DNA of 61,393 nucleotides, counting the filler. It is 6 parts of 6 records of this genome, joined end to end, with 100 filler letters (N's around TTAATTAATTAA, not from the genome) between each part and the next. Parts side by side here need not be neighbours in the genome. Positions count along the whole stretch, not along the records: positions 35,280 to 42,791 come from SRR31156797_18938; 5 more parts are not named here. One strand, 5' to 3'. Positions 1-61,393 of the stretch are shown in pieces; within the stretch, counting starts at the first letter, position 1, and each line of letters opens with the position of its first letter. Position numbers and translations under genes: made by a program. The notes under the pieces are model-generated. The model was not told the origin of the DNA. It saw only the letters and a list, made by a program, of their open reading frames with translations, and did no database searches.

Positions 1-208
1 CTCGTGACATTTCTATTTAATTTCTTGATGTTCAAACAAACACTTACTAAAAACGGAGTGCAAAGAAAATACTTTTTTAGAAAATAATCAAGGAGTTAGC
101 TAAGTTTTTGTAAAAACAATTAACATCTAGCTGTTAACTTCTCCTGATTAACTAAAAACGCTCGTTTAGCACGCGCAAATATAATTGATTTTTCGTGAAT
201 CAATAAAG

Positions 209-256
209 ATACCTACAATTAGGTATTTACCAATCTTAAAGGCTTCAATATTTTTG
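209..256 (+). promoter_or_regulatory. Palindromic operator plus Bacteroidota -7 promoter box upstream of the sensor kinase
   Basis: ATACCTA-CAAT-TAGGTAT at 209-226, then 22 nt, then TATTTTTG (TAnnTTTG consensus) at 249-256. The same layout recurs at 2908-2955. Confidence 0.7.
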
Positions 257-341
257 TATAAACGTGGCTAACAAGTTACAAATGAATTGTTCTCATAATG
301 AACAATATTTTGTATTTTTATTTCAATCAAAACATTAACCA

Positions 342-2249
342 TTGAGAAAGCTCATTACACTATTTCTACTGCAGTTATTACTCTGTACTTCTACATTTGC
401 TTCCGGGATAGACAGCTTGCTTCATGCTGCTGAAAACAGTTACAGCCCCTATCACAAGGCATTAAACTACCTGAACCTATCAAAGCTTCACGAGAAAATT
501 GATTTCGAAAAGGGGAAAGAATATGCCCATAAAGCTTTGTTTAAGCAAAATGATTCCATAATGGCAGAAGCCAGTAACCAATTGGGAAGGTTCTTCTTTT
601 TTACCTCCCAACTTGATTCAGCCCAACATTATTTTGAACAAGCTAAGTATTATTTATCTGAGATGAATGATAAAAAGAGAGTTGCTGTTGTAAACATAAG
701 CATTGGTGCTATTCAGCTTCGCAAAGCTGATTACAATTCCACAATAAAAACCCTGACTGAAAGTGTGAGCTATTTTGAACAAACCGGTGATAATCTTAAC
801 GCAGCAAAATGTTACAGTAATATGTCGGCAGCTTTTGCGGAACTCGAAAATTACCAAGCCGCAATACAATACAACCAAAAAGCACTTGAAATATTCAAAG
901 AACTCAACCACACACAGTTTCAACTCATTACCTTACCCAATTTGGCGGCCCAGCACATGCGATCAGGTGATACTATAAAAGCAATTCGTTATAACCTGGA
1001 AGCAGAAAAACTTGCCATCGCCATGAACAACAAAAGATCTTTATCCATAATCTATAACAACCTGGGGAGTGCCTATCTTGATTCAGATGAAACAAAAGCT
1101 AAAGACTACCTGGAAAAAACAATGTCTTTAAAAAAAGAGTTAAACTTTAAAAAAGGGATTGAGGTTATCGAAGGCAACCTGGGATACTTGCATTTAAAAA
1201 ACAAAGATTATAAAACGGCATTAACTTATTACAAATTAGTTACTGAAAAGGTAAATGGAAAACAATTGGCTTTTGCATACGACCAACTCAAAAAATGTTA
1301 TACCGGATTAAATCAATACAAAACAGCATTAAAGTTCGCTGAAAAATCGAGGCAATTAAACGACAGTATTTTAAGTGCTCAAAATCAGAACGTTTTTAGT
1401 GAGATACAAACTAAATATGAAACAGAAAAGAAAGAAAGAGAAATAATTGAACTTGAAGCAAAAAACCTGGAAGTAGACAACAAGCGTATACGAACTCAAA
1501 ATTTACTTTTTGCATCGCTTGTTATTTTATGGCTAACCTATATCCTGGTTTATTTTGTCATTCGTCGATCAAAACGAAAAGAAAGATCTATTCGAAAAGA
1601 CCTATTAAAAAAACTAAAAGAACAAGAACTTAATGGCATTGATGCCATTATAGATGCCCAGGAAAAAGAAAGAACCAGAATTGCAGATGAACTTCATGAT
1701 AATTTAGGAAGTAGAATTGCCACCATGAAGTTATACATCAATGAAATTACTAGTACCCCAAACGGTGAAAAGAAAACCCTACTTGACAAGCTAAATTCAC
1801 TCGCCGAAGAAACTTATGGTGAAGTCAGGCAAATTGCTCATAAAAAAAACTCAGGAGCATTAATAACTAAAGGATTGATCCCCTCCATGGTTGTCATTTC
1901 AAAACAACTTTCAGAAACCGAAAAACTAAGGGTACAAACGATAAACATTAACGTAAACCAACGCATAGAAAATACCATTGAAATTCAGGCATTCAGAATT
2001 CTTCAGGAGTTATTAACCAATATAATTAAACATGCCGAAGCCAGCGAGGTTATCATTCAGTTTTCGGAAGATAACAGTACCTTAAACATTATGGTAGAAG
2101 ACAACGGCAAGGGATTTGATATTCGTACTAAAGGAGACGGAATGGGTTTGGTAAACATTGAGAAAAGAACGGAAAGAATTAATGGCAATCTTGTGATAGA
2201 TTCTTCAGAAAACAATGGCACCACAGTAATTTTAAATATCCCCCTATGA
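342..2249 (+). CDS. TPR-repeat sensor histidine kinase (HisKA_3/NarX-type)
   Basis: Signal peptide, TPR-like helical repeats, one TM helix, H-box ERTRIADELHD, and HATPase motifs ELLTNIIKHA, EDNGKGF and GMGL. TTG start. Confidence 0.93.
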   Translation: MRKLITLFLLQLLLCTSTFASGIDSLLHAAENSYSPYHKALNYLNLSKLHEKIDFEKGKEYAHKALFKQNDSIMAEASNQLGRFFFFTSQLDSAQHYFEQAKYYLSEMNDKKRVAVVNISIGAIQLRKADYNSTIKTLTESVSYFEQTGDNLNAAKCYSNMSAAFAELENYQAAIQYNQKALEIFKELNHTQFQLITLPNLAAQHMRSGDTIKAIRYNLEAEKLAIAMNNKRSLSIIYNNLGSAYLDSDETKAKDYLEKTMSLKKELNFKKGIEVIEGNLGYLHLKNKDYKTALTYYKLVTEKVNGKQLAFAYDQLKKCYTGLNQYKTALKFAEKSRQLNDSILSAQNQNVFSEIQTKYETEKKEREIIELEAKNLEVDNKRIRTQNLLFASLVILWLTYILVYFVIRRSKRKERSIRKDLLKKLKEQELNGIDAIIDAQEKERTRIADELHDNLGSRIATMKLYINEITSTPNGEKKTLLDKLNSLAEETYGEVRQIAHKKNSGALITKGLIPSMVVISKQLSETEKLRVQTININVNQRIENTIEIQAFRILQELLTNIIKHAEASEVIIQFSEDNSTLNIMVEDNGKGFDIRTKGDGMGLVNIEKRTERINGNLVIDSSENNGTTVILNIPL

Positions 2250-2884
2250 AAATAGAAATTATTATCGCCGACGATCATCATCTCTTTATTAACGGGCTAC
2301 AATCGATTCTTGACAAAGAGTTTGAAATAGATATATTAGCTACCGTTTCAAATGGATTGGAACTAATTAAGTTACTGGAAAAAGGCACAAAACCAAACTT
2401 AGTTATCACAGATATCAGAATGCCTGTTCTGGATGGGATAGGTGCGACAAAACTGATCACGCGTGATTATCCTCAAATTCCGGTACTGGCTTTAACGATG
2501 TTCGACCAAAGTGCCGATGTATACGAAATGCTTGATGCCGGGGCAAAAGGTTATATAACCAAAGAAGCAACCCAGGAAGAACTTTTGCAGGCAATCCGAA
2601 CCATAGCCTCAGGGAACAAATATTTTTCGTCTAACCTGCCAATTGACTATGAAGGGTGGATGAAAACAAAAATAGCGAATGATCATTTAGAGCTTACCCG
2701 ACGCGAAAAAGAAATTGTTGTGCTAATTGCCAGAGGAAGAACTACACATGAAATTGCTGTGGAGCTAAAACTGAGCAAGTTCACCATCGATACACATCGC
2801 AAAAACATTCATAAAAAGCTAGGGACAAAGAGCAACACAAGCCTGGTAAATTATGCCTTGAAAAATTTTACTTCGCTGATCTGA
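2246..2884 (+). CDS. NarL/LuxR-family response regulator
   Basis: REC domain (IADDH, DIRMP, GYITK) plus LuxR HTH (LTRREKEI...TIDTHRKNIHKKLG). ATGA overlap with the kinase stop. Confidence 0.95.
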   Translation: MKIEIIIADDHHLFINGLQSILDKEFEIDILATVSNGLELIKLLEKGTKPNLVITDIRMPVLDGIGATKLITRDYPQIPVLALTMFDQSADVYEMLDAGAKGYITKEATQEELLQAIRTIASGNKYFSSNLPIDYEGWMKTKIANDHLELTRREKEIVVLIARGRTTHEIAVELKLSKFTIDTHRKNIHKKLGTKSNTSLVNYALKNFTSLI

Positions 2885-2907
2885 AATCCATCCAACAAAT
2901 TATCATA

Positions 2908-2955
2908 ATACCTAGAAGTAGGTATTTCTCCTCCCCCTTTGGTAATTTACCTTTG
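2908..2955 (+). promoter_or_regulatory. Second copy of the palindromic operator plus -7 box, upstream of the LRR gene
   Basis: ATACCTA-GAAG-TAGGTAT at 2908-2925, then 22 nt, then TACCTTTG at 2948-2955. Confidence 0.72.
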
Positions 2956-3132
2956 TTATAAAAGCACTAAGTACTAACCACTTTATGTAAGAAATATAAA
3001 AAACAAGGGTTTCTGCATTACCTCTCAATCTCCGGCAACCATTCCGTGTGTTATCACATGACTCCGGGCTTTATTATTTTATAGTATGCACAACCCGAAT
3101 ACTATTTAAATCATTAACAAAAACCAGGTATC

Positions 3133-6100
3133 ATGAAACGAATTCTACTTCTAACTATTTTCACAATTCTCTTTTCAGGTTGGGTGTTTGGAACACATAC
3201 CCTCACTGATGGCGAGGTAATTGTTACTGGAGGATATATAACAAGTTGCTCATACGGCTTTGCTGACAAAAGTATTATAATTCCAGAAACGCTAGATGGA
3301 CAAACTGTAATTGGTATTGCAGATGCTCCATCTTCAATTTATGGTGTTTTTTACCGCGAAGGAATTACCTCGGTTCAATTACCTTCCACAATCGAATACA
3401 TTGGCACAAATGCCTTTCGCGATAATAACCTTACATCTTTAAATCTTAGTGCTTGTACATCTCTTAAAGAAATTGCACAATTTGCATTTTTCGACAATCA
3501 GATTACTAGTGTAAACATTACTGGATGCACTGCTTTAATGTTAATTACTGATGCTTTTGGAGCAAACTCTTCATTGTCAAGCTTCGCATTACCAACAAAT
3601 ACAATTTATGCTGCATACGGCTGGCGAGATGACAATGGAACGACATACAGTGGAGGTGACGCAGTAACAAACATGAGAGGCGTTTACAGAGTAGCTGCCC
3701 CCTACACTCTAACCGATGATGATGTTGTTGTTAATGCTGGTGTAATTGAAAGCTGCTCCTATCATTTCTTACTAGCCGATATTACAATCCCCGAAACATT
3801 AGATGGACAAATGGTAACAGGAATAGGAGATAGTGTTTTTATGGGAAGAGATATTTATTCTCTTGTTTTACCGACAACCCTTCAAACTATTGGAATTAAC
3901 GCATTTAGTGGCAATAGCTTTAATACAAATCTCTCTTCATGTACTTCTTTGGTATCAATTGGAGAATATGCTTTTTCCGGTAATGAATTAACCGGATTCA
4001 ATTTGTCAGAATTTCCACTACTTGCATCTATTGGTAAAGGCGCATTTAGAAACAATCAGCTAACCGCTGTCGATTTATCAGGTAACACCTTGATTACGTC
4101 TATTCCTGATGAGGTATTTGAATATAATGACATACAAAGTGTAAACCTAAGTGGTTGCAGTTCTTTGCTTCAAATTGGGTATCGGGCATTTTATGGAAAC
4201 GAGATATCAATTGCAAACCTAAACGGGTGTTCTTTAATGGAAAAAATTGGGGAAAACGCATTTGCAAATAATTCGTTTTCAAGCTTTACACTTCCTACAA
4301 ATACCACCCATGCCGCATTAGGCTGGAAAGATACTGATGGCAATTCATATACAGGCGGGCAAACTGTTAATGAACTATACACAATATACAGAATTCCAAT
4401 AACCTATACCCTTACTGATGCTGATGTTGAAGTAACAGCAGGAATTATTACCAGCAGTACAGGAGCTTATCCATATTCCGATATTATTATTCCATCTGCT
4501 CTTGATGGACAAACTGTAATTGGAACTGCAGATGCAACCAATGCTACTAGCGGAGTATTCTATGGTCAGGATATTACCTCCATACAGCTACCTTCAACAA
4601 TGCAAACCTTAGGCGATTATTCGTTTTATGATAATTTACTTGTTGATATTGACATAACCCATTGCACAAGCCTGATAAATATTGGCTACCGGGCATTTAG
4701 CAGCAACCCAACCAATGGCTTTACCTTACCAATTGTTTCAGGCTACGAACAATATGGCTGGAACGATGGAGATGGCAATTCATACATGGGAGGAGATTTT
4801 ATTACTGATGTAGACAACTATTACAAAGCTGGCATACCTTATACACTTACGGACGAAGATGTTGCCGTTCATAACGGAATTATCGATAGCTGCTATTACG
4901 ATTTTTCGCTTACCAACATAATTATTCCGGACACACTTGATGGTCAGGCAATAATTGGAATAGTAAAAAATGAAGATTACGATGTAGTTTTTGCCTATAA
5001 AAACATAACCTCAGTTCAATTGCCAACTACGCTCGAATTTATTGGCTATAGTGCTTTTTACGACAATAACTTACAAAGTATCGATTTATCGGTTTGTCCA
5101 TTGCTAGACTCAATAGGAGATTATGCTTTTGATAGTAATATATTAGACAGCATTGATTTATCCAATTCTTCTTTACTTCGTAGCATTGGAGAATATGCTT
5201 TTTCAGGCAACAATATATTTGATCTTGATTTTTCCGCTTGTTCAGCTTTAGAATTTATTGGATACGAAGCATTTTATGATAACGAATTTACTACTTTATC
5301 GTTTGCTGGTTGTACAGCATTAGAGATTATTGATGAATATGCTTTTTCCGATAATAGCAACCTATCTCAAATTGACTTAAGTGCATGTACATCTCTATAT
5401 TACATTGGAGAAGATGCCTTCAATTATGGTTCTCTTTCTTCTTTTGCTTTGCCAACCAATAGTATTTATTCTGCTTTAGGCTGGAGGGACGGAGATGGAA
5501 ATACCTATTCTGGGGGGGAAACTGTTACAGATATTGACACATACTACAAAATACCAATCCAATACACGTTAACAAATGATGATGTTATAGTGGAGAACGG
5601 AATAATTAAGAATTGTAGTTATCATTATGAGTTTACTGATATTATTATTCCTGAAACTTTAGATGGGCAAACCATTGTTGGTATTGCTGATACAACAAAC
5701 AGCTCTTATGGTGTTTTCGCATACTCTGGAATTACATCTGTACAATTTCCATCTTCTTTAGAATTTGTGGGAGCATATGCTTTTTACGATCATTCTATAA
5801 TCGGCTCTTTAGATTTTTCTACGTGCCCAAACTTAACTTCAATAAATAATCAAGCATTTTACTCCGGCAATATCAGTTTAGACAGCGTTAGTTTTTCCGG
5901 GTGCAGTAATATTTCTACAATTGGATCTCTTGCTTTTGGTTATAATTCGATAACAGGAGTTGATTTTTCAGGATGTACATCGCTTATTGAAATAGGTGAA
6001 TATGCTTTTCAATATAACGATATTATAAACTTGAACCTTACCGGCTGTTCTGCTTTAAAATCAATCAAAAAATATGCTTTTAGAAGCTCTAAAATGATTA

Positions 6101-6966
6101 CCCTCGACTTTACCGACTGTACATCGCTTTCTACTATCGGAGAATATGCTTTTGGGTACGTAACAACACTTTCCAGTGCAAACATAAACATGAGTGGCTG
6201 TACCTCACTTACACAAATTGGCTACAATGCATTTTACGGATCGTCAGGTGGTTTTGCTCTGCCAACTCCTGATATTACCGGTTACCTGCTAGATTATTGG
6301 CTGGCAGGAACGGGATTACATCACGAAGGAGGAGAAACAGTAACAAATACAAGTACCACGTATGTAGCTCAGCTTGTTTCTGCCTATACGGCTACATTCA
6401 ATGTTAGCGATGGCGTTTCACCAATTGAAAGTGTCACAATCGACCTAGATGGATACACTCCAAAAGTTACTGATATAAACGGGCAAGCCGTCTTTACGGT
6501 GGCAGTAGATGACTCTATTGCTTATACCGCTACTTCGAGCAACTATTTACCGGTTACTGATAGTATTTCGGTAACCGACACCGTTGTGATAGAAAATGTA
6601 ATTCTAACACCTTGCTACACTACATCTTTGCTTAACGAAACAATTTGTGAAGGAGAAAGCGTCAATGTGGGAGATTCAAGCTACTCTACATCAGGTACTT
6701 TTATTACAACTTTGGTTGGAGAAAACCAATATGGTTGCGACAGCATAGTTACCTTAAATCTCACAGTTAATCCTGTTAACAGCATTGATCTAACAGAATC
6801 AATCTGCGAAGGAGATGTATATTATGTTGGCGACTCAAGTTACTCCGAAACAGGAATATTTGTTACATCATTACAAAACCAGCTTGGTTGTGATAGTACT
6901 GTAAATCTTAATCTTACAGTGATCCCCAACGATTTCACCGAACTGAATGACACTATAGCCGGTGGC
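3133..6966 (+). CDS. Secreted BspA-type leucine-rich-repeat surface protein, 3'-truncated by the contig end
   Basis: Signal peptide and many LRR_5-type repeats (LxxIGxxAFxxNxLxxxxLxxC). Five modules each begin (H/Y)TLTx and contain IPxxLDGQ. C-terminal ICEG...GCDSxVxLNLTV repeats. Confidence 0.88.
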
Positions 6967-7066
6967 NNNNNNNNNNNNNNNNNNNNNNNNNNNNNNNNNN
7001 NNNNNNNNNNTTAATTAATTAANNNNNNNNNNNNNNNNNNNNNNNNNNNNNNNNNNNNNNNNNNNN
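6967..7066. other. Artificial contig spacer
   Basis: N44-TTAATTAATTAA-N44 (stops in all frames), with an abrupt composition change across it. Confidence 0.99.
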
Positions 7067-7280
7067 CCCCGGCACCGGCGATGCAGGCGACGACGGTGGC
7101 CGGAAAGGGATGGATGCCGTTGACGATCAACACGGCGGAAACGGCGGCGCCAAGCGGAAAGCTGCCGTCCACCGTCAGGTCCGGGAACTGCAGGACCCGA
7201 AACGAGATGTAAACACCGAGCGCGACGAGACCGAATATCAATCCGGTCTCGAGCGTGCCGAGAAAAGCAATCAGGCTCAC
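7067..7280 (-). CDS. ABC transporter permease, N-terminal part only
   Basis: GLIFGLVALGVYISFRVLQFPDLTVDGSFPLG motif. Lies directly downstream of the binding-protein gene. Confidence 0.88.
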
Positions 7281-7337
7281 GTAGCGTCCTTAATGTTGTT
7301 TGTTCTTGTTATTGTCCTTGCGATACCGCATCGGCGT

Positions 7338-8300
7338 TCAGCGAACCACCTTTGTGGCCTCGGCGATCACCGCCTCCGGCACCTTCACACCCATCTTGGC
7401 GGCGCTGTCGAGATTCAGGTACAGGTCCGTTTTATTGACGCCACTTACCGGAATGTCGCCGGTCTTCTCGCCCTTTAGGATGCGCACGACGACCTCGCCG
7501 GTCTGCCGGCCGATTTCATAATAGTTGAAGCCGACGGCGGCGATGGCGCCGCGCGGTACCGAATCCGTATCGGCGGCATAGACCGGGATCTGGGCATCGA
7601 TGCCGACCTTGGTGACCGCTTCAAACGCCGAAACCACCGTGTTGTCGGTGGGAACGTAAAAGGCGTCGACCTTGCCGACCAGGGACCGGGCGGCGGCCAG
7701 CACTTCGCTCGATTTCGGGGCCGGTCCTTCGAAAACCTCGATACCGAGCGCCGGCGCCGCGGCCTTGACCGCGTCCAGCGACGAAACCGAATTGACCTCG
7801 CCCGGATTGAACAGCACGCCGAGCCTTTTGACGTTCGGCGAAATGCGCTTGATCATCGCCAGGTGCTTGTCGATCGGGGCCATGTCCGAGGTGCCGGTCA
7901 CGTTGGCGCCCGGCTTTTCCCAGTTGCTGACCAGCTTGGCGGCGATGGGATCGGTAACCGCGGAAAAAACGACCGGGATCGTCTTGGTCGAGGCAACGGC
8001 GGCCTGCGCCGACGGCGTCGCGATGGCGACGATCACATCCGGTTCGTCACCGACGAATTTCTTGGCGATCTGGGCGGCCGTTACCGGATTGCCCTGGGCG
8101 CTCTGATATTCCCATTTCAGGTTCTTGCCTTCGACGTAACCGGCCTCGGCCAGCACGTCCTTGACGCCCTTGCGGCAGGCATCCAGCGCCGGGTGCTCGA
8201 CGATCTGGGTGATGGCGACGGATTTGTCGGCGGCGAAGGCGCCGGTGGCGCCGCAGACCAAAGCCAACGCGGCGGCGAATAAACGAATGGTGATTTTCAT
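7338..8300 (-). CDS. ABC transporter substrate-binding protein (ABC_sub_bind family, putative aromatic amino acid)
   Basis: Signal peptide and motifs IVEHPALD, IATPSAQ, FSAVTDP, NVTGTSD and PTDNTV. Confidence 0.9.
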   Translation of the reverse strand: MKITIRLFAAALALVCGATGAFAADKSVAITQIVEHPALDACRKGVKDVLAEAGYVEGKNLKWEYQSAQGNPVTAAQIAKKFVGDEPDVIVAIATPSAQAAVASTKTIPVVFSAVTDPIAAKLVSNWEKPGANVTGTSDMAPIDKHLAMIKRISPNVKRLGVLFNPGEVNSVSSLDAVKAAAPALGIEVFEGPAPKSSEVLAAARSLVGKVDAFYVPTDNTVVSAFEAVTKVGIDAQIPVYAADTDSVPRGAIAAVGFNYYEIGRQTGEVVVRILKGEKTGDIPVSGVNKTDLYLNLDSAAKMGVKVPEAVIAEATKVVR

Positions 8301-8492
8301 TGCTCCCCTCTTTCGGTCTTCCTGAACCGGGGCATATTAACCGTCCAGACCGTCAGGGAAAGGGAAAGTTAGACCTATGCAACGATGCCAACGGTGCCAT
8401 GCAAAAAAAACGGCCCTTCGAAGCTTGAGAAATATCGGCCGATGGGCCACGTGTGGCCGGCCGGATAAGATGACATCTGTGGGACGGACGCC

Positions 8493-9254
8493 ATGACCAT
8501 CACCGATCACACCGACGATCTGTACGCTCTTCTCTGTTTCCTCGTTTGCTGGGCCGGCTACACCTGGTTCGCCGATCAATTGCGTCGCGAAGGCGGCAAC
8601 ATCATGATCGCCATGCACGACGTCCGTCTGCAATGGATGGAACGCATGCTCAAGCGCGATGTCCGCATCGGCGACGTCAATATCGTGTCGTCGCTGGCCC
8701 GCAGCAGCGGCGTCTTCGTGACGACGACCGTCTTCATCATGGCCGGTCTGGTCACCATCCTGGGCGCGCTCGACAAGGCCCGCGCCCTGATATCGGATCT
8801 GTCCTTCGTGGTGCCGGCTTCCCGCGAGATGTGGGAGATGAAGATCCTCCTTCTGATCCTGATCTTCGTCTATGCCTTTTTCAAATTCGTCTGGTCGCTG
8901 CGCCAGTTCAATTTCGCCATGATGCTGGTCGGTTCGGCGCCGCTGCCCTACGAAACTGATGCGCCCGACCGGGACAGCTATCCACGGCGGGCCAGCCGGG
9001 TCATCTCGCTGGCGGTCGATTCCTTCAATCGCGGCGTACGGGCCTACTATTTCGGCATGGCGACGCTGGGCTGGATCGTCGATCCGTGGGTCTTCGCCGT
9101 CGCTTCGATCTGGGTTATTCTGGTTCTGTACCGGCGCGAATTCAGGTCCCAGACCCTGGCCACCATCAACAGCGACGATGGCGATCCGTTCAGGCCCCTG
9201 GGAGCGTCCGCACCGCCGTCCTACGAACCGACCGTCGAAACTCCGGCCGAGTGA
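8493..9254 (+). CDS. DUF599-family membrane protein
   Basis: Four hydrophobic segments with RxxWM, YAFFKFxWSLRQFN and FNRGVRAYYF motifs. Confidence 0.85.
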   Translation: MTITDHTDDLYALLCFLVCWAGYTWFADQLRREGGNIMIAMHDVRLQWMERMLKRDVRIGDVNIVSSLARSSGVFVTTTVFIMAGLVTILGALDKARALISDLSFVVPASREMWEMKILLLILIFVYAFFKFVWSLRQFNFAMMLVGSAPLPYETDAPDRDSYPRRASRVISLAVDSFNRGVRAYYFGMATLGWIVDPWVFAVASIWVILVLYRREFRSQTLATINSDDGDPFRPLGASAPPSYEPTVETPAE

Positions 9255-9258
9255 CGAG

Positions 9259-9939
9259 ATGAACCTGTTTGATCCGAATACCCTGTTTGGCCGCCTGCGC
9301 GCCGCCTGCGGGCCGGAATGGTCCGCCTACGTGAACCATGCCTTCGTTGCCCAACTGGCTGCCGGAACCCTGTCCGAGTCCTGTTTCCGCCGCTATCTGG
9401 GCCAGGATTACCTGTTTCTGATCCATTTCGCCCGGGCTTACGGCCTGGCCGCTTTCAAAGCCGGCGACATCGACGATATCCGCCTGGCGGCCCAGGGTCT
9501 GGACGCCATGATCAATGTCGAGATGGGCCTGCACGTCAAATTCTGCGGCCGCTGGGGATTGAGCGAAACGGAAATGGCGGCGCTGCCGGAGGCCGACGCG
9601 ACCATGGCCTACACCCGTTTCGTGTTGGAACGCGGCATGGCCGGCGATCTTCTGGACCTGCATGTGGCGTTGGCGCCCTGCATTGTCGGTTATGCCGAAA
9701 TCGGTCATGCCCTGGCCGAAAAATGCGGCGGATCGATCACCGAGAATCCTTATCGCGAATGGATCGATCTGTACGCCTCCGACGACTACCAATCCGTCGC
9801 CGCCGACGAGGTTGCCTATCTCGACCATTTGATGGAAAAACGGGGCGGACCCGGCCGCATCCGGGGTTTGACCGAAACCTTCCGTCAGGCGACGCGCCTG
9901 GAAACGGCCTTCTGGCAGATGGGCCTGGACGCCGAATAA
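9259..9939 (+). CDS. tenA: TenA-family protein (thiaminase II / aminopyrimidine aminohydrolase)
   Basis: [39 protein letters not shown] and LETAFW. Start reassigned to the ATG at 9259 after the DUF599 stop. Confidence 0.88.
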
Positions 9940-9986
9940 TCACCGACCCCTGGGATTGCCGCACCGAAGACGCCATATTGGATGCC

Positions 9987-11093
9987 ATGAATTCGCTTGC
10001 CATCGATAAGCCGGCCCGTGATGCCCGCGTCGTCGTCGCCATGTCCGGCGGCGTCGATAGTTCCGTGACCGCGGCTCTGTTGGTCGAAGAAGGCTTCGAC
10101 GTCATCGGCGTTACCATGCAGCTTTATGATCACGGCAAGGCGACGGGCAAGCCCGGTACCTGTTGCGCCGGCAAGGACATCCATGATGCCAGGCGGGTCG
10201 CCGATCGCATCGGCATCCCCCATTACGTGCTCGATTACGAAGACCGATTTCGCACTTCCGTCATCGACGATTTCGTCGATACCTACCTTGAAGGCGAAAC
10301 GCCGATCCCCTGCATCCGCTGTAACCAGACCGTCAAGTTCACCGACATGATGGGGATGGCCGAAAACTTGGGCGCCGACGCCCTGGTCACCGGCCATTAC
10401 GTGCGCTGGCACGCAGGAGCAGAGGGGCCGGAGTTGCACCGCGGCGCCGATCATACCCGCGACCAGAGCTATTTCCTCTACGCCACGACGCGCGACCAGT
10501 TGTCCCGCCTGCGCTTTCCCTTGGGCGCCATGGACAAGGATGAAACCCGCCAGCACGCGCGCCGCTTCGGGCTTTCCGTCGCCGCCAAGGCCGACAGCCA
10601 GGACATCTGTTTCGTGCCGAACGGATCGTATGCCGGCGTCATCGAAAAGCTGCGCCCCGGCGCCTGCGATCCCGGTGATATCGTCGATTTGGACGGCAAC
10701 GTGCTCGGCCGCCACGACGGCATCATCAACTACACCATCGGCCAGCGCCGGGGTCTCGGCATCGGCGGCGGCAATCCGCTCTACGTCGTCAGGCTGGAAC
10801 CCGAAGCACGCCGGGTCGTGGTCGGGTCGTCCGACGCCCTGCTCAAGGATCGCCTGTCTGTACGCGAGGTCAACTGGCTCGGCGCCGGCGATGGACCGCC
10901 GGAAGCGGGCTTGGGCGTCTCGGTCAAGCTGCGTTCGACCCAGCCGCTGATCGGCGCCACCGTTTTCGGGCGCGAGGACGCCACTGCCGAAATCGTTCTG
11001 AACGATCCCCAGGCCGGCATCGCACCGGGCCAAGCCTGCGTATTCTATGACGGCGAGCGCCTCCTCGGCGGCGGCTGGATCACGCGGTCCTGA
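9987..11093 (+). CDS. mnmA: tRNA 2-thiouridine(34) synthase
   Basis: [42 protein letters not shown] and PGQACVFY. Start reassigned to 9987. Confidence 0.97.
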
Positions 11094-11189
11094 AATCCCG
11101 ATAGAAAAAGAGGCGGTCAAACCGCTTTCGGTATGCGGCGCATCTCCCTATGATCGCGGCCAAAAGACCACCATCATCGGAGGAACTCC

Positions 11190-11882
11190 TTGGCCCTGAC
11201 GCCGCGCCTCATCGCGTCCGCCTTCCAGGCGACCCTTCCCGTCATCCTCGGCTATTTCCCGCTCGGCTTCGCCTTCGGGTTTCTGTTCGTCGATCAGACC
11301 GGATTGGGCTGGGTCTACGCGCCGCTGATGAGCCTCATCGTCTTCGCCGGTGCCTCGCAGTTCCTTGCCGTCGGGTTGCTGGCCGCCGGTGCCGGTGTCG
11401 TCGAGATCGCGGCGGCGACCTTCATTCTCAACCTGCGCCATGCCTTTTTCGGGGTCAGCCTGCTCGAACGCTGGCGTGGAGCGGGTTTTAAGAAGGTCTT
11501 CATGATCTATTGGCTAACCGACGAAACCTACGCGCTGTTCACCAGCGTCAAGGCGCCCACAAAGGAAGACGAAACCGATTTCCACCTGCTGATTTCAGGC
11601 ATCAACTATTCGACCTGGTGCATCGGCAGCTTGGCCGGCGCCCTGACCGGACAGGCCCTGGTCATCGATACGACCGGATTGGATTTCACGCTGACGGCGC
11701 TGTTCGTGGTGTTGATGGTGGAACAGGCCAAACAGGTGCGCCAACCCTATCCATTCGCGCTGGCCCTGGTCTGCGGCTTCGGCACTCTGGCCCTGTTCGG
11801 CGCCGCCAATATGCTGCTGATTTCGATCACCGCGGCGCTGGTCCTGTTGATCGCCGACGGCGCGCGCAGGGGGTGGGCATGA
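11190..11882 (+). CDS. azlC: AzlC-family branched-chain amino acid exporter
   Basis: PVILGYFPLGFAFG, MSLIVFAGASQF, NLRH and LTDETYA. GGAGG precedes the TTG start. Confidence 0.9.
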   Translation: MALTPRLIASAFQATLPVILGYFPLGFAFGFLFVDQTGLGWVYAPLMSLIVFAGASQFLAVGLLAAGAGVVEIAAATFILNLRHAFFGVSLLERWRGAGFKKVFMIYWLTDETYALFTSVKAPTKEDETDFHLLISGINYSTWCIGSLAGALTGQALVIDTTGLDFTLTALFVVLMVEQAKQVRQPYPFALALVCGFGTLALFGAANMLLISITAALVLLIADGARRGWA

Positions 11883-12214
11883 ACGGCTATGTCATGGCCG
11901 TCATCTTCGCGATGGCGGCGGTTACCTTCGCCGGCCGGGTGGCGCCTTTCCTGTTCCTGGATCGTTTCGCCCAGCACCGTGCGGTGCGCTACGTCGGGCG
12001 CGGCACGCCTCCGGTAATCCTGACTCTTTTGGTGCTTTATTGCCTGAAAGGCGTGTCGATTTCGCTGCCGCCTTATGGATTGCCCGAGGCCCTGGCGCTG
12101 TTCGTCACCGTCGGCTTGCATCTGCTGTTCCGCAATGCGTTGGTCAGCATCGGGGCCGGCACGGCGGCCTACATGACCCTGGTGCAAACCGGAATTCTGC
12201 AGAATCTTTTTTAG
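11879..12214 (+). CDS. azlD: AzlD-family small exporter subunit
   Basis: ATGA overlap with azlC. Motifs VTFAGRVAPF, LLVLYCLK and LVSIGAGTAAYM. Confidence 0.87.
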   Translation: MNGYVMAVIFAMAAVTFAGRVAPFLFLDRFAQHRAVRYVGRGTPPVILTLLVLYCLKGVSISLPPYGLPEALALFVTVGLHLLFRNALVSIGAGTAAYMTLVQTGILQNLF

Positions 12215-12225
12215 GGTTCCCGCTT

Positions 12226-13137
12226 TTAGGAGTCCTGGCGTTTCGCCACCACCTGTTCGCGCCACAGGATGTAAAGCCCGGCGGCTGCGACGATGACCGA
12301 TCCGCTGATCACGTATATGTCCGGCAGGTCGCCGAACAGGACGAAGCCGAAGATCACCGCCCAGATCATCTGCGAATACTGGAACGGCGCCACCACCGGC
12401 CCGGGGGCGTTTTTGAAGGCCTGGACCATGAAGATGTGGGCCAATCCGACCAGAATACCGGCCAGCGCGACAAGGCCGAGGTCGGTCAGATCCATGCCCC
12501 GGAAAACGAAGATGGTGACGACCCCCGGAACGATCAGTTTGGCGATGAAGGACCAGAAAACGATGGCGCCGTCGGGTTCGGCATCGCCGATTTGACGGAT
12601 CATGATCAGGGCCAGGGACCAAGTCAGCGCCGCCAGACCGGCCGCCGCATATCCGATGTCGAGCGGTATCATGCCCGGCCGCAGGATGACGACGACACCG
12701 GCGAACCCGGCCAGGACCGAAGCCCAGCGGTGAATCCCGACCCGTTCCTTGATGATGATCGGCGTCAACGCCGTGATAATCAGCGGCGGCGTGAAGATCA
12801 GGGTATAGACGTTGGCCAGGGGAAGGCGGCTGAACGCCCAGTAGATAGACACCGTGTCGACCAGTAAAAGAAGACTGATTGCCAAGACGATTTTGGGGTT
12901 GCGGGGCCTTAATACGGCCATGCCACCGGTGCGCGAAACCAGGAACGCAATCGGAATCATGGCAAAGACCGCGGTCATCATCGAAATCTGGAAAACCGAA
13001 TATCCCGTAGTCAGCCATTTGACGGCGGCGTCGGCGGCGGAAAACAAAGCGAAGGAACTTGCCGACAACGCGATGCCCCGGCCGATGCGATCGCCGGTTC
13101 TCATCGCACCCGTCCGCGGGACGGGCGCGGCACGCAC
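12226..13137 (-). CDS. DMT/EamA-family transporter (start may be 13104)
   Basis: About 10 TM segments with KERVGIHRW, VILRPG and VAPFQYSQMIWA motifs. Confidence 0.9.
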   Translation of the reverse strand: MRAAPVPRTGAMRTGDRIGRGIALSASSFALFSAADAAVKWLTTGYSVFQISMMTAVFAMIPIAFLVSRTGGMAVLRPRNPKIVLAISLLLLVDTVSIYWAFSRLPLANVYTLIFTPPLIITALTPIIIKERVGIHRWASVLAGFAGVVVILRPGMIPLDIGYAAAGLAALTWSLALIMIRQIGDAEPDGAIVFWSFIAKLIVPGVVTIFVFRGMDLTDLGLVALAGILVGLAHIFMVQAFKNAPGPVVAPFQYSQMIWAVIFGFVLFGDLPDIYVISGSVIVAAAGLYILWREQVVAKRQDS

Positions 13138-13223
13138 CTGCTCGCAAATTCCATGACAACCTCGATCGGTGAAGGCGCCGGATCGACGGCGGCGAAAAAG
13201 AAGCGTCCGGAATCTAGCAAATG

Positions 13224-13248
13224 AAAACGGCCCGCGAAAGGGGGCCGT
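13224..13248 (-). terminator. Probable intrinsic terminator of the small upstream gene
   Basis: Minus strand reads ACGGCCC-CCTTTCGC-GGGCCGT-TTT, 46 nt after the stop at 13295. Confidence 0.5.
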
Positions 13249-13294
13249 CCATTCGTGACGTCGAGGTAAGGGGGCGGTTCAGGGCCGCCGTTAC

Positions 13295-13540
13295 TCAGTG
13301 AAGGCGGGAATACCGCAGGTTCGATTGTGCTTGGCTTTGCCCGACCAACTTCTCGATTTCGTTGATAATCAACAGTGCCCGGTCCAAATGCGGCCGGTCG
13401 CCTGTTCTTGAAATGAAATCGGCGCGCTCCAACGCGATCTCGAGCGCCAATTTGCCGTGGCGCGCAAACAGCGCGCGGGCATCCCGTTCAACTTTGCCAT
13501 GATTGACCATGCTACCCCCCAATGGATACTGTCCAACCAA
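13295..13540 (-). CDS. Small hypothetical helical protein (start possibly 13510)
   Basis: Amphipathic helical ORF (ARALFARHGKLALEIALERA) followed by a terminator-like hairpin. Confidence 0.55.
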   Translation of the reverse strand: MVGQYPLGGSMVNHGKVERDARALFARHGKLALEIALERADFISRTGDRPHLDRALLIINEIEKLVGQSQAQSNLRYSRLH

Positions 13541-13818
13541 CCCCGTGCCCTACTAAGGTGGTTTGGTCCAACCGTTCCGACAATCGGAATCTATGGGAAG
13601 ATAAACCGGAGAGTCGGTTGGGAGAGGTTCATATTCTGCGAACTCCGCCAACCGGGTATTGACTCCCGATTCCGAGGGCCATGATCCCGCAAATAGGGGG
13701 ATTCATCTCTGTGAACGGATTCTATTCCGAAGCTCTATCTGGATACGAGAATATCCATCCGGAATAATGCAACCGTTGGGCGTTAAGCGTGTCTCGTTCC
13801 GCTTTTCGGCCGGTCCCG

Positions 13819-15303
13819 TCAACCCACTTCGTCGAGGGTATCCTGGTGCGGATAGCGGTGGTAGTGCCGGTGTTGGCCGGAACCGCGCCCGTAATAGTTC
13901 CAGGACGGGAAATTGAAATCCGCGGTTACCGAGGTCGGGAAAAGCAATACCGCCTGCAGGAAGGTTTCCAGATCCGGAATGCCGTAGACGTTGACCTCCC
14001 ATCCCCAATCCTGAAGCTGTTTCAGGATGCGGCGTTTGCCTTTGGTCTGCCATCCCAGCGAAAACCGGTTCATGCCCCAGTCGCCGAACAGCTCGCACAT
14101 CTCGCGGGCCTTTTCCGGCAGGGCGAGGACGATCGGCCCCAGAAAATCGATCGACGTCTGGACGACGGCGCCGGGATGCGCGGCCGCAACCCTGCGAAAA
14201 CCCTCTTCGCGCATGTCTTCCAGGTCGCAGGTGATCCACAGGCGTGAATCGTCGATTCCGAAATGCCCGATGCGTTCAAGAACGGTATCCAGCACCGCAT
14301 CGTTTTCCTTGATGTCGACCTTTATCGATTTGCCGGCCCGCCCGGCGGCGCTCAGGAAATCGTCCAGGGACAGAAAACTGTCGGTCTCGGTCCAGGGGTT
14401 TTCGTCGAACCCGTCGTGGCGCAGGACAATCCGTCCGGCCGGGTCGCAGCGGACGTCGATTTCGCCCCAGGCGACCGGCGATGCAAGGAAGTGGCGCAGG
14501 TTTTCCTGATCGTTGACGCCGTGCCAGACAAGCTGCACGCGTTCCGGCAGGTCGCGTTCGCTCAACAGGTTGGTGATGTCGTAACGACCGCCGCGGACCG
14601 TGCGCGGGGTCGGTTTCGGCACCGAATTGAAGATCGTCTCGGCGTGCAGGAACAGGATCTCATTGCCCGCATCGACGGCGATCATGGTTTCGATGTTTTC
14701 GGGTTCGTTGTCGATCATCGCGAAAACCCGATAGCCCTGCTCGCGGAAATGGGCCAGGGCGGCGGCCTTGTAGCCCGGAATAAACTCGTCGCCTTCGCCT
14801 GGGGCCATCCAAAGAAGCGCGCTGTCGAAGGCGACATGATAGTCGCTGCCGATGGCGTTCAGGGAATCCAACGTGTCCCGGCGCATGGGCTCCGGCCGGC
14901 CGGTGTTCAGCGCAACACGAGTATTCGGCTGGATCTGGAACCAGCGGATGACGTCCATGACGCCGGGAAACGGCCGATGCGAGGCAAGAATTGCCTGCCG
15001 CGACCATTTGCGCGCCTCGTACCATTCGACGATTTCCGTTGCCGTCGCCGGGTCGATCCCACGCCCGAGCAGCAGCGGCATGACGTCGTTTTCATGGACC
15101 TCGATATCCTCGGCGACCATCCCGCTGAAATGGGTGGTGTCGTGTTCGCCGTCGTAGGCCAGCAGCAGATGACAGACCAGGTGGCGCATATCGACGATGG
15201 TACCGTCGATGTCGAAGACAATCAGCAGTTCGTCGTCCGGGAAGCGCCGGCGCACCGCCGCGTAGTGATCGGATAGGGATTTCATCCAGTCTGACGTGTT
15301 CAT
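13819..15303 (-). CDS. HAD-superfamily phosphatase fused to a DUF2181/FAM151-like phosphodiesterase-fold domain
   Basis: N-terminal HAD motifs FDIDGT, NTGR, K and IDNEPEN. C-terminal WHGVN...GEIDV...LRHD...LSLDDFL...KSIKVDIK resembles GDPD-like/FAM151 domains. Confidence 0.7.
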   Translation of the reverse strand: MNTSDWMKSLSDHYAAVRRRFPDDELLIVFDIDGTIVDMRHLVCHLLLAYDGEHDTTHFSGMVAEDIEVHENDVMPLLLGRGIDPATATEIVEWYEARKWSRQAILASHRPFPGVMDVIRWFQIQPNTRVALNTGRPEPMRRDTLDSLNAIGSDYHVAFDSALLWMAPGEGDEFIPGYKAAALAHFREQGYRVFAMIDNEPENIETMIAVDAGNEILFLHAETIFNSVPKPTPRTVRGGRYDITNLLSERDLPERVQLVWHGVNDQENLRHFLASPVAWGEIDVRCDPAGRIVLRHDGFDENPWTETDSFLSLDDFLSAAGRAGKSIKVDIKENDAVLDTVLERIGHFGIDDSRLWITCDLEDMREEGFRRVAAAHPGAVVQTSIDFLGPIVLALPEKAREMCELFGDWGMNRFSLGWQTKGKRRILKQLQDWGWEVNVYGIPDLETFLQAVLLFPTSVTADFNFPSWNYYGRGSGQHRHYHRYPHQDTLDEVG

Positions 15304-15471
15304 GCTTTCCTGCCTCTTGTACGGGGTCTCAATGCGAGGGTCGAGACGACAATACCCCGGATCGGCTCGCCGGTGTTATGAAGCGAAGCCGTCCCAAAAG
15401 GCAAGAATGCACGTACGAGGTTTCGTTTTTGTGACGGTCCTGCCATGGATCTCGCGGACGACGTGATGCCG

Positions 15472-17340
15472 CTATTCGGCGGCGTCGATGGCGTCGAACA
15501 CCGGGTCTTCCTGATCGGCGGTTTCCAGCACCTCGAGCGCCCGGCTGGCCTCCTGCTGACGGGTCCACATCTCGGCGTAGACACCGCCCGCCGCCAACAG
15601 CCGGCGATGGTTGCCGCGCTCGACGACGCGCCCGGCTTCCAGCACCAGGATCTCGTCGGCGTCGACGACGGTCGACAGCCGGTGCGCGATGATCAGGGTC
15701 GTGCGGTCGGCCGAAACCTCGGCCAGGGACGCCTGGATTTCGCGTTCCGTATGGGTATCCAGCGCCGACGTCGCCTCGTCGAACAGCATGATCCGCGGCT
15801 GCTTCAACAGCGTCCGGGCGATGGCGACTCGTTGTTTTTCGCCGCCCGAAAGTTTCAGCCCGCGTTCGCCAACCGCTGTCTGATAGCCATCCGGCTGGGC
15901 CATGACGAAGTCGTGAATGCGGGCCAGGCGGGCGGCTTCTTCGACCTCGCTTGGCGTCGCCTGCGGGCGGCCGTAGGCGATGTTGTAGAAGACCGTGTCG
16001 TTGAACAGCACCGTGTCCTGCGGCACCATGCCGATGGCGCCGCGAAGCGACTTCTGGGTGATCGCCTGGATATCCTGGCCGTCGATCAGGATGCGGCCGG
16101 CGGTGACGTCGTAGAACCGAAACAGAAGGCGCGAGATGGTCGACTTGCCGGCGCCGCTGGGGCCGACGATGGCGACCGATTTGCCGGCCGGCACGCTGAA
16201 CGAAACCTCTTCCAGCACCCGGCGCCGTTCGTCGTAGGCAAACGATACGTTTTCGAACGTCACTTCGCCGCCGTTGACCGCCAGCGGCTCGGCGCCCGGC
16301 GCATCCTCGATCTCGGCCGATTCCCGCAACAGTTTGAACATCTGCTCCATGTCGGTCAGCGAGCGCTTGATCTCGCGATAGACGAAGCCGAGGAAATTGA
16401 GCGGCATGTAAAGCTGGATCAAATACGTGTTGACCAAAACGAAGTCGCCGACCGTCATCGAGCCGTCGGCGACGCCGTATCCGGCCATTGTCATGATCGC
16501 GATCAGGGCGGCCGAAATGATGACGCCCTGGCCGATGTTCAGCATTGAAAGCGATGTTGCGCTTTTGACCGAGGCGTGCTCGTAGGCGGCCAGCGCCTTG
16601 TCGAACCGCCGGGCCTCGTGTTCTTCGTTGCCGAAATATTTGACCGTTTCGAAATTGAGCAGCGAATCGACCGCCTTGGTGTGCGCCTCGCTGTCGGATT
16701 CGTTCATGGCCCGGCGGTATTTGAGCCGCCACTCGGTGACGATCAGCGTCCAGGCGATATACAGCGCGACGGCGCCGAAGGTGAGCACGGCGTACCAGAC
16801 AGAATAAAGCGACCACAGGATGCCACAGACCAGCGCCATCTCGAAGAAGGTCGGCAGGATGTTGAACAGCATGAAGTTCAGCAGGAACTCGATGCCGCGC
16901 ACGCCGCGTTCGATGGCGCGACTGATGCCGCCGGTCTTGCGGTCCAGGTGGAAGCGCAGCGAAAGCTTGTGCAGGTGTTCGAACGTGCTCAGCGCCGCCT
17001 TGCGGACGGCCCGTTGGGCGACCTTGGCGAAAACCGCATCGCGCAGTTCGCCGAAGGCCTGGGCAAGCACGCGGGTCAATCCGTATCCGAACAAAAGCGC
17101 CACCGGCACGGTTACGGCGGCGGCAATACCGCCGGCCAGGGCGTCGACGGCTTCCTTGTAAAATACCGGCACGCCGACATTGGCGATTTTGGCGGCGACC
17201 AGAAACGACAGTGCCAAGACGACACGAGCCCGCAGGTTCCATTCGCCGGCCGGCCACAGATAGGGCAACAGCGTGCGGATCGTCCTTAAATCGTTGCGGC
17301 TGCCCTGCAGATCGGGCATGGGGTCTCGATGTCCGGCCAT
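15472..17340 (-). CDS. Atm1/HMT1-like ABC half-transporter (permease plus ATPase)
   Basis: LSLRFHL.RKTG, DSLLNFETVKYF, QLYMPLNFLG, Walker A GPSGAGKST, LSGGEKQR and DEATSALD. Confidence 0.95.
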   Translation of the reverse strand: MAGHRDPMPDLQGSRNDLRTIRTLLPYLWPAGEWNLRARVVLALSFLVAAKIANVGVPVFYKEAVDALAGGIAAAVTVPVALLFGYGLTRVLAQAFGELRDAVFAKVAQRAVRKAALSTFEHLHKLSLRFHLDRKTGGISRAIERGVRGIEFLLNFMLFNILPTFFEMALVCGILWSLYSVWYAVLTFGAVALYIAWTLIVTEWRLKYRRAMNESDSEAHTKAVDSLLNFETVKYFGNEEHEARRFDKALAAYEHASVKSATSLSMLNIGQGVIISAALIAIMTMAGYGVADGSMTVGDFVLVNTYLIQLYMPLNFLGFVYREIKRSLTDMEQMFKLLRESAEIEDAPGAEPLAVNGGEVTFENVSFAYDERRRVLEEVSFSVPAGKSVAIVGPSGAGKSTISRLLFRFYDVTAGRILIDGQDIQAITQKSLRGAIGMVPQDTVLFNDTVFYNIAYGRPQATPSEVEEAARLARIHDFVMAQPDGYQTAVGERGLKLSGGEKQRVAIARTLLKQPRIMLFDEATSALDTHTEREIQASLAEVSADRTTLIIAHRLSTVVDADEILVLEAGRVVERGNHRRLLAAGGVYAEMWTRQQEASRALEVLETADQEDPVFDAIDAAE

Positions 17341-17565
17341 TCTGTCCTTTGCTTTCCCCGGTGCCTTGCGTTGAATGTCAAAGCATGCTCTCAGCGTGCA
17401 ATATGGGTAAGGAACGGCTGTGATGCCATGGCCCGCCTCCCGTTGTCCGGCGATGTCCTTGCCGGGGGCGGCCGGCGCGATAAAGAAAACGCCGCGACGG
17501 ATCGCGGCGCTTCAAATGAATGAAATGATATTTCGGCGGGCTCCCGTTCCCGCCCTGTCCGGCTG

Positions 17566-17775
17566 CTACTCCACGACCACGAGATTATCGGCCGCGGGCC
17601 TCCCGCGCATGTCCGGAACAAGCTCGAATTGGATCTTCTGCCCTTCTTTCAAAGAAGAAAGGCCGGCACGCTCCACGGCGGTAATGTGGACGAAGGCATC
17701 CTTTTCACCACCTTCTTGTTCTATGAAGCCGTAACCCTTGCGAGTATTGAACCATTTTACCGTACCAGTTGGCAT
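17566..17775 (-). CDS. Cold-shock protein (CspA family)
   Basis: GTVKWFNTRKGYGFI and DAFVHITA. Start reassigned to ATG 17775, downstream of a GAGAG RBS-like sequence (69 aa). Confidence 0.95.
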   Translation of the reverse strand: MPTGTVKWFNTRKGYGFIEQEGGEKDAFVHITAVERAGLSSLKEGQKIQFELVPDMRGRPAADNLVVVE

Positions 17776-17976
17776 GATGATCTCTCTTATATAGTTCGCA
17801 CTATCCCACCCCGTATTCTTTATGGGGATACTATTAAGGGTACCCTCCGGGACTGATGCGAAGCAACAATAATTGATCATTTCAGCATTGACCGGAGACC
17901 GATTGTTCCACAGACGGAACAAATCGGTCATATATCATTTGGAATCATGGCGATTCTGCGTCTGTATTTGTTTTTG

Positions 17977-18076
17977 NNNNNNNNNNNNNNNNNNNNNNNN
18001 NNNNNNNNNNNNNNNNNNNNTTAATTAATTAANNNNNNNNNNNNNNNNNNNNNNNNNNNNNNNNNNNNNNNNNNNN
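17977..18076. other. Artificial contig spacer
   Basis: N44-TTAATTAATTAA-N44. Confidence 0.99.
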
Positions 18077-19088
18077 GCAGGGTCACGCAGGTTGCCGCTT
18101 CATGCTTGAAGCGCCCGAGGGAAGTCCGCTTGACCGGCGTCGAGGACGGATCATAGGGGTCGTACTCGACCATCCAGCCGAAACGATTGGGTTCGTTCGG
18201 TTCCTTTTCGACGTTGAAACGATCGAAGAAGCGGGACCAGGAATAGCCGCTCTTGCCCTTGATGCCGTAGGAACGATAGTTCTCTTCCTCGGTCGTCTTG
18301 GCCGGATCGCCGCCGAAATAGCCGTGGAAGTTCTCTTCGGCGAAAAGCACCGTACCCCAGGGCGTAATGCCGCCCGCACAGTTGTTGACGGTCCCGATCA
18401 CGCGGGTGCCGGTAACATCGTACGAAGTTTTCAGGCGATCGCTGCCGGCCGCCGGCCCGCTGATCTCCATAACGGTGGAACGCGTCGAAATTCGGCGGGC
18501 ATAGGGGCTGTTCTGCACCACTTGCCATTGATTGCCGACCTTCTTGATTTCGATGACGGCGTGGCCATGGGCGGCCATCTCGATATCGGCCTGGTCGCGG
18601 GACATTTGTGCGACCTTGGTCTTGCCGGTCAGTCCCGGGAACATCAGCTCGGCGTCGGTGTACTCGTGGTTGACGCAAAGCAGGCCGTGATCGCTGTTCT
18701 GCGAACCCGCCGGCAAAGGCAAATAGGCCACGAAGTCGTTGTTGTAGCCGAATTGCTTTTCCTGGGCGTCGGCCGATTGGTTCGTCGGCGACCATTCCGG
18801 CGCATCGCCAAGGACCTTGTCGCCCCAACGGATCAGAACCTGGGCACTGTAGCCGGGCGCCACGTGGTGGTCGTCCTTGATCACATGATCGGCTTGTTTG
18901 AAAGACAATGTCGACGGGTCGCCGGCGGCAGCCAGCGCGGCCTGACTGAAAACACGAAGGGGAACGATTCCGCTTGCCGCGGCGGCGGTGCCGCCGGCAA
19001 GCAGACCTTTGACTGCGGCGCGGCGCGTCATGCGGGTGGCGATGATGTCGCCGAGGTGATTGCGTGAGTGATTGGCTTTCCTAGACAT
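18077..19088 (-). CDS. phoX: PhoX-family alkaline phosphatase, 3'-truncated
   Basis: Tat signal (TRRAAVKG), QFGYNNDF, VNHEY, NNCAGGITPWGT, EENF, EPNRFGW and GRFKHE. Start reassigned to 19088. Confidence 0.93.
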
Positions 19089-19179
19089 CTGTCGTCCTCT
19101 CTTTCGGTTCGATGCGGGCATGCCGGCTGTAAATTGAGCCACGGAATTCGATTGGCGGATTTCCTCTACCTTATTGTTT

Positions 19180-19401
19180 TTAATAAAAAAAATAGTCCTT
19201 CTCGGCTCCGCAATCGGGGCAAATCCAATCCTCGGGCAAAACCTCGAAAGGAACCCCGGGCGGAATGTCCTGACAGTCGTCACCGTCTCTCGGGTCGAAG
19301 ACGTAGGTGCAACGGGTACACACCCAAAGTTCCAAGCGGCCTTCGGAATTTCGGGCCACGTCTTTCGGCCATTTGGATTCGTCGAGCAGGTCCGTTCGCA
19401 T
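19180..19401 (-). CDS. Rubredoxin with an N-terminal extension
   Basis: WVCTRCTYVFDP..GD...IPPGVPFEVLPEDWICPDCG: two CxxC knuckles in canonical context. Confidence 0.88.
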   Translation of the reverse strand: MRTDLLDESKWPKDVARNSEGRLELWVCTRCTYVFDPRDGDDCQDIPPGVPFEVLPEDWICPDCGAEKDYFFY

Positions 19402-19628
19402 GTCTTGTTGTCGATGATAGATTTGTCGTTCGGAGACGATACGAGGATAGGAATCCAGCGTTACGGTTTGTTGACCCGTCTATTTCCGAAATATGTACTT
19501 TGTGCTTTCTCCAAGTAAATTCGCGCTTATATTAATAATGTTTTTTATTTTCATTTTAATGATATGCCGGTAACTCCTTCCCGGAAACAAATAAACCGGT
19601 TTTAATATTTCCTGCGACCTCCGTTTGG

Positions 19629-19646
19629 ATGTCACACAACTGTCAC
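19629..19646 (+). promoter_or_regulatory. Pho-box-like direct repeat
   Basis: ATGTCAC-ACAA-CTGTCAC, an 11-bp period matching the CTGTCAY-N4-CTGTCAY consensus. Its orientation is opposite to phoX. Confidence 0.4.
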
Positions 19647-19760
19647 TGACATCCAGGCGATCCCGTTGGCTTAATGGAATCGTTTCTTGCCGCGCCGAAG
19701 CTCCGTGTCGCTTTGAACCGGGAGGTGTGAAGGGCCGGTCTTTTTTTTCCGAAAACATTT

Positions 19761-19786
19761 GAAATACAAACATCTGTTCATATATT
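19761..19786. promoter_or_regulatory. SmtB/ArsR-type 12-2-12 operator
   Basis: GAAATACAAACA-TC-TGTTCATATATT (8 of 12 positions complementary), 30 nt upstream of the ArsR start. Confidence 0.65.
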
Positions 19787-19816
19787 CATGAGTGTGGATT
19801 GAACGGAGAACAAGCC

Positions 19817-20134
19817 ATGACCGACGATCACGCCGTCGAAATCGCCGAAGTCTTTCGTCTTCTCGGAGACCCGACACGGCTGCGTGTCATCCTGGCCTGC
19901 CTCAACGAGGCCAAGGCAGTGGGCGATATCGCTGTCGAGGTCGGCATTTCACAATCCCTGACCAGTCATCATCTGCGCTTGTTGCGGGCGGCGAGGCTTG
20001 TTCGCGGCGATCGCCACGGTCGGGAAATCCATTACACGGCCGCCGACGAACACGTGCGCTGCATACTGGTCGACATGGTCGACCATGTCGGCGAAACCGA
20101 ACATACGACCGAAAATACATTGGAGACCGTTTGA
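19817..20134 (+). CDS. ArsR/SmtB-family metal-sensing repressor
   Basis: FRLLGDPTRLRV, SQSLTSHHLRLLR, and an alpha5 metal site DxH-x10-Hx2E (DEHVRCILVDMVDHVGE). GGAG precedes ATG 19817. Confidence 0.92.
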   Translation: MTDDHAVEIAEVFRLLGDPTRLRVILACLNEAKAVGDIAVEVGISQSLTSHHLRLLRAARLVRGDRHGREIHYTAADEHVRCILVDMVDHVGETEHTTENTLETV

Positions 20135-20767
20135 ATGGCCGGATGCTGTCACGGATGCGGACCGGATGACGAAACGATCATCGGCGCCTACCGCCGGGTT
20201 TTATGGATCGTCATCGCCATCAACGGCATCATGTTCTTCGTCGAGATGACCGGCGGCCTGATGGCCGGTTCGGTATCGCTTCAGGCCGATGCGCTCGATT
20301 TCCTGGGCGATGCCGCCACATACGGGATCAGTCTTTTCGTCCTGTCGATGAGCCTGCGCTGGCGGGCCAGTGCCGCCCTCGTCAAGGGCGCCTCGATGGG
20401 CCTGTTCGGTGTCTGGGTCGTCGGCAATTCCGTCTATCACATGCTGATCCCCGGCCTACCCAGCGCCTCGATCATGGGCGGCATCGGTTTCGCCGCCCTG
20501 ATCGCCAACCTGACCAGCGCCGCCCTTCTCTACCGACACCGCCAAGGCGATGCCAACATGCGCTCGGTCTGGCTTTGCACCCGCAACGACGCGGTTTCCA
20601 ATATCGCCGTCATGATCGCCGCCAGCGGCGTCTGGGCGACGGCGACCGGATGGCCGGACCTCATCGTCGGCCTGATCATGGCCGGTCTTGCCCTGAGTTC
20701 GTGTTATCAGGTGATCCGCCAGGCCCGCGGCGAATTGTCGGAAGCGGCAGCCACTGTCACGGCATAG
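20135..20767 (+). CDS. CDF-family cation efflux transporter (short form lacking the C-terminal domain)
   Basis: SLQADALDFLGD, DANMRSVWLCTRND and WPDLIVG. Abuts the ArsR gene. Confidence 0.9.
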   Translation: MAGCCHGCGPDDETIIGAYRRVLWIVIAINGIMFFVEMTGGLMAGSVSLQADALDFLGDAATYGISLFVLSMSLRWRASAALVKGASMGLFGVWVVGNSVYHMLIPGLPSASIMGGIGFAALIANLTSAALLYRHRQGDANMRSVWLCTRNDAVSNIAVMIAASGVWATATGWPDLIVGLIMAGLALSSCYQVIRQARGELSEAAATVTA

Positions 20768-20799
20768 CCGCGCGCGTTTCCCTTGGTTATGATCGGGCC

Positions 20800-21270
20800 A
20801 TGCGTTTGGCCCTTTTCGAACCCGATATTCCGCAAAACACCGGTACGATGGTGCGGCTCGCCCATTGCCTGGCCGTGCCGGTCGACATCATCGAGCCTTG
20901 CGGGTTCGTTCTTGAAGACAAGCGGCTTCGGCGCGCCGGGATGGACTATCTGATGCGGGCCAATGTCATGCGGCATGATTCGTGGGATGGTTTCCAGAAT
21001 TCGCGAGCCGACGCCGGCGGGCGTCTGGTCCTACTGACAACCCGGAGCGACGTTTCCCACCTTGAATTTTCCTTCGCCGAAACCGATACCATCATGGTCG
21101 GGCGCGAAAGCGCCGGCGTTCCCGACGCGGTGCACGACGCGGTCGAAGCGCGTGTAAGGATCCCCATGGCGCCGGGGGAACGGTCCCTCAACGTCGCGAT
21201 CGCCGCGGCTATCGCACTGGCGGAGGCGTTGCGCCAGACCGGCGGGTTCCCAAAGGAAGAAAGCCAATGA
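20800..21270 (+). CDS. trmL: tRNA (cytidine/uridine 34-2'-O)-methyltransferase
   Basis: [27 protein letters not shown] and [12 protein letters not shown]. Start reassigned to 20800. Confidence 0.93.
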
Positions 21271-22145
21271 CCGAAAGATTCGGCGACGCCGATAAAAAAA
21301 AGGCCTCCGCCTGGTTCGAACGACTTCGCGACGACCTGTGCGCCGAACTGGAAACGATCGAGCGCGAAATCGCCTCACCTGACCGAGCCGGCGGCAAGGA
21401 TCCGGCACTGTTCCAACGCCAGACCTGGACGAGGCCCGCCGACACGGCCGGCGTCGACGGCGGCGGCGGCACCATGGCCATCCTGCGCGGCCGCGTTTTC
21501 GAGAAGGCCGGGGTCAACGTTTCCAATGTCAGCGGCGAATTTTCGGAAGAGTTCCGGAGCCGTATCCCGGGCGCCGATGAGGATCCGCGTTTTTGGGCAT
21601 CGGGTATTTCCGTCGTCATTCATCCGGCATCGCCGTTGGTTCCGGCCGCCCACATGAACACGCGTATGATCGTCACCACCAAAGGCTGGTTCGGCGGCGG
21701 CGCCGACTTGACGCCGGTGTTCGAGGATGCATCCGACACCGCCGACTTCCACGGCGCCCTCAAGGACGTCTGCGACGCCTATCGCGATGGCGCCTACGAC
21801 GAATACAAAAAATGGTGCGACGAATATTTCTTCCTGCCGCACCGGAACGAGGCGCGCGGCATCGGCGGCATATTTTACGACAACCTGTACAGCGAAGACT
21901 GGGAGAAGGATTTCGAATTCACCCGCAACGTCGGCCGCGCCTTCGCCCGCATCTATCCCGAGATCGTGCGTCGCCACGCCGACAAGGCCTGGACCGCCGA
22001 ACAACGCCAACAGCAGATGATCAAGCGCGGACGGTATGTCGAGTTCAACCTGCTGTACGACCGCGGCACATTGTTCGGTCTCAAGACCGGCGGCAACGTC
22101 GATGCCATCCTGATGAGCCTGCCGCCGATGACGGCCTGGCCGTAA
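21267..22145 (+). CDS. hemF: Oxygen-dependent coproporphyrinogen III oxidase
   Basis: [41 protein letters not shown] and [15 protein letters not shown]. Confidence 0.97.
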
Positions 22146-22185
22146 GTCATCCATCGCAGAATAAGAAATCAGCGTTCAAATGAGA

Positions 22186-22214
22186 AGGGATCGGCGAAGC
22201 GATCGCCGATCCCT
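22186..22214. terminator. 12-bp hairpin between convergent genes, probable bidirectional terminator
   Basis: AGGGATCGGCGA-AGCGA-TCGCCGATCCCT. Confidence 0.65.
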
Positions 22215-22222
22215 GAGATTTT

Positions 22223-22399
22223 TCAATCCCGTTTACCACTTAAGTCAGCGGGTTTCACGTTCGGGAATATTCGGCCGAATTTTAAGTCGGCAATTCGGCC
22301 TTGATTGATTCGGTAGTCTGAAGCGATTTCGTGGTACTTATCACCGCGAAGGATTCGTGCCTTGATTACCGCAATCTCGGCTAATGATAGATGCTTCAT
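22223..22399 (-). CDS. Small helix-turn-helix protein
   Basis: LSLAEIAVIKARILRGDKYHEIASDYRINQGRIADLKFG has an HTH pattern. GGAG lies 8 nt upstream of ATG 22399; alternative GTG start at 22408. Confidence 0.7.
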   Translation of the reverse strand: MKHLSLAEIAVIKARILRGDKYHEIASDYRINQGRIADLKFGRIFPNVKPADLSGKRD

Positions 22400-22525
22400 C
22401 TTGCTCACTCCGTTGAAGCTTAAACCAGAGTGAACGGCCGTTCTAAAACAATGTTATCCTGTCCTGCATTCACTCATTCAAGCGATGAAAATCTGGGAAG
22501 GGGTGTGATTATTATTTTAAATCAA

Positions 22526-23806
22526 TTAGTTAATATTGTTGGGCGGGACCATTTTGGACAATTTTGCCGCAATCTTTGCCAACTCGCGTCTTTGTTTTTG
22601 ATTGGGCCACAACCACATGCCATCGAAGAGAGTGATTTGAAGATAGTGCGATGCATAAAGTAAAATTGATGCGCGAGGCCAATCGATCTTTTGAAGAACT
22701 GATTGCCAAACGCGATCAGTATTCTCGATATGCTGGCTGGCAGAAATCCGGCTCGGGAACCAAAAGCGTGACCCTCCGAAATCCGCCATTCCGAGACGGT
22801 AAACGCGTTCAAGGATTTCACAGGTTCGAAGAGTGATTCGGTCCCACTTGATATCCCAAAACTTCCTTTCCCCCGGCGTGAACGGATACCATCGATTCTC
22901 AAATATCTGATACCATTGTGCGGCCATTAATCGGGAATGTGGCGCCCGCAATTGGAAACTCAAGCGTAGGCAATAAAGCTGCGGCCAGTTAGCGTCTTCC
23001 GTCTCAAGCAGTCGAAACAACGGTTCAAAGTCTTGGCGATCAAGACTCTCGATAAACTTATCTGCTTCAGAGGGAGCCCTGTCTAAAAGGTTCGGCGCGG
23101 AACGCGGAAGACGTCCGGCCACCGGCGGTCCACCCAGTTCATGAACACGCCAGAAAATTTGATGCAGTAAACTTCTCAGATCTCGCGCATTTGCCGGTTT
23201 TACGTCTTCTGAGGCAAGGGCGCCGCGTATATCTTTTTCGGTTACGTCACCCAACGGCGTACTTTGCAGTTCGTCCGATATGTTGCTGAAAAAAAGCCTG
23301 TTCATCTTGTCCATATAGGATTCTGACCATCCTCTATACGGACCAGATATGATAATAATTTCCGCCGCTCTACCAAGTGTCATTTTTTCTAAATATTTCC
23401 TGGCAGAACTCCTTTTTTTCTTTTCTTCTGCATCTATCTCCGCCTGCTCTTCAACTGTAGGGATGTGGCCTTTCGCTTGATCGATAACTTTTTTTGCCCA
23501 CGCACGAGCATCATGCAAAAAAAAGCGCAGTGGGATACCGTCAGACAAATCTACCTCATCTAAAGACTGCCGGAGTTCCCACCGCCACCAAAATGCATGG
23601 GGACTAAAAGGATCAAATGTTTTGCGTATCGATTTCCCATTCTTGTCGCTTGTCCGCACTGCGAAGGCAATACTACCACCACGCATATTTCCCCAAAGAC
23701 GTAGCCCAAATCCTCGCACCTCGGTGTCCGCGATCCAACGCTCCCCCTGTTCCGGGCTTTCCACCGTATCCAAAAATTCAGGAGTTAACCGCCGTCTTTC
23801 GACCAT
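22526..23806 (-). CDS. Integrase-like protein (Arm-DNA-bind_3/DUF4102 type) with a degenerate tyrosine-recombinase active site
   Basis: N-terminal LTPEFL...WIADTEVRGFGLRL, core-binding region PLGDVTEKDI, and catalytic-fold scaffold LRL...QW...FPS...W. Catalytic R, HxxR and LGH/Y are not visible. Confidence 0.7.
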   Translation of the reverse strand: MVERRRLTPEFLDTVESPEQGERWIADTEVRGFGLRLWGNMRGGSIAFAVRTSDKNGKSIRKTFDPFSPHAFWWRWELRQSLDEVDLSDGIPLRFFLHDARAWAKKVIDQAKGHIPTVEEQAEIDAEEKKKRSSARKYLEKMTLGRAAEIIIISGPYRGWSESYMDKMNRLFFSNISDELQSTPLGDVTEKDIRGALASEDVKPANARDLRSLLHQIFWRVHELGGPPVAGRLPRSAPNLLDRAPSEADKFIESLDRQDFEPLFRLLETEDANWPQLYCLRLSFQLRAPHSRLMAAQWYQIFENRWYPFTPGERKFWDIKWDRITLRTCEILERVYRLGMADFGGSRFWFPSRISASQHIENTDRVWQSVLQKIDWPRASILLYASHYLQITLFDGMWLWPNQKQRRELAKIAAKLSKMVPPNNIN

Positions 23807-23839
23807 ATCCTAAAAATATTACACTCTAAAATGAGCCAA

Positions 23840-25168
23840 TCAGCACTCCGTCGCCAGCTCCCGCAGCTTCTTCAGACAGGCGGTCCGGTCGGCGCTGAAC
23901 TCACCGTCGATCCACCAGCTTTCGACTTCGGCTAGCAGGTCCCCGACGCGCGGCCCTTCGGGAATTCCCATCGCCGTCACGTCGCTGCCGTTCAGGGGAA
24001 ATTCGGGCCGAACCCAGGATTCGATCGATTCCAGAAGGGCGATCCAGCTTTGTGAGCGCTGGCTTTTTCGATGCGCGCCAACAGCCATTTCCGACGCCCA
24101 AGCCAACAGCACCCAGTCGCGCGCCAATTCCGATCCCTCCCGGTAAAGAACAGCACCGAGAGCCTTGTTGCCGATACCGGGCGCCAGATCGGCGCGCGGC
24201 ATACACATGGCTTTGATGCGCTCGCTCTCGCGATTCGATAGTTTCAATTTGGCGGCCACCTTGGCGCCGCCGGCGGCGTCGGTCACCAACAGGGCCGCAA
24301 GCCGTCGCACCGGATCCGGTTCGATGCCTTCCATGCGAAGAGCCGTCGATTCAAGCCAGCACATCAATCGCAAACGTCCGATGTTTTCGGCATAAGGAAC
24401 GACGTGCTCGAGCACCCGCTCGCCCCGCATCAACATGATGGTATCGGCCGCATTCGGCGCCAGAAGAATGCGGAAAAGTTCGGACCGGACGCGCTCCGCC
24501 GACAAGCGCGACAATTCGGCGGCGAATTGCCGGCAGGCCGCCAGGGATTCGCCGTCCGCCGGCGGCTGTCCGAATTCGGCGTGAAACCGGAAAAAACGCA
24601 ACAGCCGAAGATAGTCCTCCTCGATCCGTTCCCGCGGAATACCGACAAAGCGCACCAAACCCTGGCCGAGATCGGCCATCCCGCCGAAGGGATCGTAAAT
24701 GTCGCCGTCCGGCGTACAGGAAAGGGCGTTGATGGTGAAATCGCGGCGGGCGGCATCGGCGATCCAACTGTCGGTATAGGCCACCTTGGCCCTGCGCCCG
24801 TCGGTCGCCAGGTCAAGCCGAAGGGTCGTTATCTCGAAATGCGCATCGTCAACGACGGCGGTAACCGTGCCATGGTCGATGCCGGTGGGAATGGCGCGAA
24901 TTCCCGATTTCTCCAACAACGCCGTCACTTTATCGGGTGAATCCGGCGTGCCGATATCGATGTCCTTGATCGGTCGTTTGAGGATGGCGTCACGAACGCA
25001 GCCGCCGACGAAACGAACATCGGCCCCACCTGCACTCAACGCGGCAACAACCGCCTGTGTAGCGGGCCCCGACATCCACGATTGCAGCGGCAGTTTGCCG
25101 GTCGGCGAGATTTCCGCCGTTCCCGCCTGCGACAAAAACATAGGAGCATTTCTTCGGCCCCGGGCCAT
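23840..25168 (-). CDS. cca: CCA tRNA nucleotidyltransferase (start may be downstream)
   Basis: FVGGCVRD, DIDI, HGTV, EITTLR, DAARRDFTINAL and EDYLRLLRFFRF. Confidence 0.93.
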   Translation of the reverse strand: MARGRRNAPMFLSQAGTAEISPTGKLPLQSWMSGPATQAVVAALSAGGADVRFVGGCVRDAILKRPIKDIDIGTPDSPDKVTALLEKSGIRAIPTGIDHGTVTAVVDDAHFEITTLRLDLATDGRRAKVAYTDSWIADAARRDFTINALSCTPDGDIYDPFGGMADLGQGLVRFVGIPRERIEEDYLRLLRFFRFHAEFGQPPADGESLAACRQFAAELSRLSAERVRSELFRILLAPNAADTIMLMRGERVLEHVVPYAENIGRLRLMCWLESTALRMEGIEPDPVRRLAALLVTDAAGGAKVAAKLKLSNRESERIKAMCMPRADLAPGIGNKALGAVLYREGSELARDWVLLAWASEMAVGAHRKSQRSQSWIALLESIESWVRPEFPLNGSDVTAMGIPEGPRVGDLLAEVESWWIDGEFSADRTACLKKLRELATEC

Positions 25169-25181
25169 CTCGCGCTTCCGC

Positions 25182-25451
25182 TTATTTCACTTGGCTAGGC
25201 AGGATCCTTCCGCCCTCGAACCGCGGCGGCACATAATCGCCCTCCGGCGAATCGCCGCTGAAATAGGCGGTCGACACCAGAACCGAAACCAGAATGACAA
25301 AACCGGCAACGATCAGCCAAAACCACGGCCCCTCGTACCAGAACGGCGGGTCGTCGGGCCCGCGTTTGCGGCCGCGCACGATCCACGCCCATACCAAGTA
25401 CACGGCAAACGGCAGAACCAGAGGAATGATATAGGTCAAAAAGATACGCAT
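25182..25451 (-). CDS. Small two-TM membrane protein (DUF6111-like)
   Basis: PLVLPFAVY...PWFWL...YVPPRFEGGRILP, in the usual position between the NUDIX gene and cca. Confidence 0.75.
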   Translation of the reverse strand: MRIFLTYIIPLVLPFAVYLVWAWIVRGRKRGPDDPPFWYEGPWFWLIVAGFVILVSVLVSTAYFSGDSPEGDYVPPRFEGGRILPSQVK

Positions 25452-25455
25452 GGAA

Positions 25456-26070
25456 TCAGGCGCCCATCAGACGTTGGTAAAGGTTCATCAGCATGCCAGC
25501 GGTCGCTCCCCAAATGAAATACTGTTTGTAGGTAACGGCATAAAAATGGCGATCACGGCCATCGATTACACGTTCGTAACGCCGATGATTTGCCGGATTA
25601 AGCAGAAAATCCAGTGGCACCTCGAAGGCTTCCGCGACCTCGCGCGAATCGAGTGACAAATCAAACGGCGAGGAAACCATCCCAACGTACGGAACCACGG
25701 AAAACCCGGTGCGGGTGACGTATTCGTCCAGCCTGCCTAGAATCGATACATGCCCCCGATCAAGGCCGATTTCTTCTTCGGTTTCGCGAAGTGCGGCATT
25801 TTGCGGGCCGCCGTCATCGGGCTCCACTCGCCCCCCGGGAAAGCTTATCTGCCCGGGATGATCGGGTAAATCTTCGGTCCGGCGGGTAAAGATGACCGAC
25901 AATTCACCGCCGCTTTCGACAACGGGAATGAGCACCGCGGCCGGAACCAGCGGCTCTACCGTCGCATAGCCCGGATTGAGATCGGAATCACCCCGTCGCC
26001 GCGGCATCCCGTCAGGCGCCGCGCGGGTTTCCGCCCGCCGGAACAGCTCGACAAACTGCTGGCGATTCAT
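25456..26070 (-). CDS. CoA pyrophosphatase (NUDIX, NudL-like)
   Basis: AAVLIP, HPGQISFPGG, ALRETEEEIG and IWGATAGML. Start reassigned to 26070. Confidence 0.92.
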   Translation of the reverse strand: MNRQQFVELFRRAETRAAPDGMPRRRGDSDLNPGYATVEPLVPAAVLIPVVESGGELSVIFTRRTEDLPDHPGQISFPGGRVEPDDGGPQNAALRETEEEIGLDRGHVSILGRLDEYVTRTGFSVVPYVGMVSSPFDLSLDSREVAEAFEVPLDFLLNPANHRRYERVIDGRDRHFYAVTYKQYFIWGATAGMLMNLYQRLMGA

Positions 26071-26633
26071 TCCAGGTCGTCCAGCCTTCCCATCACAAAG
26101 AAACTGCCGCAGCTCCAAATCCCGTAAAATGCTTCACCATCTATCTTTTCTTCAAGGCCCAGCGCCACCACTTCATAATACACGGATCGCAGGAGGCGAG
26201 CTTGCATTCCATCGCGAATATGGACATAGGGTCTGGGTTCACCGGTGTCGGGATCGGTTTCCACCTCAAGGGGGTGGTCGTTGTCGACCGTGACGATCTC
26301 GTCGACGTTGGTGCGGATGCTCAAGACCTGTTCCCTGCCCGCCCCGCTGGAGAAAAGCTCGACGGCGACGAAAGGAACATCCTCGACCTCGATCCGACCC
26401 TTCTCGGTCGGCGTTATCATCCAGTATTCACCCTCGGCGTTCCGGGTCAGGGTCGACGCGAAAAGGCAGATCATTTCCTTTCGCGCGATCGGCGATCCGC
26501 GGTAATGCCAAACGCCATTTCGGTCAATGCGAATATCAAGGTCGCCGCAGAAATCACGATCCGCAACCGGTTCCGGCAACTCCGGACCATTCGGCGCCAA
26601 CGCAATATCGATGATTTCTTTCTTGTCGGTCAT
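26067..26633 (-). CDS. DUF1285-family protein
   Basis: FCGDLDIRIDRNGVWHYRGSPI, TPTEK, VEDVPF and PYVHIR. Confidence 0.9.
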   Translation of the reverse strand: MTDKKEIIDIALAPNGPELPEPVADRDFCGDLDIRIDRNGVWHYRGSPIARKEMICLFASTLTRNAEGEYWMITPTEKGRIEVEDVPFVAVELFSSGAGREQVLSIRTNVDEIVTVDNDHPLEVETDPDTGEPRPYVHIRDGMQARLLRSVYYEVVALGLEEKIDGEAFYGIWSCGSFFVMGRLDDLE

Positions 26634-26668
26634 TCCGGGTTGGCGCGTTTTGCAATGGAGAGAGAAAC

Positions 26669-27685
26669 GTGACGGTTACAGATCAAGATAGCGTCGATTT
26701 GTCAGACTCCAAGGAACTTGTCGCCGAGGTCGATCGCCTGGGACAAAAATTCGCCGCCGCCAGCGAAGGCATCGGTCAGGTGATTTTCGGCCAACAGCAG
26801 GTGGTCGAAGAAACGCTGATCACGCTGTTGGCCGGCGGCCACTTGTTGTTGATCGGCGTTCCCGGCCTGGCGAAGACCCGCCTGGTCGAGACCCTCGGCA
26901 CGATATTCGGGCTCGAAGCCCGACGCGTCCAGTTCACGCCGGACCTGATGCCGGCGGATATCCTGGGCTCCGAGGTGCTGGAGGAAGCCGAAACCGGCCG
27001 CCGGTCCTTCCGCTTCATCCGCGGCCCCGTGTTCTGCCAATTGCTGATGGCCGACGAAGTCAACCGGGCCAGTCCGCGCACCCAGTCGGCACTGCTGCAG
27101 GCCATGCAGGAACATCGGGTTTCGGTGGCGGGGCATTACCACACCCTGCCGACGCCGTTCCATGTTTTGGCGACGCAAAACCCGTTGGAACAGGAAGGCA
27201 CCTATCCTCTTCCCGAGGCCCAATTAGACCGGTTTTTCATGCAGGTGGATGTCGACTATCCCGACCGTGAGGCCGAGCGGCAAATCCTGGTCGCAACAAC
27301 CGGGGCGATCGATACCCAAGCCAAACGCGTCATGGACGGGGCGGACCTGATTGCGGCGCAACGCATGATCCGGCACATACCGGTCGGCGAAAGCGTCGTC
27401 GAAGGGATACTGACCCTGGTCCGCGAAGGACGACCCGAAACCAGCAACATCCCGGAAGTGCAGCGTCACGTATCGTGGGGCCCGGGACCGCGGGCCAGCC
27501 AGGCCCTGATGCTGGCGGTTCGGGCGCGGGCCGCGATGGGCGGCAGGCTTGCGCCGTCGCTCGACGATGTTCTCGCCTTGGCCCACCCGGTCTTGCGCCA
27601 TCGCATGGCGCTGACCTTCGCGGCGCGGGCCGAAGGCGTTTCGCTGGGATCCATCATCGACAATCTTTGCGCATCGATCGCCTAA
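26669..27685 (+). CDS. MoxR-family AAA+ ATPase
   Basis: GVPGLAKT, QFTPDLMPADI, ADEVNRASPRTQSALL and TQNPLEQEGTYPLPEAQLDRF. Confidence 0.96.
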   Translation: MTVTDQDSVDLSDSKELVAEVDRLGQKFAAASEGIGQVIFGQQQVVEETLITLLAGGHLLLIGVPGLAKTRLVETLGTIFGLEARRVQFTPDLMPADILGSEVLEEAETGRRSFRFIRGPVFCQLLMADEVNRASPRTQSALLQAMQEHRVSVAGHYHTLPTPFHVLATQNPLEQEGTYPLPEAQLDRFFMQVDVDYPDREAERQILVATTGAIDTQAKRVMDGADLIAAQRMIRHIPVGESVVEGILTLVREGRPETSNIPEVQRHVSWGPGPRASQALMLAVRARAAMGGRLAPSLDDVLALAHPVLRHRMALTFAARAEGVSLGSIIDNLCASIA

Positions 27686-27700
27686 GGTCGAACACGGATT

Positions 27701-28585
27701 ATGGCCGAAACCCGAAACCCATTGCATTTCCGAGCCGAAGCGCTGGCCGCGACGTTACCGCCGCTGCTGGTCGCGGCCGAACGGGTGGCGGCGACGGTTT
27801 CGCAAGGTGTGCACGGGCGCCGACGGGTCGGTCAGGGCGAATCTTTCTGGCAATACCGACGTTACGAACCCGACGATCCGGCGAGCGCCATCGACTGGCG
27901 CCAATCGGCCAAGAACGAGCCTCTCTACGTCCGCGAAAACGAATGGGAAGCGGCGCAAACCGTCTGGCTGTGGCGGGATTGCTCGGCCTCGATGAACTAC
28001 CGGTCTTCCGAAGCGTTCCCGGAGAAAGGCGAACGGGCCGACCTTCTGACCCTGGCCCTGACGTCCTTACTTGTCCGAGGGGGCGAACATGTGGCGCTAC
28101 TGGGATCGGGTGTTCCGCCCGGGTCCGGCCGCGCCACTCTCAGCCGCCTTGCCGCGATTTTCGAGTCCGGAAAACTTGAAACATCAAGCATTCCCATCGC
28201 CGAACCCTTGCCAAGATACGCACGCGTCGTATTCATCAGCGATTTTCTGGTCCCGCTGGAAAAACTGCGCACCTCGATCGGCACCTTTGCCGCACGGGGA
28301 ATTCGCGGTCATCTGTTGCAGGTTCTGGATCCGGCGGAAGAAACGCTTCCTTTCGGCGGGCGGGTCGAATTTGAGGGCCCCGAAGCCGAAGGGCGGGTGC
28401 TGATCGGCCGTGTCGAATCGGTTCGAAGCGATTATCGCAGCGAGATTGCGGCCCATCGCCGAGGTGTCGAGGCGTTGGCCCGCCAAAGCGGGTGGACGTT
28501 GGCTACGCACCACACCGACAGACCGCCGCAGACGCCGCTTTTGTCATTGTTCCTCGCGCTGTCAGGAGCTGCATTCCGGCGATGA
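27701..28585 (+). CDS. DUF58-family (vWA-like) MoxR partner
   Basis: GVHGRRRVGQGESFWQYRRY, IDWRQSA, DCSASM and ISDFL. Confidence 0.93.
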   Translation: MAETRNPLHFRAEALAATLPPLLVAAERVAATVSQGVHGRRRVGQGESFWQYRRYEPDDPASAIDWRQSAKNEPLYVRENEWEAAQTVWLWRDCSASMNYRSSEAFPEKGERADLLTLALTSLLVRGGEHVALLGSGVPPGSGRATLSRLAAIFESGKLETSSIPIAEPLPRYARVVFISDFLVPLEKLRTSIGTFAARGIRGHLLQVLDPAEETLPFGGRVEFEGPEAEGRVLIGRVESVRSDYRSEIAAHRRGVEALARQSGWTLATHHTDRPPQTPLLSLFLALSGAAFRR

Positions 28586-31317
28586 TGACCCTTGGCCCCC
28601 TTTCCTTTGCCGCACCGTGGGCGCTGGCCGGACTGGCCGCATTGCCCGCCATTTGGTGGCTGCTGCGTCTGACGCCGCCGGCGCCGATTCGCATGATTTT
28701 TCCTCCGTTGGCCATTCTCGCCCATCTGGCCAAACAGGACGAAACCGCCGAAAAATCGCCTCCGTGGCTGATCGCCCTTCGGCTCGCCCTTGCCGCGGCT
28801 CTGATTTTCGCGCTGGCCGATCCGGTCATGAACCCGGCCCGATCGATCGGCGGCGACGGCCCCTTGCTTGTCGTCGTCGACGACGGTTGGGCTGCTGCTC
28901 GCAACTGGCCGGCCCGGCAAAAGGCGCTCGCCCGCGTCCTCGACCAGGCCGCACGCGAGAGACGCGCCGTCGCGCTCGTTCAGACGGCGCCGTCGGCACC
29001 CGGGCTTCAGGAAACCGAAATCGAATTGATACCGGCCGGCGATGCCGTTTCACGAGCCGAAGCCATACGGCCCAAACCCTGGGCCGTCGACCGCGTCGCC
29101 GCACTGGCGCGAATTCGGGCCTCCAATGCCCTGTCGAGCACCCCGTTGGCGGAAGCGATATGGCTGACCGACGGCCTTTCCATCGAAGGCGACGACGATT
29201 GGATCGACGGACTGAGGCGCCTGCCCCCCCTGCGCGTCATTCGGGATGCGCCGGGCACTTCACCGACGATACTGCTGCCCCCGGAAACGGACGGGGATTT
29301 AATGATCGCGCAAGCCCGAAGGGCGGCCGGAAAGCCGGCGCAAACGCTCTGGCTTCGGGCTTTCGATTCGGGCGGCGCCATATTGGCGCGAAAGGAACTT
29401 AAATTCGAAACGGCGGCGGAGACGGCGGAAACGACCGTCGATCTTCCGACCGAACTTCGCAACCGGCTGGTCCGGCTGGATATCGAAAATCAAGGTACGG
29501 CGGCGGCCACCGTTCTGTTGGACGAGCGCTGGCGGCGCCGTCCGGTTGGGCTCATTACCGGCGACAGCAGTTCCGGCGCGCAGCCCCTTCTCGGCGAATT
29601 CTATTACATCGAACGCGCGCTCTCGCCCTTCACCGACGTACGCCGTGGCACATTCGCCGATCTCCTGGAAAGGCGCCTGGCGGTTCTGGTCCTGGGCGAT
29701 TCAAGCCCCACTACGACAGCCGACGGCGAAACCCTGGCGCGATGGATCGAACGCGGCGGCGTGTTGATCAGGTTCGCCGGACCGCGCCTGGCCGATGCCT
29801 CGATCGATCCGCCCTTGGGCGACCTGCTGCCGGTGCCGCTTCGGCCCGGCGGAAGAACAATGGGCGGGGCTCTTTCCTGGGGCCGGCCGGCCGTATTGGC
29901 GCCGTTCGCGGAAAATTCACCGTTTGCCGGTTTGACGGTTCCCGACGATGTCGTCGTTTTCCAGCAAGTGCTGGCCCGGCCCGCCCTAGATCTTGCCGAA
30001 AACACATGGTCGGCCCTCGCCGACGGAACACCCCTGATCACCGCCGATCAAAGGGGGCGGGGCTGGACCGTTCTCATCCACACAAGTGCCAATACCAACT
30101 GGTCGAACCTGTCGCTGTCCGGTCTTTTCGTCAATATGCTGCGACGGATTGTTGCCGTCAGCCGGGGCGCCGTCGATGACGGGGCGGGCGCATCGACACT
30201 GCCGCCACTTGAAATCCTGGACGGGTTCGGCAATCTCGGCACGCCGCCGCCGGGTGCCATCGGCATCGAGACAGCGGATTTTGCCGATACCCGCGCCAGT
30301 CCCGCCCATCCTCCGGGTTTTTACGGCCATGCGGAATCCCGGCGGGCGCTGAACCTTTCCGCCGGCATGTCGGCACCGGAGCCACTCGGCGCGTTGCCGG
30401 AAGGTGTCGAAATCGAGCATTTCGGCAAGGCGCCTGAGATCCTGTTCGCGCCCTGGCTTCTCGGCTTGGCATTGGTGCTTTTCCTCGGCGACATGTTGGC
30501 CGCGTTGGTATTGCGCGGGCTCCTGCGGCCACGTGTTGTTGCCACCGCCGCCGTCATCCTGTTGGCGGTTCCGCTCCTGAACACGCAGGCGGATGCCCAA
30601 GCACCCGATGGCTCCGGCGGCGATCCCTTTGCGCGCGATGCCAGCCTGACAACCCGGCTCGCCTACGTCGAAACCGGGATCGGGTCGATCGACGACAACA
30701 GCCTGGCCGGCCTAAGAGGGCTGAGCGTTATCGTCAACCGTCGCACGGCGGCTGAATTGGGCAATCCCATCGGCGTCGATCTGGAAAGCGACAGTTTGAT
30801 CTTTTTTCCTTTCCTCTATTGGCCCGTCGCCGAGGGCGCCCTGCCGTCGGAAACCGCCGCGGCGCGCATAAGGGATTTTCTCACCGGCGGCGGCGTTATC
30901 CTGTTCGACACCCGCGATCCGGATGGTGCCGTCCCGATTGCGACCCTTCGATCCCTCGCCGAAAGACTTCGCATCCCGCCCCTGATTCCGGTGCAGTCGG
31001 ATCATGTTCTGACCCGCTCCTACTACCTGCTGCGAAGTTTTCCGGGCCGCTGGGCAGGCGGCAATCTGTGGGTCGAACGCGCCGGCGAACGCGTCAACGA
31101 CGGGGTATCGCCGGTCATCGTCGGCAGCAATGACTGGGCCGGCGCCTGGGCAATGGACGAAGCTCAGCGGCCGATCTATGCGGTTGTTCCCGGCGGCGAG
31201 CGCCAGCGTGAAATGGCCTACCGTTTCGGCATCAATCTGGTGATGTACACCCTGACCGGAAACTACAAGGCCGATCAGGTTCATCTTCCGGCAATTCTGG
31301 AAAGGCTGGGGCTGTGA
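28582..31317 (+). CDS. BatA N-terminal / DUF4159-domain membrane protein
   Basis: FAAPWALAGL...WWLLRLTPP at the N-terminus and GSNDWAGAWA...FGINLVMYTLTGNYKADQVH at the C-terminus. Start reassigned to 28582. Confidence 0.9.
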   Translation: MMTLGPLSFAAPWALAGLAALPAIWWLLRLTPPAPIRMIFPPLAILAHLAKQDETAEKSPPWLIALRLALAAALIFALADPVMNPARSIGGDGPLLVVVDDGWAAARNWPARQKALARVLDQAARERRAVALVQTAPSAPGLQETEIELIPAGDAVSRAEAIRPKPWAVDRVAALARIRASNALSSTPLAEAIWLTDGLSIEGDDDWIDGLRRLPPLRVIRDAPGTSPTILLPPETDGDLMIAQARRAAGKPAQTLWLRAFDSGGAILARKELKFETAAETAETTVDLPTELRNRLVRLDIENQGTAAATVLLDERWRRRPVGLITGDSSSGAQPLLGEFYYIERALSPFTDVRRGTFADLLERRLAVLVLGDSSPTTTADGETLARWIERGGVLIRFAGPRLADASIDPPLGDLLPVPLRPGGRTMGGALSWGRPAVLAPFAENSPFAGLTVPDDVVVFQQVLARPALDLAENTWSALADGTPLITADQRGRGWTVLIHTSANTNWSNLSLSGLFVNMLRRIVAVSRGAVDDGAGASTLPPLEILDGFGNLGTPPPGAIGIETADFADTRASPAHPPGFYGHAESRRALNLSAGMSAPEPLGALPEGVEIEHFGKAPEILFAPWLLGLALVLFLGDMLAALVLRGLLRPRVVATAAVILLAVPLLNTQADAQAPDGSGGDPFARDASLTTRLAYVETGIGSIDDNSLAGLRGLSVIVNRRTAAELGNPIGVDLESDSLIFFPFLYWPVAEGALPSETAAARIRDFLTGGGVILFDTRDPDGAVPIATLRSLAERLRIPPLIPVQSDHVLTRSYYLLRSFPGRWAGGNLWVERAGERVNDGVSPVIVGSNDWAGAWAMDEAQRPIYAVVPGGERQREMAYRFGINLVMYTLTGNYKADQVHLPAILERLGL

Positions 31318-33398
31318 GCGCAACAATTGCATGGACGCCGCTGTTGCCTTGGCCGATCGTCGGTTTACTCGGCGCGGCCGGTTTGGCACTGCTCGCTGTT
31401 GCGCTTGTTCGAAGGGCCCGCGGGGTGGTTTTTCGCGCGGTCGTCCTTGCCCTGCTAATCGCGGCGCTGCTCGGACCGAGATTGATCGCCGAGCAGCACC
31501 AGGCCCAAAACGATATCGCGATCGCTCTTGTCGACCGCTCGCCAAGTCAAGGAACCGGCGATCGGCGCGACCAGTCCGGACGCGCGCTCGAAGCGCTGAC
31601 GGCGGAGATCGCAAAGCATCCCGATCTTGAACTGCGCACCATTGACGTTCCGGGCGCCGGTCCCGACGGCAGCGAAGGAACGAAAATGATCGGGGCGCTG
31701 GAAAAAGCGGTTGCCGCGGTTCCGGCCGGCCGGTTCGCCGGCGCCGTCCTGATAACCGATGGCCAGGTGCATGACGCGCCGGACACCGCGTCCGAAAAGA
31801 CGATTGGCGGCCCGGTGCACATTCTACTGTCCGGAAAACCGGACGAAATAGATCGGCGCGTGGTCGTCGAAAGCGTGCCAAGCTATGGAATCGTCGGAAA
31901 GGAAATCACGCTAACCTATCGCATCGAGGACAATCCGCAATCGGGTCGAACACCCGCGGCGGCCGGGCCGGCTTCGGTATCCATTCGCCTTGACGGCGAG
32001 ACGGTTTTCACCCAATCGGCCACCGCCGGCAGCGTGCAGGAAGCGACGTTTTCCCTCGATCACGCCGGGCCGACGATTGTCGAACTTGAAGCGGAACCGC
32101 TGCGAGGCGAACTGTCGGGCATCAACAACCGGGCGGTGGTTGCGGTCAACGGCGTTCGCGACCGGCTTCGCGTGCTTTTGGTGTCGGGTCAACCGCATCT
32201 CGGCGAACGAACCTGGCGCAATCTTCTGAAGTCGGACCCGGCGGTCGACCTCGTGCATTTCACAATTCTTCGTCCCCCCGACAAGGACGACTTCACGCCG
32301 CTGAGGGAACTGGCCCTGATCGCATTCCCGACACAGGAACTTTTCGAGAAACGTATCGATGAATTCGACCTGATTGTTTTCGACCGTTACGTCGTCCGTT
32401 TTGTGCTGCCACCGGTCTATTTCGAGAACATCACCAGATACGTGCAGGAAGGCGGCGCCGTTCTTTTGGCGGTCGGCCCCGAGTTTGCAGGCGTCAGAAG
32501 CCTTGCCGACACCCCCCTGGCCGATCTTATGCCGGTGCGACCGACCGGCCAGATTGTCGAAACCGCGTTCCGCCCGCGGCAGACCGATACGGGCCGCCGT
32601 CACCCGGTCACGGCCGCACTTCCGGCGGCTTCCACCTCAGCCGAGGTCGAGCCCGCATGGGGGCGTTGGTTCAGGCAAGTCGAGGGAACCGCTGAAAGCG
32701 GCCGCACCTTGTTGCAAGGACCGGAAGGACTGCCGCTTCTTGTTCTGGACCGTGTCGGCGAAGGACGGGTCGCCCAGGTGATGAGCGACCATATCTGGCT
32801 GTGGGCGCGCGGTTACGACGGCGGCGGCCCGCATGCCGAGGTCATCCGCAGGGTGGCCCATTGGCTGATGAAGGAACCGGACCTCGAGGAAGAAGCCCTG
32901 CTGGCCGTTGCCCGGGATGGGCAGCTTGCCATTGAGCGGCGCAGCCTCGATTCGGTTGCACGCTCAATCGAAGTCACCACGCCTTCGGATCAACGAATAA
33001 GCGTCGACTTGCCCGCCGGCGAAGACGGACGTGCGAAAGCGACCGTCGCGGCGGAAGAACCCGGCCTTTACAAGATCGACGACGGAATCCGCACCACCAT
33101 GGTTGCCGTCGGCGCCTTGAACGCACGGGAATTCGCCGATCTGCGGGCGACGGATATGCCTCTGCGCCCGATTGTGCAGGCGGCAGGCGGTGGCGCCTTT
33201 TGGATCGGGGACGGCATCCCGAATCTGCGGCGGACGCTGCCCGGTCGTGACACCGCCGGGCGGAATTGGCTTGGGCTTCGCCGAAACGGCGCTGAGCTTG
33301 TCACCGGCATCACCCAGGCTCCGCTTTTGCCGTGGTGGCTGATGTTGCCGATAGGGCTGAGCCTGCTCGGCCTGGCGTGGTGGCGCGAAGGCCGCTGA
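31314..33398 (+). CDS. Membrane protein of the MoxR operon (vWA-like plus GATase-like domains)
   Basis: DRSPS, ITDGQVHD, ERTWRNLLKSDPAVDLVHFTILRPP, WLWARG and terminal AWWREGR. Confidence 0.85.
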   Translation: MSATIAWTPLLPWPIVGLLGAAGLALLAVALVRRARGVVFRAVVLALLIAALLGPRLIAEQHQAQNDIAIALVDRSPSQGTGDRRDQSGRALEALTAEIAKHPDLELRTIDVPGAGPDGSEGTKMIGALEKAVAAVPAGRFAGAVLITDGQVHDAPDTASEKTIGGPVHILLSGKPDEIDRRVVVESVPSYGIVGKEITLTYRIEDNPQSGRTPAAAGPASVSIRLDGETVFTQSATAGSVQEATFSLDHAGPTIVELEAEPLRGELSGINNRAVVAVNGVRDRLRVLLVSGQPHLGERTWRNLLKSDPAVDLVHFTILRPPDKDDFTPLRELALIAFPTQELFEKRIDEFDLIVFDRYVVRFVLPPVYFENITRYVQEGGAVLLAVGPEFAGVRSLADTPLADLMPVRPTGQIVETAFRPRQTDTGRRHPVTAALPAASTSAEVEPAWGRWFRQVEGTAESGRTLLQGPEGLPLLVLDRVGEGRVAQVMSDHIWLWARGYDGGGPHAEVIRRVAHWLMKEPDLEEEALLAVARDGQLAIERRSLDSVARSIEVTTPSDQRISVDLPAGEDGRAKATVAAEEPGLYKIDDGIRTTMVAVGALNAREFADLRATDMPLRPIVQAAGGGAFWIGDGIPNLRRTLPGRDTAGRNWLGLRRNGAELVTGITQAPLLPWWLMLPIGLSLLGLAWWREGR

Positions 33399-33459
33399 TG
33401 CGTTCGGCCTCCATGACCATCGGACCCGCCGGTGTTAACAGGAAACGGTGAAGCAAAAA

Positions 33460-34365
33460 TCAGTCTGCATCCCAATAGGGTTCGGGACCGAAATGCCGCG
33501 CAAGGGAATCGACAAACACACGCACCTTCGCCGAAAGATGTTTCCGGTGAGGATAGAGCGCATAGGCGGCAAGGGATCCGTCCTCGTATTCGTCCAAGGC
33601 GGTCGTCAAACGCCCGGCACGAATGTCGTCACCGACGATGAAGGTCGGCGATTGGTAAACACCCAACCCGGCAACTGCCGCGGCTCGGATGGCCTCGCCG
33701 TTGTTGGCCCGAAAAGTGCCGTCGACGTGGACCGATCGAGGGCCCGCCTCCCCTTGAAACCGCCACTCTCTGGGCGCTTCGAGATAGGTATAGATCAGGC
33801 AGTTGTGATCCGCCAACTGCGCTGGATGTTTCGGAACGCCGTGACGCTGCCAGTAATCGGGGCTTGCACAAACCACCCGGCGAATGGGTGCGATCTTCCT
33901 GGCGATCAGGCTTGAATCGGCCATCTCGGCGATACGGATGGCAACATCGTAACCTTCCTCGATCAAATCGACCCGGCGGTCGTTCAGGTCCAGGGATACG
34001 GTCAGGTCGGGATATTCGGACATGAAGCCGGCAAGAGCGGATGCCAACGGGCCTACTCCAAAAGACATCGGGGCATTGACACGCAGCGTCCCGCGCGGTT
34101 CCGCCGCCAACTGCGTAACCGCCTGCTCGGCTTCTTCCAGTTCGCTCAGAATGCGCTGGGCGCGCTCGTGAAAGGCGACTCCGACCTCGGTCAAATTTAG
34201 GCGCCGGGTGGTTCGGTTGATCAGCCGCGCGCCGAGCCTTTCCTCCAGCGCCGCCAGCTTCTTGCTCGCCGACGATTTCGATATCCCGAGCTCGTGCGCG
34301 GCCGCCGAAAAGCTTCCGGTATCGGCAACCTTCACGAACAGGTTGATCGCCCGCAATGAATCCAT
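33460..34365 (-). CDS. LysR-family transcriptional regulator (CrgA-like)
   Basis: [34 protein letters not shown] and [12 protein letters not shown]. Start reassigned to 34365; divergent from wrbA. Confidence 0.95.
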
Positions 34366-34378
34366 GACCAGGCTTTCT

Positions 34379-34401
34379 ATTGTTTCAATATAAGAAACAA
34401 T
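34379..34401. promoter_or_regulatory. LysR-type T-N11-A operator
   Basis: Perfect inverted repeat ATTGTTTC-N7-GAAACAAT in the lysR/wrbA divergent gap. Confidence 0.7.
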
Positions 34402-34494
34402 ATTGTTCCTTGTCGGCGGATTGTCCATTCCCTTTCTCGAGACCATCTTGGCGCTATCGAAAGTCACCGAGAAAACCCTTTGGAGATTCCTCCC

Positions 34495-35097
34495 ATGAGC
34501 AAGGTTCTTGTCCTCTACTACAGCAGCTACGGTCACATCGAGACCATGGCCGGCGCCATCGCCGACGGCGCGCGCAGCGTTTCCGGCACCGAGGTTACGG
34601 TCAAACGGATCCCCGAGTTGGTCCCCGAAGAGGTCGCCGAGCAATCGGGAATGAAAACGGATCAGCAGGCGCCCATCGCCGAACCCGGCGAATTGGCCGA
34701 CTACGACGCGATCATTTTCGGCACGCCGACCCGCTTCGGCAACATGGCGGCACAGATGCGCAATTTCCTCGACCGTACCGGCGGCCTCTGGGCCGAAGGA
34801 AAGCTGATCGGCAAGATCGGCAGCGTCTTTGCCAGCACCGCCACCCAGCACGGCGGCCAGGAAACGACGATCACGTCGTTTCATTCGACGCTTCTGCATC
34901 ACGGCATGGTTATCGTCGGTCTGCCCTATTCGGCGGCAGGACAAATGACCATGGACGAAATCACCGGCGGTTCGCCTTACGGCGCGACGACGCTGGCCGG
35001 AGGCGATGGCAGCCGCCAGCCCAGCGCCAACGAACTCGATCTTGCCAATTTCCAAGGTCGCCACGTCGCCGAACTGGCCGCCAAGCTCGGCGCCTAG
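34495..35097 (+). CDS. wrbA: NAD(P)H:quinone oxidoreductase
   Basis: [30 protein letters not shown] and GGSPYGA. Confidence 0.96.
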
Positions 35098-35129
35098 AAG
35101 GTCCCCGGAAAAGCACGAAAGGAAAAGGC

Positions 35130-35179
35130 ATGGGACTGCTGGTGGACGGCGTCTGGCAGGACGTCTGGTACGACACGAA
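35130..35179 (+). CDS. Glutathionyl-hydroquinone reductase (YqjG/ECM4-like GST), first 16 codons only
   Basis: MGLLVDGVWQDVWYDT is the typical N-terminus of this family. A purine-rich RBS precedes it. Confidence 0.75.
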
Positions 35180-35279
35180 NNNNNNNNNNNNNNNNNNNNN
35201 NNNNNNNNNNNNNNNNNNNNNNNTTAATTAATTAANNNNNNNNNNNNNNNNNNNNNNNNNNNNNNNNNNNNNNNNNNNN
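35180..35279. other. Artificial contig spacer
   Basis: N44-TTAATTAATTAA-N44. Confidence 0.99.
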
Positions 35280-35309
35280 TCGTAGGTTCGAATCCTGCCC
35301 CCGCTACCA
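35280..35309 (+). tRNA. 3' portion of a tRNA, probably initiator tRNA-Met; putative att core
   Basis: TCGTAGGTTCGAATCCTGCCCCCGCTACCA contains a T-arm, the acceptor strand CCCCGC and CCA, resembling tRNA-fMet. The anticodon is not in the window. Confidence 0.8.
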
Positions 35310-35315
35310 TAATAA

Positions 35316-35388
35316 TATCAAGGGTTTAGGGTGTTTCCTAAGCCCTTTTTTTACGCCTGTATTCATCCAGTGGTACAAGATTGGTACA
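35316..35388. promoter_or_regulatory. att-arm features: IHF site and arm-type direct repeats
   Basis: TATCAAGGGTTTA (35316-35328) matches WATCAANNNNTTR exactly. TGGTACA occurs at 35371 and 35382 (11-bp period). Confidence 0.6.
35320..35352 (+). terminator. Intrinsic terminator after the tRNA
   Basis: AAGGGTTTAGG-GTGTTT-CCTAAGCCCTT followed by TTTTT. Confidence 0.7.
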
Positions 35389-36531
35389 CCTTTTATCCAA
35401 TTTTTCTTGTTCCATAAGGGCTTTTGGACCGTTTTTCGGCGTTTCGGGATCCACATCCTTAATGTACCGCATGAACGCCTGACCATCCGAACGGGTCTCT
35501 CTCGGTATCCAAGCATAATACCGCTGAAAAATCATCTGCAGCGAGGAATGACCCATCATATTCTGCACCCATCCGACATCCTCGCCTGCTGAAAGCATCA
35601 TGGTCGCGAAGGTGTGTCGCGTTTGCAGGGGAGGGCGGTAATCAATGCCGGCCTTTTCGAGTGCAGGTGTCCACACCTCCTTGCGGATATGATCAGGTGT
35701 CATCCGTCTACCGTCAACGGTCAAAAAGATGTGTTTCTTGTCTCCGGTCAGTTTCCGCTGTTCGGCTAAAGCGTCAAGCACCTGCGGTAGACACTTGATG
35801 TAACGCTTTGATTTTTTAGTTTTTGGAACGCTGTCTTTTTTGTAAACATAGGTCTTATGGATGAAAATGTGTGGCTCCGGCTTCATGTCCTCCAAAAAAT
35901 CAGACCAACTCAAACCATTCATTTCGCCCGCCCGCATCCCGGTAAAAAAGGCAACAGTCACATAGGGACGATACCAGGAGGGGACTGTATCGAGGACCTG
36001 ATTGACTTCGTCGAAGGAGAAGGGACGGATTTCAGGGTCTTCCTCTTTCAGGCGTTTCAACTTGCGGAAAACATTGTCCTGGATAATCTCCTGTCGATGT
36101 GCGAACTCAAAAACAGATTTCATCGGTACCAAAATGTTGTTGGCCCTCTTTGACCCCACCTTTAAACGGCTCCTGAATTTGATTATATCGACATAGCTAA
36201 TTTCCGAGATCGGAATGTCCTTGAATATGGGGAGAATATGGCCATTCATTGCTGAAACATAATCCGGCCAGGTAGAATGCCGCACCTCAGTCTTGTGTAT
36301 GGGTGCCCACTCTTTTGCGACTTCGCCAAAGGTTATGGATTCTTGCTCATTTTGAGGAACATCGAGTTGTCCATACTCAGTCAGGTTGCCAAGGTAAAAA
36401 TTTCGAAGGTCCCTGGCTGTTTGTGTATCTGTGGTATTAAGTGACCGTTTGAACATTTTGCCGTTGTGCTTTTTACGGAAATAATAGATGTCTCCTCGTT
36501 TCTGTAGATATCTATCTTGTTTTTTTGCCAT
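35338..36531 (-). CDS. Tyrosine integrase
   Basis: FFTGMRAGE (R), PKTKKS (K), LQTRHTFAT, MMGHSS and RYY (Y). Start reassigned to 36531, overlapping the xis stop (TGATG). Confidence 0.93.
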   Translation of the reverse strand: MAKKQDRYLQKRGDIYYFRKKHNGKMFKRSLNTTDTQTARDLRNFYLGNLTEYGQLDVPQNEQESITFGEVAKEWAPIHKTEVRHSTWPDYVSAMNGHILPIFKDIPISEISYVDIIKFRSRLKVGSKRANNILVPMKSVFEFAHRQEIIQDNVFRKLKRLKEEDPEIRPFSFDEVNQVLDTVPSWYRPYVTVAFFTGMRAGEMNGLSWSDFLEDMKPEPHIFIHKTYVYKKDSVPKTKKSKRYIKCLPQVLDALAEQRKLTGDKKHIFLTVDGRRMTPDHIRKEVWTPALEKAGIDYRPPLQTRHTFATMMLSAGEDVGWVQNMMGHSSLQMIFQRYYAWIPRETRSDGQAFMRYIKDVDPETPKNGPKALMEQEKLDKRCTNLVPLDEYRRKKRA

Positions 36532-36812
36532 CAGCTTATTCTCCAGTCTTCGTTTGAAGACAGCCGAGGCTTTACCCGAATTTCCTTGCTTTTTCCTTTT
36601 TGTGGCTCCTTTCTCCAATGGGTGAATTTATTCTGAAATTCTTCAATCTCCCGACGATAATACAACACGCGATCTGAGCCGGGGGCAACAAAAAAACTGA
36701 GCAGCCCGCGTTTTCGCCAGTTTTTAATCGTATTGCTTGATACTCGAAAATGCCTGGCGACTTCCTGCTGTGTCCACAACTCTTTATTCCACATATTTCC
36801 CGGTCTGTCCAT
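36531..36812 (-). CDS. Excisionase-like winged-HTH protein (HTH_17/MerR-like)
   Basis: LWTQQEVARHFRVSSNTIKNWRKRGLL...RVLYYRREIEEF. Coupled to int. Confidence 0.85.
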   Translation of the reverse strand: MDRPGNMWNKELWTQQEVARHFRVSSNTIKNWRKRGLLSFFVAPGSDRVLYYRREIEEFQNKFTHWRKEPQKGKSKEIRVKPRLSSNEDWRIS

Positions 36813-36844
36813 TCGTTGATCTACTGATTATCGCAGGTATATTT

Positions 36845-37084
36845 TTATCGCTTACATACGCAGTTACATCTTAAAATTTTATCTGTGATTGGTTCCCCGT
36901 TCACATGGATGTCTAAATTGTTGATGTCGACGCCCATGACGTCTTTGGCGAAGCTGCGGACGGTGAGTCCGGAGGTGGCGGCCATGGAGATCATCGAGGT
37001 GGAACCGGGCTTGTAGTTTACCTGAATAGCTGCGGGCATCCGACTTCCTCCTTGTAGAGAATGAAAAGGGCCACAATCGACCAT
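36845..37084 (-). CDS. Small protein resembling a C-terminally truncated ubiquitin-like (ThiS/MoaD beta-grasp) fold
   Basis: IQVNY..SMISM..GLTVRSFAKDVMG..LDIHVNGEP pattern. Strong RBSs precede both ATG 37084 (GGAGGAGG) and ATG 37039 (AAGGAGG). Confidence 0.5.
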   Translation of the reverse strand: MVDCGPFHSLQGGSRMPAAIQVNYKPGSTSMISMAATSGLTVRSFAKDVMGVDINNLDIHVNGEPITDKILRCNCVCKR

Positions 37085-37207
37085 TGATTAATGCCTCCTC
37101 CCGCCAGGCTAAAAAGGGTATTCCACACATTCGGTAGACGAATGGATTAAAGATTTGACAAGTTGGAACTCAGAGCACCCATAGGTAACCAGAAAATCAC
37201 AGATACA

Positions 37208-37549
37208 TTACCAAGGTATTGGGTGGCGTCCAGTTAGTACCTGAAGGAAGAGTCTGCCACCTCTATTTTCAGGCGTGTCATATTCCGCGATCACCTCCAG
37301 CGCGCGATCTCGACTGTCTCCTTGTGGTATACGTGTAGCAATCGCTATAGCGGGCTCGAGATTCAAAAAATAGTGGAGCATCGGACGCCCCGTATAAGGG
37401 CTAATACCGTCTTCGACTATATAGTCGTTTCCTTCCTCAAGTTTCAGTGACCTTATGTTGGCCCTCATCCACGTCGAAAATAGAGTTGGGATGTAGGCCT
37501 TTTCATGGATTTTTATCGCCGGTACTGGAAAAATTGTAAAATCACTCAT
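37208..37549 (-). CDS. AntA/AntB-type antirepressor-like protein
   Basis: IH....TLFSTWMRANIRSLKLEEGNDY...GRPMLHYFLNLEPA fits the AntA pattern F.xW...I....F.E..DY...GRP...Y.L....A. Confidence 0.7.
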   Translation of the reverse strand: MSDFTIFPVPAIKIHEKAYIPTLFSTWMRANIRSLKLEEGNDYIVEDGISPYTGRPMLHYFLNLEPAIAIATRIPQGDSRDRALEVIAEYDTPENRGGRLFLQVLTGRHPIPW

Positions 37550-37577
37550 GAAATATACCTTTGTTGTCTAAAAAGTA

Positions 37578-37748
37578 TTGGAACTTGGCTGTGATACGTC
37601 TCTTAAAAAGGAAATGAGATCGATTCTTTCAACATCAAACTGGTTGGCCTGCCTACAACAGGATAACGAAAAGTTACCAACCAAAGCGCAGGGACTAAGC
37701 TGTTTACTCGGTCCCTGCACTTCATATTAGGACACACGGCAAGTTCAA
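37578..37748 (-). ncRNA. Candidate multi-stem structured RNA upstream of the antirepressor
   Basis: Nested stems: GAACTTG/CAAGTTC closing stem, a 12-bp stem (37684-37722), and a three-way junction TGGTTGG/CCAACCA (37641-37683). G-U pairs favour the minus strand. Confidence 0.5.
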
Positions 37749-37775
37749 AAATAGGTGTGAGAAAACCTGCCAATC

Positions 37776-38276
37776 CTACAGATCCCAGAACTGTTCAAAA
37801 TAGTCGATATTCATGTCGGTAGTGCCTAGTTCCTCAAAAAAGGGCTTGACCATGTGGTATCTGAAATAAGGCGCCTCTTTTTTGCTCAAGTGCATCGCCT
37901 TATCCAGGTTAAAAGGCCCCTCACCCTCTACCGGTAATAGAAGAGCCGTCCCAACAGTTGAACCCAGTTCGAAAGAAAGAGGAACTCCTGAAACGGCGAC
38001 CATTTCGGCAAAGGGTTCCATGGTTCCGTTTGCATATTCTTGCCAGCTTTCTACCAGACCCATTGGGCAGGGCATTGTTTTTTCAAAGGCATCTGCACCC
38101 CAGAACTTCGAATTTTGCGGATTTACTAGCATGGCAATTGGCTTCCCGAGACGGGTAATGACCACTGCCCTCGGAAAATTGCGCATGGTGCATTCAAGTG
38201 CTGAGTAACCGAGTTCGAAGCGGTCATCAATAACCAAAACTTTGCCATCAATCTTGTATTCCTTGCGTTTAAACAT
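37776..38276 (-). CDS. Hypothetical protein with a Phd/YefM-like motif
   Basis: AVVITRLGKPIAMLV. AAGGAG precedes ATG 38276; overlaps the upstream Phd gene stop. Confidence 0.6.
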   Translation of the reverse strand: MFKRKEYKIDGKVLVIDDRFELGYSALECTMRNFPRAVVITRLGKPIAMLVNPQNSKFWGADAFEKTMPCPMGLVESWQEYANGTMEPFAEMVAVSGVPLSFELGSTVGTALLLPVEGEGPFNLDKAMHLSKKEAPYFRYHMVKPFFEELGTTDMNIDYFEQFWDL

Positions 38277-38526
38277 TAAATACTCCTTTCTCTTCGTCTG
38301 GTGTAGAATCCGCACTATCTTCACAAGTAAAAATCACAGCTTCATCTCTCTGATGTTCAGCATCCGCCGCTGGTTTGATGATAGCGATTGGTCTGCCTCT
38401 GTTGGTTACAAGAACGCTTTTTTTCTCCTGTTTAACGAAGTTCAGAATCTTGGAAACTGACCAGCAAAACTTCGTAACAGACACAGTTATCGGGTTGGGA
38501 CCGACAGCTTTAGACTCTTTACTCAT
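38269..38526 (-). CDS. Phd/YefM-family antitoxin-like protein
   Basis: TVSVTKF...SKILNFV....SVLVTNRGRPIAIIKP with an acidic tail. GGAGGAG RBS. Confidence 0.8.
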   Translation of the reverse strand: MSKESKAVGPNPITVSVTKFCWSVSKILNFVKQEKKSVLVTNRGRPIAIIKPAADAEHQRDEAVIFTCEDSADSTPDEEKGVFNV

Positions 38527-38870
38527 AACCTCTACTCCTCCTGTACTATTGTGTAAATTTGAGCAGTGAACACAGTAGACTATATTTATCTACCTACATC
38601 TTAATAAATTATGGTAAGAAATCAGTAAGAAGTGAAGTAATTAAATGAAAAAAATTCATATAAAACCAAGTAAATAGGAGTTTTAAGGTATCGATTAATT
38701 ACGAGGTGCAATCCAATCCATTTCCCATGTGAGGAACGTGGGTTCTAAGGACTTGATAACGGCAAAGAAGAAGGAAAGGATCTGAGCAAAAAAGCAGTTT
38801 TGTGCATTTACAGATACACTGTTTTTTGACCAACAGGCTCATGCCCGTCGTATCAATCACAGCAATTTTC

Positions 38871-39152
38871 TCAGTTAGACAACTTCGCAAGCAATTCCCG
38901 GCTATCGTTAAGCAGTTTCCGAATTCTTCTTCGTTCGGTTTTCATTTTGGCAGTGTGAAAACCACTTTTTAAGGAATTGGTATTGCCGAGAGGTGGGCCT
39001 GAGCCAGGTGCTCCGCCGTGGATGAAGCAACGTTTCTTACCTGGTTCTGGCAGGTTTTGGCATATGGTGCCATCGATACGGTTTTTTGCTCCGCAAATGA
39101 TTTCGCCACCGGCGACAGAGAAATCAGCCTTGATATTAGGTAGATATTCCAA
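38871..39152 (-). CDS. HGGxSTG-domain protein
   Basis: CGAKNR..G..CQN......RCFIHGG..GSGPPLGNTNSLKSG. Confidence 0.8.
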   Translation of the reverse strand: MEYLPNIKADFSVAGGEIICGAKNRIDGTICQNLPEPGKKRCFIHGGAPGSGPPLGNTNSLKSGFHTAKMKTERRRIRKLLNDSRELLAKLSN

Positions 39153-39157
39153 TTTTG

Positions 39158-39709
39158 CTACACCCCGTCCCTATTTGGCTGAGTGACATTTCCTATAATA
39201 GCTTGGCCACCTTCGTTGTTCAGATGGACGTGATGTACGTTGATCGTCTGCTGCCCTTTTTGCCGCATACGACGAAGTGTTTCGGCCTGTGCTGTGAACA
39301 CTCGTGCCAATTTCATAGCGATATTGATGTAATTTTTCTGGATCTCCGCCATGGGTGTGTTGGCTGCCCGGGCAAGGAGGCCCATGAGCTGCGTGTGGAT
39401 GGCTACCATCTGCGTGGCCAATAGCGCTTCCGTTGCATTGGTAGGTTTTTGCTCCGCCAGCGCAGCCAATGCTGCATTAATAAGTGGTGCTGACCCTTCC
39501 TTTGGTGGTCCGAAGGCATTGACGAGTTGATCGACTAAAACTATGGATAGTTCCCGGCTTTGAGTCCCAGTGGCGGCCATCGCAGATGAAATAAAATCTT
39601 CGGGTTCGTTGTATTCTCCCGAGTCAGGTGAGAGAGAGCCATCAGCAACCTCGATTTTGGGCGACGGGGTATGAGTATCTGTTTTCGCATCTACTAAAGA
39701 CGTGTTCAT
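39158..39709 (-). CDS. Hypothetical protein of a type I recall lying upstream of HGGxSTG genes in integrative elements
   Basis: P....EALLATQMVAIH...KLAR.F..Q.ETL.R.R.KGQQ.I.V.HVH...GGQAIIGNV. GGAG RBS. Confidence 0.75.
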   Translation of the reverse strand: MNTSLVDAKTDTHTPSPKIEVADGSLSPDSGEYNEPEDFISSAMAATGTQSRELSIVLVDQLVNAFGPPKEGSAPLINAALAALAEQKPTNATEALLATQMVAIHTQLMGLLARAANTPMAEIQKNYINIAMKLARVFTAQAETLRRMRQKGQQTINVHHVHLNNEGGQAIIGNVTQPNRDGV

Positions 39710-39808
39710 ATGATCTCCATTGGTATTAAGCGATTGTCATCCAATTGCGTGAGCGGGATCTCCTCCCCTCGCACTCGCTACATCATGATCAATAAAGAGG
39801 GTGGGGAT

Positions 39809-39976
39809 TGTCCTATCATGTCCTATTTACTGTCCTATTTAGATAAACTATAACTATCTGAAATTGTTATAGATGACCTAATTGTCCTATTTGTCCTAAG
39901 AAAATAGAATTTTGTAAAAATTTTTTATTGTAAGAAAAAAGCCTCCAAAAACCGGTCAAACGGGGCAATTAGGGCA
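39809..39976. repeat. Iteron array, putative replication origin
   Basis: TG(T/A)CCTA at 39809, 39819, 39831, 39874, 39883 and 39892, flanking an AT-rich IHF-like core (TAACTATCTGAAA, 39851). Inverted variant TAGGGCA at 39970. Immediately 3' of the helicase gene. Confidence 0.75.
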
Positions 39977-39998
39977 AGCCCCAGGAATTATTGTATAT

Positions 39999-41486
39999 TT
40001 ACGTGTCCCAATTGATTTCCATCTTGACCTGTTCTTGGAATAATTCCCTGCACCGTTGTAAAGTTGGGAGCTGATATTCGTATCTTTCCTTATCTTCACT
40101 TGTTCTACGCCGGACCCTTTTAATTTCAGGACACAGCTTTTTTAGTTCTTTCCCCACGGTTTTGTCAGAAGGAGGATATTTATAAAACATGCGCCGGCAA
40201 AATTCAGTCACCTCTTCATTGAACTCAATCACTGAAACGACCTCAGGCCAGTCACTCTTGTTGACAATGCAATCATGATAAAAGAGGTCCTTCATATCTA
40301 TGTTTGGGGAGGTAAGAGTAAAAAACACTCCCAAACGCAGTTTTTCAAACCAGAACCTACCGAAAGGACTCAACGAATTTTCGATTTGGTCGAGCAAGGC
40401 GTCCGTCCTCGGAATATTTCGAAGATTTATCCCCGACAAATCCATGTTCAGCAAATCATAAACCATGCCCTCAAGACCACCGTTTTGCATCTGATCATGA
40501 ATTGCACCGAAATACTCATGATCTCCCTTTTTCTTTTCTGAGACGTCAACTACGGCAAATCGCCGTTCGTCCAACCCAGCGGGGACAACCCAGTCGTTAT
40601 TCGAAGCTAGAAGAATACGAACGCAATTTTTAACGTGGAATCCATTAATCCCCTTAGATTCTACAAAGATCGTGGGCTCTGTAATCATACTCTTGAGCTT
40701 TCCTTCAGCGGTTTTGTCTCCTCCCCAGACCGCCTCGTCGGCAAAAACCAAGATGGCGTCTTTCAAGTGGTGATTAAAACGCCCGGTAAGGGACTCAGAA
40801 CTGGATAATGCCAAATAATGCTGACCAAATGGTTGGCCTGCATAGTTGACTGCAGTTCCTTTGCCGGAGCCTTGGCCTCCACGAAGGGCGATTGCCGTTC
40901 CCGGACGTGGTCCGCCTGGATTCTGGTAGGCATCTGCCAGCCAACCGAGGATATATTCTTCAACCTGAGAGTCACCACTGGCGACAACTTCAAAGATTAA
41001 ATTTCTGTAAAGGCTCCAATCACCAGGCTTCGGAGTCACCGCTAAACCTTTATATAAATTAAAATACCCCGGATGGTTGCCGGATGGATCAAAGACAACG
41101 CCATCATATTGCCTCCTATCTTTGGAACCAAGCCAGATATCGGCTACTTTGACTGGTTTCGGTTTAATCGGGTCTCCAGAAAAAACGGTGAGGTTGCTAT
41201 ACCTATGCTTAAAATCGGAGATCGAAGAGAACGTCGTACTCATCCTATTTTGGACTGGGTCGAATTCTTCATTTAGCACGGCTGTTTTTCCCTCCAAAAC
41301 TACAACAGCGTGCTTTATATTTAACTTCTCAAGAGTACTTTCTATGTCATCTGGATCGAACTCAACCTTTATCGGCTCAGACTTTGAAGCTTCAAAGCTA
41401 TTCTTTTCAGGTTCTGTGTTTTCTTCTCGAGCCGTGTCATTGACTAGCGCCTGGAGAGTTTCCAACGTAGAAGAGTTTTCGGACAT
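39999..41486 (-). CDS. Primase-associated SF3-type helicase (DUF5906 / NrS-1-like)
   Basis: F.P.....FNLYKG, Walker A GGQGSGKG, Walker B LVFADE, LKSMITE, ASN and DERRF. Confidence 0.87.
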   Translation of the reverse strand: MSENSSTLETLQALVNDTAREENTEPEKNSFEASKSEPIKVEFDPDDIESTLEKLNIKHAVVVLEGKTAVLNEEFDPVQNRMSTTFSSISDFKHRYSNLTVFSGDPIKPKPVKVADIWLGSKDRRQYDGVVFDPSGNHPGYFNLYKGLAVTPKPGDWSLYRNLIFEVVASGDSQVEEYILGWLADAYQNPGGPRPGTAIALRGGQGSGKGTAVNYAGQPFGQHYLALSSSESLTGRFNHHLKDAILVFADEAVWGGDKTAEGKLKSMITEPTIFVESKGINGFHVKNCVRILLASNNDWVVPAGLDERRFAVVDVSEKKKGDHEYFGAIHDQMQNGGLEGMVYDLLNMDLSGINLRNIPRTDALLDQIENSLSPFGRFWFEKLRLGVFFTLTSPNIDMKDLFYHDCIVNKSDWPEVVSVIEFNEEVTEFCRRMFYKYPPSDKTVGKELKKLCPEIKRVRRRTSEDKERYEYQLPTLQRCRELFQEQVKMEINWDT

Positions 41487-41568
41487 GGCAGCTTTTTCTC
41501 ACTTTCGGTAAAAAGAAACATTTTGGCAGCAGGGGAACTATTGCGCTCCCCTGCCGGGGGTGCGTCAA

Positions 41569-41929
41569 CTATTGAACATGCGCAGACCTGATCTTGGACA
41601 GAGCATCTCGCAACCGGAACCTTGAGCACGAGTCATGGAAGCATTTAAACCCCGTCCCACCTGTCTTCGTATTTACTATGAAGCCGCTCTGTCTGTGGGT
41701 CGGGTTAAAGGGACACTGATATAACTCATAGATCCGTGAACCCGGTTTCCGCTTTATTCGGTACTGGATGCCATGCTCTTCCAGAAAGGCCTTTATGCTG
41801 TCTGCATCCGCATCAGAGCCCCTCCAGGGGGACGTATTAGTAGAAGTAGTAGGTTGGCCGCTGACAGGGCGAGTATCTCGCACGAGCGCTGCTAGTTTTT
41901 CAAGTGTGGTTCCGCAGGCCACGTTGTTA
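41569..41929 (-). CDS. Putative primase zinc-binding domain (separate GTG start at 41922 or frameshift continuation)
   Basis: FLEEHGI...CPFNPTH...FKCFHDSC Cys/His cluster, in the +1 frame relative to the primase ORF. Confidence 0.65.
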
Positions 41930-42664
41930 TTTGGCCTCTCCGAGCGAATCGATGTAACTCCAACGGTGGGGGCGTCGTATGCGGTTTTTCCCACCAGGGA
42001 CCGGATCGCCTTTACAGGCTTTAGAACCATAAAATTTGGTAATCCTCCCCGGGTTGAAAACGCTAGTGTCGACCTTGACGTACTCGTTCGAAAATTTGTG
42101 ATCTAGATTGATCAGGGTGTTTTTTATCGTCTCTTGAACTTTTTCATCCTGGGCCGGTAGATTAGCCAGCGGGAACAACGCATGCGATCCATTCCCACTC
42201 ATACAAGTGACTGGTGGAGACATCCCGTATTTTTCTACGCAGAATTCAGAAATTTCATCTCTCTTCTGCATTGCCATCGATAGCTCTTCATCTGATGAAG
42301 AGACACCAGATGGGCGAACGGGGTCAATGTCAACCAGTAACCAACGATAAAACAAAACGTCGGCGTCACTCACTGTAGAGTTTGCCGCCTTCAATCGATT
42401 AAAGGCGCGTCCAAGCAAATCTGGGTTAATTACCTGCAGGCTCATGTAGATTTGGATTTTCTCTATCTTGATCAACGGTTCCACCGATTTATTAAAATCG
42501 TCGAAATTGTCGAAGTACCCCACTACAGTCCCTCGTGCGAAATCTTCCCAGACTCCAGCCATCGTTCCCCATGCATTGAGGGCTCGAACCTCTACGATCT
42601 CCCCGGCATCTGTATTAACAAACAGTCCGAAAACTTCTCTGTCAAACATCGTAAGCTGTTGCAT
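41927..42664 (-). CDS. AEP-like primase catalytic domain
   Basis: VEVRAL, WLLVDIDPVRPSG (DxD), SGNGSH, VDTSVFNPGRITKFYG and RPHR. AGGAG RBS. Confidence 0.75.
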   Translation of the reverse strand: MQQLTMFDREVFGLFVNTDAGEIVEVRALNAWGTMAGVWEDFARGTVVGYFDNFDDFNKSVEPLIKIEKIQIYMSLQVINPDLLGRAFNRLKAANSTVSDADVLFYRWLLVDIDPVRPSGVSSSDEELSMAMQKRDEISEFCVEKYGMSPPVTCMSGNGSHALFPLANLPAQDEKVQETIKNTLINLDHKFSNEYVKVDTSVFNPGRITKFYGSKACKGDPVPGGKNRIRRPHRWSYIDSLGEAK

Positions 42665-42791
42665 CTTAAAGATCTCCTATATATAAAGGTAAAAATGAGT
42701 AGCTGGAGGCGAAGTTCTTCCCCCAGTTAATTGTAAGAAATTACCGATCCCGACGACGTCTGAAGACGAACAAAGTAGTCACACCTGGATT

Positions 42792-42891
42792 NNNNNNNNN
42801 NNNNNNNNNNNNNNNNNNNNNNNNNNNNNNNNNNNTTAATTAATTAANNNNNNNNNNNNNNNNNNNNNNNNNNNNNNNNNNNNNNNNNNNN
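42792..42891. other. Artificial contig spacer
   Basis: N44-TTAATTAATTAA-N44. Confidence 0.99.
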
Positions 42892-43356
42892 GTGATGGTC
42901 GTGATGGTCGTGATGGTCGTGCAACAAGAACATACTTGCCACATTCACCACAAGGCCGATAACCGCAACAAAAATCGCTTCATTAAATTGAATACTTAAA
43001 GGGTTAAATAAGCGATGAATCGATTCGCCCGCCATGACCAGTGCCACTAATCCTAAGCCAATTGCACTGGTATAACCGCCAAGCACACCCACTTTACCGG
43101 TACCAAACGTATACTCGCGAGAATTTTGGTGCTTACGCGCATAACGGTACGTAAACAAGGTGATACAAAAGGCAGCAGCATGTGTCCCCATATGCCAACC
43201 ATCTGCAAGCAGCGCCATAGAGCCGTAAATCGTACCAGCGACAATCTCGACAACCATAGTCACTAACGTCAGTAACAGAACGTAAACCGTGTTCTTCTCC
43301 CCTTTTTTATTGGAGTAAGAAAACGTTTCAGTATGAGGACAACTTGGTGTTTGCAT
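42892..43356 (-). CDS. dmeF: DmeF-like CDF Co/Ni efflux transporter, truncated in the His-rich loop
   Basis: GSMALLADGWHMGTH, FGTGKV..LGGYTSA and a HDHHDHHDH loop at the contig break. Confidence 0.85.
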
Positions 43357-43491
43357 AATAAATACTTTGATCATCAAATTTTCTAAAGTGTAGTTAGTTT
43401 GATAATCAAAGTAAATAAAAGAATTAAAGTTTAATTACTCAGGTCTGTTAACCTTAAAGAACAATCAAAATCAAAATAAAAATGAAAAGTA

Positions 43492-44337
43492 ATGTCACCT
43501 TTAATTCTCACTGTTATCACCATGTTTGCTTTTGCTGCAAACTCCGTTCTATGCCGACTGGCACTACAAGATGGCTCCATTGATGCCACTTCATTCACCT
43601 ATTTGCGCTTAGTTTCAGGTGCAGTCACCTTGGTTGTACTCCATTCGTTATTGGTAAAAAAATCCGTTCGCCAATACACACTCAAATTTTCGCTAAAAGC
43701 AGGTGCTGCTCTGTTTGCTTATGCGATCTGTTTTTCTATCGCCTATCTGCACCTTTCGACCGGAACAGGTGCTCTTTTGCTATTCGGCACGGTGCAAATT
43801 TCTCTTATCGCTGTCCATATCGCCCAAGGCAATCAGGTGCAAAAGCTCGAGTGGCTTGGATTGGCTATTTCGATTTCCGGTTTTATTTACCTCATGTTTC
43901 CAAGTGTCGAAACGCCTGATACTTTATCCGCGGTTTTGATGATCATATCCGGGCTAGCTTGGGCTGTGTTTACCGTACTAGGGCGTAATAGTGGCAACCC
44001 GATCACAGCGATATCACAAGGATTTTGGGTGGCTGGATTAGTGTGCATTTTGTTATCGCCTTGGCTGATGAACGTTGAAACCAGTACCTCTAGAGGCATT
44101 ACTTTTGCCCTGATCTCCGGAAGCATCGCTTCTGCGGCTGGGTATATTCTTTGGTATCAGGTGATTGCTAACCTCACCATGCTGCAAGCTTCAGTCGCGC
44201 AACTTTCCGTCCCGGTGATTGCGTTAGTTGGCGGGGCAGTGTTACTCAATGAAAGCTTGAGTCTGCATATAATCATGGTCAGCGGCTTAATCTTGGGTGG
44301 GATTGGCTTAGTGATTGTCGGAAGAGCAACAAAATGA
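43492..44337 (+). CDS. DMT/EamA-family transporter
   Basis: AFAANSVLCRLAL, TGTGALLLFG and QLSVPVIA; about 10 TM segments. Confidence 0.88.
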   Translation: MSPLILTVITMFAFAANSVLCRLALQDGSIDATSFTYLRLVSGAVTLVVLHSLLVKKSVRQYTLKFSLKAGAALFAYAICFSIAYLHLSTGTGALLLFGTVQISLIAVHIAQGNQVQKLEWLGLAISISGFIYLMFPSVETPDTLSAVLMIISGLAWAVFTVLGRNSGNPITAISQGFWVAGLVCILLSPWLMNVETSTSRGITFALISGSIASAAGYILWYQVIANLTMLQASVAQLSVPVIALVGGAVLLNESLSLHIIMVSGLILGGIGLVIVGRATK

Positions 44338-44395
44338 TGGATTTTCCCTCTACGCACAGTAAAATTCCGCGCTAATTCCCAAAAAGGTTCTGGCT

Positions 44396-46078
44396 ATGCA
44401 ACACTCCGATCACTGTTTCACTCTTTTTCAGACCGACGTTTCTGAATACACACTGCCGGAGCGTTTCACCTTTCCATTTTGCTACGAGCCGCATCCATTA
44501 AGTGAGATTGCAGCTAAAGAGCTTCAACAGCACATCGCCAGCCAAACCGACTGGTCACACCCATTCGGTTTAACCGAAGCGGAAAAAGGTGCGCACGGGA
44601 AAATGTTTGGGGTTCTCGTGGTACAAAACCGCGAAGGCGAACTGGGATACTTAGCCGGATTTTCAGGCTTACTGGCTGAAAAACTGCAGCAACCAGGATT
44701 TGTTCCCCCCCTATTTGATCGATTTGCCGATGAAGATTTCTTCCGCACAGAGGCGAATGAGATTGCCGACATCAACCGTCAAGTTCGAGAATACAATCAG
44801 TCCCCGATTCTTAAATCATTGACCGAATCCATAACAGATTGTGAAAAGAAAGCTGAAATCGAAATTGAAGCGCATCGTCAGGTCATGATCGAGGGGCGAA
44901 AACAGCGTAAAGCGCTTCGCCAAAGTCCACCACCGGAACTGTCTGAGCCAGAAGTAACAGCCTTGTTTGAGCAACTCGCTCAGCAAAGCGTGGCTGAAAA
45001 AAATCAACTCAAGTTGCTTAAACAGAAATGGGATGATCAACTGCTGACTTTAAAATCGGAGTTACAACAACATCAATCACAGTTAGAAGTACTGAAAGAG
45101 AAGCGTAAACAGCTCTCCGCAGCTCTACAAAATAAGTTGTTTTCCCAATACCATTTTTTAAATCAGCAGGGCGAAGAGAAATCTCTGATCGACATTTTTG
45201 CCGAGACGTCGAACCCAGTTCCACCCGCAGGCTCTGGTGAATGCGCGGCACCCAAACTACTGCAATACGCTTTTGCTCACCAGTTGAAGCCCATTGCCAT
45301 GGCTGAATTTTGGTGGGGACGCTCACCAAAATCAGAGATTCGCCAGCACAAGAAGTATTACCCAGCCTGCCAAAACAAGTGCCACCCGATCCTAAGCCAT
45401 ATGCTTGAGGGCATTGAACTCGACGACAACCCTCTGCTGGATAACCCAGCCGAAGGCAAAGATATCGAAATCCTCTATCAAGATGAAGCCATCGTCGTGG
45501 TCAACAAACCGGCTGAGTTTTTATCGGTACCAGGTGTGAATGTCAAAGATTCGGTACTCACTCGGCTGGAAGCACAGTTCACGGATGTAGAAGGCCCGTT
45601 TGTATTGCACCGCTTGGACATGTCGACATCGGGAATCTTAGTCTTTGCGCTGACCCGACGCGCAAACAAAAGCCTGCAAAAACAATTCATTACTCGCGGC
45701 GTAGAGAAACGCTACATTGCTCTATTAAGCGGTGAGCTTAATGCCGACAGTGGTGAAATTCATCTTCCCCTGCGTGGCGATTTAGACGACAGACCGCGCC
45801 AAATGGTCTGCTATGAACACGGTAAGCCAGCAGAAACCCGTTGGGAAAAAATCCGTATTCAAGGTGGCCAAAGTCGCGTTTATCTCTACCCAAAAACCGG
45901 ACGAACCCACCAACTTCGTGTCCATTGTGCTCACAACGACGGACTGAACATGGCAATTGTCGGTGATGATTTATACGGAACCAAAGGGCGACGCTTACAT
46001 TTACATGCTGAAAGCCTGGGCTTTGATCATCCCTACACAAAACAGCGGTTACACTTCCAGGTTGATCCGGATTTTTAG
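44396..46078 (+). CDS. RluA-family pseudouridine synthase with a long N-terminal extension
   Basis: NKPAEFLSVPG, HRLDMSTSG, TGRTHQLRVH, GDDLYG and LHLHA. N-terminal FTFPFCYEPH, GKMFGVL and GECAAPKLLQYA. Confidence 0.92.
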   Translation: MQHSDHCFTLFQTDVSEYTLPERFTFPFCYEPHPLSEIAAKELQQHIASQTDWSHPFGLTEAEKGAHGKMFGVLVVQNREGELGYLAGFSGLLAEKLQQPGFVPPLFDRFADEDFFRTEANEIADINRQVREYNQSPILKSLTESITDCEKKAEIEIEAHRQVMIEGRKQRKALRQSPPPELSEPEVTALFEQLAQQSVAEKNQLKLLKQKWDDQLLTLKSELQQHQSQLEVLKEKRKQLSAALQNKLFSQYHFLNQQGEEKSLIDIFAETSNPVPPAGSGECAAPKLLQYAFAHQLKPIAMAEFWWGRSPKSEIRQHKKYYPACQNKCHPILSHMLEGIELDDNPLLDNPAEGKDIEILYQDEAIVVVNKPAEFLSVPGVNVKDSVLTRLEAQFTDVEGPFVLHRLDMSTSGILVFALTRRANKSLQKQFITRGVEKRYIALLSGELNADSGEIHLPLRGDLDDRPRQMVCYEHGKPAETRWEKIRIQGGQSRVYLYPKTGRTHQLRVHCAHNDGLNMAIVGDDLYGTKGRRLHLHAESLGFDHPYTKQRLHFQVDPDF

Positions 46079-46124
46079 CTAAATCATAGGATTGGGATTT
46101 AATGGAAATTCGAATTACCACAAC

Positions 46125-46145
46125 CACTAGACGACTGGTCTAATT
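46125..46145. promoter_or_regulatory. TetR/NemR-like operator, copy 1
   Basis: CACTAGACGACTGGTCTAATT (core TAGAC-N5-GTCTA), identical to 46818-46838. Confidence 0.85.
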
Positions 46146-46163
46146 TAAACTATAGTGCCTGCC

Positions 46164-46760
46164 ATGAACGATAAATCAAATGACACCAAGCAGCATATTT
46201 TGGACGTCGGTTACGAACTGATTGCCAGCAAAGGCTTCACCAGCGTTGGCCTTTCTGAGCTATTGAAAACCGCTGAAGTTCCAAAAGGCTCTTTCTATCA
46301 CTACTTCAAATCCAAAGAACAATTTGGAGAAGCACTGCTGCAAGACTACTTCAATCAATATCAACAGAAGTTAGAAGTCTTGTTTGAATCCAGTGAAGAA
46401 AATGAATACCAAAAATTAATGCGTTATTGGCACTACTGGATGGAACAAAACAGCAGTGAGTGCCAAACTGGTAAGTGTTTGGTAGTGAAACTGGCTGGTG
46501 AAGTTTCTGATCTGTCTGAACCTATGCGACTTGCGCTACACAAAGGCACAGACAAAGTGATAAGCACCGTGGCAGATCACATTGAAAAAGGTATCAAAGC
46601 TGGGGAAATCCAAGTTAAAGATAGCCGCCAAACCTCCGAGCTACTCTACAACCTTTGGGTTGGAGCAAGTTTGGTCAACAAAATTCGCCATGACGATGCA
46701 AGCCTACAGCAGGCGTATCAGGTGACAGAACAAATTTTAAACGGTAAGCAACTTAGCTGA
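46164..46760 (+). CDS. TetR-family regulator, NemR-like
   Basis: GFTSVGLSELLKTAEVPKGSFYHYFKSKEQFG and CLVVKLAGEVSDLSEPMR. Confidence 0.92.
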   Translation: MNDKSNDTKQHILDVGYELIASKGFTSVGLSELLKTAEVPKGSFYHYFKSKEQFGEALLQDYFNQYQQKLEVLFESSEENEYQKLMRYWHYWMEQNSSECQTGKCLVVKLAGEVSDLSEPMRLALHKGTDKVISTVADHIEKGIKAGEIQVKDSRQTSELLYNLWVGASLVNKIRHDDASLQQAYQVTEQILNGKQLS

Positions 46761-46784
46761 CTGTTAGGTTAAACACATAAAACC

Positions 46785-46809
46785 CCGCTATTTCGGTAGC
46801 GGTTTTTTT
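46785..46809 (+). terminator. Intrinsic terminator
   Basis: CCGCTA-TTTCGG-TAGCGG-TTTTTTT. Confidence 0.8.
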
Positions 46810-46817
46810 GCAACGAA

Positions 46818-46838
46818 CACTAGACGACTGGTCTAATT
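46818..46838. promoter_or_regulatory. TetR/NemR-like operator, copy 2
   Basis: Exact 21-bp repeat of 46125-46145, 18 nt before the start codon as in copy 1. Confidence 0.85.
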
Positions 46839-46856
46839 ATTACAAAGGAAAGCTCA

Positions 46857-47891
46857 ATGACTGATTCAACTAACCAACGTATCGTATTGGCATCACGCCC
46901 AGTCGGTGCGCCAACACAAGAAAACTTCCGCTTAGAAACGGTAGAAAAGCCACAACCAAAAGAAGGCGAAGTGTTGCTACGCACCATCTACCTGTCACTA
47001 GACCCGTACATGCGTGGTCGCATGAGCGATGCAGAATCTTACGCAGAACCATTAGCCATTAACGATGTGATGATTGGTGGCACTGTGTGTCAGGTTGAAG
47101 CTTCAAACAATCCTGAGTTTGAAGTGGGTGAATGGGTACTTTCATACATCACTGGCTGGCAGAAATACTCGGTTGCCTCTGGTGAAGGTCTGCTGAAACT
47201 GGGTAAAAACCCAACCAATCCTTCTTGGGCATTAGGTGTTATGGGTATGCCTGGCTTCACAGCGTACATGGGCCTACTTGATATTGGTAATCCACAAGAG
47301 GGTGAAACTATCGTTGTGGCTTCAGCGACTGGACCTGTTGGTGGTACTGTGGGTCAAATTGGTAAAATTAAAGGTTGCCGCGTTGTTGGTATTGCTGGCG
47401 GTGAAGAGAAATGTCGCCACGCAGTAGAAGTATTGGGTATGGACGCATGTATCGACCACAAAGCGGATGATTTTGCTGAGCAGTTAGCAGCAGCGTGTCC
47501 AAACGGCATCGACGTATACTACGAAAACGTCGGTGGCAAAGTATTTGATGCTGTCATGCCTTTACTGAACACGAACGCACGTATTCCTGTATGTGGTCTT
47601 ATCGCACAATACAACGCAACATCGCTACCTGATGGCCCAGATCGTTTATCTCAGCTAACGGGGCTGATTCTAACTAAGCGTCTAAAAGTTCAGGGCTTCA
47701 TTATCTTTGATGACTATGGTCACCGTTACGGCGAGTTCGCGCAAGACATGAGCCAATGGGTCGCTGAAGGTAAGATCAAATACCGTGAACAAGTTGAAGT
47801 GGGTCTTGAAAACGCACCACAACAACTGATTGGTCTACTGGAAGGTAAGAACTTCGGTAAGTTAGTGATTGAAGTTGCTAAGCCACTTTAA
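46857..47891 (+). CDS. curA: NADPH-dependent alkenal/curcumin reductase (MDR family)
   Basis: LASRPVGAP, YLSLDPYMRGRM, GMPGFTAYMGL, ENVGG and GKNFGK. Confidence 0.88.
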   Translation: MTDSTNQRIVLASRPVGAPTQENFRLETVEKPQPKEGEVLLRTIYLSLDPYMRGRMSDAESYAEPLAINDVMIGGTVCQVEASNNPEFEVGEWVLSYITGWQKYSVASGEGLLKLGKNPTNPSWALGVMGMPGFTAYMGLLDIGNPQEGETIVVASATGPVGGTVGQIGKIKGCRVVGIAGGEEKCRHAVEVLGMDACIDHKADDFAEQLAAACPNGIDVYYENVGGKVFDAVMPLLNTNARIPVCGLIAQYNATSLPDGPDRLSQLTGLILTKRLKVQGFIIFDDYGHRYGEFAQDMSQWVAEGKIKYREQVEVGLENAPQQLIGLLEGKNFGKLVIEVAKPL

Positions 47892-47908
47892 TCGTTGAAA
47901 TTAATACC

Positions 47909-47939
47909 AAAGAGCCTGTCACTAAGACAGGCTCTTTTT
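47909..47939. terminator. Bidirectional intrinsic terminator
   Basis: AAAGAGCCTGTC-ACTAA-GACAGGCTCTTTTT between convergent genes. Confidence 0.85.
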
Positions 47940-47951
47940 ACATAGCAACCG

Positions 47952-49727
47952 TTAAGCAACTTCGGGCTCAGCCTTGGTTGAGTTTTCATTCGGATCCGCT
48001 TCTTTCTGCACTTGTGGCACCTGACCTTCCTGAACCGCTTCTTGGTAGCAACCACTCAACTTAATGGCTAAATAAAGATCTGCACGCAACACAACCCCGC
48101 CATCGCCGACAGGCACTCCCGTCAAATCACACCACTTACGCATACTGCGTTTTCGACCCGCGATCACTAAACGTATCCCGCGTTTCTTAAGAATGGTTTG
48201 AACATCCAAAAGCATAGCCATCACACTAATATCTAAGTGAGTAAAACTCGCCACACCATCGATGATCATACAGCTAACATCGCCTTGCGCAGACTCGGTG
48301 TATTCCAAAACACGACGCTTGAAATAAGGCGCATTAAAGTAAGTCAACGGAGAGTTGAAACGGTAAATGATCAACCCCGGAATCGCGGACGCTTTACCGG
48401 AAGGGTCAATAGAGCGCACTGTGCCTTTGACATCTAAGCCTAATACTTGATCCCGAGGACGCATTACCACACGTAAGAACTGGAACAAACCCAGTAATAC
48501 CGCCAAGGTAATGCCCGGTATCACACCAATCACCAGTACCGAAACAAAGGTGATACCGGCTAAGTAAAACGCATCTTTGTTGCGTGTTCTTAGCACCCAA
48601 ATCCCTTTGAGATCGAGCAGTGAAGTAGAAGCAATAATCAACACAACGCCTAAAGCTGCAACTGGAATATACTGCAAGGGCTGATAAGCAAATACTGCGA
48701 CAACCGCAATAAGCAAAGCGGCAATCACAGAGACTAGCTGCGATTTCCCACCATTAGCATCATTCACCGCGGTACGCGAATCGGCACCGCTAATCGCAAA
48801 GCCTTGAGAAAATGCAGACGCTAAATTTGCCAGCCCCAAAGCCTGAAACTCTTTATCTGCATCGATATCGTAGCCGTTCTTTGCAGCAAAGCTTCGTGCT
48901 GTCAGCATCATACTGACAAAGCTCACCATCGCTAAGTTGAGAGCCGGAACGACCAGTTCACGCGATACGCCGATATCAAAACTCGGCGCTTGAAATGCAG
49001 GAAAACCACCCTGTATGGCACCAACCACTTTAACGCCAGCGGCGTCAAATTTGGTAATCCATACAAGGGCCGCCGAAATGATGATCGCAAACATCGCTGC
49101 TGGCCAATGTGGGCGATAGCGCTTTGAAACAAAATAGACCACGACGGTCACCGCGCTAATCAGCATGGTTTGCCAATGTACATCCATCAGCAAGGAAGGG
49201 GCTTCATAGAGTCGTTCTAAAAGGTAGCTTTGCTCGTATTTAAGGCCAAACACTTTTGCAAACTGACCAACGATGATGGTGAGGGCAACACCATTAAGCA
49301 ACCCAAGCAAGATTGGACGAGAGAGAAAATCGGCTAAAACCCCTAACTTAAAACGGCTAGCTAAAATGCACCAACCTCCGGTCATTGCCGTCATGGTCAT
49401 CACTAGTTGCCAATGTTTTGTTGGGTCGCCAGCAGCCAGAGGCGTTACCACTGCTGCAATAACAGCACATGTCGCAGCATCAGGGCCAACAATCAACTGT
49501 CGAGAAGTACCAAACAAGGCATAAACCAGCATAGGTAACACACATGAATAAAGGCCAACAATGGCAGAAACTCCCGTTAGCTGAGCGTAAGCAATAGCAA
49601 CGGGAAGAGCGACAGCAACCACCGACAGTGCTGCACGAAAATCGTCTTTAAACCATGATCGGTCATAGCGCTTTAATTGAGTGAGGCCGGGCATCCATTG
49701 ACTAACATCGGCGAGTTTAAGTTTCAT
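47952..49727 (-). CDS. SulP-family anion transporter with STAS domain
   Basis: PVAIAYA, GLYS, YALFGTSRQLIVGP, DSRTAVND and YRFNSPLTYFNA. Confidence 0.93.
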   Translation of the reverse strand: MKLKLADVSQWMPGLTQLKRYDRSWFKDDFRAALSVVAVALPVAIAYAQLTGVSAIVGLYSCVLPMLVYALFGTSRQLIVGPDAATCAVIAAVVTPLAAGDPTKHWQLVMTMTAMTGGWCILASRFKLGVLADFLSRPILLGLLNGVALTIIVGQFAKVFGLKYEQSYLLERLYEAPSLLMDVHWQTMLISAVTVVVYFVSKRYRPHWPAAMFAIIISAALVWITKFDAAGVKVVGAIQGGFPAFQAPSFDIGVSRELVVPALNLAMVSFVSMMLTARSFAAKNGYDIDADKEFQALGLANLASAFSQGFAISGADSRTAVNDANGGKSQLVSVIAALLIAVVAVFAYQPLQYIPVAALGVVLIIASTSLLDLKGIWVLRTRNKDAFYLAGITFVSVLVIGVIPGITLAVLLGLFQFLRVVMRPRDQVLGLDVKGTVRSIDPSGKASAIPGLIIYRFNSPLTYFNAPYFKRRVLEYTESAQGDVSCMIIDGVASFTHLDISVMAMLLDVQTILKKRGIRLVIAGRKRSMRKWCDLTGVPVGDGGVVLRADLYLAIKLSGCYQEAVQEGQVPQVQKEADPNENSTKAEPEVA

Positions 49728-49943
49728 CAAATTGACTTGTCATAAATCTTTCATCTAATAAGCATAACCTAAGTTGTTAAAACTCCTCATAATTGATTTG
49801 CATAAAAAGCCCGTCATCCAGACAGATTGATCGATAGCAAACAAAATCCTCTTGCTCTTTCATGAGTGTAAAAAAATTCTCACCTCTTTCTCAGAATATG
49901 TGACAATGGTCATCCTTGTAACACCGAACTCAAAGTTGTATCT

Positions 49944-50600
49944 ATGAACTTCCAAGCTGCTATTTTCGATATGGACGGACTATTACTCGATACCGAGAAA
50001 GTTTGTCTAGAGATTTTTGAACAAGCCTGCTACGCCGTTGGCGTGCCTTTTCTTCGCGACATCTACCTTTCCGTTATCGGCAAAAATGCAGCTGGAATTG
50101 AGCAAACGTTAAAAGCGGGCTATGGCCCAGAACTCGACTACCCTGTACTGCATAATGAATGGCGTAAGCGTTACGACGCCGTGGTTAAACATCAAGCTAT
50201 TCCAGTTAAAGACGGCGTGCTTGAACTGCTTAAATGGCTTAAACAACACAACATTCCAACTGCAGTGGCCACCTCAACTCAACGCGATGTTGCAACAGTA
50301 AAATTGCGTTTGGCTGAACTGGATCAGTACTTCGATGTATTCGCGACGGGCTGTGAGGTGAAAAATGGTAAGCCTGACCCAGAAATTTATCTGTTAGCCG
50401 CAGAGCGCTTGAACATCGACCCAGCAAAATGTCTGGCATTTGAAGACTCAAATAACGGCGTTAAATCTGCCGTCGCGGCAAACATGATCACTTATCAAAT
50501 CCCAGATTTGGTAGAGCCGTGTCAAGACGTGCTCACTTTAGGCCATAGTATCCGCCCTTCGATGCATGATGTTCTCAGTGATTTAAAATCGACCTGTTAA
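49944..50600 (+). CDS. HAD-family phosphatase (beta-PGM-like)
   Basis: FDMDGLLLDTE, VATST, GKPDPEIY and FEDS. Confidence 0.92.
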   Translation: MNFQAAIFDMDGLLLDTEKVCLEIFEQACYAVGVPFLRDIYLSVIGKNAAGIEQTLKAGYGPELDYPVLHNEWRKRYDAVVKHQAIPVKDGVLELLKWLKQHNIPTAVATSTQRDVATVKLRLAELDQYFDVFATGCEVKNGKPDPEIYLLAAERLNIDPAKCLAFEDSNNGVKSAVAANMITYQIPDLVEPCQDVLTLGHSIRPSMHDVLSDLKSTC

Positions 50601-50606
50601 TCGGTT

Positions 50607-50635
50607 AAGAGACGCCCAAACTGGGCGTCTCTTTT
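50607..50635 (+). terminator. Intrinsic terminator
   Basis: AAGAGACGCCCA-AAC-TGGGCGTCTCTTTT. Confidence 0.8.
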
Positions 50636-50646
50636 ACTTTATCAAT

Positions 50647-51213
50647 ATGGATATCACCAAACGAACCGAAGCGCTATTACTCGCGGACAATTTTAGAATC
50701 GAATGCCTTAAAGCCGCTGCAATGCTCAATTTACCCGACTGGTATTTAGCTGCGGGCTTTGTTCGCAATGCCATTTGGGATCATCTCCATGGTAATGCAT
50801 CAATGACCCCCCTCAATGATGTTGATCTGGTCTATTTCGACCCGAACGATGTTAGCCATGCCTCCGAACAAAACTATCAAGCGCAGTTATCAGCATTATG
50901 CCCTGATGTTAACTGGGAGGTTCGTAATCAAGCACGAATGCATCTTAACCATGGTCACTCCCCGTATCACAACACCGAGCAAGCGATTGCTCATTGGGTT
51001 GAACTGCCTACCTGTGTCGGTGTGCGCTTAGAATCTGACGGAAGCTTAAGTTTTTGTGCCCCATTCGGTTTACAACATAATTGGTCATTAGATGTGGCAA
51101 TAAACCCGCATTTTCCTCAACCACAAGTGTTTATTAACAGAGTGACGAAAAAGCAGTGGTTAACAATTTGGCACAAGCTGAAACTCGTTCATACAGAACC
51201 GCCCCATTTTTAA
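50647..51213 (+). CDS. Nucleotidyltransferase-family protein (DUF925/NTP_transf_6)
   Basis: LAAGFVRNAIWD, DVDLVYFD, WEVRNQARMH and APFGL. Confidence 0.88.
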   Translation: MDITKRTEALLLADNFRIECLKAAAMLNLPDWYLAAGFVRNAIWDHLHGNASMTPLNDVDLVYFDPNDVSHASEQNYQAQLSALCPDVNWEVRNQARMHLNHGHSPYHNTEQAIAHWVELPTCVGVRLESDGSLSFCAPFGLQHNWSLDVAINPHFPQPQVFINRVTKKQWLTIWHKLKLVHTEPPHF

Positions 51214-51278
51214 ATTGTCGAAACTCAATAAATGCGCTCATAATGGTTTTATTACGCAGAAATGAGTTCGTTAATGAA

Positions 51279-51307
51279 GCTCTGAATCCTGCATCTTGAG
51301 GTCACTT
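51279..51307. repeat. Possible terminus of an ERIC-related Vibrio interspersed repeat at the contig end
   Basis: GCTCTGAATCCTGCATCTTGAGGTCACTT resembles the ERIC-type end TGCAnnTTGAnGT...GGGTATA. Recalled from memory, not searched. Confidence 0.4.
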
Positions 51308-51407
51308 NNNNNNNNNNNNNNNNNNNNNNNNNNNNNNNNNNNNNNNNNNNNTTAATTAATTAANNNNNNNNNNNNNNNNNNNNNNNNNNNNNNNNNNNNN
51401 NNNNNNN
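51308..51407. other. Artificial contig spacer
   Basis: N44-TTAATTAATTAA-N44. Confidence 0.99.
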
Positions 51408-54400
51408 GTAACCTTCTACTTTTTCAAATCCGGTTTCTTTTAATGTTTTTGAATATTGATTTATCTGGGTATTGTATTTATCCGATTTCTGATCGCCGGT
51501 TTTATAATCAACCACTACCGCAGTTTTGCCTGAAACCATAATTCGGTCGGGGCGAAGTATTTTATTCGATGTAATCAGGCTTCTTTCGTTAATTACTTTC
51601 CAGGTGCCGTCGAACCAGTTTTTAACTTCTTCTTTCCCGATGTTTTTTATTAATTCTTCCTGAATGTTTACAAATTCTTTTTCATCAATTCGCCCTTCGT
51701 GCAGTGCTTTTACACAGGCTTTTTTTACATCATCAATAGTTTCAATTTCAGAAAGTATTTCATGAATCAGTTTCCCTAAATTTTTTACTGATCTGTTTTT
51801 TTCTCCCGGAATCAGAAAATCTTCGCCAGCCAACCGAAGTTTTATTTTTTTGCTGAAATTATTGAATACATAATTTTTAACAAGCACCATATTCGACTTT
51901 TTGTTTTCTAATTCAATAGGATCGGTTTTTCCAAACTGAAAAACAGTTTCTTCCTTATTCCAACAGTCTAAGAATGGTTCTTTTAAACTCATTTGTTGTA
52001 AGGCATCTTTTAACAGGCTGTTTATGCTTTTACCCGGTTTTTTCGAATCGATGGTATTCATTACCAGAACCGATTCTGCTCTTGTAAATGCAACGTAAAG
52101 CAAATTTAAAGTGTCGGTAAAATTATTCGCTTTTTCAATAATAAAGTCGGTTTTAAAAAGCGTGTTTTCCATTATTGCATTTGCTTTAACCGGAAGTAGC
52201 GGGAACTGGTTAAATGGTTCTGTTTCTGAATGACACCAAAGGGTAGGAGCGAGTGTTCCGCTCCAACTTGTATTCCAGTTTAAAAACGGAATTAATACGG
52301 CTTTAAATTCAAGCCCTTTCGACTTATGGACGGTTAAAAGCCGAATGGCTTCTATTTCGTCGTTAACATTAACCGATGTGTTTTTACCTTTTTCGTTCCA
52401 CCAGTATAGAAAATTGGAAAGATCGTTTGAAATGGAAATCTTTATTTCTCCGGCTTTATCGATAAGTGTTTGTAAAAATGGCAATTCGCTTTCCAGTTTG
52501 AAAAGTTGAAAATGACTACAGATTTCGGTAATGGTTTCGTCGAGCGAGGTAAGCAGAACTTTTTGTTTTATTTCGTCGAGTTTATGTTTTAGCTGAATGT
52601 CGAATTGGTTTTCGTATTCTTTTTCGAGTTGCCAGTTTTCTTTGGTTTCGTCCGAAAAATTAAGCAATTGTTGTTGAACCCCTGAAAATGAAATTCCCTT
52701 TTTTTCCAGCTCTGGTTTTATGCCGGTTTGCCAGAGTTGAAAAAGAGCGGCTTTTGTTATTTTATTTTCACTGTCGATGAGCCATTCAATTATTAAAATA
52801 ACAAATAATACCGAGCTCGATGCATGTAAAAAGAGCGATTCGTTCGAAAGGACCGATAAATTATAGGAAGATCTTTTTTCCCTTTTCGCCGCTGCCAGAA
52901 ACTCTTCAATTATTAACGTACCCTCTTTGTTTGTTCGTATTAATATTGCAATCTCCGAAGCTTTTAATCCGTTATCCTGCAGTTCTTTTACCTGCTCTAT
53001 TAAGAAATCAATTGAATTTTCCTTGAAATCGTTATCCTCCAGAAAATTTATTTTCACCAATCCGCTTCTTTCTTTCGAGCTGTTTCCGGCTTCCTGAAAA
53101 AAGTCGTTGTAAACATTGTTGAATTTTTCTTTCTGAATCTTCCAATCATCGTCTTGGTTATTTTCGAACAGTTTGTCTTCGAAACTTGATTTTAAATGTT
53201 GAATGACAGCATTATTAAAATCGATTATGTTTTTTTCGCTGCGCCAGTTCTTTTTTAGTGTTTTTGTTTCGGGAATAAAATTTGGGAAATCGTGGTCGAC
53301 CTGTTCGGCCAGAATATTCCAGTCGCTGTTTCGCCACCTGTAAATCGATTGTTTTACATCGCCCACAATCAGGTTTTTATTTCCTTCCGATAACGAATTG
53401 GCAATTAATGGTTTGAAATTACTCCATTGTAATGCCGAAGTATCCTGAAATTCGTCGAGCATAAAAAAGTTAAAAAAGCTGCCTATTTTTTCGTAAATAA
53501 ACGGCGATTCGCTGCCGCCTATAATTTTATTTAATAACAAGTTCGAATCTGAAATCTGTAACATTCCTTTTTCATGAAGAAGAATTTTTATTTCTTCTTT
53601 CAAATCGGTTAAAATACCAAGTGTGCGCAACTGGTTTTTTACAGCAACTGCAGTAAAATACAACACGGATTGTGTTCTGTAAAACTTTAATATTTCTAAA
53701 AGTAATGGCTGAAGCTGGTTTGCAACCAAAGCCTGAAGTTCAGATTTTTGTTTGTGATTTTTAGCAAACCATTTTTCTGCCGATTCCTCGGCATTTAAAA
53801 TACGTGCTCCCGGTTCTTTAATTTTTCCTTCAGAAAGATTTAGAAAATAGCCTCCAATTCCAGTCGTTTTATACGAAAAATCGTTTACAGAAAAACCACA
53901 GTTTTCCATCATTTTTAGCGCTTCTTTTCCTTTCTTTTTTAACGTAGATTCGAATTGAGCAATTATTAAATTCAATTCTTTCCTGAATGCATTTAAGTTT
54001 TTACGGGTATAAACCGAATCTTTTGTTTCGGGAAAAAAGAGCTGAAATTTCTCGTTAAATAATTCTTTGCCGAGCGATTTTATATCTTCTTCGATGCGTT
54101 GACTTTGGTTTTCCGTTATTTTCTCTTCACTAAACCGAACCAGCCAATCGAGCAACTTTTTATCCTGATCTATTTTCCCCAGTAGCCGATCGACAGCCTC
54201 TTCAAGAACCAAACCATCGTCGAGTTGAAGGGTAAAATTTGGTGAAATTCCAAGCTCGCGATTAAACGCTTTTATAATTCGTTGTGTAAATGAATCGATG
54301 GTATTAATTGAAAACCGATTATAGTCGTGTAATATATTTTTTAATACCTTCTTCGCCTTTTGCCTTATATTTTCTTCTGTAAAATGAAGTTCAGATTTTA

Positions 54401-54611
54401 ATGTCTCCAAATATTTTGAATCGTCGCCTTTTGCCAGCAAATGTAACTGCTCCAGAATCCGGCTTTTCATTTCGTTTGTTGCCTTGTTCGTAAAAGTTAC
54501 TGCAAGAATATGTTGGTAATTAAATGGGTTTTGCATCAGCAATTTCAGGTATTCTATAACCAGTTGAAATGTTTTTCCTGAACCTGCTGAAGCTTTATAA
54601 ACTGTTAACAT
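51408..54611 (-). CDS. UvrD/AddA-like helicase with C-terminal PD-(D/E)xK nuclease, 3'-truncated
   Basis: ASAGSGKT, TFTNKAT, DEFQDTS, VGDVKQSIYRWR, TVHKSKGLEF, LYVAFTRA and RPDR...VDYKTG. Confidence 0.93.
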
Positions 54612-54614
54612 ATG

Positions 54615-54788
54615 GTGAAGTAAAAAGTATTAAATCAAAAGTCAAAAGTAGAAAGTATTAAGTAAAAAGTATTAAGTATTAAGTAGAAAGTATTAAGTAA
54701 AAAGTAAAAAGTAATAAGTCAAAAGTAGAAAGTCAAAAGTAGAAAGTATTTAGAAGAATTCAAAAGTCAAAAGTGCGAAGTGCAAAGA
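54615..54788. repeat. Degenerate heptamer tandem array (NNNAAGT), about 24 units
   Basis: Units CAAAAGT, AGAAAGT, ATTAAGT and AAAAAGT in 7-bp register with one 6-bp slip, filling the gap before the helicase start. Confidence 0.9.
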
Positions 54789-54807
54789 GGAAAATACAAC
54801 ACTGAAA

Positions 54808-55350
54808 TCAGAATCCGGGGTGATTACCTTGTGTAACACTAACCCGGGTTTCAATTTTAAAATTTTTCGAAACTTTGTATTCCATAAACATGGTTGCGCC
54901 GCGGGTATCGAAATTATTCATTCGCTGGTTTGGTAAAGGCGCCGAAAAAATAGAATTAGCGCCAAAACTATATCCTCCTAATTTCAAATTATCGTTTAAT
55001 TTATAAGCTGCGCCACTAAAAACCATTCCGTTTCTGTAAAAAAGTGAATTTATTATTCCAATTGAATTGTAACTGAAAATTTCAGGTTCGTTAGAATTGA
55101 TAAACTCCTGAATTCTAAAATTGTAGATTTGTTGTGCAATAACTGTATTCATGTCAAATTTGGGGATTTCCAAATCAGAAATCAATCCGCCTATTTGCGT
55201 CGTTCCTGATAATAATTCGCGATACAACAATTGTCTTTCCAATTCAACCAGTGCCGAATCCTGTTCAATCTGAACCAGGGGCATTAATTTTTCCTGTGCT
55301 GTAATATTCCAAAAAACAGAAATTAATAAAATGGTAAAAATGGTTCTCAA
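54808..55350 (-). CDS. Hypothetical exported protein
   Basis: Signal peptide and a beta-strand-rich C-terminus (MFMEYKVSKNFKIETRVSV). TTG start. Confidence 0.75.
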   Translation of the reverse strand: MRTIFTILLISVFWNITAQEKLMPLVQIEQDSALVELERQLLYRELLSGTTQIGGLISDLEIPKFDMNTVIAQQIYNFRIQEFINSNEPEIFSYNSIGIINSLFYRNGMVFSGAAYKLNDNLKLGGYSFGANSIFSAPLPNQRMNNFDTRGATMFMEYKVSKNFKIETRVSVTQGNHPGF

Positions 55351-55394
55351 CGTTGTTACTTTAATAATTAATTTTTAGCTGAATGATAATAATT

Positions 55395-56636
55395 CTACAT
55401 TGTTTCACCATCATCTTCCATTTCCAGAAACCAGGATATAGAAGCCAGTCCTGATGGAATTATGCCAGTTGTATGACCGATTCCCGGCAACGGCAACCAA
55501 ATAACTTCATCGATACCAACTCCCTGTTGTAAGAAACTCTGGTAGATATCGCTGGAAACCTTGGTAGGTACAAAATCATCAACCATGCCATGAATAATTA
55601 AAGTAGGAATTTCTGTATCCCAGGCCGGAATACTGTTTGCTTCCAGTGCCGCAACCACCGAAGCATAATTGTCATCGGTTGCGTAATTTGAAATGTAATC
55701 TGTTGTTAATAAATCGGCTATGTTGGTTGTTAATTCTGTATTAATTTCTTCTCCGGTTTTTGTGCCATCGTACAGCGTTGAGATACTTGTTGCATATGGT
55801 TCCTGAAAGACATTGCTAGCCGGAATTGTAATGATACCAAGGTTTATGTAACTGTTAAACAAATATCCTAAAAAGTATGGCATTGGATAGGTGGTTTGTT
55901 CCGTTATGTATTGATTTATATAACTTAGATTGTACGGTCCTGCACCACAGGCACTGGCTTTTAAATTGAATTCATCCATGTATTTGGTTTCAATTTCGTG
56001 CTGTAATTGCATGGTTGCCCAGCCGCCCTGAGAATATCCGGCAATATATAAATCGTCGTTTAAATCTTTATCCAGGTAATGGTCGGTAAGTTCTTTTGTT
56101 GCCCTCAACATATCGAGAATGGATTTATTCGACGATTCCTTATCAAGATAAGGATGGTACATATCATCAGCATCGCCAAATCCTAAATAATCGGGAATGG
56201 CAACTACAAAGCCGGTAGATGCTACAGATTCAAGCAACATATACAACTCGTAATCCGGATTTACCGAAGGGGCATTACTGTGTAATGTATTGGTTCCGTT
56301 TTGATAACTAAGCAATGGAAACGGTCCGTCGCCGGTTGGAACACAAACCAGGCCCGATGCCTTTTGAAGTTGATTGTTGAAAGAAGTATAGTAGGATATC
56401 CGGTAAACTATAACACCGTGCTCTATTTTCGATTTTATAATGTCCAGTTCAGGGTAATCGCCAATTTGATCAAAAGCAATATTTATTAATTCCGGTAAAT
56501 AAGATTTTACCATTTCATAGTCTACTAAAAATTTGTCAACTGGTTTATCGTCGTTATTATTGTTTACCAAATCGCAGGCCGATAAACTAAAAATAAACAA
56601 ACTAAAAATCAAAAGTTTTTTAAAAGTGTTTTTCAT
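55395..56636 (-). CDS. Alpha/beta-hydrolase lipoprotein (secretory lipase-like)
   Basis: Lipobox LSAC, PDYLGFG, GYSQGG nucleophile elbow, HG..DDFVP and a catalytic His in GIGH. Confidence 0.85.
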   Translation of the reverse strand: MKNTFKKLLIFSLFIFSLSACDLVNNNNDDKPVDKFLVDYEMVKSYLPELINIAFDQIGDYPELDIIKSKIEHGVIVYRISYYTSFNNQLQKASGLVCVPTGDGPFPLLSYQNGTNTLHSNAPSVNPDYELYMLLESVASTGFVVAIPDYLGFGDADDMYHPYLDKESSNKSILDMLRATKELTDHYLDKDLNDDLYIAGYSQGGWATMQLQHEIETKYMDEFNLKASACGAGPYNLSYINQYITEQTTYPMPYFLGYLFNSYINLGIITIPASNVFQEPYATSISTLYDGTKTGEEINTELTTNIADLLTTDYISNYATDDNYASVVAALEANSIPAWDTEIPTLIIHGMVDDFVPTKVSSDIYQSFLQQGVGIDEVIWLPLPGIGHTTGIIPSGLASISWFLEMEDDGETM

Positions 56637-56767
56637 GGCAAAAGGGTATTTAATGAATTTCTGAATCAAAATTAGTTAAAAATCGTTATGCAATGCAAAT
56701 TTGCTTTATATATTCTATGAAACAAGTTTAATATTTAACGGTTCATTTTTGTATCTGGTATTTTGAA

Positions 56768-59700
56768 TTATTCTGATTTTTCATCTTCAATACCAAGTAC
56801 CGTTTTAGAGCCTGAAAGAATTGCTTTCCACCAGTAATTAATTACCGATCGTTCAATATCCCGTTCATAGAAAACAGACACAGGTTCCAGTTTATTGCCT
56901 TTTGGATTTTCTGAATTCAACATTATTTTATTGGCCCAGAAAGTAGCCAGTTTCGATTTTTTCATTCCTTCGGAATTAAGTTCCAGTATGGAGACTTTAA
57001 AATCATCGTATCCAAAATATAACTCACCGGTTGCATTTTTAATGTCAAAGTTTAAATCAAAATCGAACCGGTTTAGCTGTCCGCTCTGAATAGAAATCGG
57101 GGCTGTTTTTTCAAGCATCGGATTAATGTTTGATAATGGCATTTTTGTAAGATTACCCGAAACCGAATGCGAATAGTTTTTATCGCTTAAATCGAAGTTA
57201 AATTTTGCCGAAAGGTTACCGTTGTTAAACATTTCTGTGCCGGCAACTATTTCAAAATTCTTTTGTTTATTCAAAATCTCAGGAATATTGGAGAGACGAC
57301 CGGCTTTGAATGTAAGGTTCTTAAATTTAATACTCCCGGGTTCATCCGAAATATCCATTAATTCACTGTAAGTTAAAGTCGAGGGGTGTAAATACAACGA
57401 ATCGAAAATGAAGGATTGTTTAATATCTTTTATCAAATTTTGTGGCCACGGTGGCCGTTGACTGTGGTTAAACGGGAATCGTTTATTTCTGAAAATTTCA
57501 AGATCTGTTTTTCCAATTATAAATCGTTCTGCATCGAGAATATTGTTTTTTATCCAAAGATTTTCATCTACATTTTCGATGGCAATAAACGAAATATTTC
57601 CATTCAAATAATCCGTTTGAAATCCAGTTCTTCGCGGGTATTCTTCGCGTTTTAATAATGGTTTTATTTCAATGTTATTTAAAAGAATTTTGTGTTTTAA
57701 TGAGTTGTATTTTAACGAATCTGCTGTAAATTCATATAGGTTGTTTTTTGTTTTTGTGCTGAGATTTGTGGTAGATATTTCAAACTCTTTTGAATGCAAC
57801 AAATCTTCCGGATTCTGATTTTCACCAATATTAATCTCCCTGAAACTCAGGTTTATTTCTTTGTCGAACAGTTTTTTGCTAAACCAATTAAAGTTTAGGT
57901 TTGCACGGTTTAGTTGTAATTGGTTTATTTTTATTTGGTCGACATACGATTCAATAATGGGATATAAATCAAGATTTCGGGCAACTTCCAGTTTATCACC
58001 TTTTACCGAATCATTTATTTCAATGTTTATTTGCGGATGTTCAATGTTTATTTCATTGAATATGAAATTGTTGTTGTTCAATGCTTCGTTAATATTGAAT
58101 GCAGATAATGTGATTGACGGAGTAGAAATTGCAAACCGGTTACCTTTGCCTTTTTGTATAAACGGATTAATATTCAATTGGTTAATCGCAATAATTTGTT
58201 CTGTGCGATTGTAATCAATATTTTCAATTTTTAATTCATGCGAATCTTCCAATGGAGTTCTGAAATCTGATATTTCAGAAATAAAATTTCCGGTAGATAG
58301 TTGTGCTTCATTTCGATTATTATTTTCAATCTTAACATCGGGTAATGAAAGGTTTATCTTAAAATTACTTTTAGCAAAAACATCAATTCCTTGCGATTCA
58401 TATGTTAAAACATCGGCATTTTTAATTTTTATTTCGTTCAGTTTTAACGACTTTATAAACGCAGGGAGCGGAAATTTATATTTGCTTAAATCGAGCGATT
58501 TTGTTTTGTCGGCCTGACTGTAAATTTGAAATCGCGGAGCATTTATTTCGAGTTCGTTTAAAATTAGTTCCTTTGAATAGTAAGCTGTTAAAAAATCGAA
58601 GTTACTAATTTCCAATTCAGGAATTGTAACCTGAAAAGTGGTGGCCAGTTTCTTGTATTTTTCAGAAGTAATTACCGGGTAAAGTAACGCATTTTTTATA
58701 CTTACACTCGATTGTTTGGTTGAAAGATTTATTTCGCCGGCCTGTAAAATGTGCACACTGTCGGATAATTGAAACATTTGATCTTTAACTGAAATATCAA
58801 AATTGTCGGAAAACAGCAACCGTTTTTTGTTCAATTCCTTTTCATTAAACCTGAAATTTTCGAGAGAGGCAGAAAACTCGTTGTCGAACGAAATGGTTTT
58901 ATCTTTTTTAGTGTGGTTTACCCAGGTTAATTCCCCGTTTGGAATATCAATTTTATTAATATTAATGTCGGATAGGTAATTAAAAATTAATTGCGAAAAT
59001 TCGGAAAATTCTTTTTTATCCTGTTTGTTTCGTAAAGCTCCAAAGTTTTCGAAATATATTTCGGGATTTATAATTTGAAACCTGGAAATATTCAACTTAT
59101 TATAGAAAAATGCATTTCGCAGATTTATTCCCCACAGCGTAATTCTGGGTATCGAAATATTGTATAATTCCGAGCGGTTAAACGATTTCATGGTTTCGTT
59201 ATCCGCTTTTTCTATTACCGGTTGAAGACGCAGGTTTCTAATATCAACTTTTCTCTCGAAGCTTAAAACCGAAATTTGTTCTACATCAATTTTATGCAAA
59301 TTATCGACAAGTCGCATCTGGTAATCTGAAAATTCAAGATCGAAATTGGTGGCATAAAAGAATTTATCGGTTTGTTTAATACTGGTCGAATCGAGCGAAA
59401 ATCCGGTGAGGTTAAAATCAAATCCGGTTTCGAAGTATCCCTGAATTTTGTTTTCGCTAAGGTTTTCAATATTTAATGTTCCATTTTCAACGGTAACCAA
59501 GTCGGAATAAACTCCTTTTAAATATGCCGAAACGAGTTCGAAAAGTAATCCGGTCTCTTTTTGTTTTACCGGTTTTGCTATTTCTGAATGGTATTGAAGA
59601 TGAACATTGGGTTCGATTATTTCAATATTTTGTGTTGGTAAAGTACGGGTGTGATATAATGTCTTTAAGTTAATTTCATTGATTTTAAGCGATTTGCATT

Positions 59701-61054
59701 CCAGGTTTACAATGCTTCGCGTGCTTTTATTTTTGGGGCTTGCCGGTGAAATGGATATTTCTTTTAGTCCAAGCGAATTTGTAAACGTAGATACAAACAG
59801 AGAATCGGCTCTGAAATTGTGTTCATTATCTTCGAGCCGTAAATTATAATTCGCCACATTCATTTCCAGGTTATTGGCATGTAATAATTTTTCCCGGTTT
59901 CGTGAAGAAACAGAATCGAGAGCAAATCCAAACAATTTTATGTCTACACTGGAAAATTGCTGCTGATACTTTTCAAATTCAGACATCCTGTAAATTTCGA
60001 TATTAGCATTGTCGAAATAAAAACTATCAACTTCTATTTTTAGAAATTGGTTTTCAATTAACGAGTATAAATCAAATGCATTCAAATCTTCAATGTCGAA
60101 ACGTTCTCTGTTGTTTTTCTGGTAATACCTGATGCCGGGATTTTCGAATTGAAGCAACTGAATTTTAATGGAATCGTTAAATGAAAACCGGGAGAAATTT
60201 TCACTTTTCATGTGCATTTTTGGTACAAAAACATCGTATAAACTTTTATCCTCGTTTTTGTATAAATAAGTAAGACGAAATCCGCTGGCATTAATGTCAG
60301 CAGTTTTTAGCGAATATTCCAACGTATCAATTTTCAGTAGGTGTAAACTATCACCAAGTTGGTGTTCAAATTCATTCAATCTAATTACAATATCATCGTT
60401 CTCGAAGAGTTGCGAATTATTAAAAATAAGTGCAGAATCGGTTCTGAAATTTTTAATTCCAATAGTAATTCTGTTTGCATTTGAAATTTCCTCAGAATCA
60501 CCGAAAGTATTGTAAAATGAATAGTTGGCGTTAATAAAGTTAATGTTGTCGATGGTAATTTTATTCAGGTATTTTTGAAAAACCGGCCTCAGTAGGTAAA
60601 ATACTTTTTCAACCGATTGCTGCGAATTATTCTGAAGCAAATCTTTTCCTGAAATCTTGAAATTGGGATTTGTTACAGAAATATTGCGGCAATGAAAAAC
60701 TTTGTTTTTAAACAATTCTTTTACGCCAATATCTTCGATTTTTATTTTGGGAGATTGAAATGAATAAATAAGTGATTCGGGCGATTTTTTAACAATTTCT
60801 TCCGAAATATTATTATCGGGAGTCAGGCTAACGTCTGTAATTATTACTGAAAATGGGAATACTTCCAAATCGATATTACTAAAATCCAGCTTGTATAGTT
60901 GGTTTGTTTTCTCGGCAACAATTTGCGAAAGATTTTTATTGATATAACTCTCCGCCTTAAAATATCCAACAATACCAATTCCTGCAATAAGTAAAAGCAG
61001 GATTAAAATAACCCAGATAAAAATTGAAAATATTTTTTTTCTGATTCTAGCCAT
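56768..61054 (-). CDS. Large membrane-anchored beta-rich protein (AsmA/DUF748-like)
   Basis: N-terminal TM helix followed by about 1400 aa of alternating beta-strand pattern with internal repeats. Confidence 0.65.
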   Translation of the reverse strand: MARIRKKIFSIFIWVILILLLLIAGIGIVGYFKAESYINKNLSQIVAEKTNQLYKLDFSNIDLEVFPFSVIITDVSLTPDNNISEEIVKKSPESLIYSFQSPKIKIEDIGVKELFKNKVFHCRNISVTNPNFKISGKDLLQNNSQQSVEKVFYLLRPVFQKYLNKITIDNINFINANYSFYNTFGDSEEISNANRITIGIKNFRTDSALIFNNSQLFENDDIVIRLNEFEHQLGDSLHLLKIDTLEYSLKTADINASGFRLTYLYKNEDKSLYDVFVPKMHMKSENFSRFSFNDSIKIQLLQFENPGIRYYQKNNRERFDIEDLNAFDLYSLIENQFLKIEVDSFYFDNANIEIYRMSEFEKYQQQFSSVDIKLFGFALDSVSSRNREKLLHANNLEMNVANYNLRLEDNEHNFRADSLFVSTFTNSLGLKEISISPASPKNKSTRSIVNLECKSLKINEINLKTLYHTRTLPTQNIEIIEPNVHLQYHSEIAKPVKQKETGLLFELVSAYLKGVYSDLVTVENGTLNIENLSENKIQGYFETGFDFNLTGFSLDSTSIKQTDKFFYATNFDLEFSDYQMRLVDNLHKIDVEQISVLSFERKVDIRNLRLQPVIEKADNETMKSFNRSELYNISIPRITLWGINLRNAFFYNKLNISRFQIINPEIYFENFGALRNKQDKKEFSEFSQLIFNYLSDININKIDIPNGELTWVNHTKKDKTISFDNEFSASLENFRFNEKELNKKRLLFSDNFDISVKDQMFQLSDSVHILQAGEINLSTKQSSVSIKNALLYPVITSEKYKKLATTFQVTIPELEISNFDFLTAYYSKELILNELEINAPRFQIYSQADKTKSLDLSKYKFPLPAFIKSLKLNEIKIKNADVLTYESQGIDVFAKSNFKINLSLPDVKIENNNRNEAQLSTGNFISEISDFRTPLEDSHELKIENIDYNRTEQIIAINQLNINPFIQKGKGNRFAISTPSITLSAFNINEALNNNNFIFNEINIEHPQINIEINDSVKGDKLEVARNLDLYPIIESYVDQIKINQLQLNRANLNFNWFSKKLFDKEINLSFREINIGENQNPEDLLHSKEFEISTTNLSTKTKNNLYEFTADSLKYNSLKHKILLNNIEIKPLLKREEYPRRTGFQTDYLNGNISFIAIENVDENLWIKNNILDAERFIIGKTDLEIFRNKRFPFNHSQRPPWPQNLIKDIKQSFIFDSLYLHPSTLTYSELMDISDEPGSIKFKNLTFKAGRLSNIPEILNKQKNFEIVAGTEMFNNGNLSAKFNFDLSDKNYSHSVSGNLTKMPLSNINPMLEKTAPISIQSGQLNRFDFDLNFDIKNATGELYFGYDDFKVSILELNSEGMKKSKLATFWANKIMLNSENPKGNKLEPVSVFYERDIERSVINYWWKAILSGSKTVLGIEDEKSE

Positions 61055-61274
61055 AATTACGTTTACAAACTAATTATAAAGATATATTTATTTGGAAAGG
61101 GTTGCTTTTATCGTTCATAATTTTGGCTTGTTTGTGAAAAAGAAATATCAATAACTAATCCTTAGAATTGAATTTTAATACTTTAAATATTCAGGTATTA
61201 TGTTTGCTAAAAGGAAATAGCTATTTTTATTCAAACATTTAATTTCATCATTATTCATTTTTTAAACTAAACCG

Positions 61275-61393
61275 ATGAAAAGAATTCTGTTGTTATTTAG
61301 CTTTTATAGTTTCATTTTATGTACTCAGGCACAAACTGTAAATGTAATGTTGGTTACCGGTGGTCATGAATTTGACACCGTTCAGTTTCTCGA
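61275..61393 (+). CDS. Exported protein, possibly ThuA-like, truncated by the window end
   Basis: MKRILLLFSFYSFILCTQAQTVNVMLVTGGHEFDTVQFL: signal peptide plus VTGGH.FD. Confidence 0.55.
   Translation, partial: MKRILLLFSFYSFILCTQAQTVNVMLVTGGHEFDTVQFL

Follow-up and report, generated by a model that had tools for sequence, protein, structure and literature searches.

The 7512-bp contig at positions 35280-42791 of the window (the whole 61,393-nt stretch of DNA that was analysed) appears to hold the greater part, if not the whole, of a compact 'hitcher' island that integrates, replicates itself, and is of the PICI, PICMI, or PICI-like tycheposon kind, from an uncultured host near Desulfosarcina, a reading to which we assign a probability of roughly one half. 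The first-pass annotation had proposed a self-replicating integrative element without recognisable capsid, terminase, or conjugation genes, and both parts of that proposal held for the visible 7.5 kb. Specifically, an integrase (int), an excisionase (xis), a primase-helicase, and an iteron origin were present, and none of 12 ORFs searched against Pfam, PHROGs, NCBIfam, and PADLOC matched capsid, tail, lysis, large-terminase or full terminase, relaxase, coupling, secretion, conjugation, or partition families. Because capsid and transfer genes were lacking, the element probably rides on a helper, in the manner of small phage satellites already known. If this reading holds, minimal PICMI- or PICI-like satellites reach the sulfate-reducing Desulfobacterales of marine sediments, a group for which no satellites were described in the literature searched.

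The contig and its tRNA end

Ten runs of 44 N flanking TTAATTAATTAA linkers indicated that the window consists of six joined contigs; these are unlinked, so that adjacency in the window does not imply adjacency in the genome. The element is one complete metagenome contig, with a GC content of 0.40-0.48 versus about 0.60-0.65 in the contig that precedes it in the window, and its read depth was even throughout (14-20x). Both of its ends are assembly breaks, one of them a branch point at the tRNA, and a 986-nt Logan contig extends 152 nt past position 42791. The features at the tRNA end were:

35280..35309, + strand: 3′ end of an initiator-type tRNA-Met(CAT), 30 nt (T arm, acceptor strand, CCA); the contig starts inside the gene
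35320..35347, + strand: terminator-like hairpin from a consensus scan, directly after the tRNA end and overlapping the int stop
35338..36618, − strand: int426, tyrosine integrase; ORF from TTG at 36618
36531..36812, − strand: xis93, Xis/AlpA-class HTH_17 protein (PF12728)

The terminal 30 nt agreed at every position with the 3′ end of a complete tRNA-Met(CAT) from Desulfosarcina widdelii (locus L165). This tRNA carries an anticodon stem with GGG/CCC and is mismatched at 1:72, features that we take to be those of an initiator tRNA. The 30 nt were matched only once in the window, and neither ARAGORN nor Rfam identified a tRNA gene there. The tRNA-fMet reported earlier at the element's end thus stands as a 30-nt 3′ fragment, but not as a whole gene. 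Likewise, the claim that everything lies on one strand applies to the protein genes, which are co-oriented, but not to the tRNA fragment, which is on the + strand and convergent with int. The same 30 nt were common to three other Logan contigs, all of which diverged right after them. Moreover, the D. widdelii genome has a 47-nt 3′ repeat of tRNA-Met(CAT), and the initiator tRNA-Met site is therefore used as an att site; we presume the 30-nt tRNA end to be the att core of the element. A second att repeat was not found in the contig, including at its far end (42791), nor were excision joints found in the assembled contigs of the single DNA run that holds it. Terminator-like sites from the consensus scan were not enriched (9 observed, 7.5 expected).

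The assignments of xis and int made previously were confirmed. int426 matched PF00589 (Phage_integrase, E 1e-18), Phage_int_SAM_3 (E 3e-12), and phrog_1 (E 2e-64), while xis93 matched PF12728 at 32.8 bits (cutoff 27), phrog_66 (excisionase/regulator, E 1e-10), and PADLOC mad1 (E 3e-10). The likely start of int426 is the ATG at 36531, which the xis93 TGA overlaps by one base (TGATG), and int is translationally coupled to xis. At the same tRNA-fMet, a Desulfobacterales metagenome-assembled genome (MAG) carried a xis of 75% identity and an int, also 75% identical, deleted for residues 101-340.

Replication module, origin, and relatives

The order of primase, Zn domain, helicase, and iterons given in the first-pass annotation was borne out by a predicted AEP fold, a Zn motif, a DUF5906 match, and clustered TAGGACA repeats:

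42665..42791, − strand: primase leader, 127 nt, upstream of the primase gene up to the contig end
41927..42664, − strand: prim245, AEP-superfamily primase-polymerase domain protein (AlphaFold2, Foldseek, motifs)
41569..42030, − strand: zn153, zinc-binding linker module (C-x5-H...C-x-H-x2-C motif)
39999..41486, − strand: hel495, SF3 helicase (DUF5906, PF19263; C-terminal part of a primase-helicase)
39710..39998, − strand: AT-rich origin region (GC 0.37) containing TAGGACA iterons, five of them exact (39809-39898) plus one degenerate

prim245 had no match in Pfam and no sequence match in the PDB. Its AlphaFold2 model (pLDDT 96.6) returned 10 Foldseek PDB matches at E<=1e-3, all of them AEP primases or polymerases (Pri1, LigD polymerase domain) with probabilities of 0.99-1.00 and TM of 0.35-0.45. 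D112 and S156-G-N-G-x-H161 were invariant across 20 sequences and D114 nearly so (DxD and SGNGxH motifs), and the modelled structure shows the catalytic fold of the AEP superfamily together with its DxD and SxH motifs. At E<=1e-3, prim245 matched 6726 library proteins, often at the N-terminus of proteins of 700-950 aa; the three long ones examined had DUF3987, DUF5906/D5_N, or DUF927 helicase domains. The three genes were colinear with an 842-aa fusion protein (L010). zn153, for which no family was found (Pfam included, even at E<=10), aligned to residues 257-362 of this fusion, with conservation from about residue 43 and CPFNPTH...KCFHDSC pairing with CLFDPSH...KCFHDSC. hel495 (PF19263, E 8e-23; phrog_1156, E 3e-45; TIGR01613, E 6e-7) aligned to residues 406-830. 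The primase is split three ways, into an AEP primase, a Zn module, and an SF3 helicase.

Upstream of orf183 and downstream of the helicase gene, five of the window's six exact TAGGACA matches fell within 39809-39898, all on the − strand, against 3.4 expected in the whole window, which marks 39710..39998 as a putative replication origin. ATAGGACA iterons were also found at the same intergenic place in a Desulfosarcina MAG (L001) and two marine contigs (L082, L083), in which inverted copies are arranged across an AT-rich spacer. A further locus with a diverged helicase (L019) had different iterons at this place. The element thus offers a replication system that is defined and open to testing, in which the split AEP primase works with the Zn module, the SF3 helicase, and an origin of conserved ATAGGACA iterons.

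A syntenic comparison came from L001, located at tRNA-Glu and with a different integrase, in which identities were 61% for prim, 47% for zn, 56% for hel, 66% for orf183, 55% for HGG, and 35% for AntA. The co-oriented gene order was retained in this relative, in support of the organisation described earlier. The two marine contigs encoded hel, orf183, HGG, and AntA, while in L019 a module of primase-helicase, orf177, and HGG85 ended at tRNA-Lys and was followed by a glycosyltransferase.

These relatives bear on two other explanations. In the first, the contig would be just one piece of something larger (a prophage, an ICE, or a composite island) within which the assembly broke. The breaks at both contig ends, the 152-nt Logan continuation, and the unseen second att repeat are in keeping with this, as are the extra genes upstream of the L001 primase, namely a Phd-like gene of 62 aa and a 136-aa ORF and, beyond a multi-copy reverse-transcriptase gene, Rad52/22, PD-(D/E)XK, AAA, and DUF2201 genes. 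However, the GC drop in L001 was confined to about 8.0-13 kb, with a return to 0.50-0.55 on the left, and no structural or conjugation gene was found in the 10 kb that flank its module on each side. The end of the L019 module at a tRNA and the even read depth of our contig also argue against a larger element, and we consider this explanation improbable. In the second, the contig would be a decaying, immobile remnant of such an island, for which the Desulfobacterales MAG reduced to xis and a truncated int offers a precedent, together with the lack of a distal tRNA-Glu repeat in the 111-kb contig of L001. Against this, the named ORFs of the contig were all intact, and the module has been kept at 47-66% identity (AntA 35%), with conserved iterons, despite different integrases and tRNAs. 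Moreover, variant contigs from the same sample diverged at positions 35867 and 38861, suggestive of a population that is alive and recombining, and decay is accordingly a very unlikely account.

Regulatory genes and the orf183-HGGxSTG pair

Between the origin and xis, the following features were recognised:

39158..39709, − strand: orf183, uncharacterised helical protein (AlphaFold2)
38871..39152, − strand: HGG93, HGGxSTG-domain protein (NF041373)
38269..38526, − strand: phd85, Phd/YefM-like small protein (TIGR01552, borderline)
37776..38324, − strand: orf182, Phd-like N-terminus at motif level only
37550..37775, − strand: intergenic region of 226 nt that folds unusually well (thermodynamic)
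37208..37549, − strand: AntA113, AntA-domain protein of 113 aa, antirepressor N-terminal domain only
36845..37084, − strand: orf79, no family; an 83-aa alternative ORF overlaps it in another frame

The regulatory assignments made from the sequence alone fared unevenly. The antirepressor was corroborated, as AntA113 exceeded the PF08346 cutoff (30.4 bits, cutoff 27; E 6e-7) and matched phrog_5817 (anti-repressor Ant, E 1e-4), and L001, L082, and L083 each had a homologue (35-37% identity) in the corresponding place. For the 'structured RNA' placed at 37550-37780, thermodynamic support was obtained, with a minimum free energy of -68.8 kcal/mol where 200 shuffled sequences averaged -51.5 and none folded equally well (z -4.43), but no Rfam family was matched; the region was absent from L001, in which the HGG-AntA gap is 33 nt. 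The first of two proposed Phd genes, phd85, passed the TIGR01552 cutoff narrowly (21.6 bits, cutoff 20.8) but fell below that of PF02604 (20.8 bits, cutoff 29.8). The second, orf182, did not retain its 'Phd-like' label: it had no family match in any library, no toxin family, no usable ESM Atlas match, and no BLAST alignment to phd85, and its comparison to the 136-aa ORF of L001 gave E 0.25. Similarly, the 'Ubl-like' designation of orf79 found no backing in PHROGs, NCBIfam, or Pfam (E<=10), and one weak PADLOC match was recorded (E 0.0036).

The hypothetical and HGGxSTG genes noted after the iterons correspond to orf183 and HGG93, the latter with an NF041373 match of 37.1 bits (curated cutoff 29). 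HGG93 is made up of a CCCH zinc ribbon, a GNxNxxKxG motif, and one helix, and C20, C31, C42, and H45 were invariant in 21 family sequences. Of these, 18 matched phrog_1889, 13 phrog_9231, 6 phrog_10899, and 5 phrog_509, all annotated as small terminase; the match of HGG93 to phrog_1889 (E 6e-4) covered profile positions 69-119 of 276 only. The HGG domain also matched the N-terminus of the terL-abutting gene in two phages, with an hhalign probability of 98.3 for the gene upstream of terL in Ralstonia phage Hyacinthe. From these profile comparisons, clear homology emerges between the HGGxSTG domain and the N-terminal part of phage genes next to terL, confined to the first 54 residues of the latter. 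HGG93 spans about 50 residues of the 184-276-residue TerS-type proteins, a point against the satellite reading. The domain name itself was not found in the literature searched.

The AlphaFold2 model of orf183 (pLDDT 84) comprised a helical hairpin and a conserved disordered tail, and yielded no informative fold match; similarity to TerS-type proteins was likewise not detected. A metagenome scan recovered at least 447 relatives, and an ORF with the CCCH-HG motif adjoined orf183 in 68 of the 72 loci with enough downstream DNA, such that orf183 appears to be a near-obligate upstream partner of the HGGxSTG gene. orf183 had 0 matches in 50,697 phage records and matches in 15 plasmid records; Methylobacterium plasmid pC carries the pair, with its genes overlapping by 4 nt and RefSeq using the name 'HGGxSTG domain-containing protein'. 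In 7 of 13 loci scanned, the pair lay 0-2 genes downstream of a replication-type gene: RepO, Prim-Pol/AAA_25, ResIII helicases (at one locus with Toprim/DnaB-like), Prim-Pol/PriCT_1, or a YagK/Rep domain. At L114, orf183 was fused to the YagK/Rep domain, and fusions of the same 380-aa length were present at L110 and L158, which the 13-locus scan left out; fusion to a Rep domain at three loci suggests a replication role. The single IMG/VR contig with the pair had it beside cI-like HTH, YqaJ, and ERF genes, far from the phage's own DUF5681-TerL. At L137, a major capsid gene of the SU10 type came one gene after the pair.

The furthest-reaching reading, which we regard as quite unlikely, is that the pair is an uncharacterised two-protein DNA-recognition module, with a zinc ribbon that certain phages have at the N-terminus of their small terminase, and hands the DNA of capsid-less islands or small plasmids to the terminase of a helper phage. 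If true, the hundreds of tRNA-linked islands and plasmids bearing the pair in Desulfobacterota and Pseudomonadota would amount to a large and so far hidden group of hitchers packaged by phages, of which the window element, with its split AEP primase, Zn module, and SF3 helicase, would be a minimal satellite. The pair may matter more than the element, being widespread on integrative elements and plasmids, unnamed, and linked by homology to terminase small subunits.

Some of this evidence points away from phage dependence: plasmids carry the pair, the 50,697 phage records lack orf183, and 0 of 80 IMG/VR helicase relatives were accompanied by the element's other genes. The element could instead be phage-independent and plasmid-like, integrating and replicating when excised, and spreading by a conjugative helper, by vesicles, or only vertically; orf183 and the HGGxSTG protein would then be replication, partition, or regulatory DNA-binding proteins, not packaging proteins. 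The replication-type neighbours, the Rep fusion, and the solitary IMG/VR occurrence are also consistent with this alternative. However, the contig has no relaxase, coupling protein, or partition gene, the HGGxSTG homology leads to terL-adjacent phage genes, the family retains an antirepressor-type AntA domain, and a capsid gene lies near the pair at L137. On balance, we find plasmid-like independence possible but somewhat unlikely.

Resemblance to described satellites

Returning to the satellite-like island, its life cycle might proceed as follows. Int and Xis would excise the element, the helicase would bind the iterons, and the primase would start replication of the circle. Transfer would depend on a helper, most likely a phage, and HGG93 with orf183 could mark element DNA for the helper terminase or interfere with that enzyme. 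The AntA-domain protein might act on a repressor, as P4 epsilon does on the P2 repressor, and the Phd-like gene and orf182 may constitute a maintenance or cargo module.

The first-pass suggestion of an undescribed satellite family was overstated, in that the gene set fits three of four PICMI markers, most parts of the PICI core, and the PICI-like tycheposons, as far as the accessible portions of the published descriptions define them. The PICMI model, as given in the accessible text of PMC10803314, has four mandatory markers, including int (PF00589, PF00239, or PF07508), an HTH_17/AlpA-class gene (PF05930 or PF12728), and a DUF5906/DUF3987 primase, and PF00589, PF12728, and DUF5906 were all present here. 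PICMIs are further characterised by helper-phage induction and by being packaged as concatemers. Further likenesses in that text are the int, AlpA/HTH_17-class, and DUF5906/DUF3987-type primase core, the very small size (6,110 bp for PICMI115; at least 7.5 kb for our contig), a small gene overlapping int (by 1-13 nt in PICMI, by 1 nt for xis here), the lack of capsid-remodelling or structural genes, and marine settings. In contrast, PICMIs integrate downstream of fis in Vibrionaceae, whereas our contig abuts tRNA-Met(CAT) and has its closest relatives in Desulfobacterales MAGs. Its primase is distributed over three genes, the AEP domain having one to itself, and it carries the orf183-HGGxSTG pair and AntA, which the same portion of PMC10803314 does not mention for PICMI.

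By the PICI description in the available part of PMC10085698 (SatelliteFinder model; five core components, median size 9.5 kb, similar to that of our contig), three or four of the five components were present, among them the integrase, the regulator (alpA/merR/stl), and the primase-replicase, with HGG93 as a candidate for the small-terminase component, though perhaps not for a full TerS. A capsid-morphogenesis gene was not among them, as no head or capsid match was obtained for the 12 ORFs of this possibly incomplete contig in Pfam or PHROGs, and Type B PICIs are described there as lacking this gene as well. The element resembles Type B in its integrase, alpA/merR-class regulator, primase-replicase with adjacent origin, and small terminase-related gene after the origin, without other structural or lysis genes. 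It differs from the Type B outline in that source in that the terS-related gene is a 93-aa homologue of the N-terminal domain only, and in its order from prim to int, with int last by att and all genes co-oriented.

The architecture of the element resembles that of PICI-like tycheposons, as characterised in the accessible portion of bioRxiv 10.1101/2020.12.28.424599, which have a tyrosine recombinase and xis at a tRNA (tRNA-Met(CAT) being among their sites), a primase/helicase module, and terS or MCP as the sole phage-like gene. Both are marine, and tycheposons of this type are reported from other marine bacterial groups as well. They are defined in Prochlorococcus by a specific integrase clade, and their size is given as 10-20 kb, against 7.5 kb for our contig.

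Finally, satellite P4 is similar in its integrase at a tRNA, AlpA-class gene, and primase-helicase (alpha) with origin, and AntA113 could be an analogue of P4 epsilon, which acts on the helper's repressor. The seven components listed for P4-like satellites in the available part of PMC10085698 include the psu-delta-sid capsid-hijack operon, and no homologues of psu, delta, or sid were detected among the 12 ORFs in Pfam, PHROGs, or NCBIfam. The helicase also sets the element apart from P4, as it belongs to the DUF5906 branch and reached only 28.7 bits against the TIGR01613 'P4 family' cutoff of 108.7.

The integrase end of the element and its tRNA-fMet site

In its visible 7.5 kb the element combines int and xis, as one unit at the att site in a tRNA-fMet, with a complete replication module that has a conserved iteron origin. 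The first-pass annotation had named int, xis, a primase-helicase and iterons, and Int and Xis, an AEP primase, an SF3 helicase and an iteron origin were all recovered; no structural or transfer gene was found in the 7.5 kb, in agreement with the lack of recognisable capsid, terminase or conjugation genes that had been reported for the visible part. We read the whole as an excising, self-replicating island that depends on a helper, with a phage as the likeliest one, and give this reading a probability of about 0.5. Int and Xis would excise a circle, the SF3 helicase would melt the origin at the iterons, the AEP primase would start synthesis, and the element would need its helper to leave the cell.

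The visible part of the element (35280-42791) is exactly one contig of 7512 bp. The window is cut into six contigs by ten 44-N runs around TTAATTAATTAA linkers, so any context that crosses from one contig to another is artificial, and the ordinary chromosomal genes of the adjoining contigs (LysR regulator, EamA transporter, pseudouridine synthase, sulfate permease) are uninformative on the element. GC ranges from 0.31 to 0.65 between the contigs, with marked shifts along the window from about 0.35 to about 0.6, 0.45 and 0.33, and the bin behind the window may mix organisms.

Spacers that separate the contigs (basis: window sequence)
6967-7066: N-TTAATTAATTAA-N spacer
17977-18076: N-TTAATTAATTAA-N spacer
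35180-35279: N-TTAATTAATTAA-N spacer
42792-42891: N-TTAATTAATTAA-N spacer
51308-51407: N-TTAATTAATTAA-N spacer

Evidence from the reads came from the assembled contigs of the only public run found to include the 7512-bp contig, a DNA run that may be its source; no RNA run with the contig was listed. A 986-nt contig (Logan) of that run extends 152 nt beyond the far end of the element contig at 42791, and three further contigs have the same first 30 nt as the element contig and then diverge. Because this 30-nt tRNA end is common to three other, diverging contigs, we regard the contig start as an assembly break. Neither joints nor evidence of a circle were seen among the contigs of this run, and no terminal or direct repeats marking att sites were present in the contig. 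Same-run contigs that match the element diverge from it at window positions 35867 and 38861, and variant or recombinant elements thus coexist in the sample.

The 30 nt at the contig start lie on the + strand and end in CCA. ARAGORN and Rfam called no tRNA across the whole window, and the last 25 of these 30 nt were searched against three Desulfobacterales genomes, with two exact matches in Desulfosarcina widdelii and one-mismatch matches in two MAGs. Full tRNA-Met(CAT) genes were located at three of the four matched places, and the last 30 nt of the D. widdelii gene are identical to the contig start. The anticodon stem of that gene is GGG/CCC and its position 1:72 is unpaired, both of which we take to be initiator tRNA features; the tRNA-fMet previously assigned here is right in its identity, but only a fragment of it is present. 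The fourth place, on the D. widdelii chromosome (L163/L165), is a 47-nt copy of the tRNA 3' end, about 88 kb from a full tRNA-fMet and in the same orientation, which suggests the footprint of a large island at the same att site. All twelve ORFs of the element are on the - strand, as had been noted, but the tRNA fragment on the + strand is convergent with int and hence not co-oriented.

Among the genes at this end, int426 encodes a tyrosine recombinase and xis93 an HTH_17 protein; the xis93 stop codon and an int ATG share one base. AntA113 has an AntA antirepressor N-terminal domain, and phd85 is a borderline Phd/YefM protein. For orf182 there was no family match, nor any usable match in the ESM Atlas or similarity to phd85 or to the 136-aa ORF of a related island in an uncultured Desulfosarcina MAG (L001). 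Likewise, orf79 had no family match, and it, an alternative 83-aa ORF and orf63 gave nothing meaningful in Pfam at E<=10, so that "Phd-like" for orf182 and "Ubl-like" for orf79 stay impressions of the first-pass annotation. A structured RNA had also been proposed; the 231 nt that separate orf182 from AntA do fold better than 200 of 200 shuffles (z -4.4), but they match no Rfam family and are missing in L001. Rfam at gathering cutoffs and at E<=1 returned nothing relevant (only mir-22, at E 0.72), promoter and terminator scans gave no excess over shuffles, and PADLOC gave only mad1 for xis and two weak matches, with no defence system. A gap of about 340 nt (window 38527-38870) between phd85 and HGG93, the HGGxSTG gene, has only a 63-aa ORF with no match in any library.

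Replication module and iteron origin

The primase (prim245), Zn module (zn153) and helicase (hel495) match, in that sequence, residues 24-248, 257-362 and 406-830 of one 842-residue protein (L010). Since L001 is split into three genes in the same way, the split is real and not a sequencing error. The helicase, hel495, belongs to the DUF5906 SF3 type. For prim245 there was no match in Pfam, NCBIfam or PDB sequences, and a PDB profile search with the primase alignment reached only E 0.88 at best. Matches to prim245 at E<=1e-3 comprised 6726 library proteins, the matched part often being N-terminal in proteins of 700-950 residues, and the three long ones scanned had DUF3987, DUF5906/D5_N or DUF927 helicase domains. 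DxD and SGNGxH motifs are kept in the alignment (20 sequences). Moreover, with the AlphaFold2 model of prim245 (pLDDT 96.6), all 10 Foldseek matches in the PDB at E<=1e-3 were AEP enzymes (yeast and human Pri1, LigD polymerase), and RepB' was placed just below this set; TM-scores were modest (0.35-0.45). For zn153, Pfam gave nothing meaningful at E<=10; a C-x5-H...C-x-H-x2-C motif is conserved.

The gap 3' of the helicase gene (289 nt, GC 0.37) contains five of the six exact TAGGACA copies in the window, all within 90 nt and on one strand. The same ATAGGACA repeats are present in the matching gap of L001, L082 and L083, the last two being marine metagenome contigs, and inverted copies flank an AT-rich spacer there. 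In L019, with a helicase of only 41% identity, the gap has other repeats. This is good evidence that the gap is an iteron origin and that origin and helicase match each other. We claim no structure for the GC-rich stretch upstream of orf183, for which the consensus fold across four elements had a poor alignment and an energy of -1.1 kcal/mol.

Related elements and known satellites

A helicase profile scan over one genome per species gave 262 relatives, and among the 80 that were kept the whole module was found only in L001. Its order is a Phd-like gene, the 136-aa ORF, prim (61%), zn (47%), hel (56%), orf183 (66%), HGG (55%) and AntA (35%), followed by an unrelated integrase and a convergent tRNA-Glu; the locus has a lower GC from about 8 to 13 kb, and no capsid, tail, terminase or conjugation genes lie within 10 kb on either side of the module. 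L082 and L083 have hel, orf183, HGG and AntA; after AntA come a gene for a PAS protein and host-like genes, and that side lacks an integrase. L019 has a fused primase-helicase, orf177, HGG85 and then tRNA-Lys. Additionally, a Desulfobacterales MAG (L254, 16462-17192) has a 75% aa-identical xis and an int without residues 101-340 abutting tRNA-fMet; this patch of about 0.8 kb, with GC 0.46 in a genome of 0.55-0.6, is the remnant of a related element. The integrase-xis unit is specific for tRNA-fMet, and the block of replication genes, orf183, HGG and AntA moves between different integrases. Given the Desulfosarcina and Desulfobacterales relatives of the element, its host is probably a relative of Desulfosarcina. 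In IMG/VR, a scan with the single helicase protein gave no matches, and the helicase profile matched 80 loci, all of them lacking orf183, HGG and prim245.

A repeat of the tRNA-Glu that would mark the left limit of the L001 island was found neither in the locus nor in its 111-kb contig. At the left edge of the island lies a 494-aa reverse-transcriptase (RVT_1) gene (L001 5832-7316), probably a group II intron, with at least 12 identical or near-identical copies in the MAG; being multi-copy, it was ruled out as a probe for an empty site. Beyond it are Rad52/22, PD-(D/E)XK, AAA and DUF2201 genes with host-like GC. Two 47-nt tRNA-Glu 3' fragments on another contig of the same MAG (L255 2853 and 11221, 8.4 kb apart) were rejected as bounds of the island: the 14 kb fetched there have no full tRNA, only a distant integrase lies between the fragments, and the pair encloses an unrelated island or a tandem array at the tRNA-Glu att.

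We set the element against PICMI, PICI, P4-like elements and tycheposons by their published descriptions, and the SatelliteFinder and PICMI profile sets and the gene profiles of tycheposons could change these assignments. The PICMI model is described as requiring int, AlpA (PF05930 or PF12728), a DUF3987 or DUF5906 primase and a fis site, and PICMI115 (6,110 bp) as consisting of int, iolg, alpA, up1, prim and up2 (PMC10803314); the element has the int, AlpA-class and primase markers but not the fis site. Five core components are described for PICI, namely integrase, regulator, primase-replicase, capsid morphogenesis and small terminase (PMC10085698). The first three are present in the element, HGG93 is at most a candidate for the small terminase, and a capsid-morphogenesis gene is absent, as from Type B PICIs as described. 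The psu-delta-sid operon of P4-like elements is also absent. PICI-like tycheposons, described as tRNA-integrated tyrosine-recombinase elements with xis, primase/helicase and terS or MCP that occur also in other marine bacteria (bioRxiv 10.1101/2020.12.28.424599), are fitted by the element in architecture. As these systems are defined in those descriptions, the element is a member of none, but it works like the described PICMI, PICI, P4-like and tycheposon elements, and the suggestion of a possibly undescribed satellite family overstates the difference.

The orf183-HGGxSTG pair and its link to terminases

HGG93 scored 37.1 bits against NF041373 (cutoff 29). The adjacent orf183 had 23 relatives in a word-indexed protein search, none annotated, and at least 447 in a metagenome scan. 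From 83 loci with an orf183 match, we used the 72 with at least 330 bp downstream, and an ORF with a C...C...C-x2-H-G/A motif was located within -150 to +700 bp of orf183 in 68 of them; the stop and start codons of the two genes often overlap. Many integrative elements and some plasmids thus have orf183-like and HGGxSTG genes (L081-L161, L256; window 38871-39709) side by side as a near-obligate pair. In 7 of the 13 loci scanned against Pfam, a replication-type gene preceded the pair at a distance of 0-2 genes.

Replication-type genes at the pair (Pfam scan)
L104: RepO, upstream
L151: Prim-Pol/AAA_25, upstream
L100 and L142: ResIII helicases, upstream (L142 also a Toprim/DnaB-like gene)
L137: Prim-Pol/PriCT_1, upstream
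L114: YagK/Rep domain, fused to orf183

Two loci outside the scanned 13 (L110 and L158) have 380-aa ORFs of the same length as the L114 fusion, which are putative fusions of this kind. An integrase and a tRNA often come after the pair (e.g., in L104 and L125), and the whole L125 island consists of a 66-aa gene, orf183, HGG and int. In L137 a SU10-type capsid gene lies one gene after the pair, and in L081, the single IMG/VR contig with the pair, it adjoins cI-like HTH, YqaJ and ERF genes, away from the DUF5681-TerL genes of that phage.

Matches to orf183 were found in 15 plasmid records and in none of 50,697 phage records; on a Methylobacterium plasmid, its neighbour is named "HGGxSTG domain-containing protein" by RefSeq itself. 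Because of these plasmid occurrences, the Rep fusions and the silent phage collections, we retain a phage-independent, plasmid-like element as a possible, less probable explanation.

For the helper-dependent island, we take a phage to be the likeliest helper because the HGGxSTG domain is shared with terminase-position proteins and because a repressor could be the target of the conserved AntA-type domain, by analogy with the epsilon protein of P4. Specifically, 18, 13, 6 and 5 of the 21 members of the HGG family matched four PHROG families annotated as small terminase, and tblastn with a typical member found 7 phage records. The matched part was the N-terminus of a gene that abuts terL both in Ralstonia phage Hyacinthe (184 residues) and in Pasteurella phage Pm86 (196 residues), and hhalign of the HGG domain against a terL-abutting phage gene gave a probability of 98.3 (E 1e-14, residues 2-54). 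No similarity was found between orf183 and those terL-abutting proteins, and a literature search for the name "HGGxSTG" found no paper. The element itself is thus a modest addition, and the widespread pair, with its link to terminases, holds more interest.

The orf183 model (pLDDT 84) has a beta hairpin, three helices and a long helical hairpin, and the C-terminal tail, its most conserved stretch, is disordered in the model. Foldseek found no match to it in PDB or BFVD at E<=1e-3, the ESM Atlas gave only unnamed "hypothetical protein" clusters for orf183, and the VIA-align matches were all generic helical hairpins (Z about 10, residues 90-155). Finally, in L151, a relative from the wider family of the pair, the HGGxSTG gene is separated from the integrase by two genes (10861-13825) that encode ABC-3C CTD10 domains, in one case along with DUF2326; they are candidate defence cargo.
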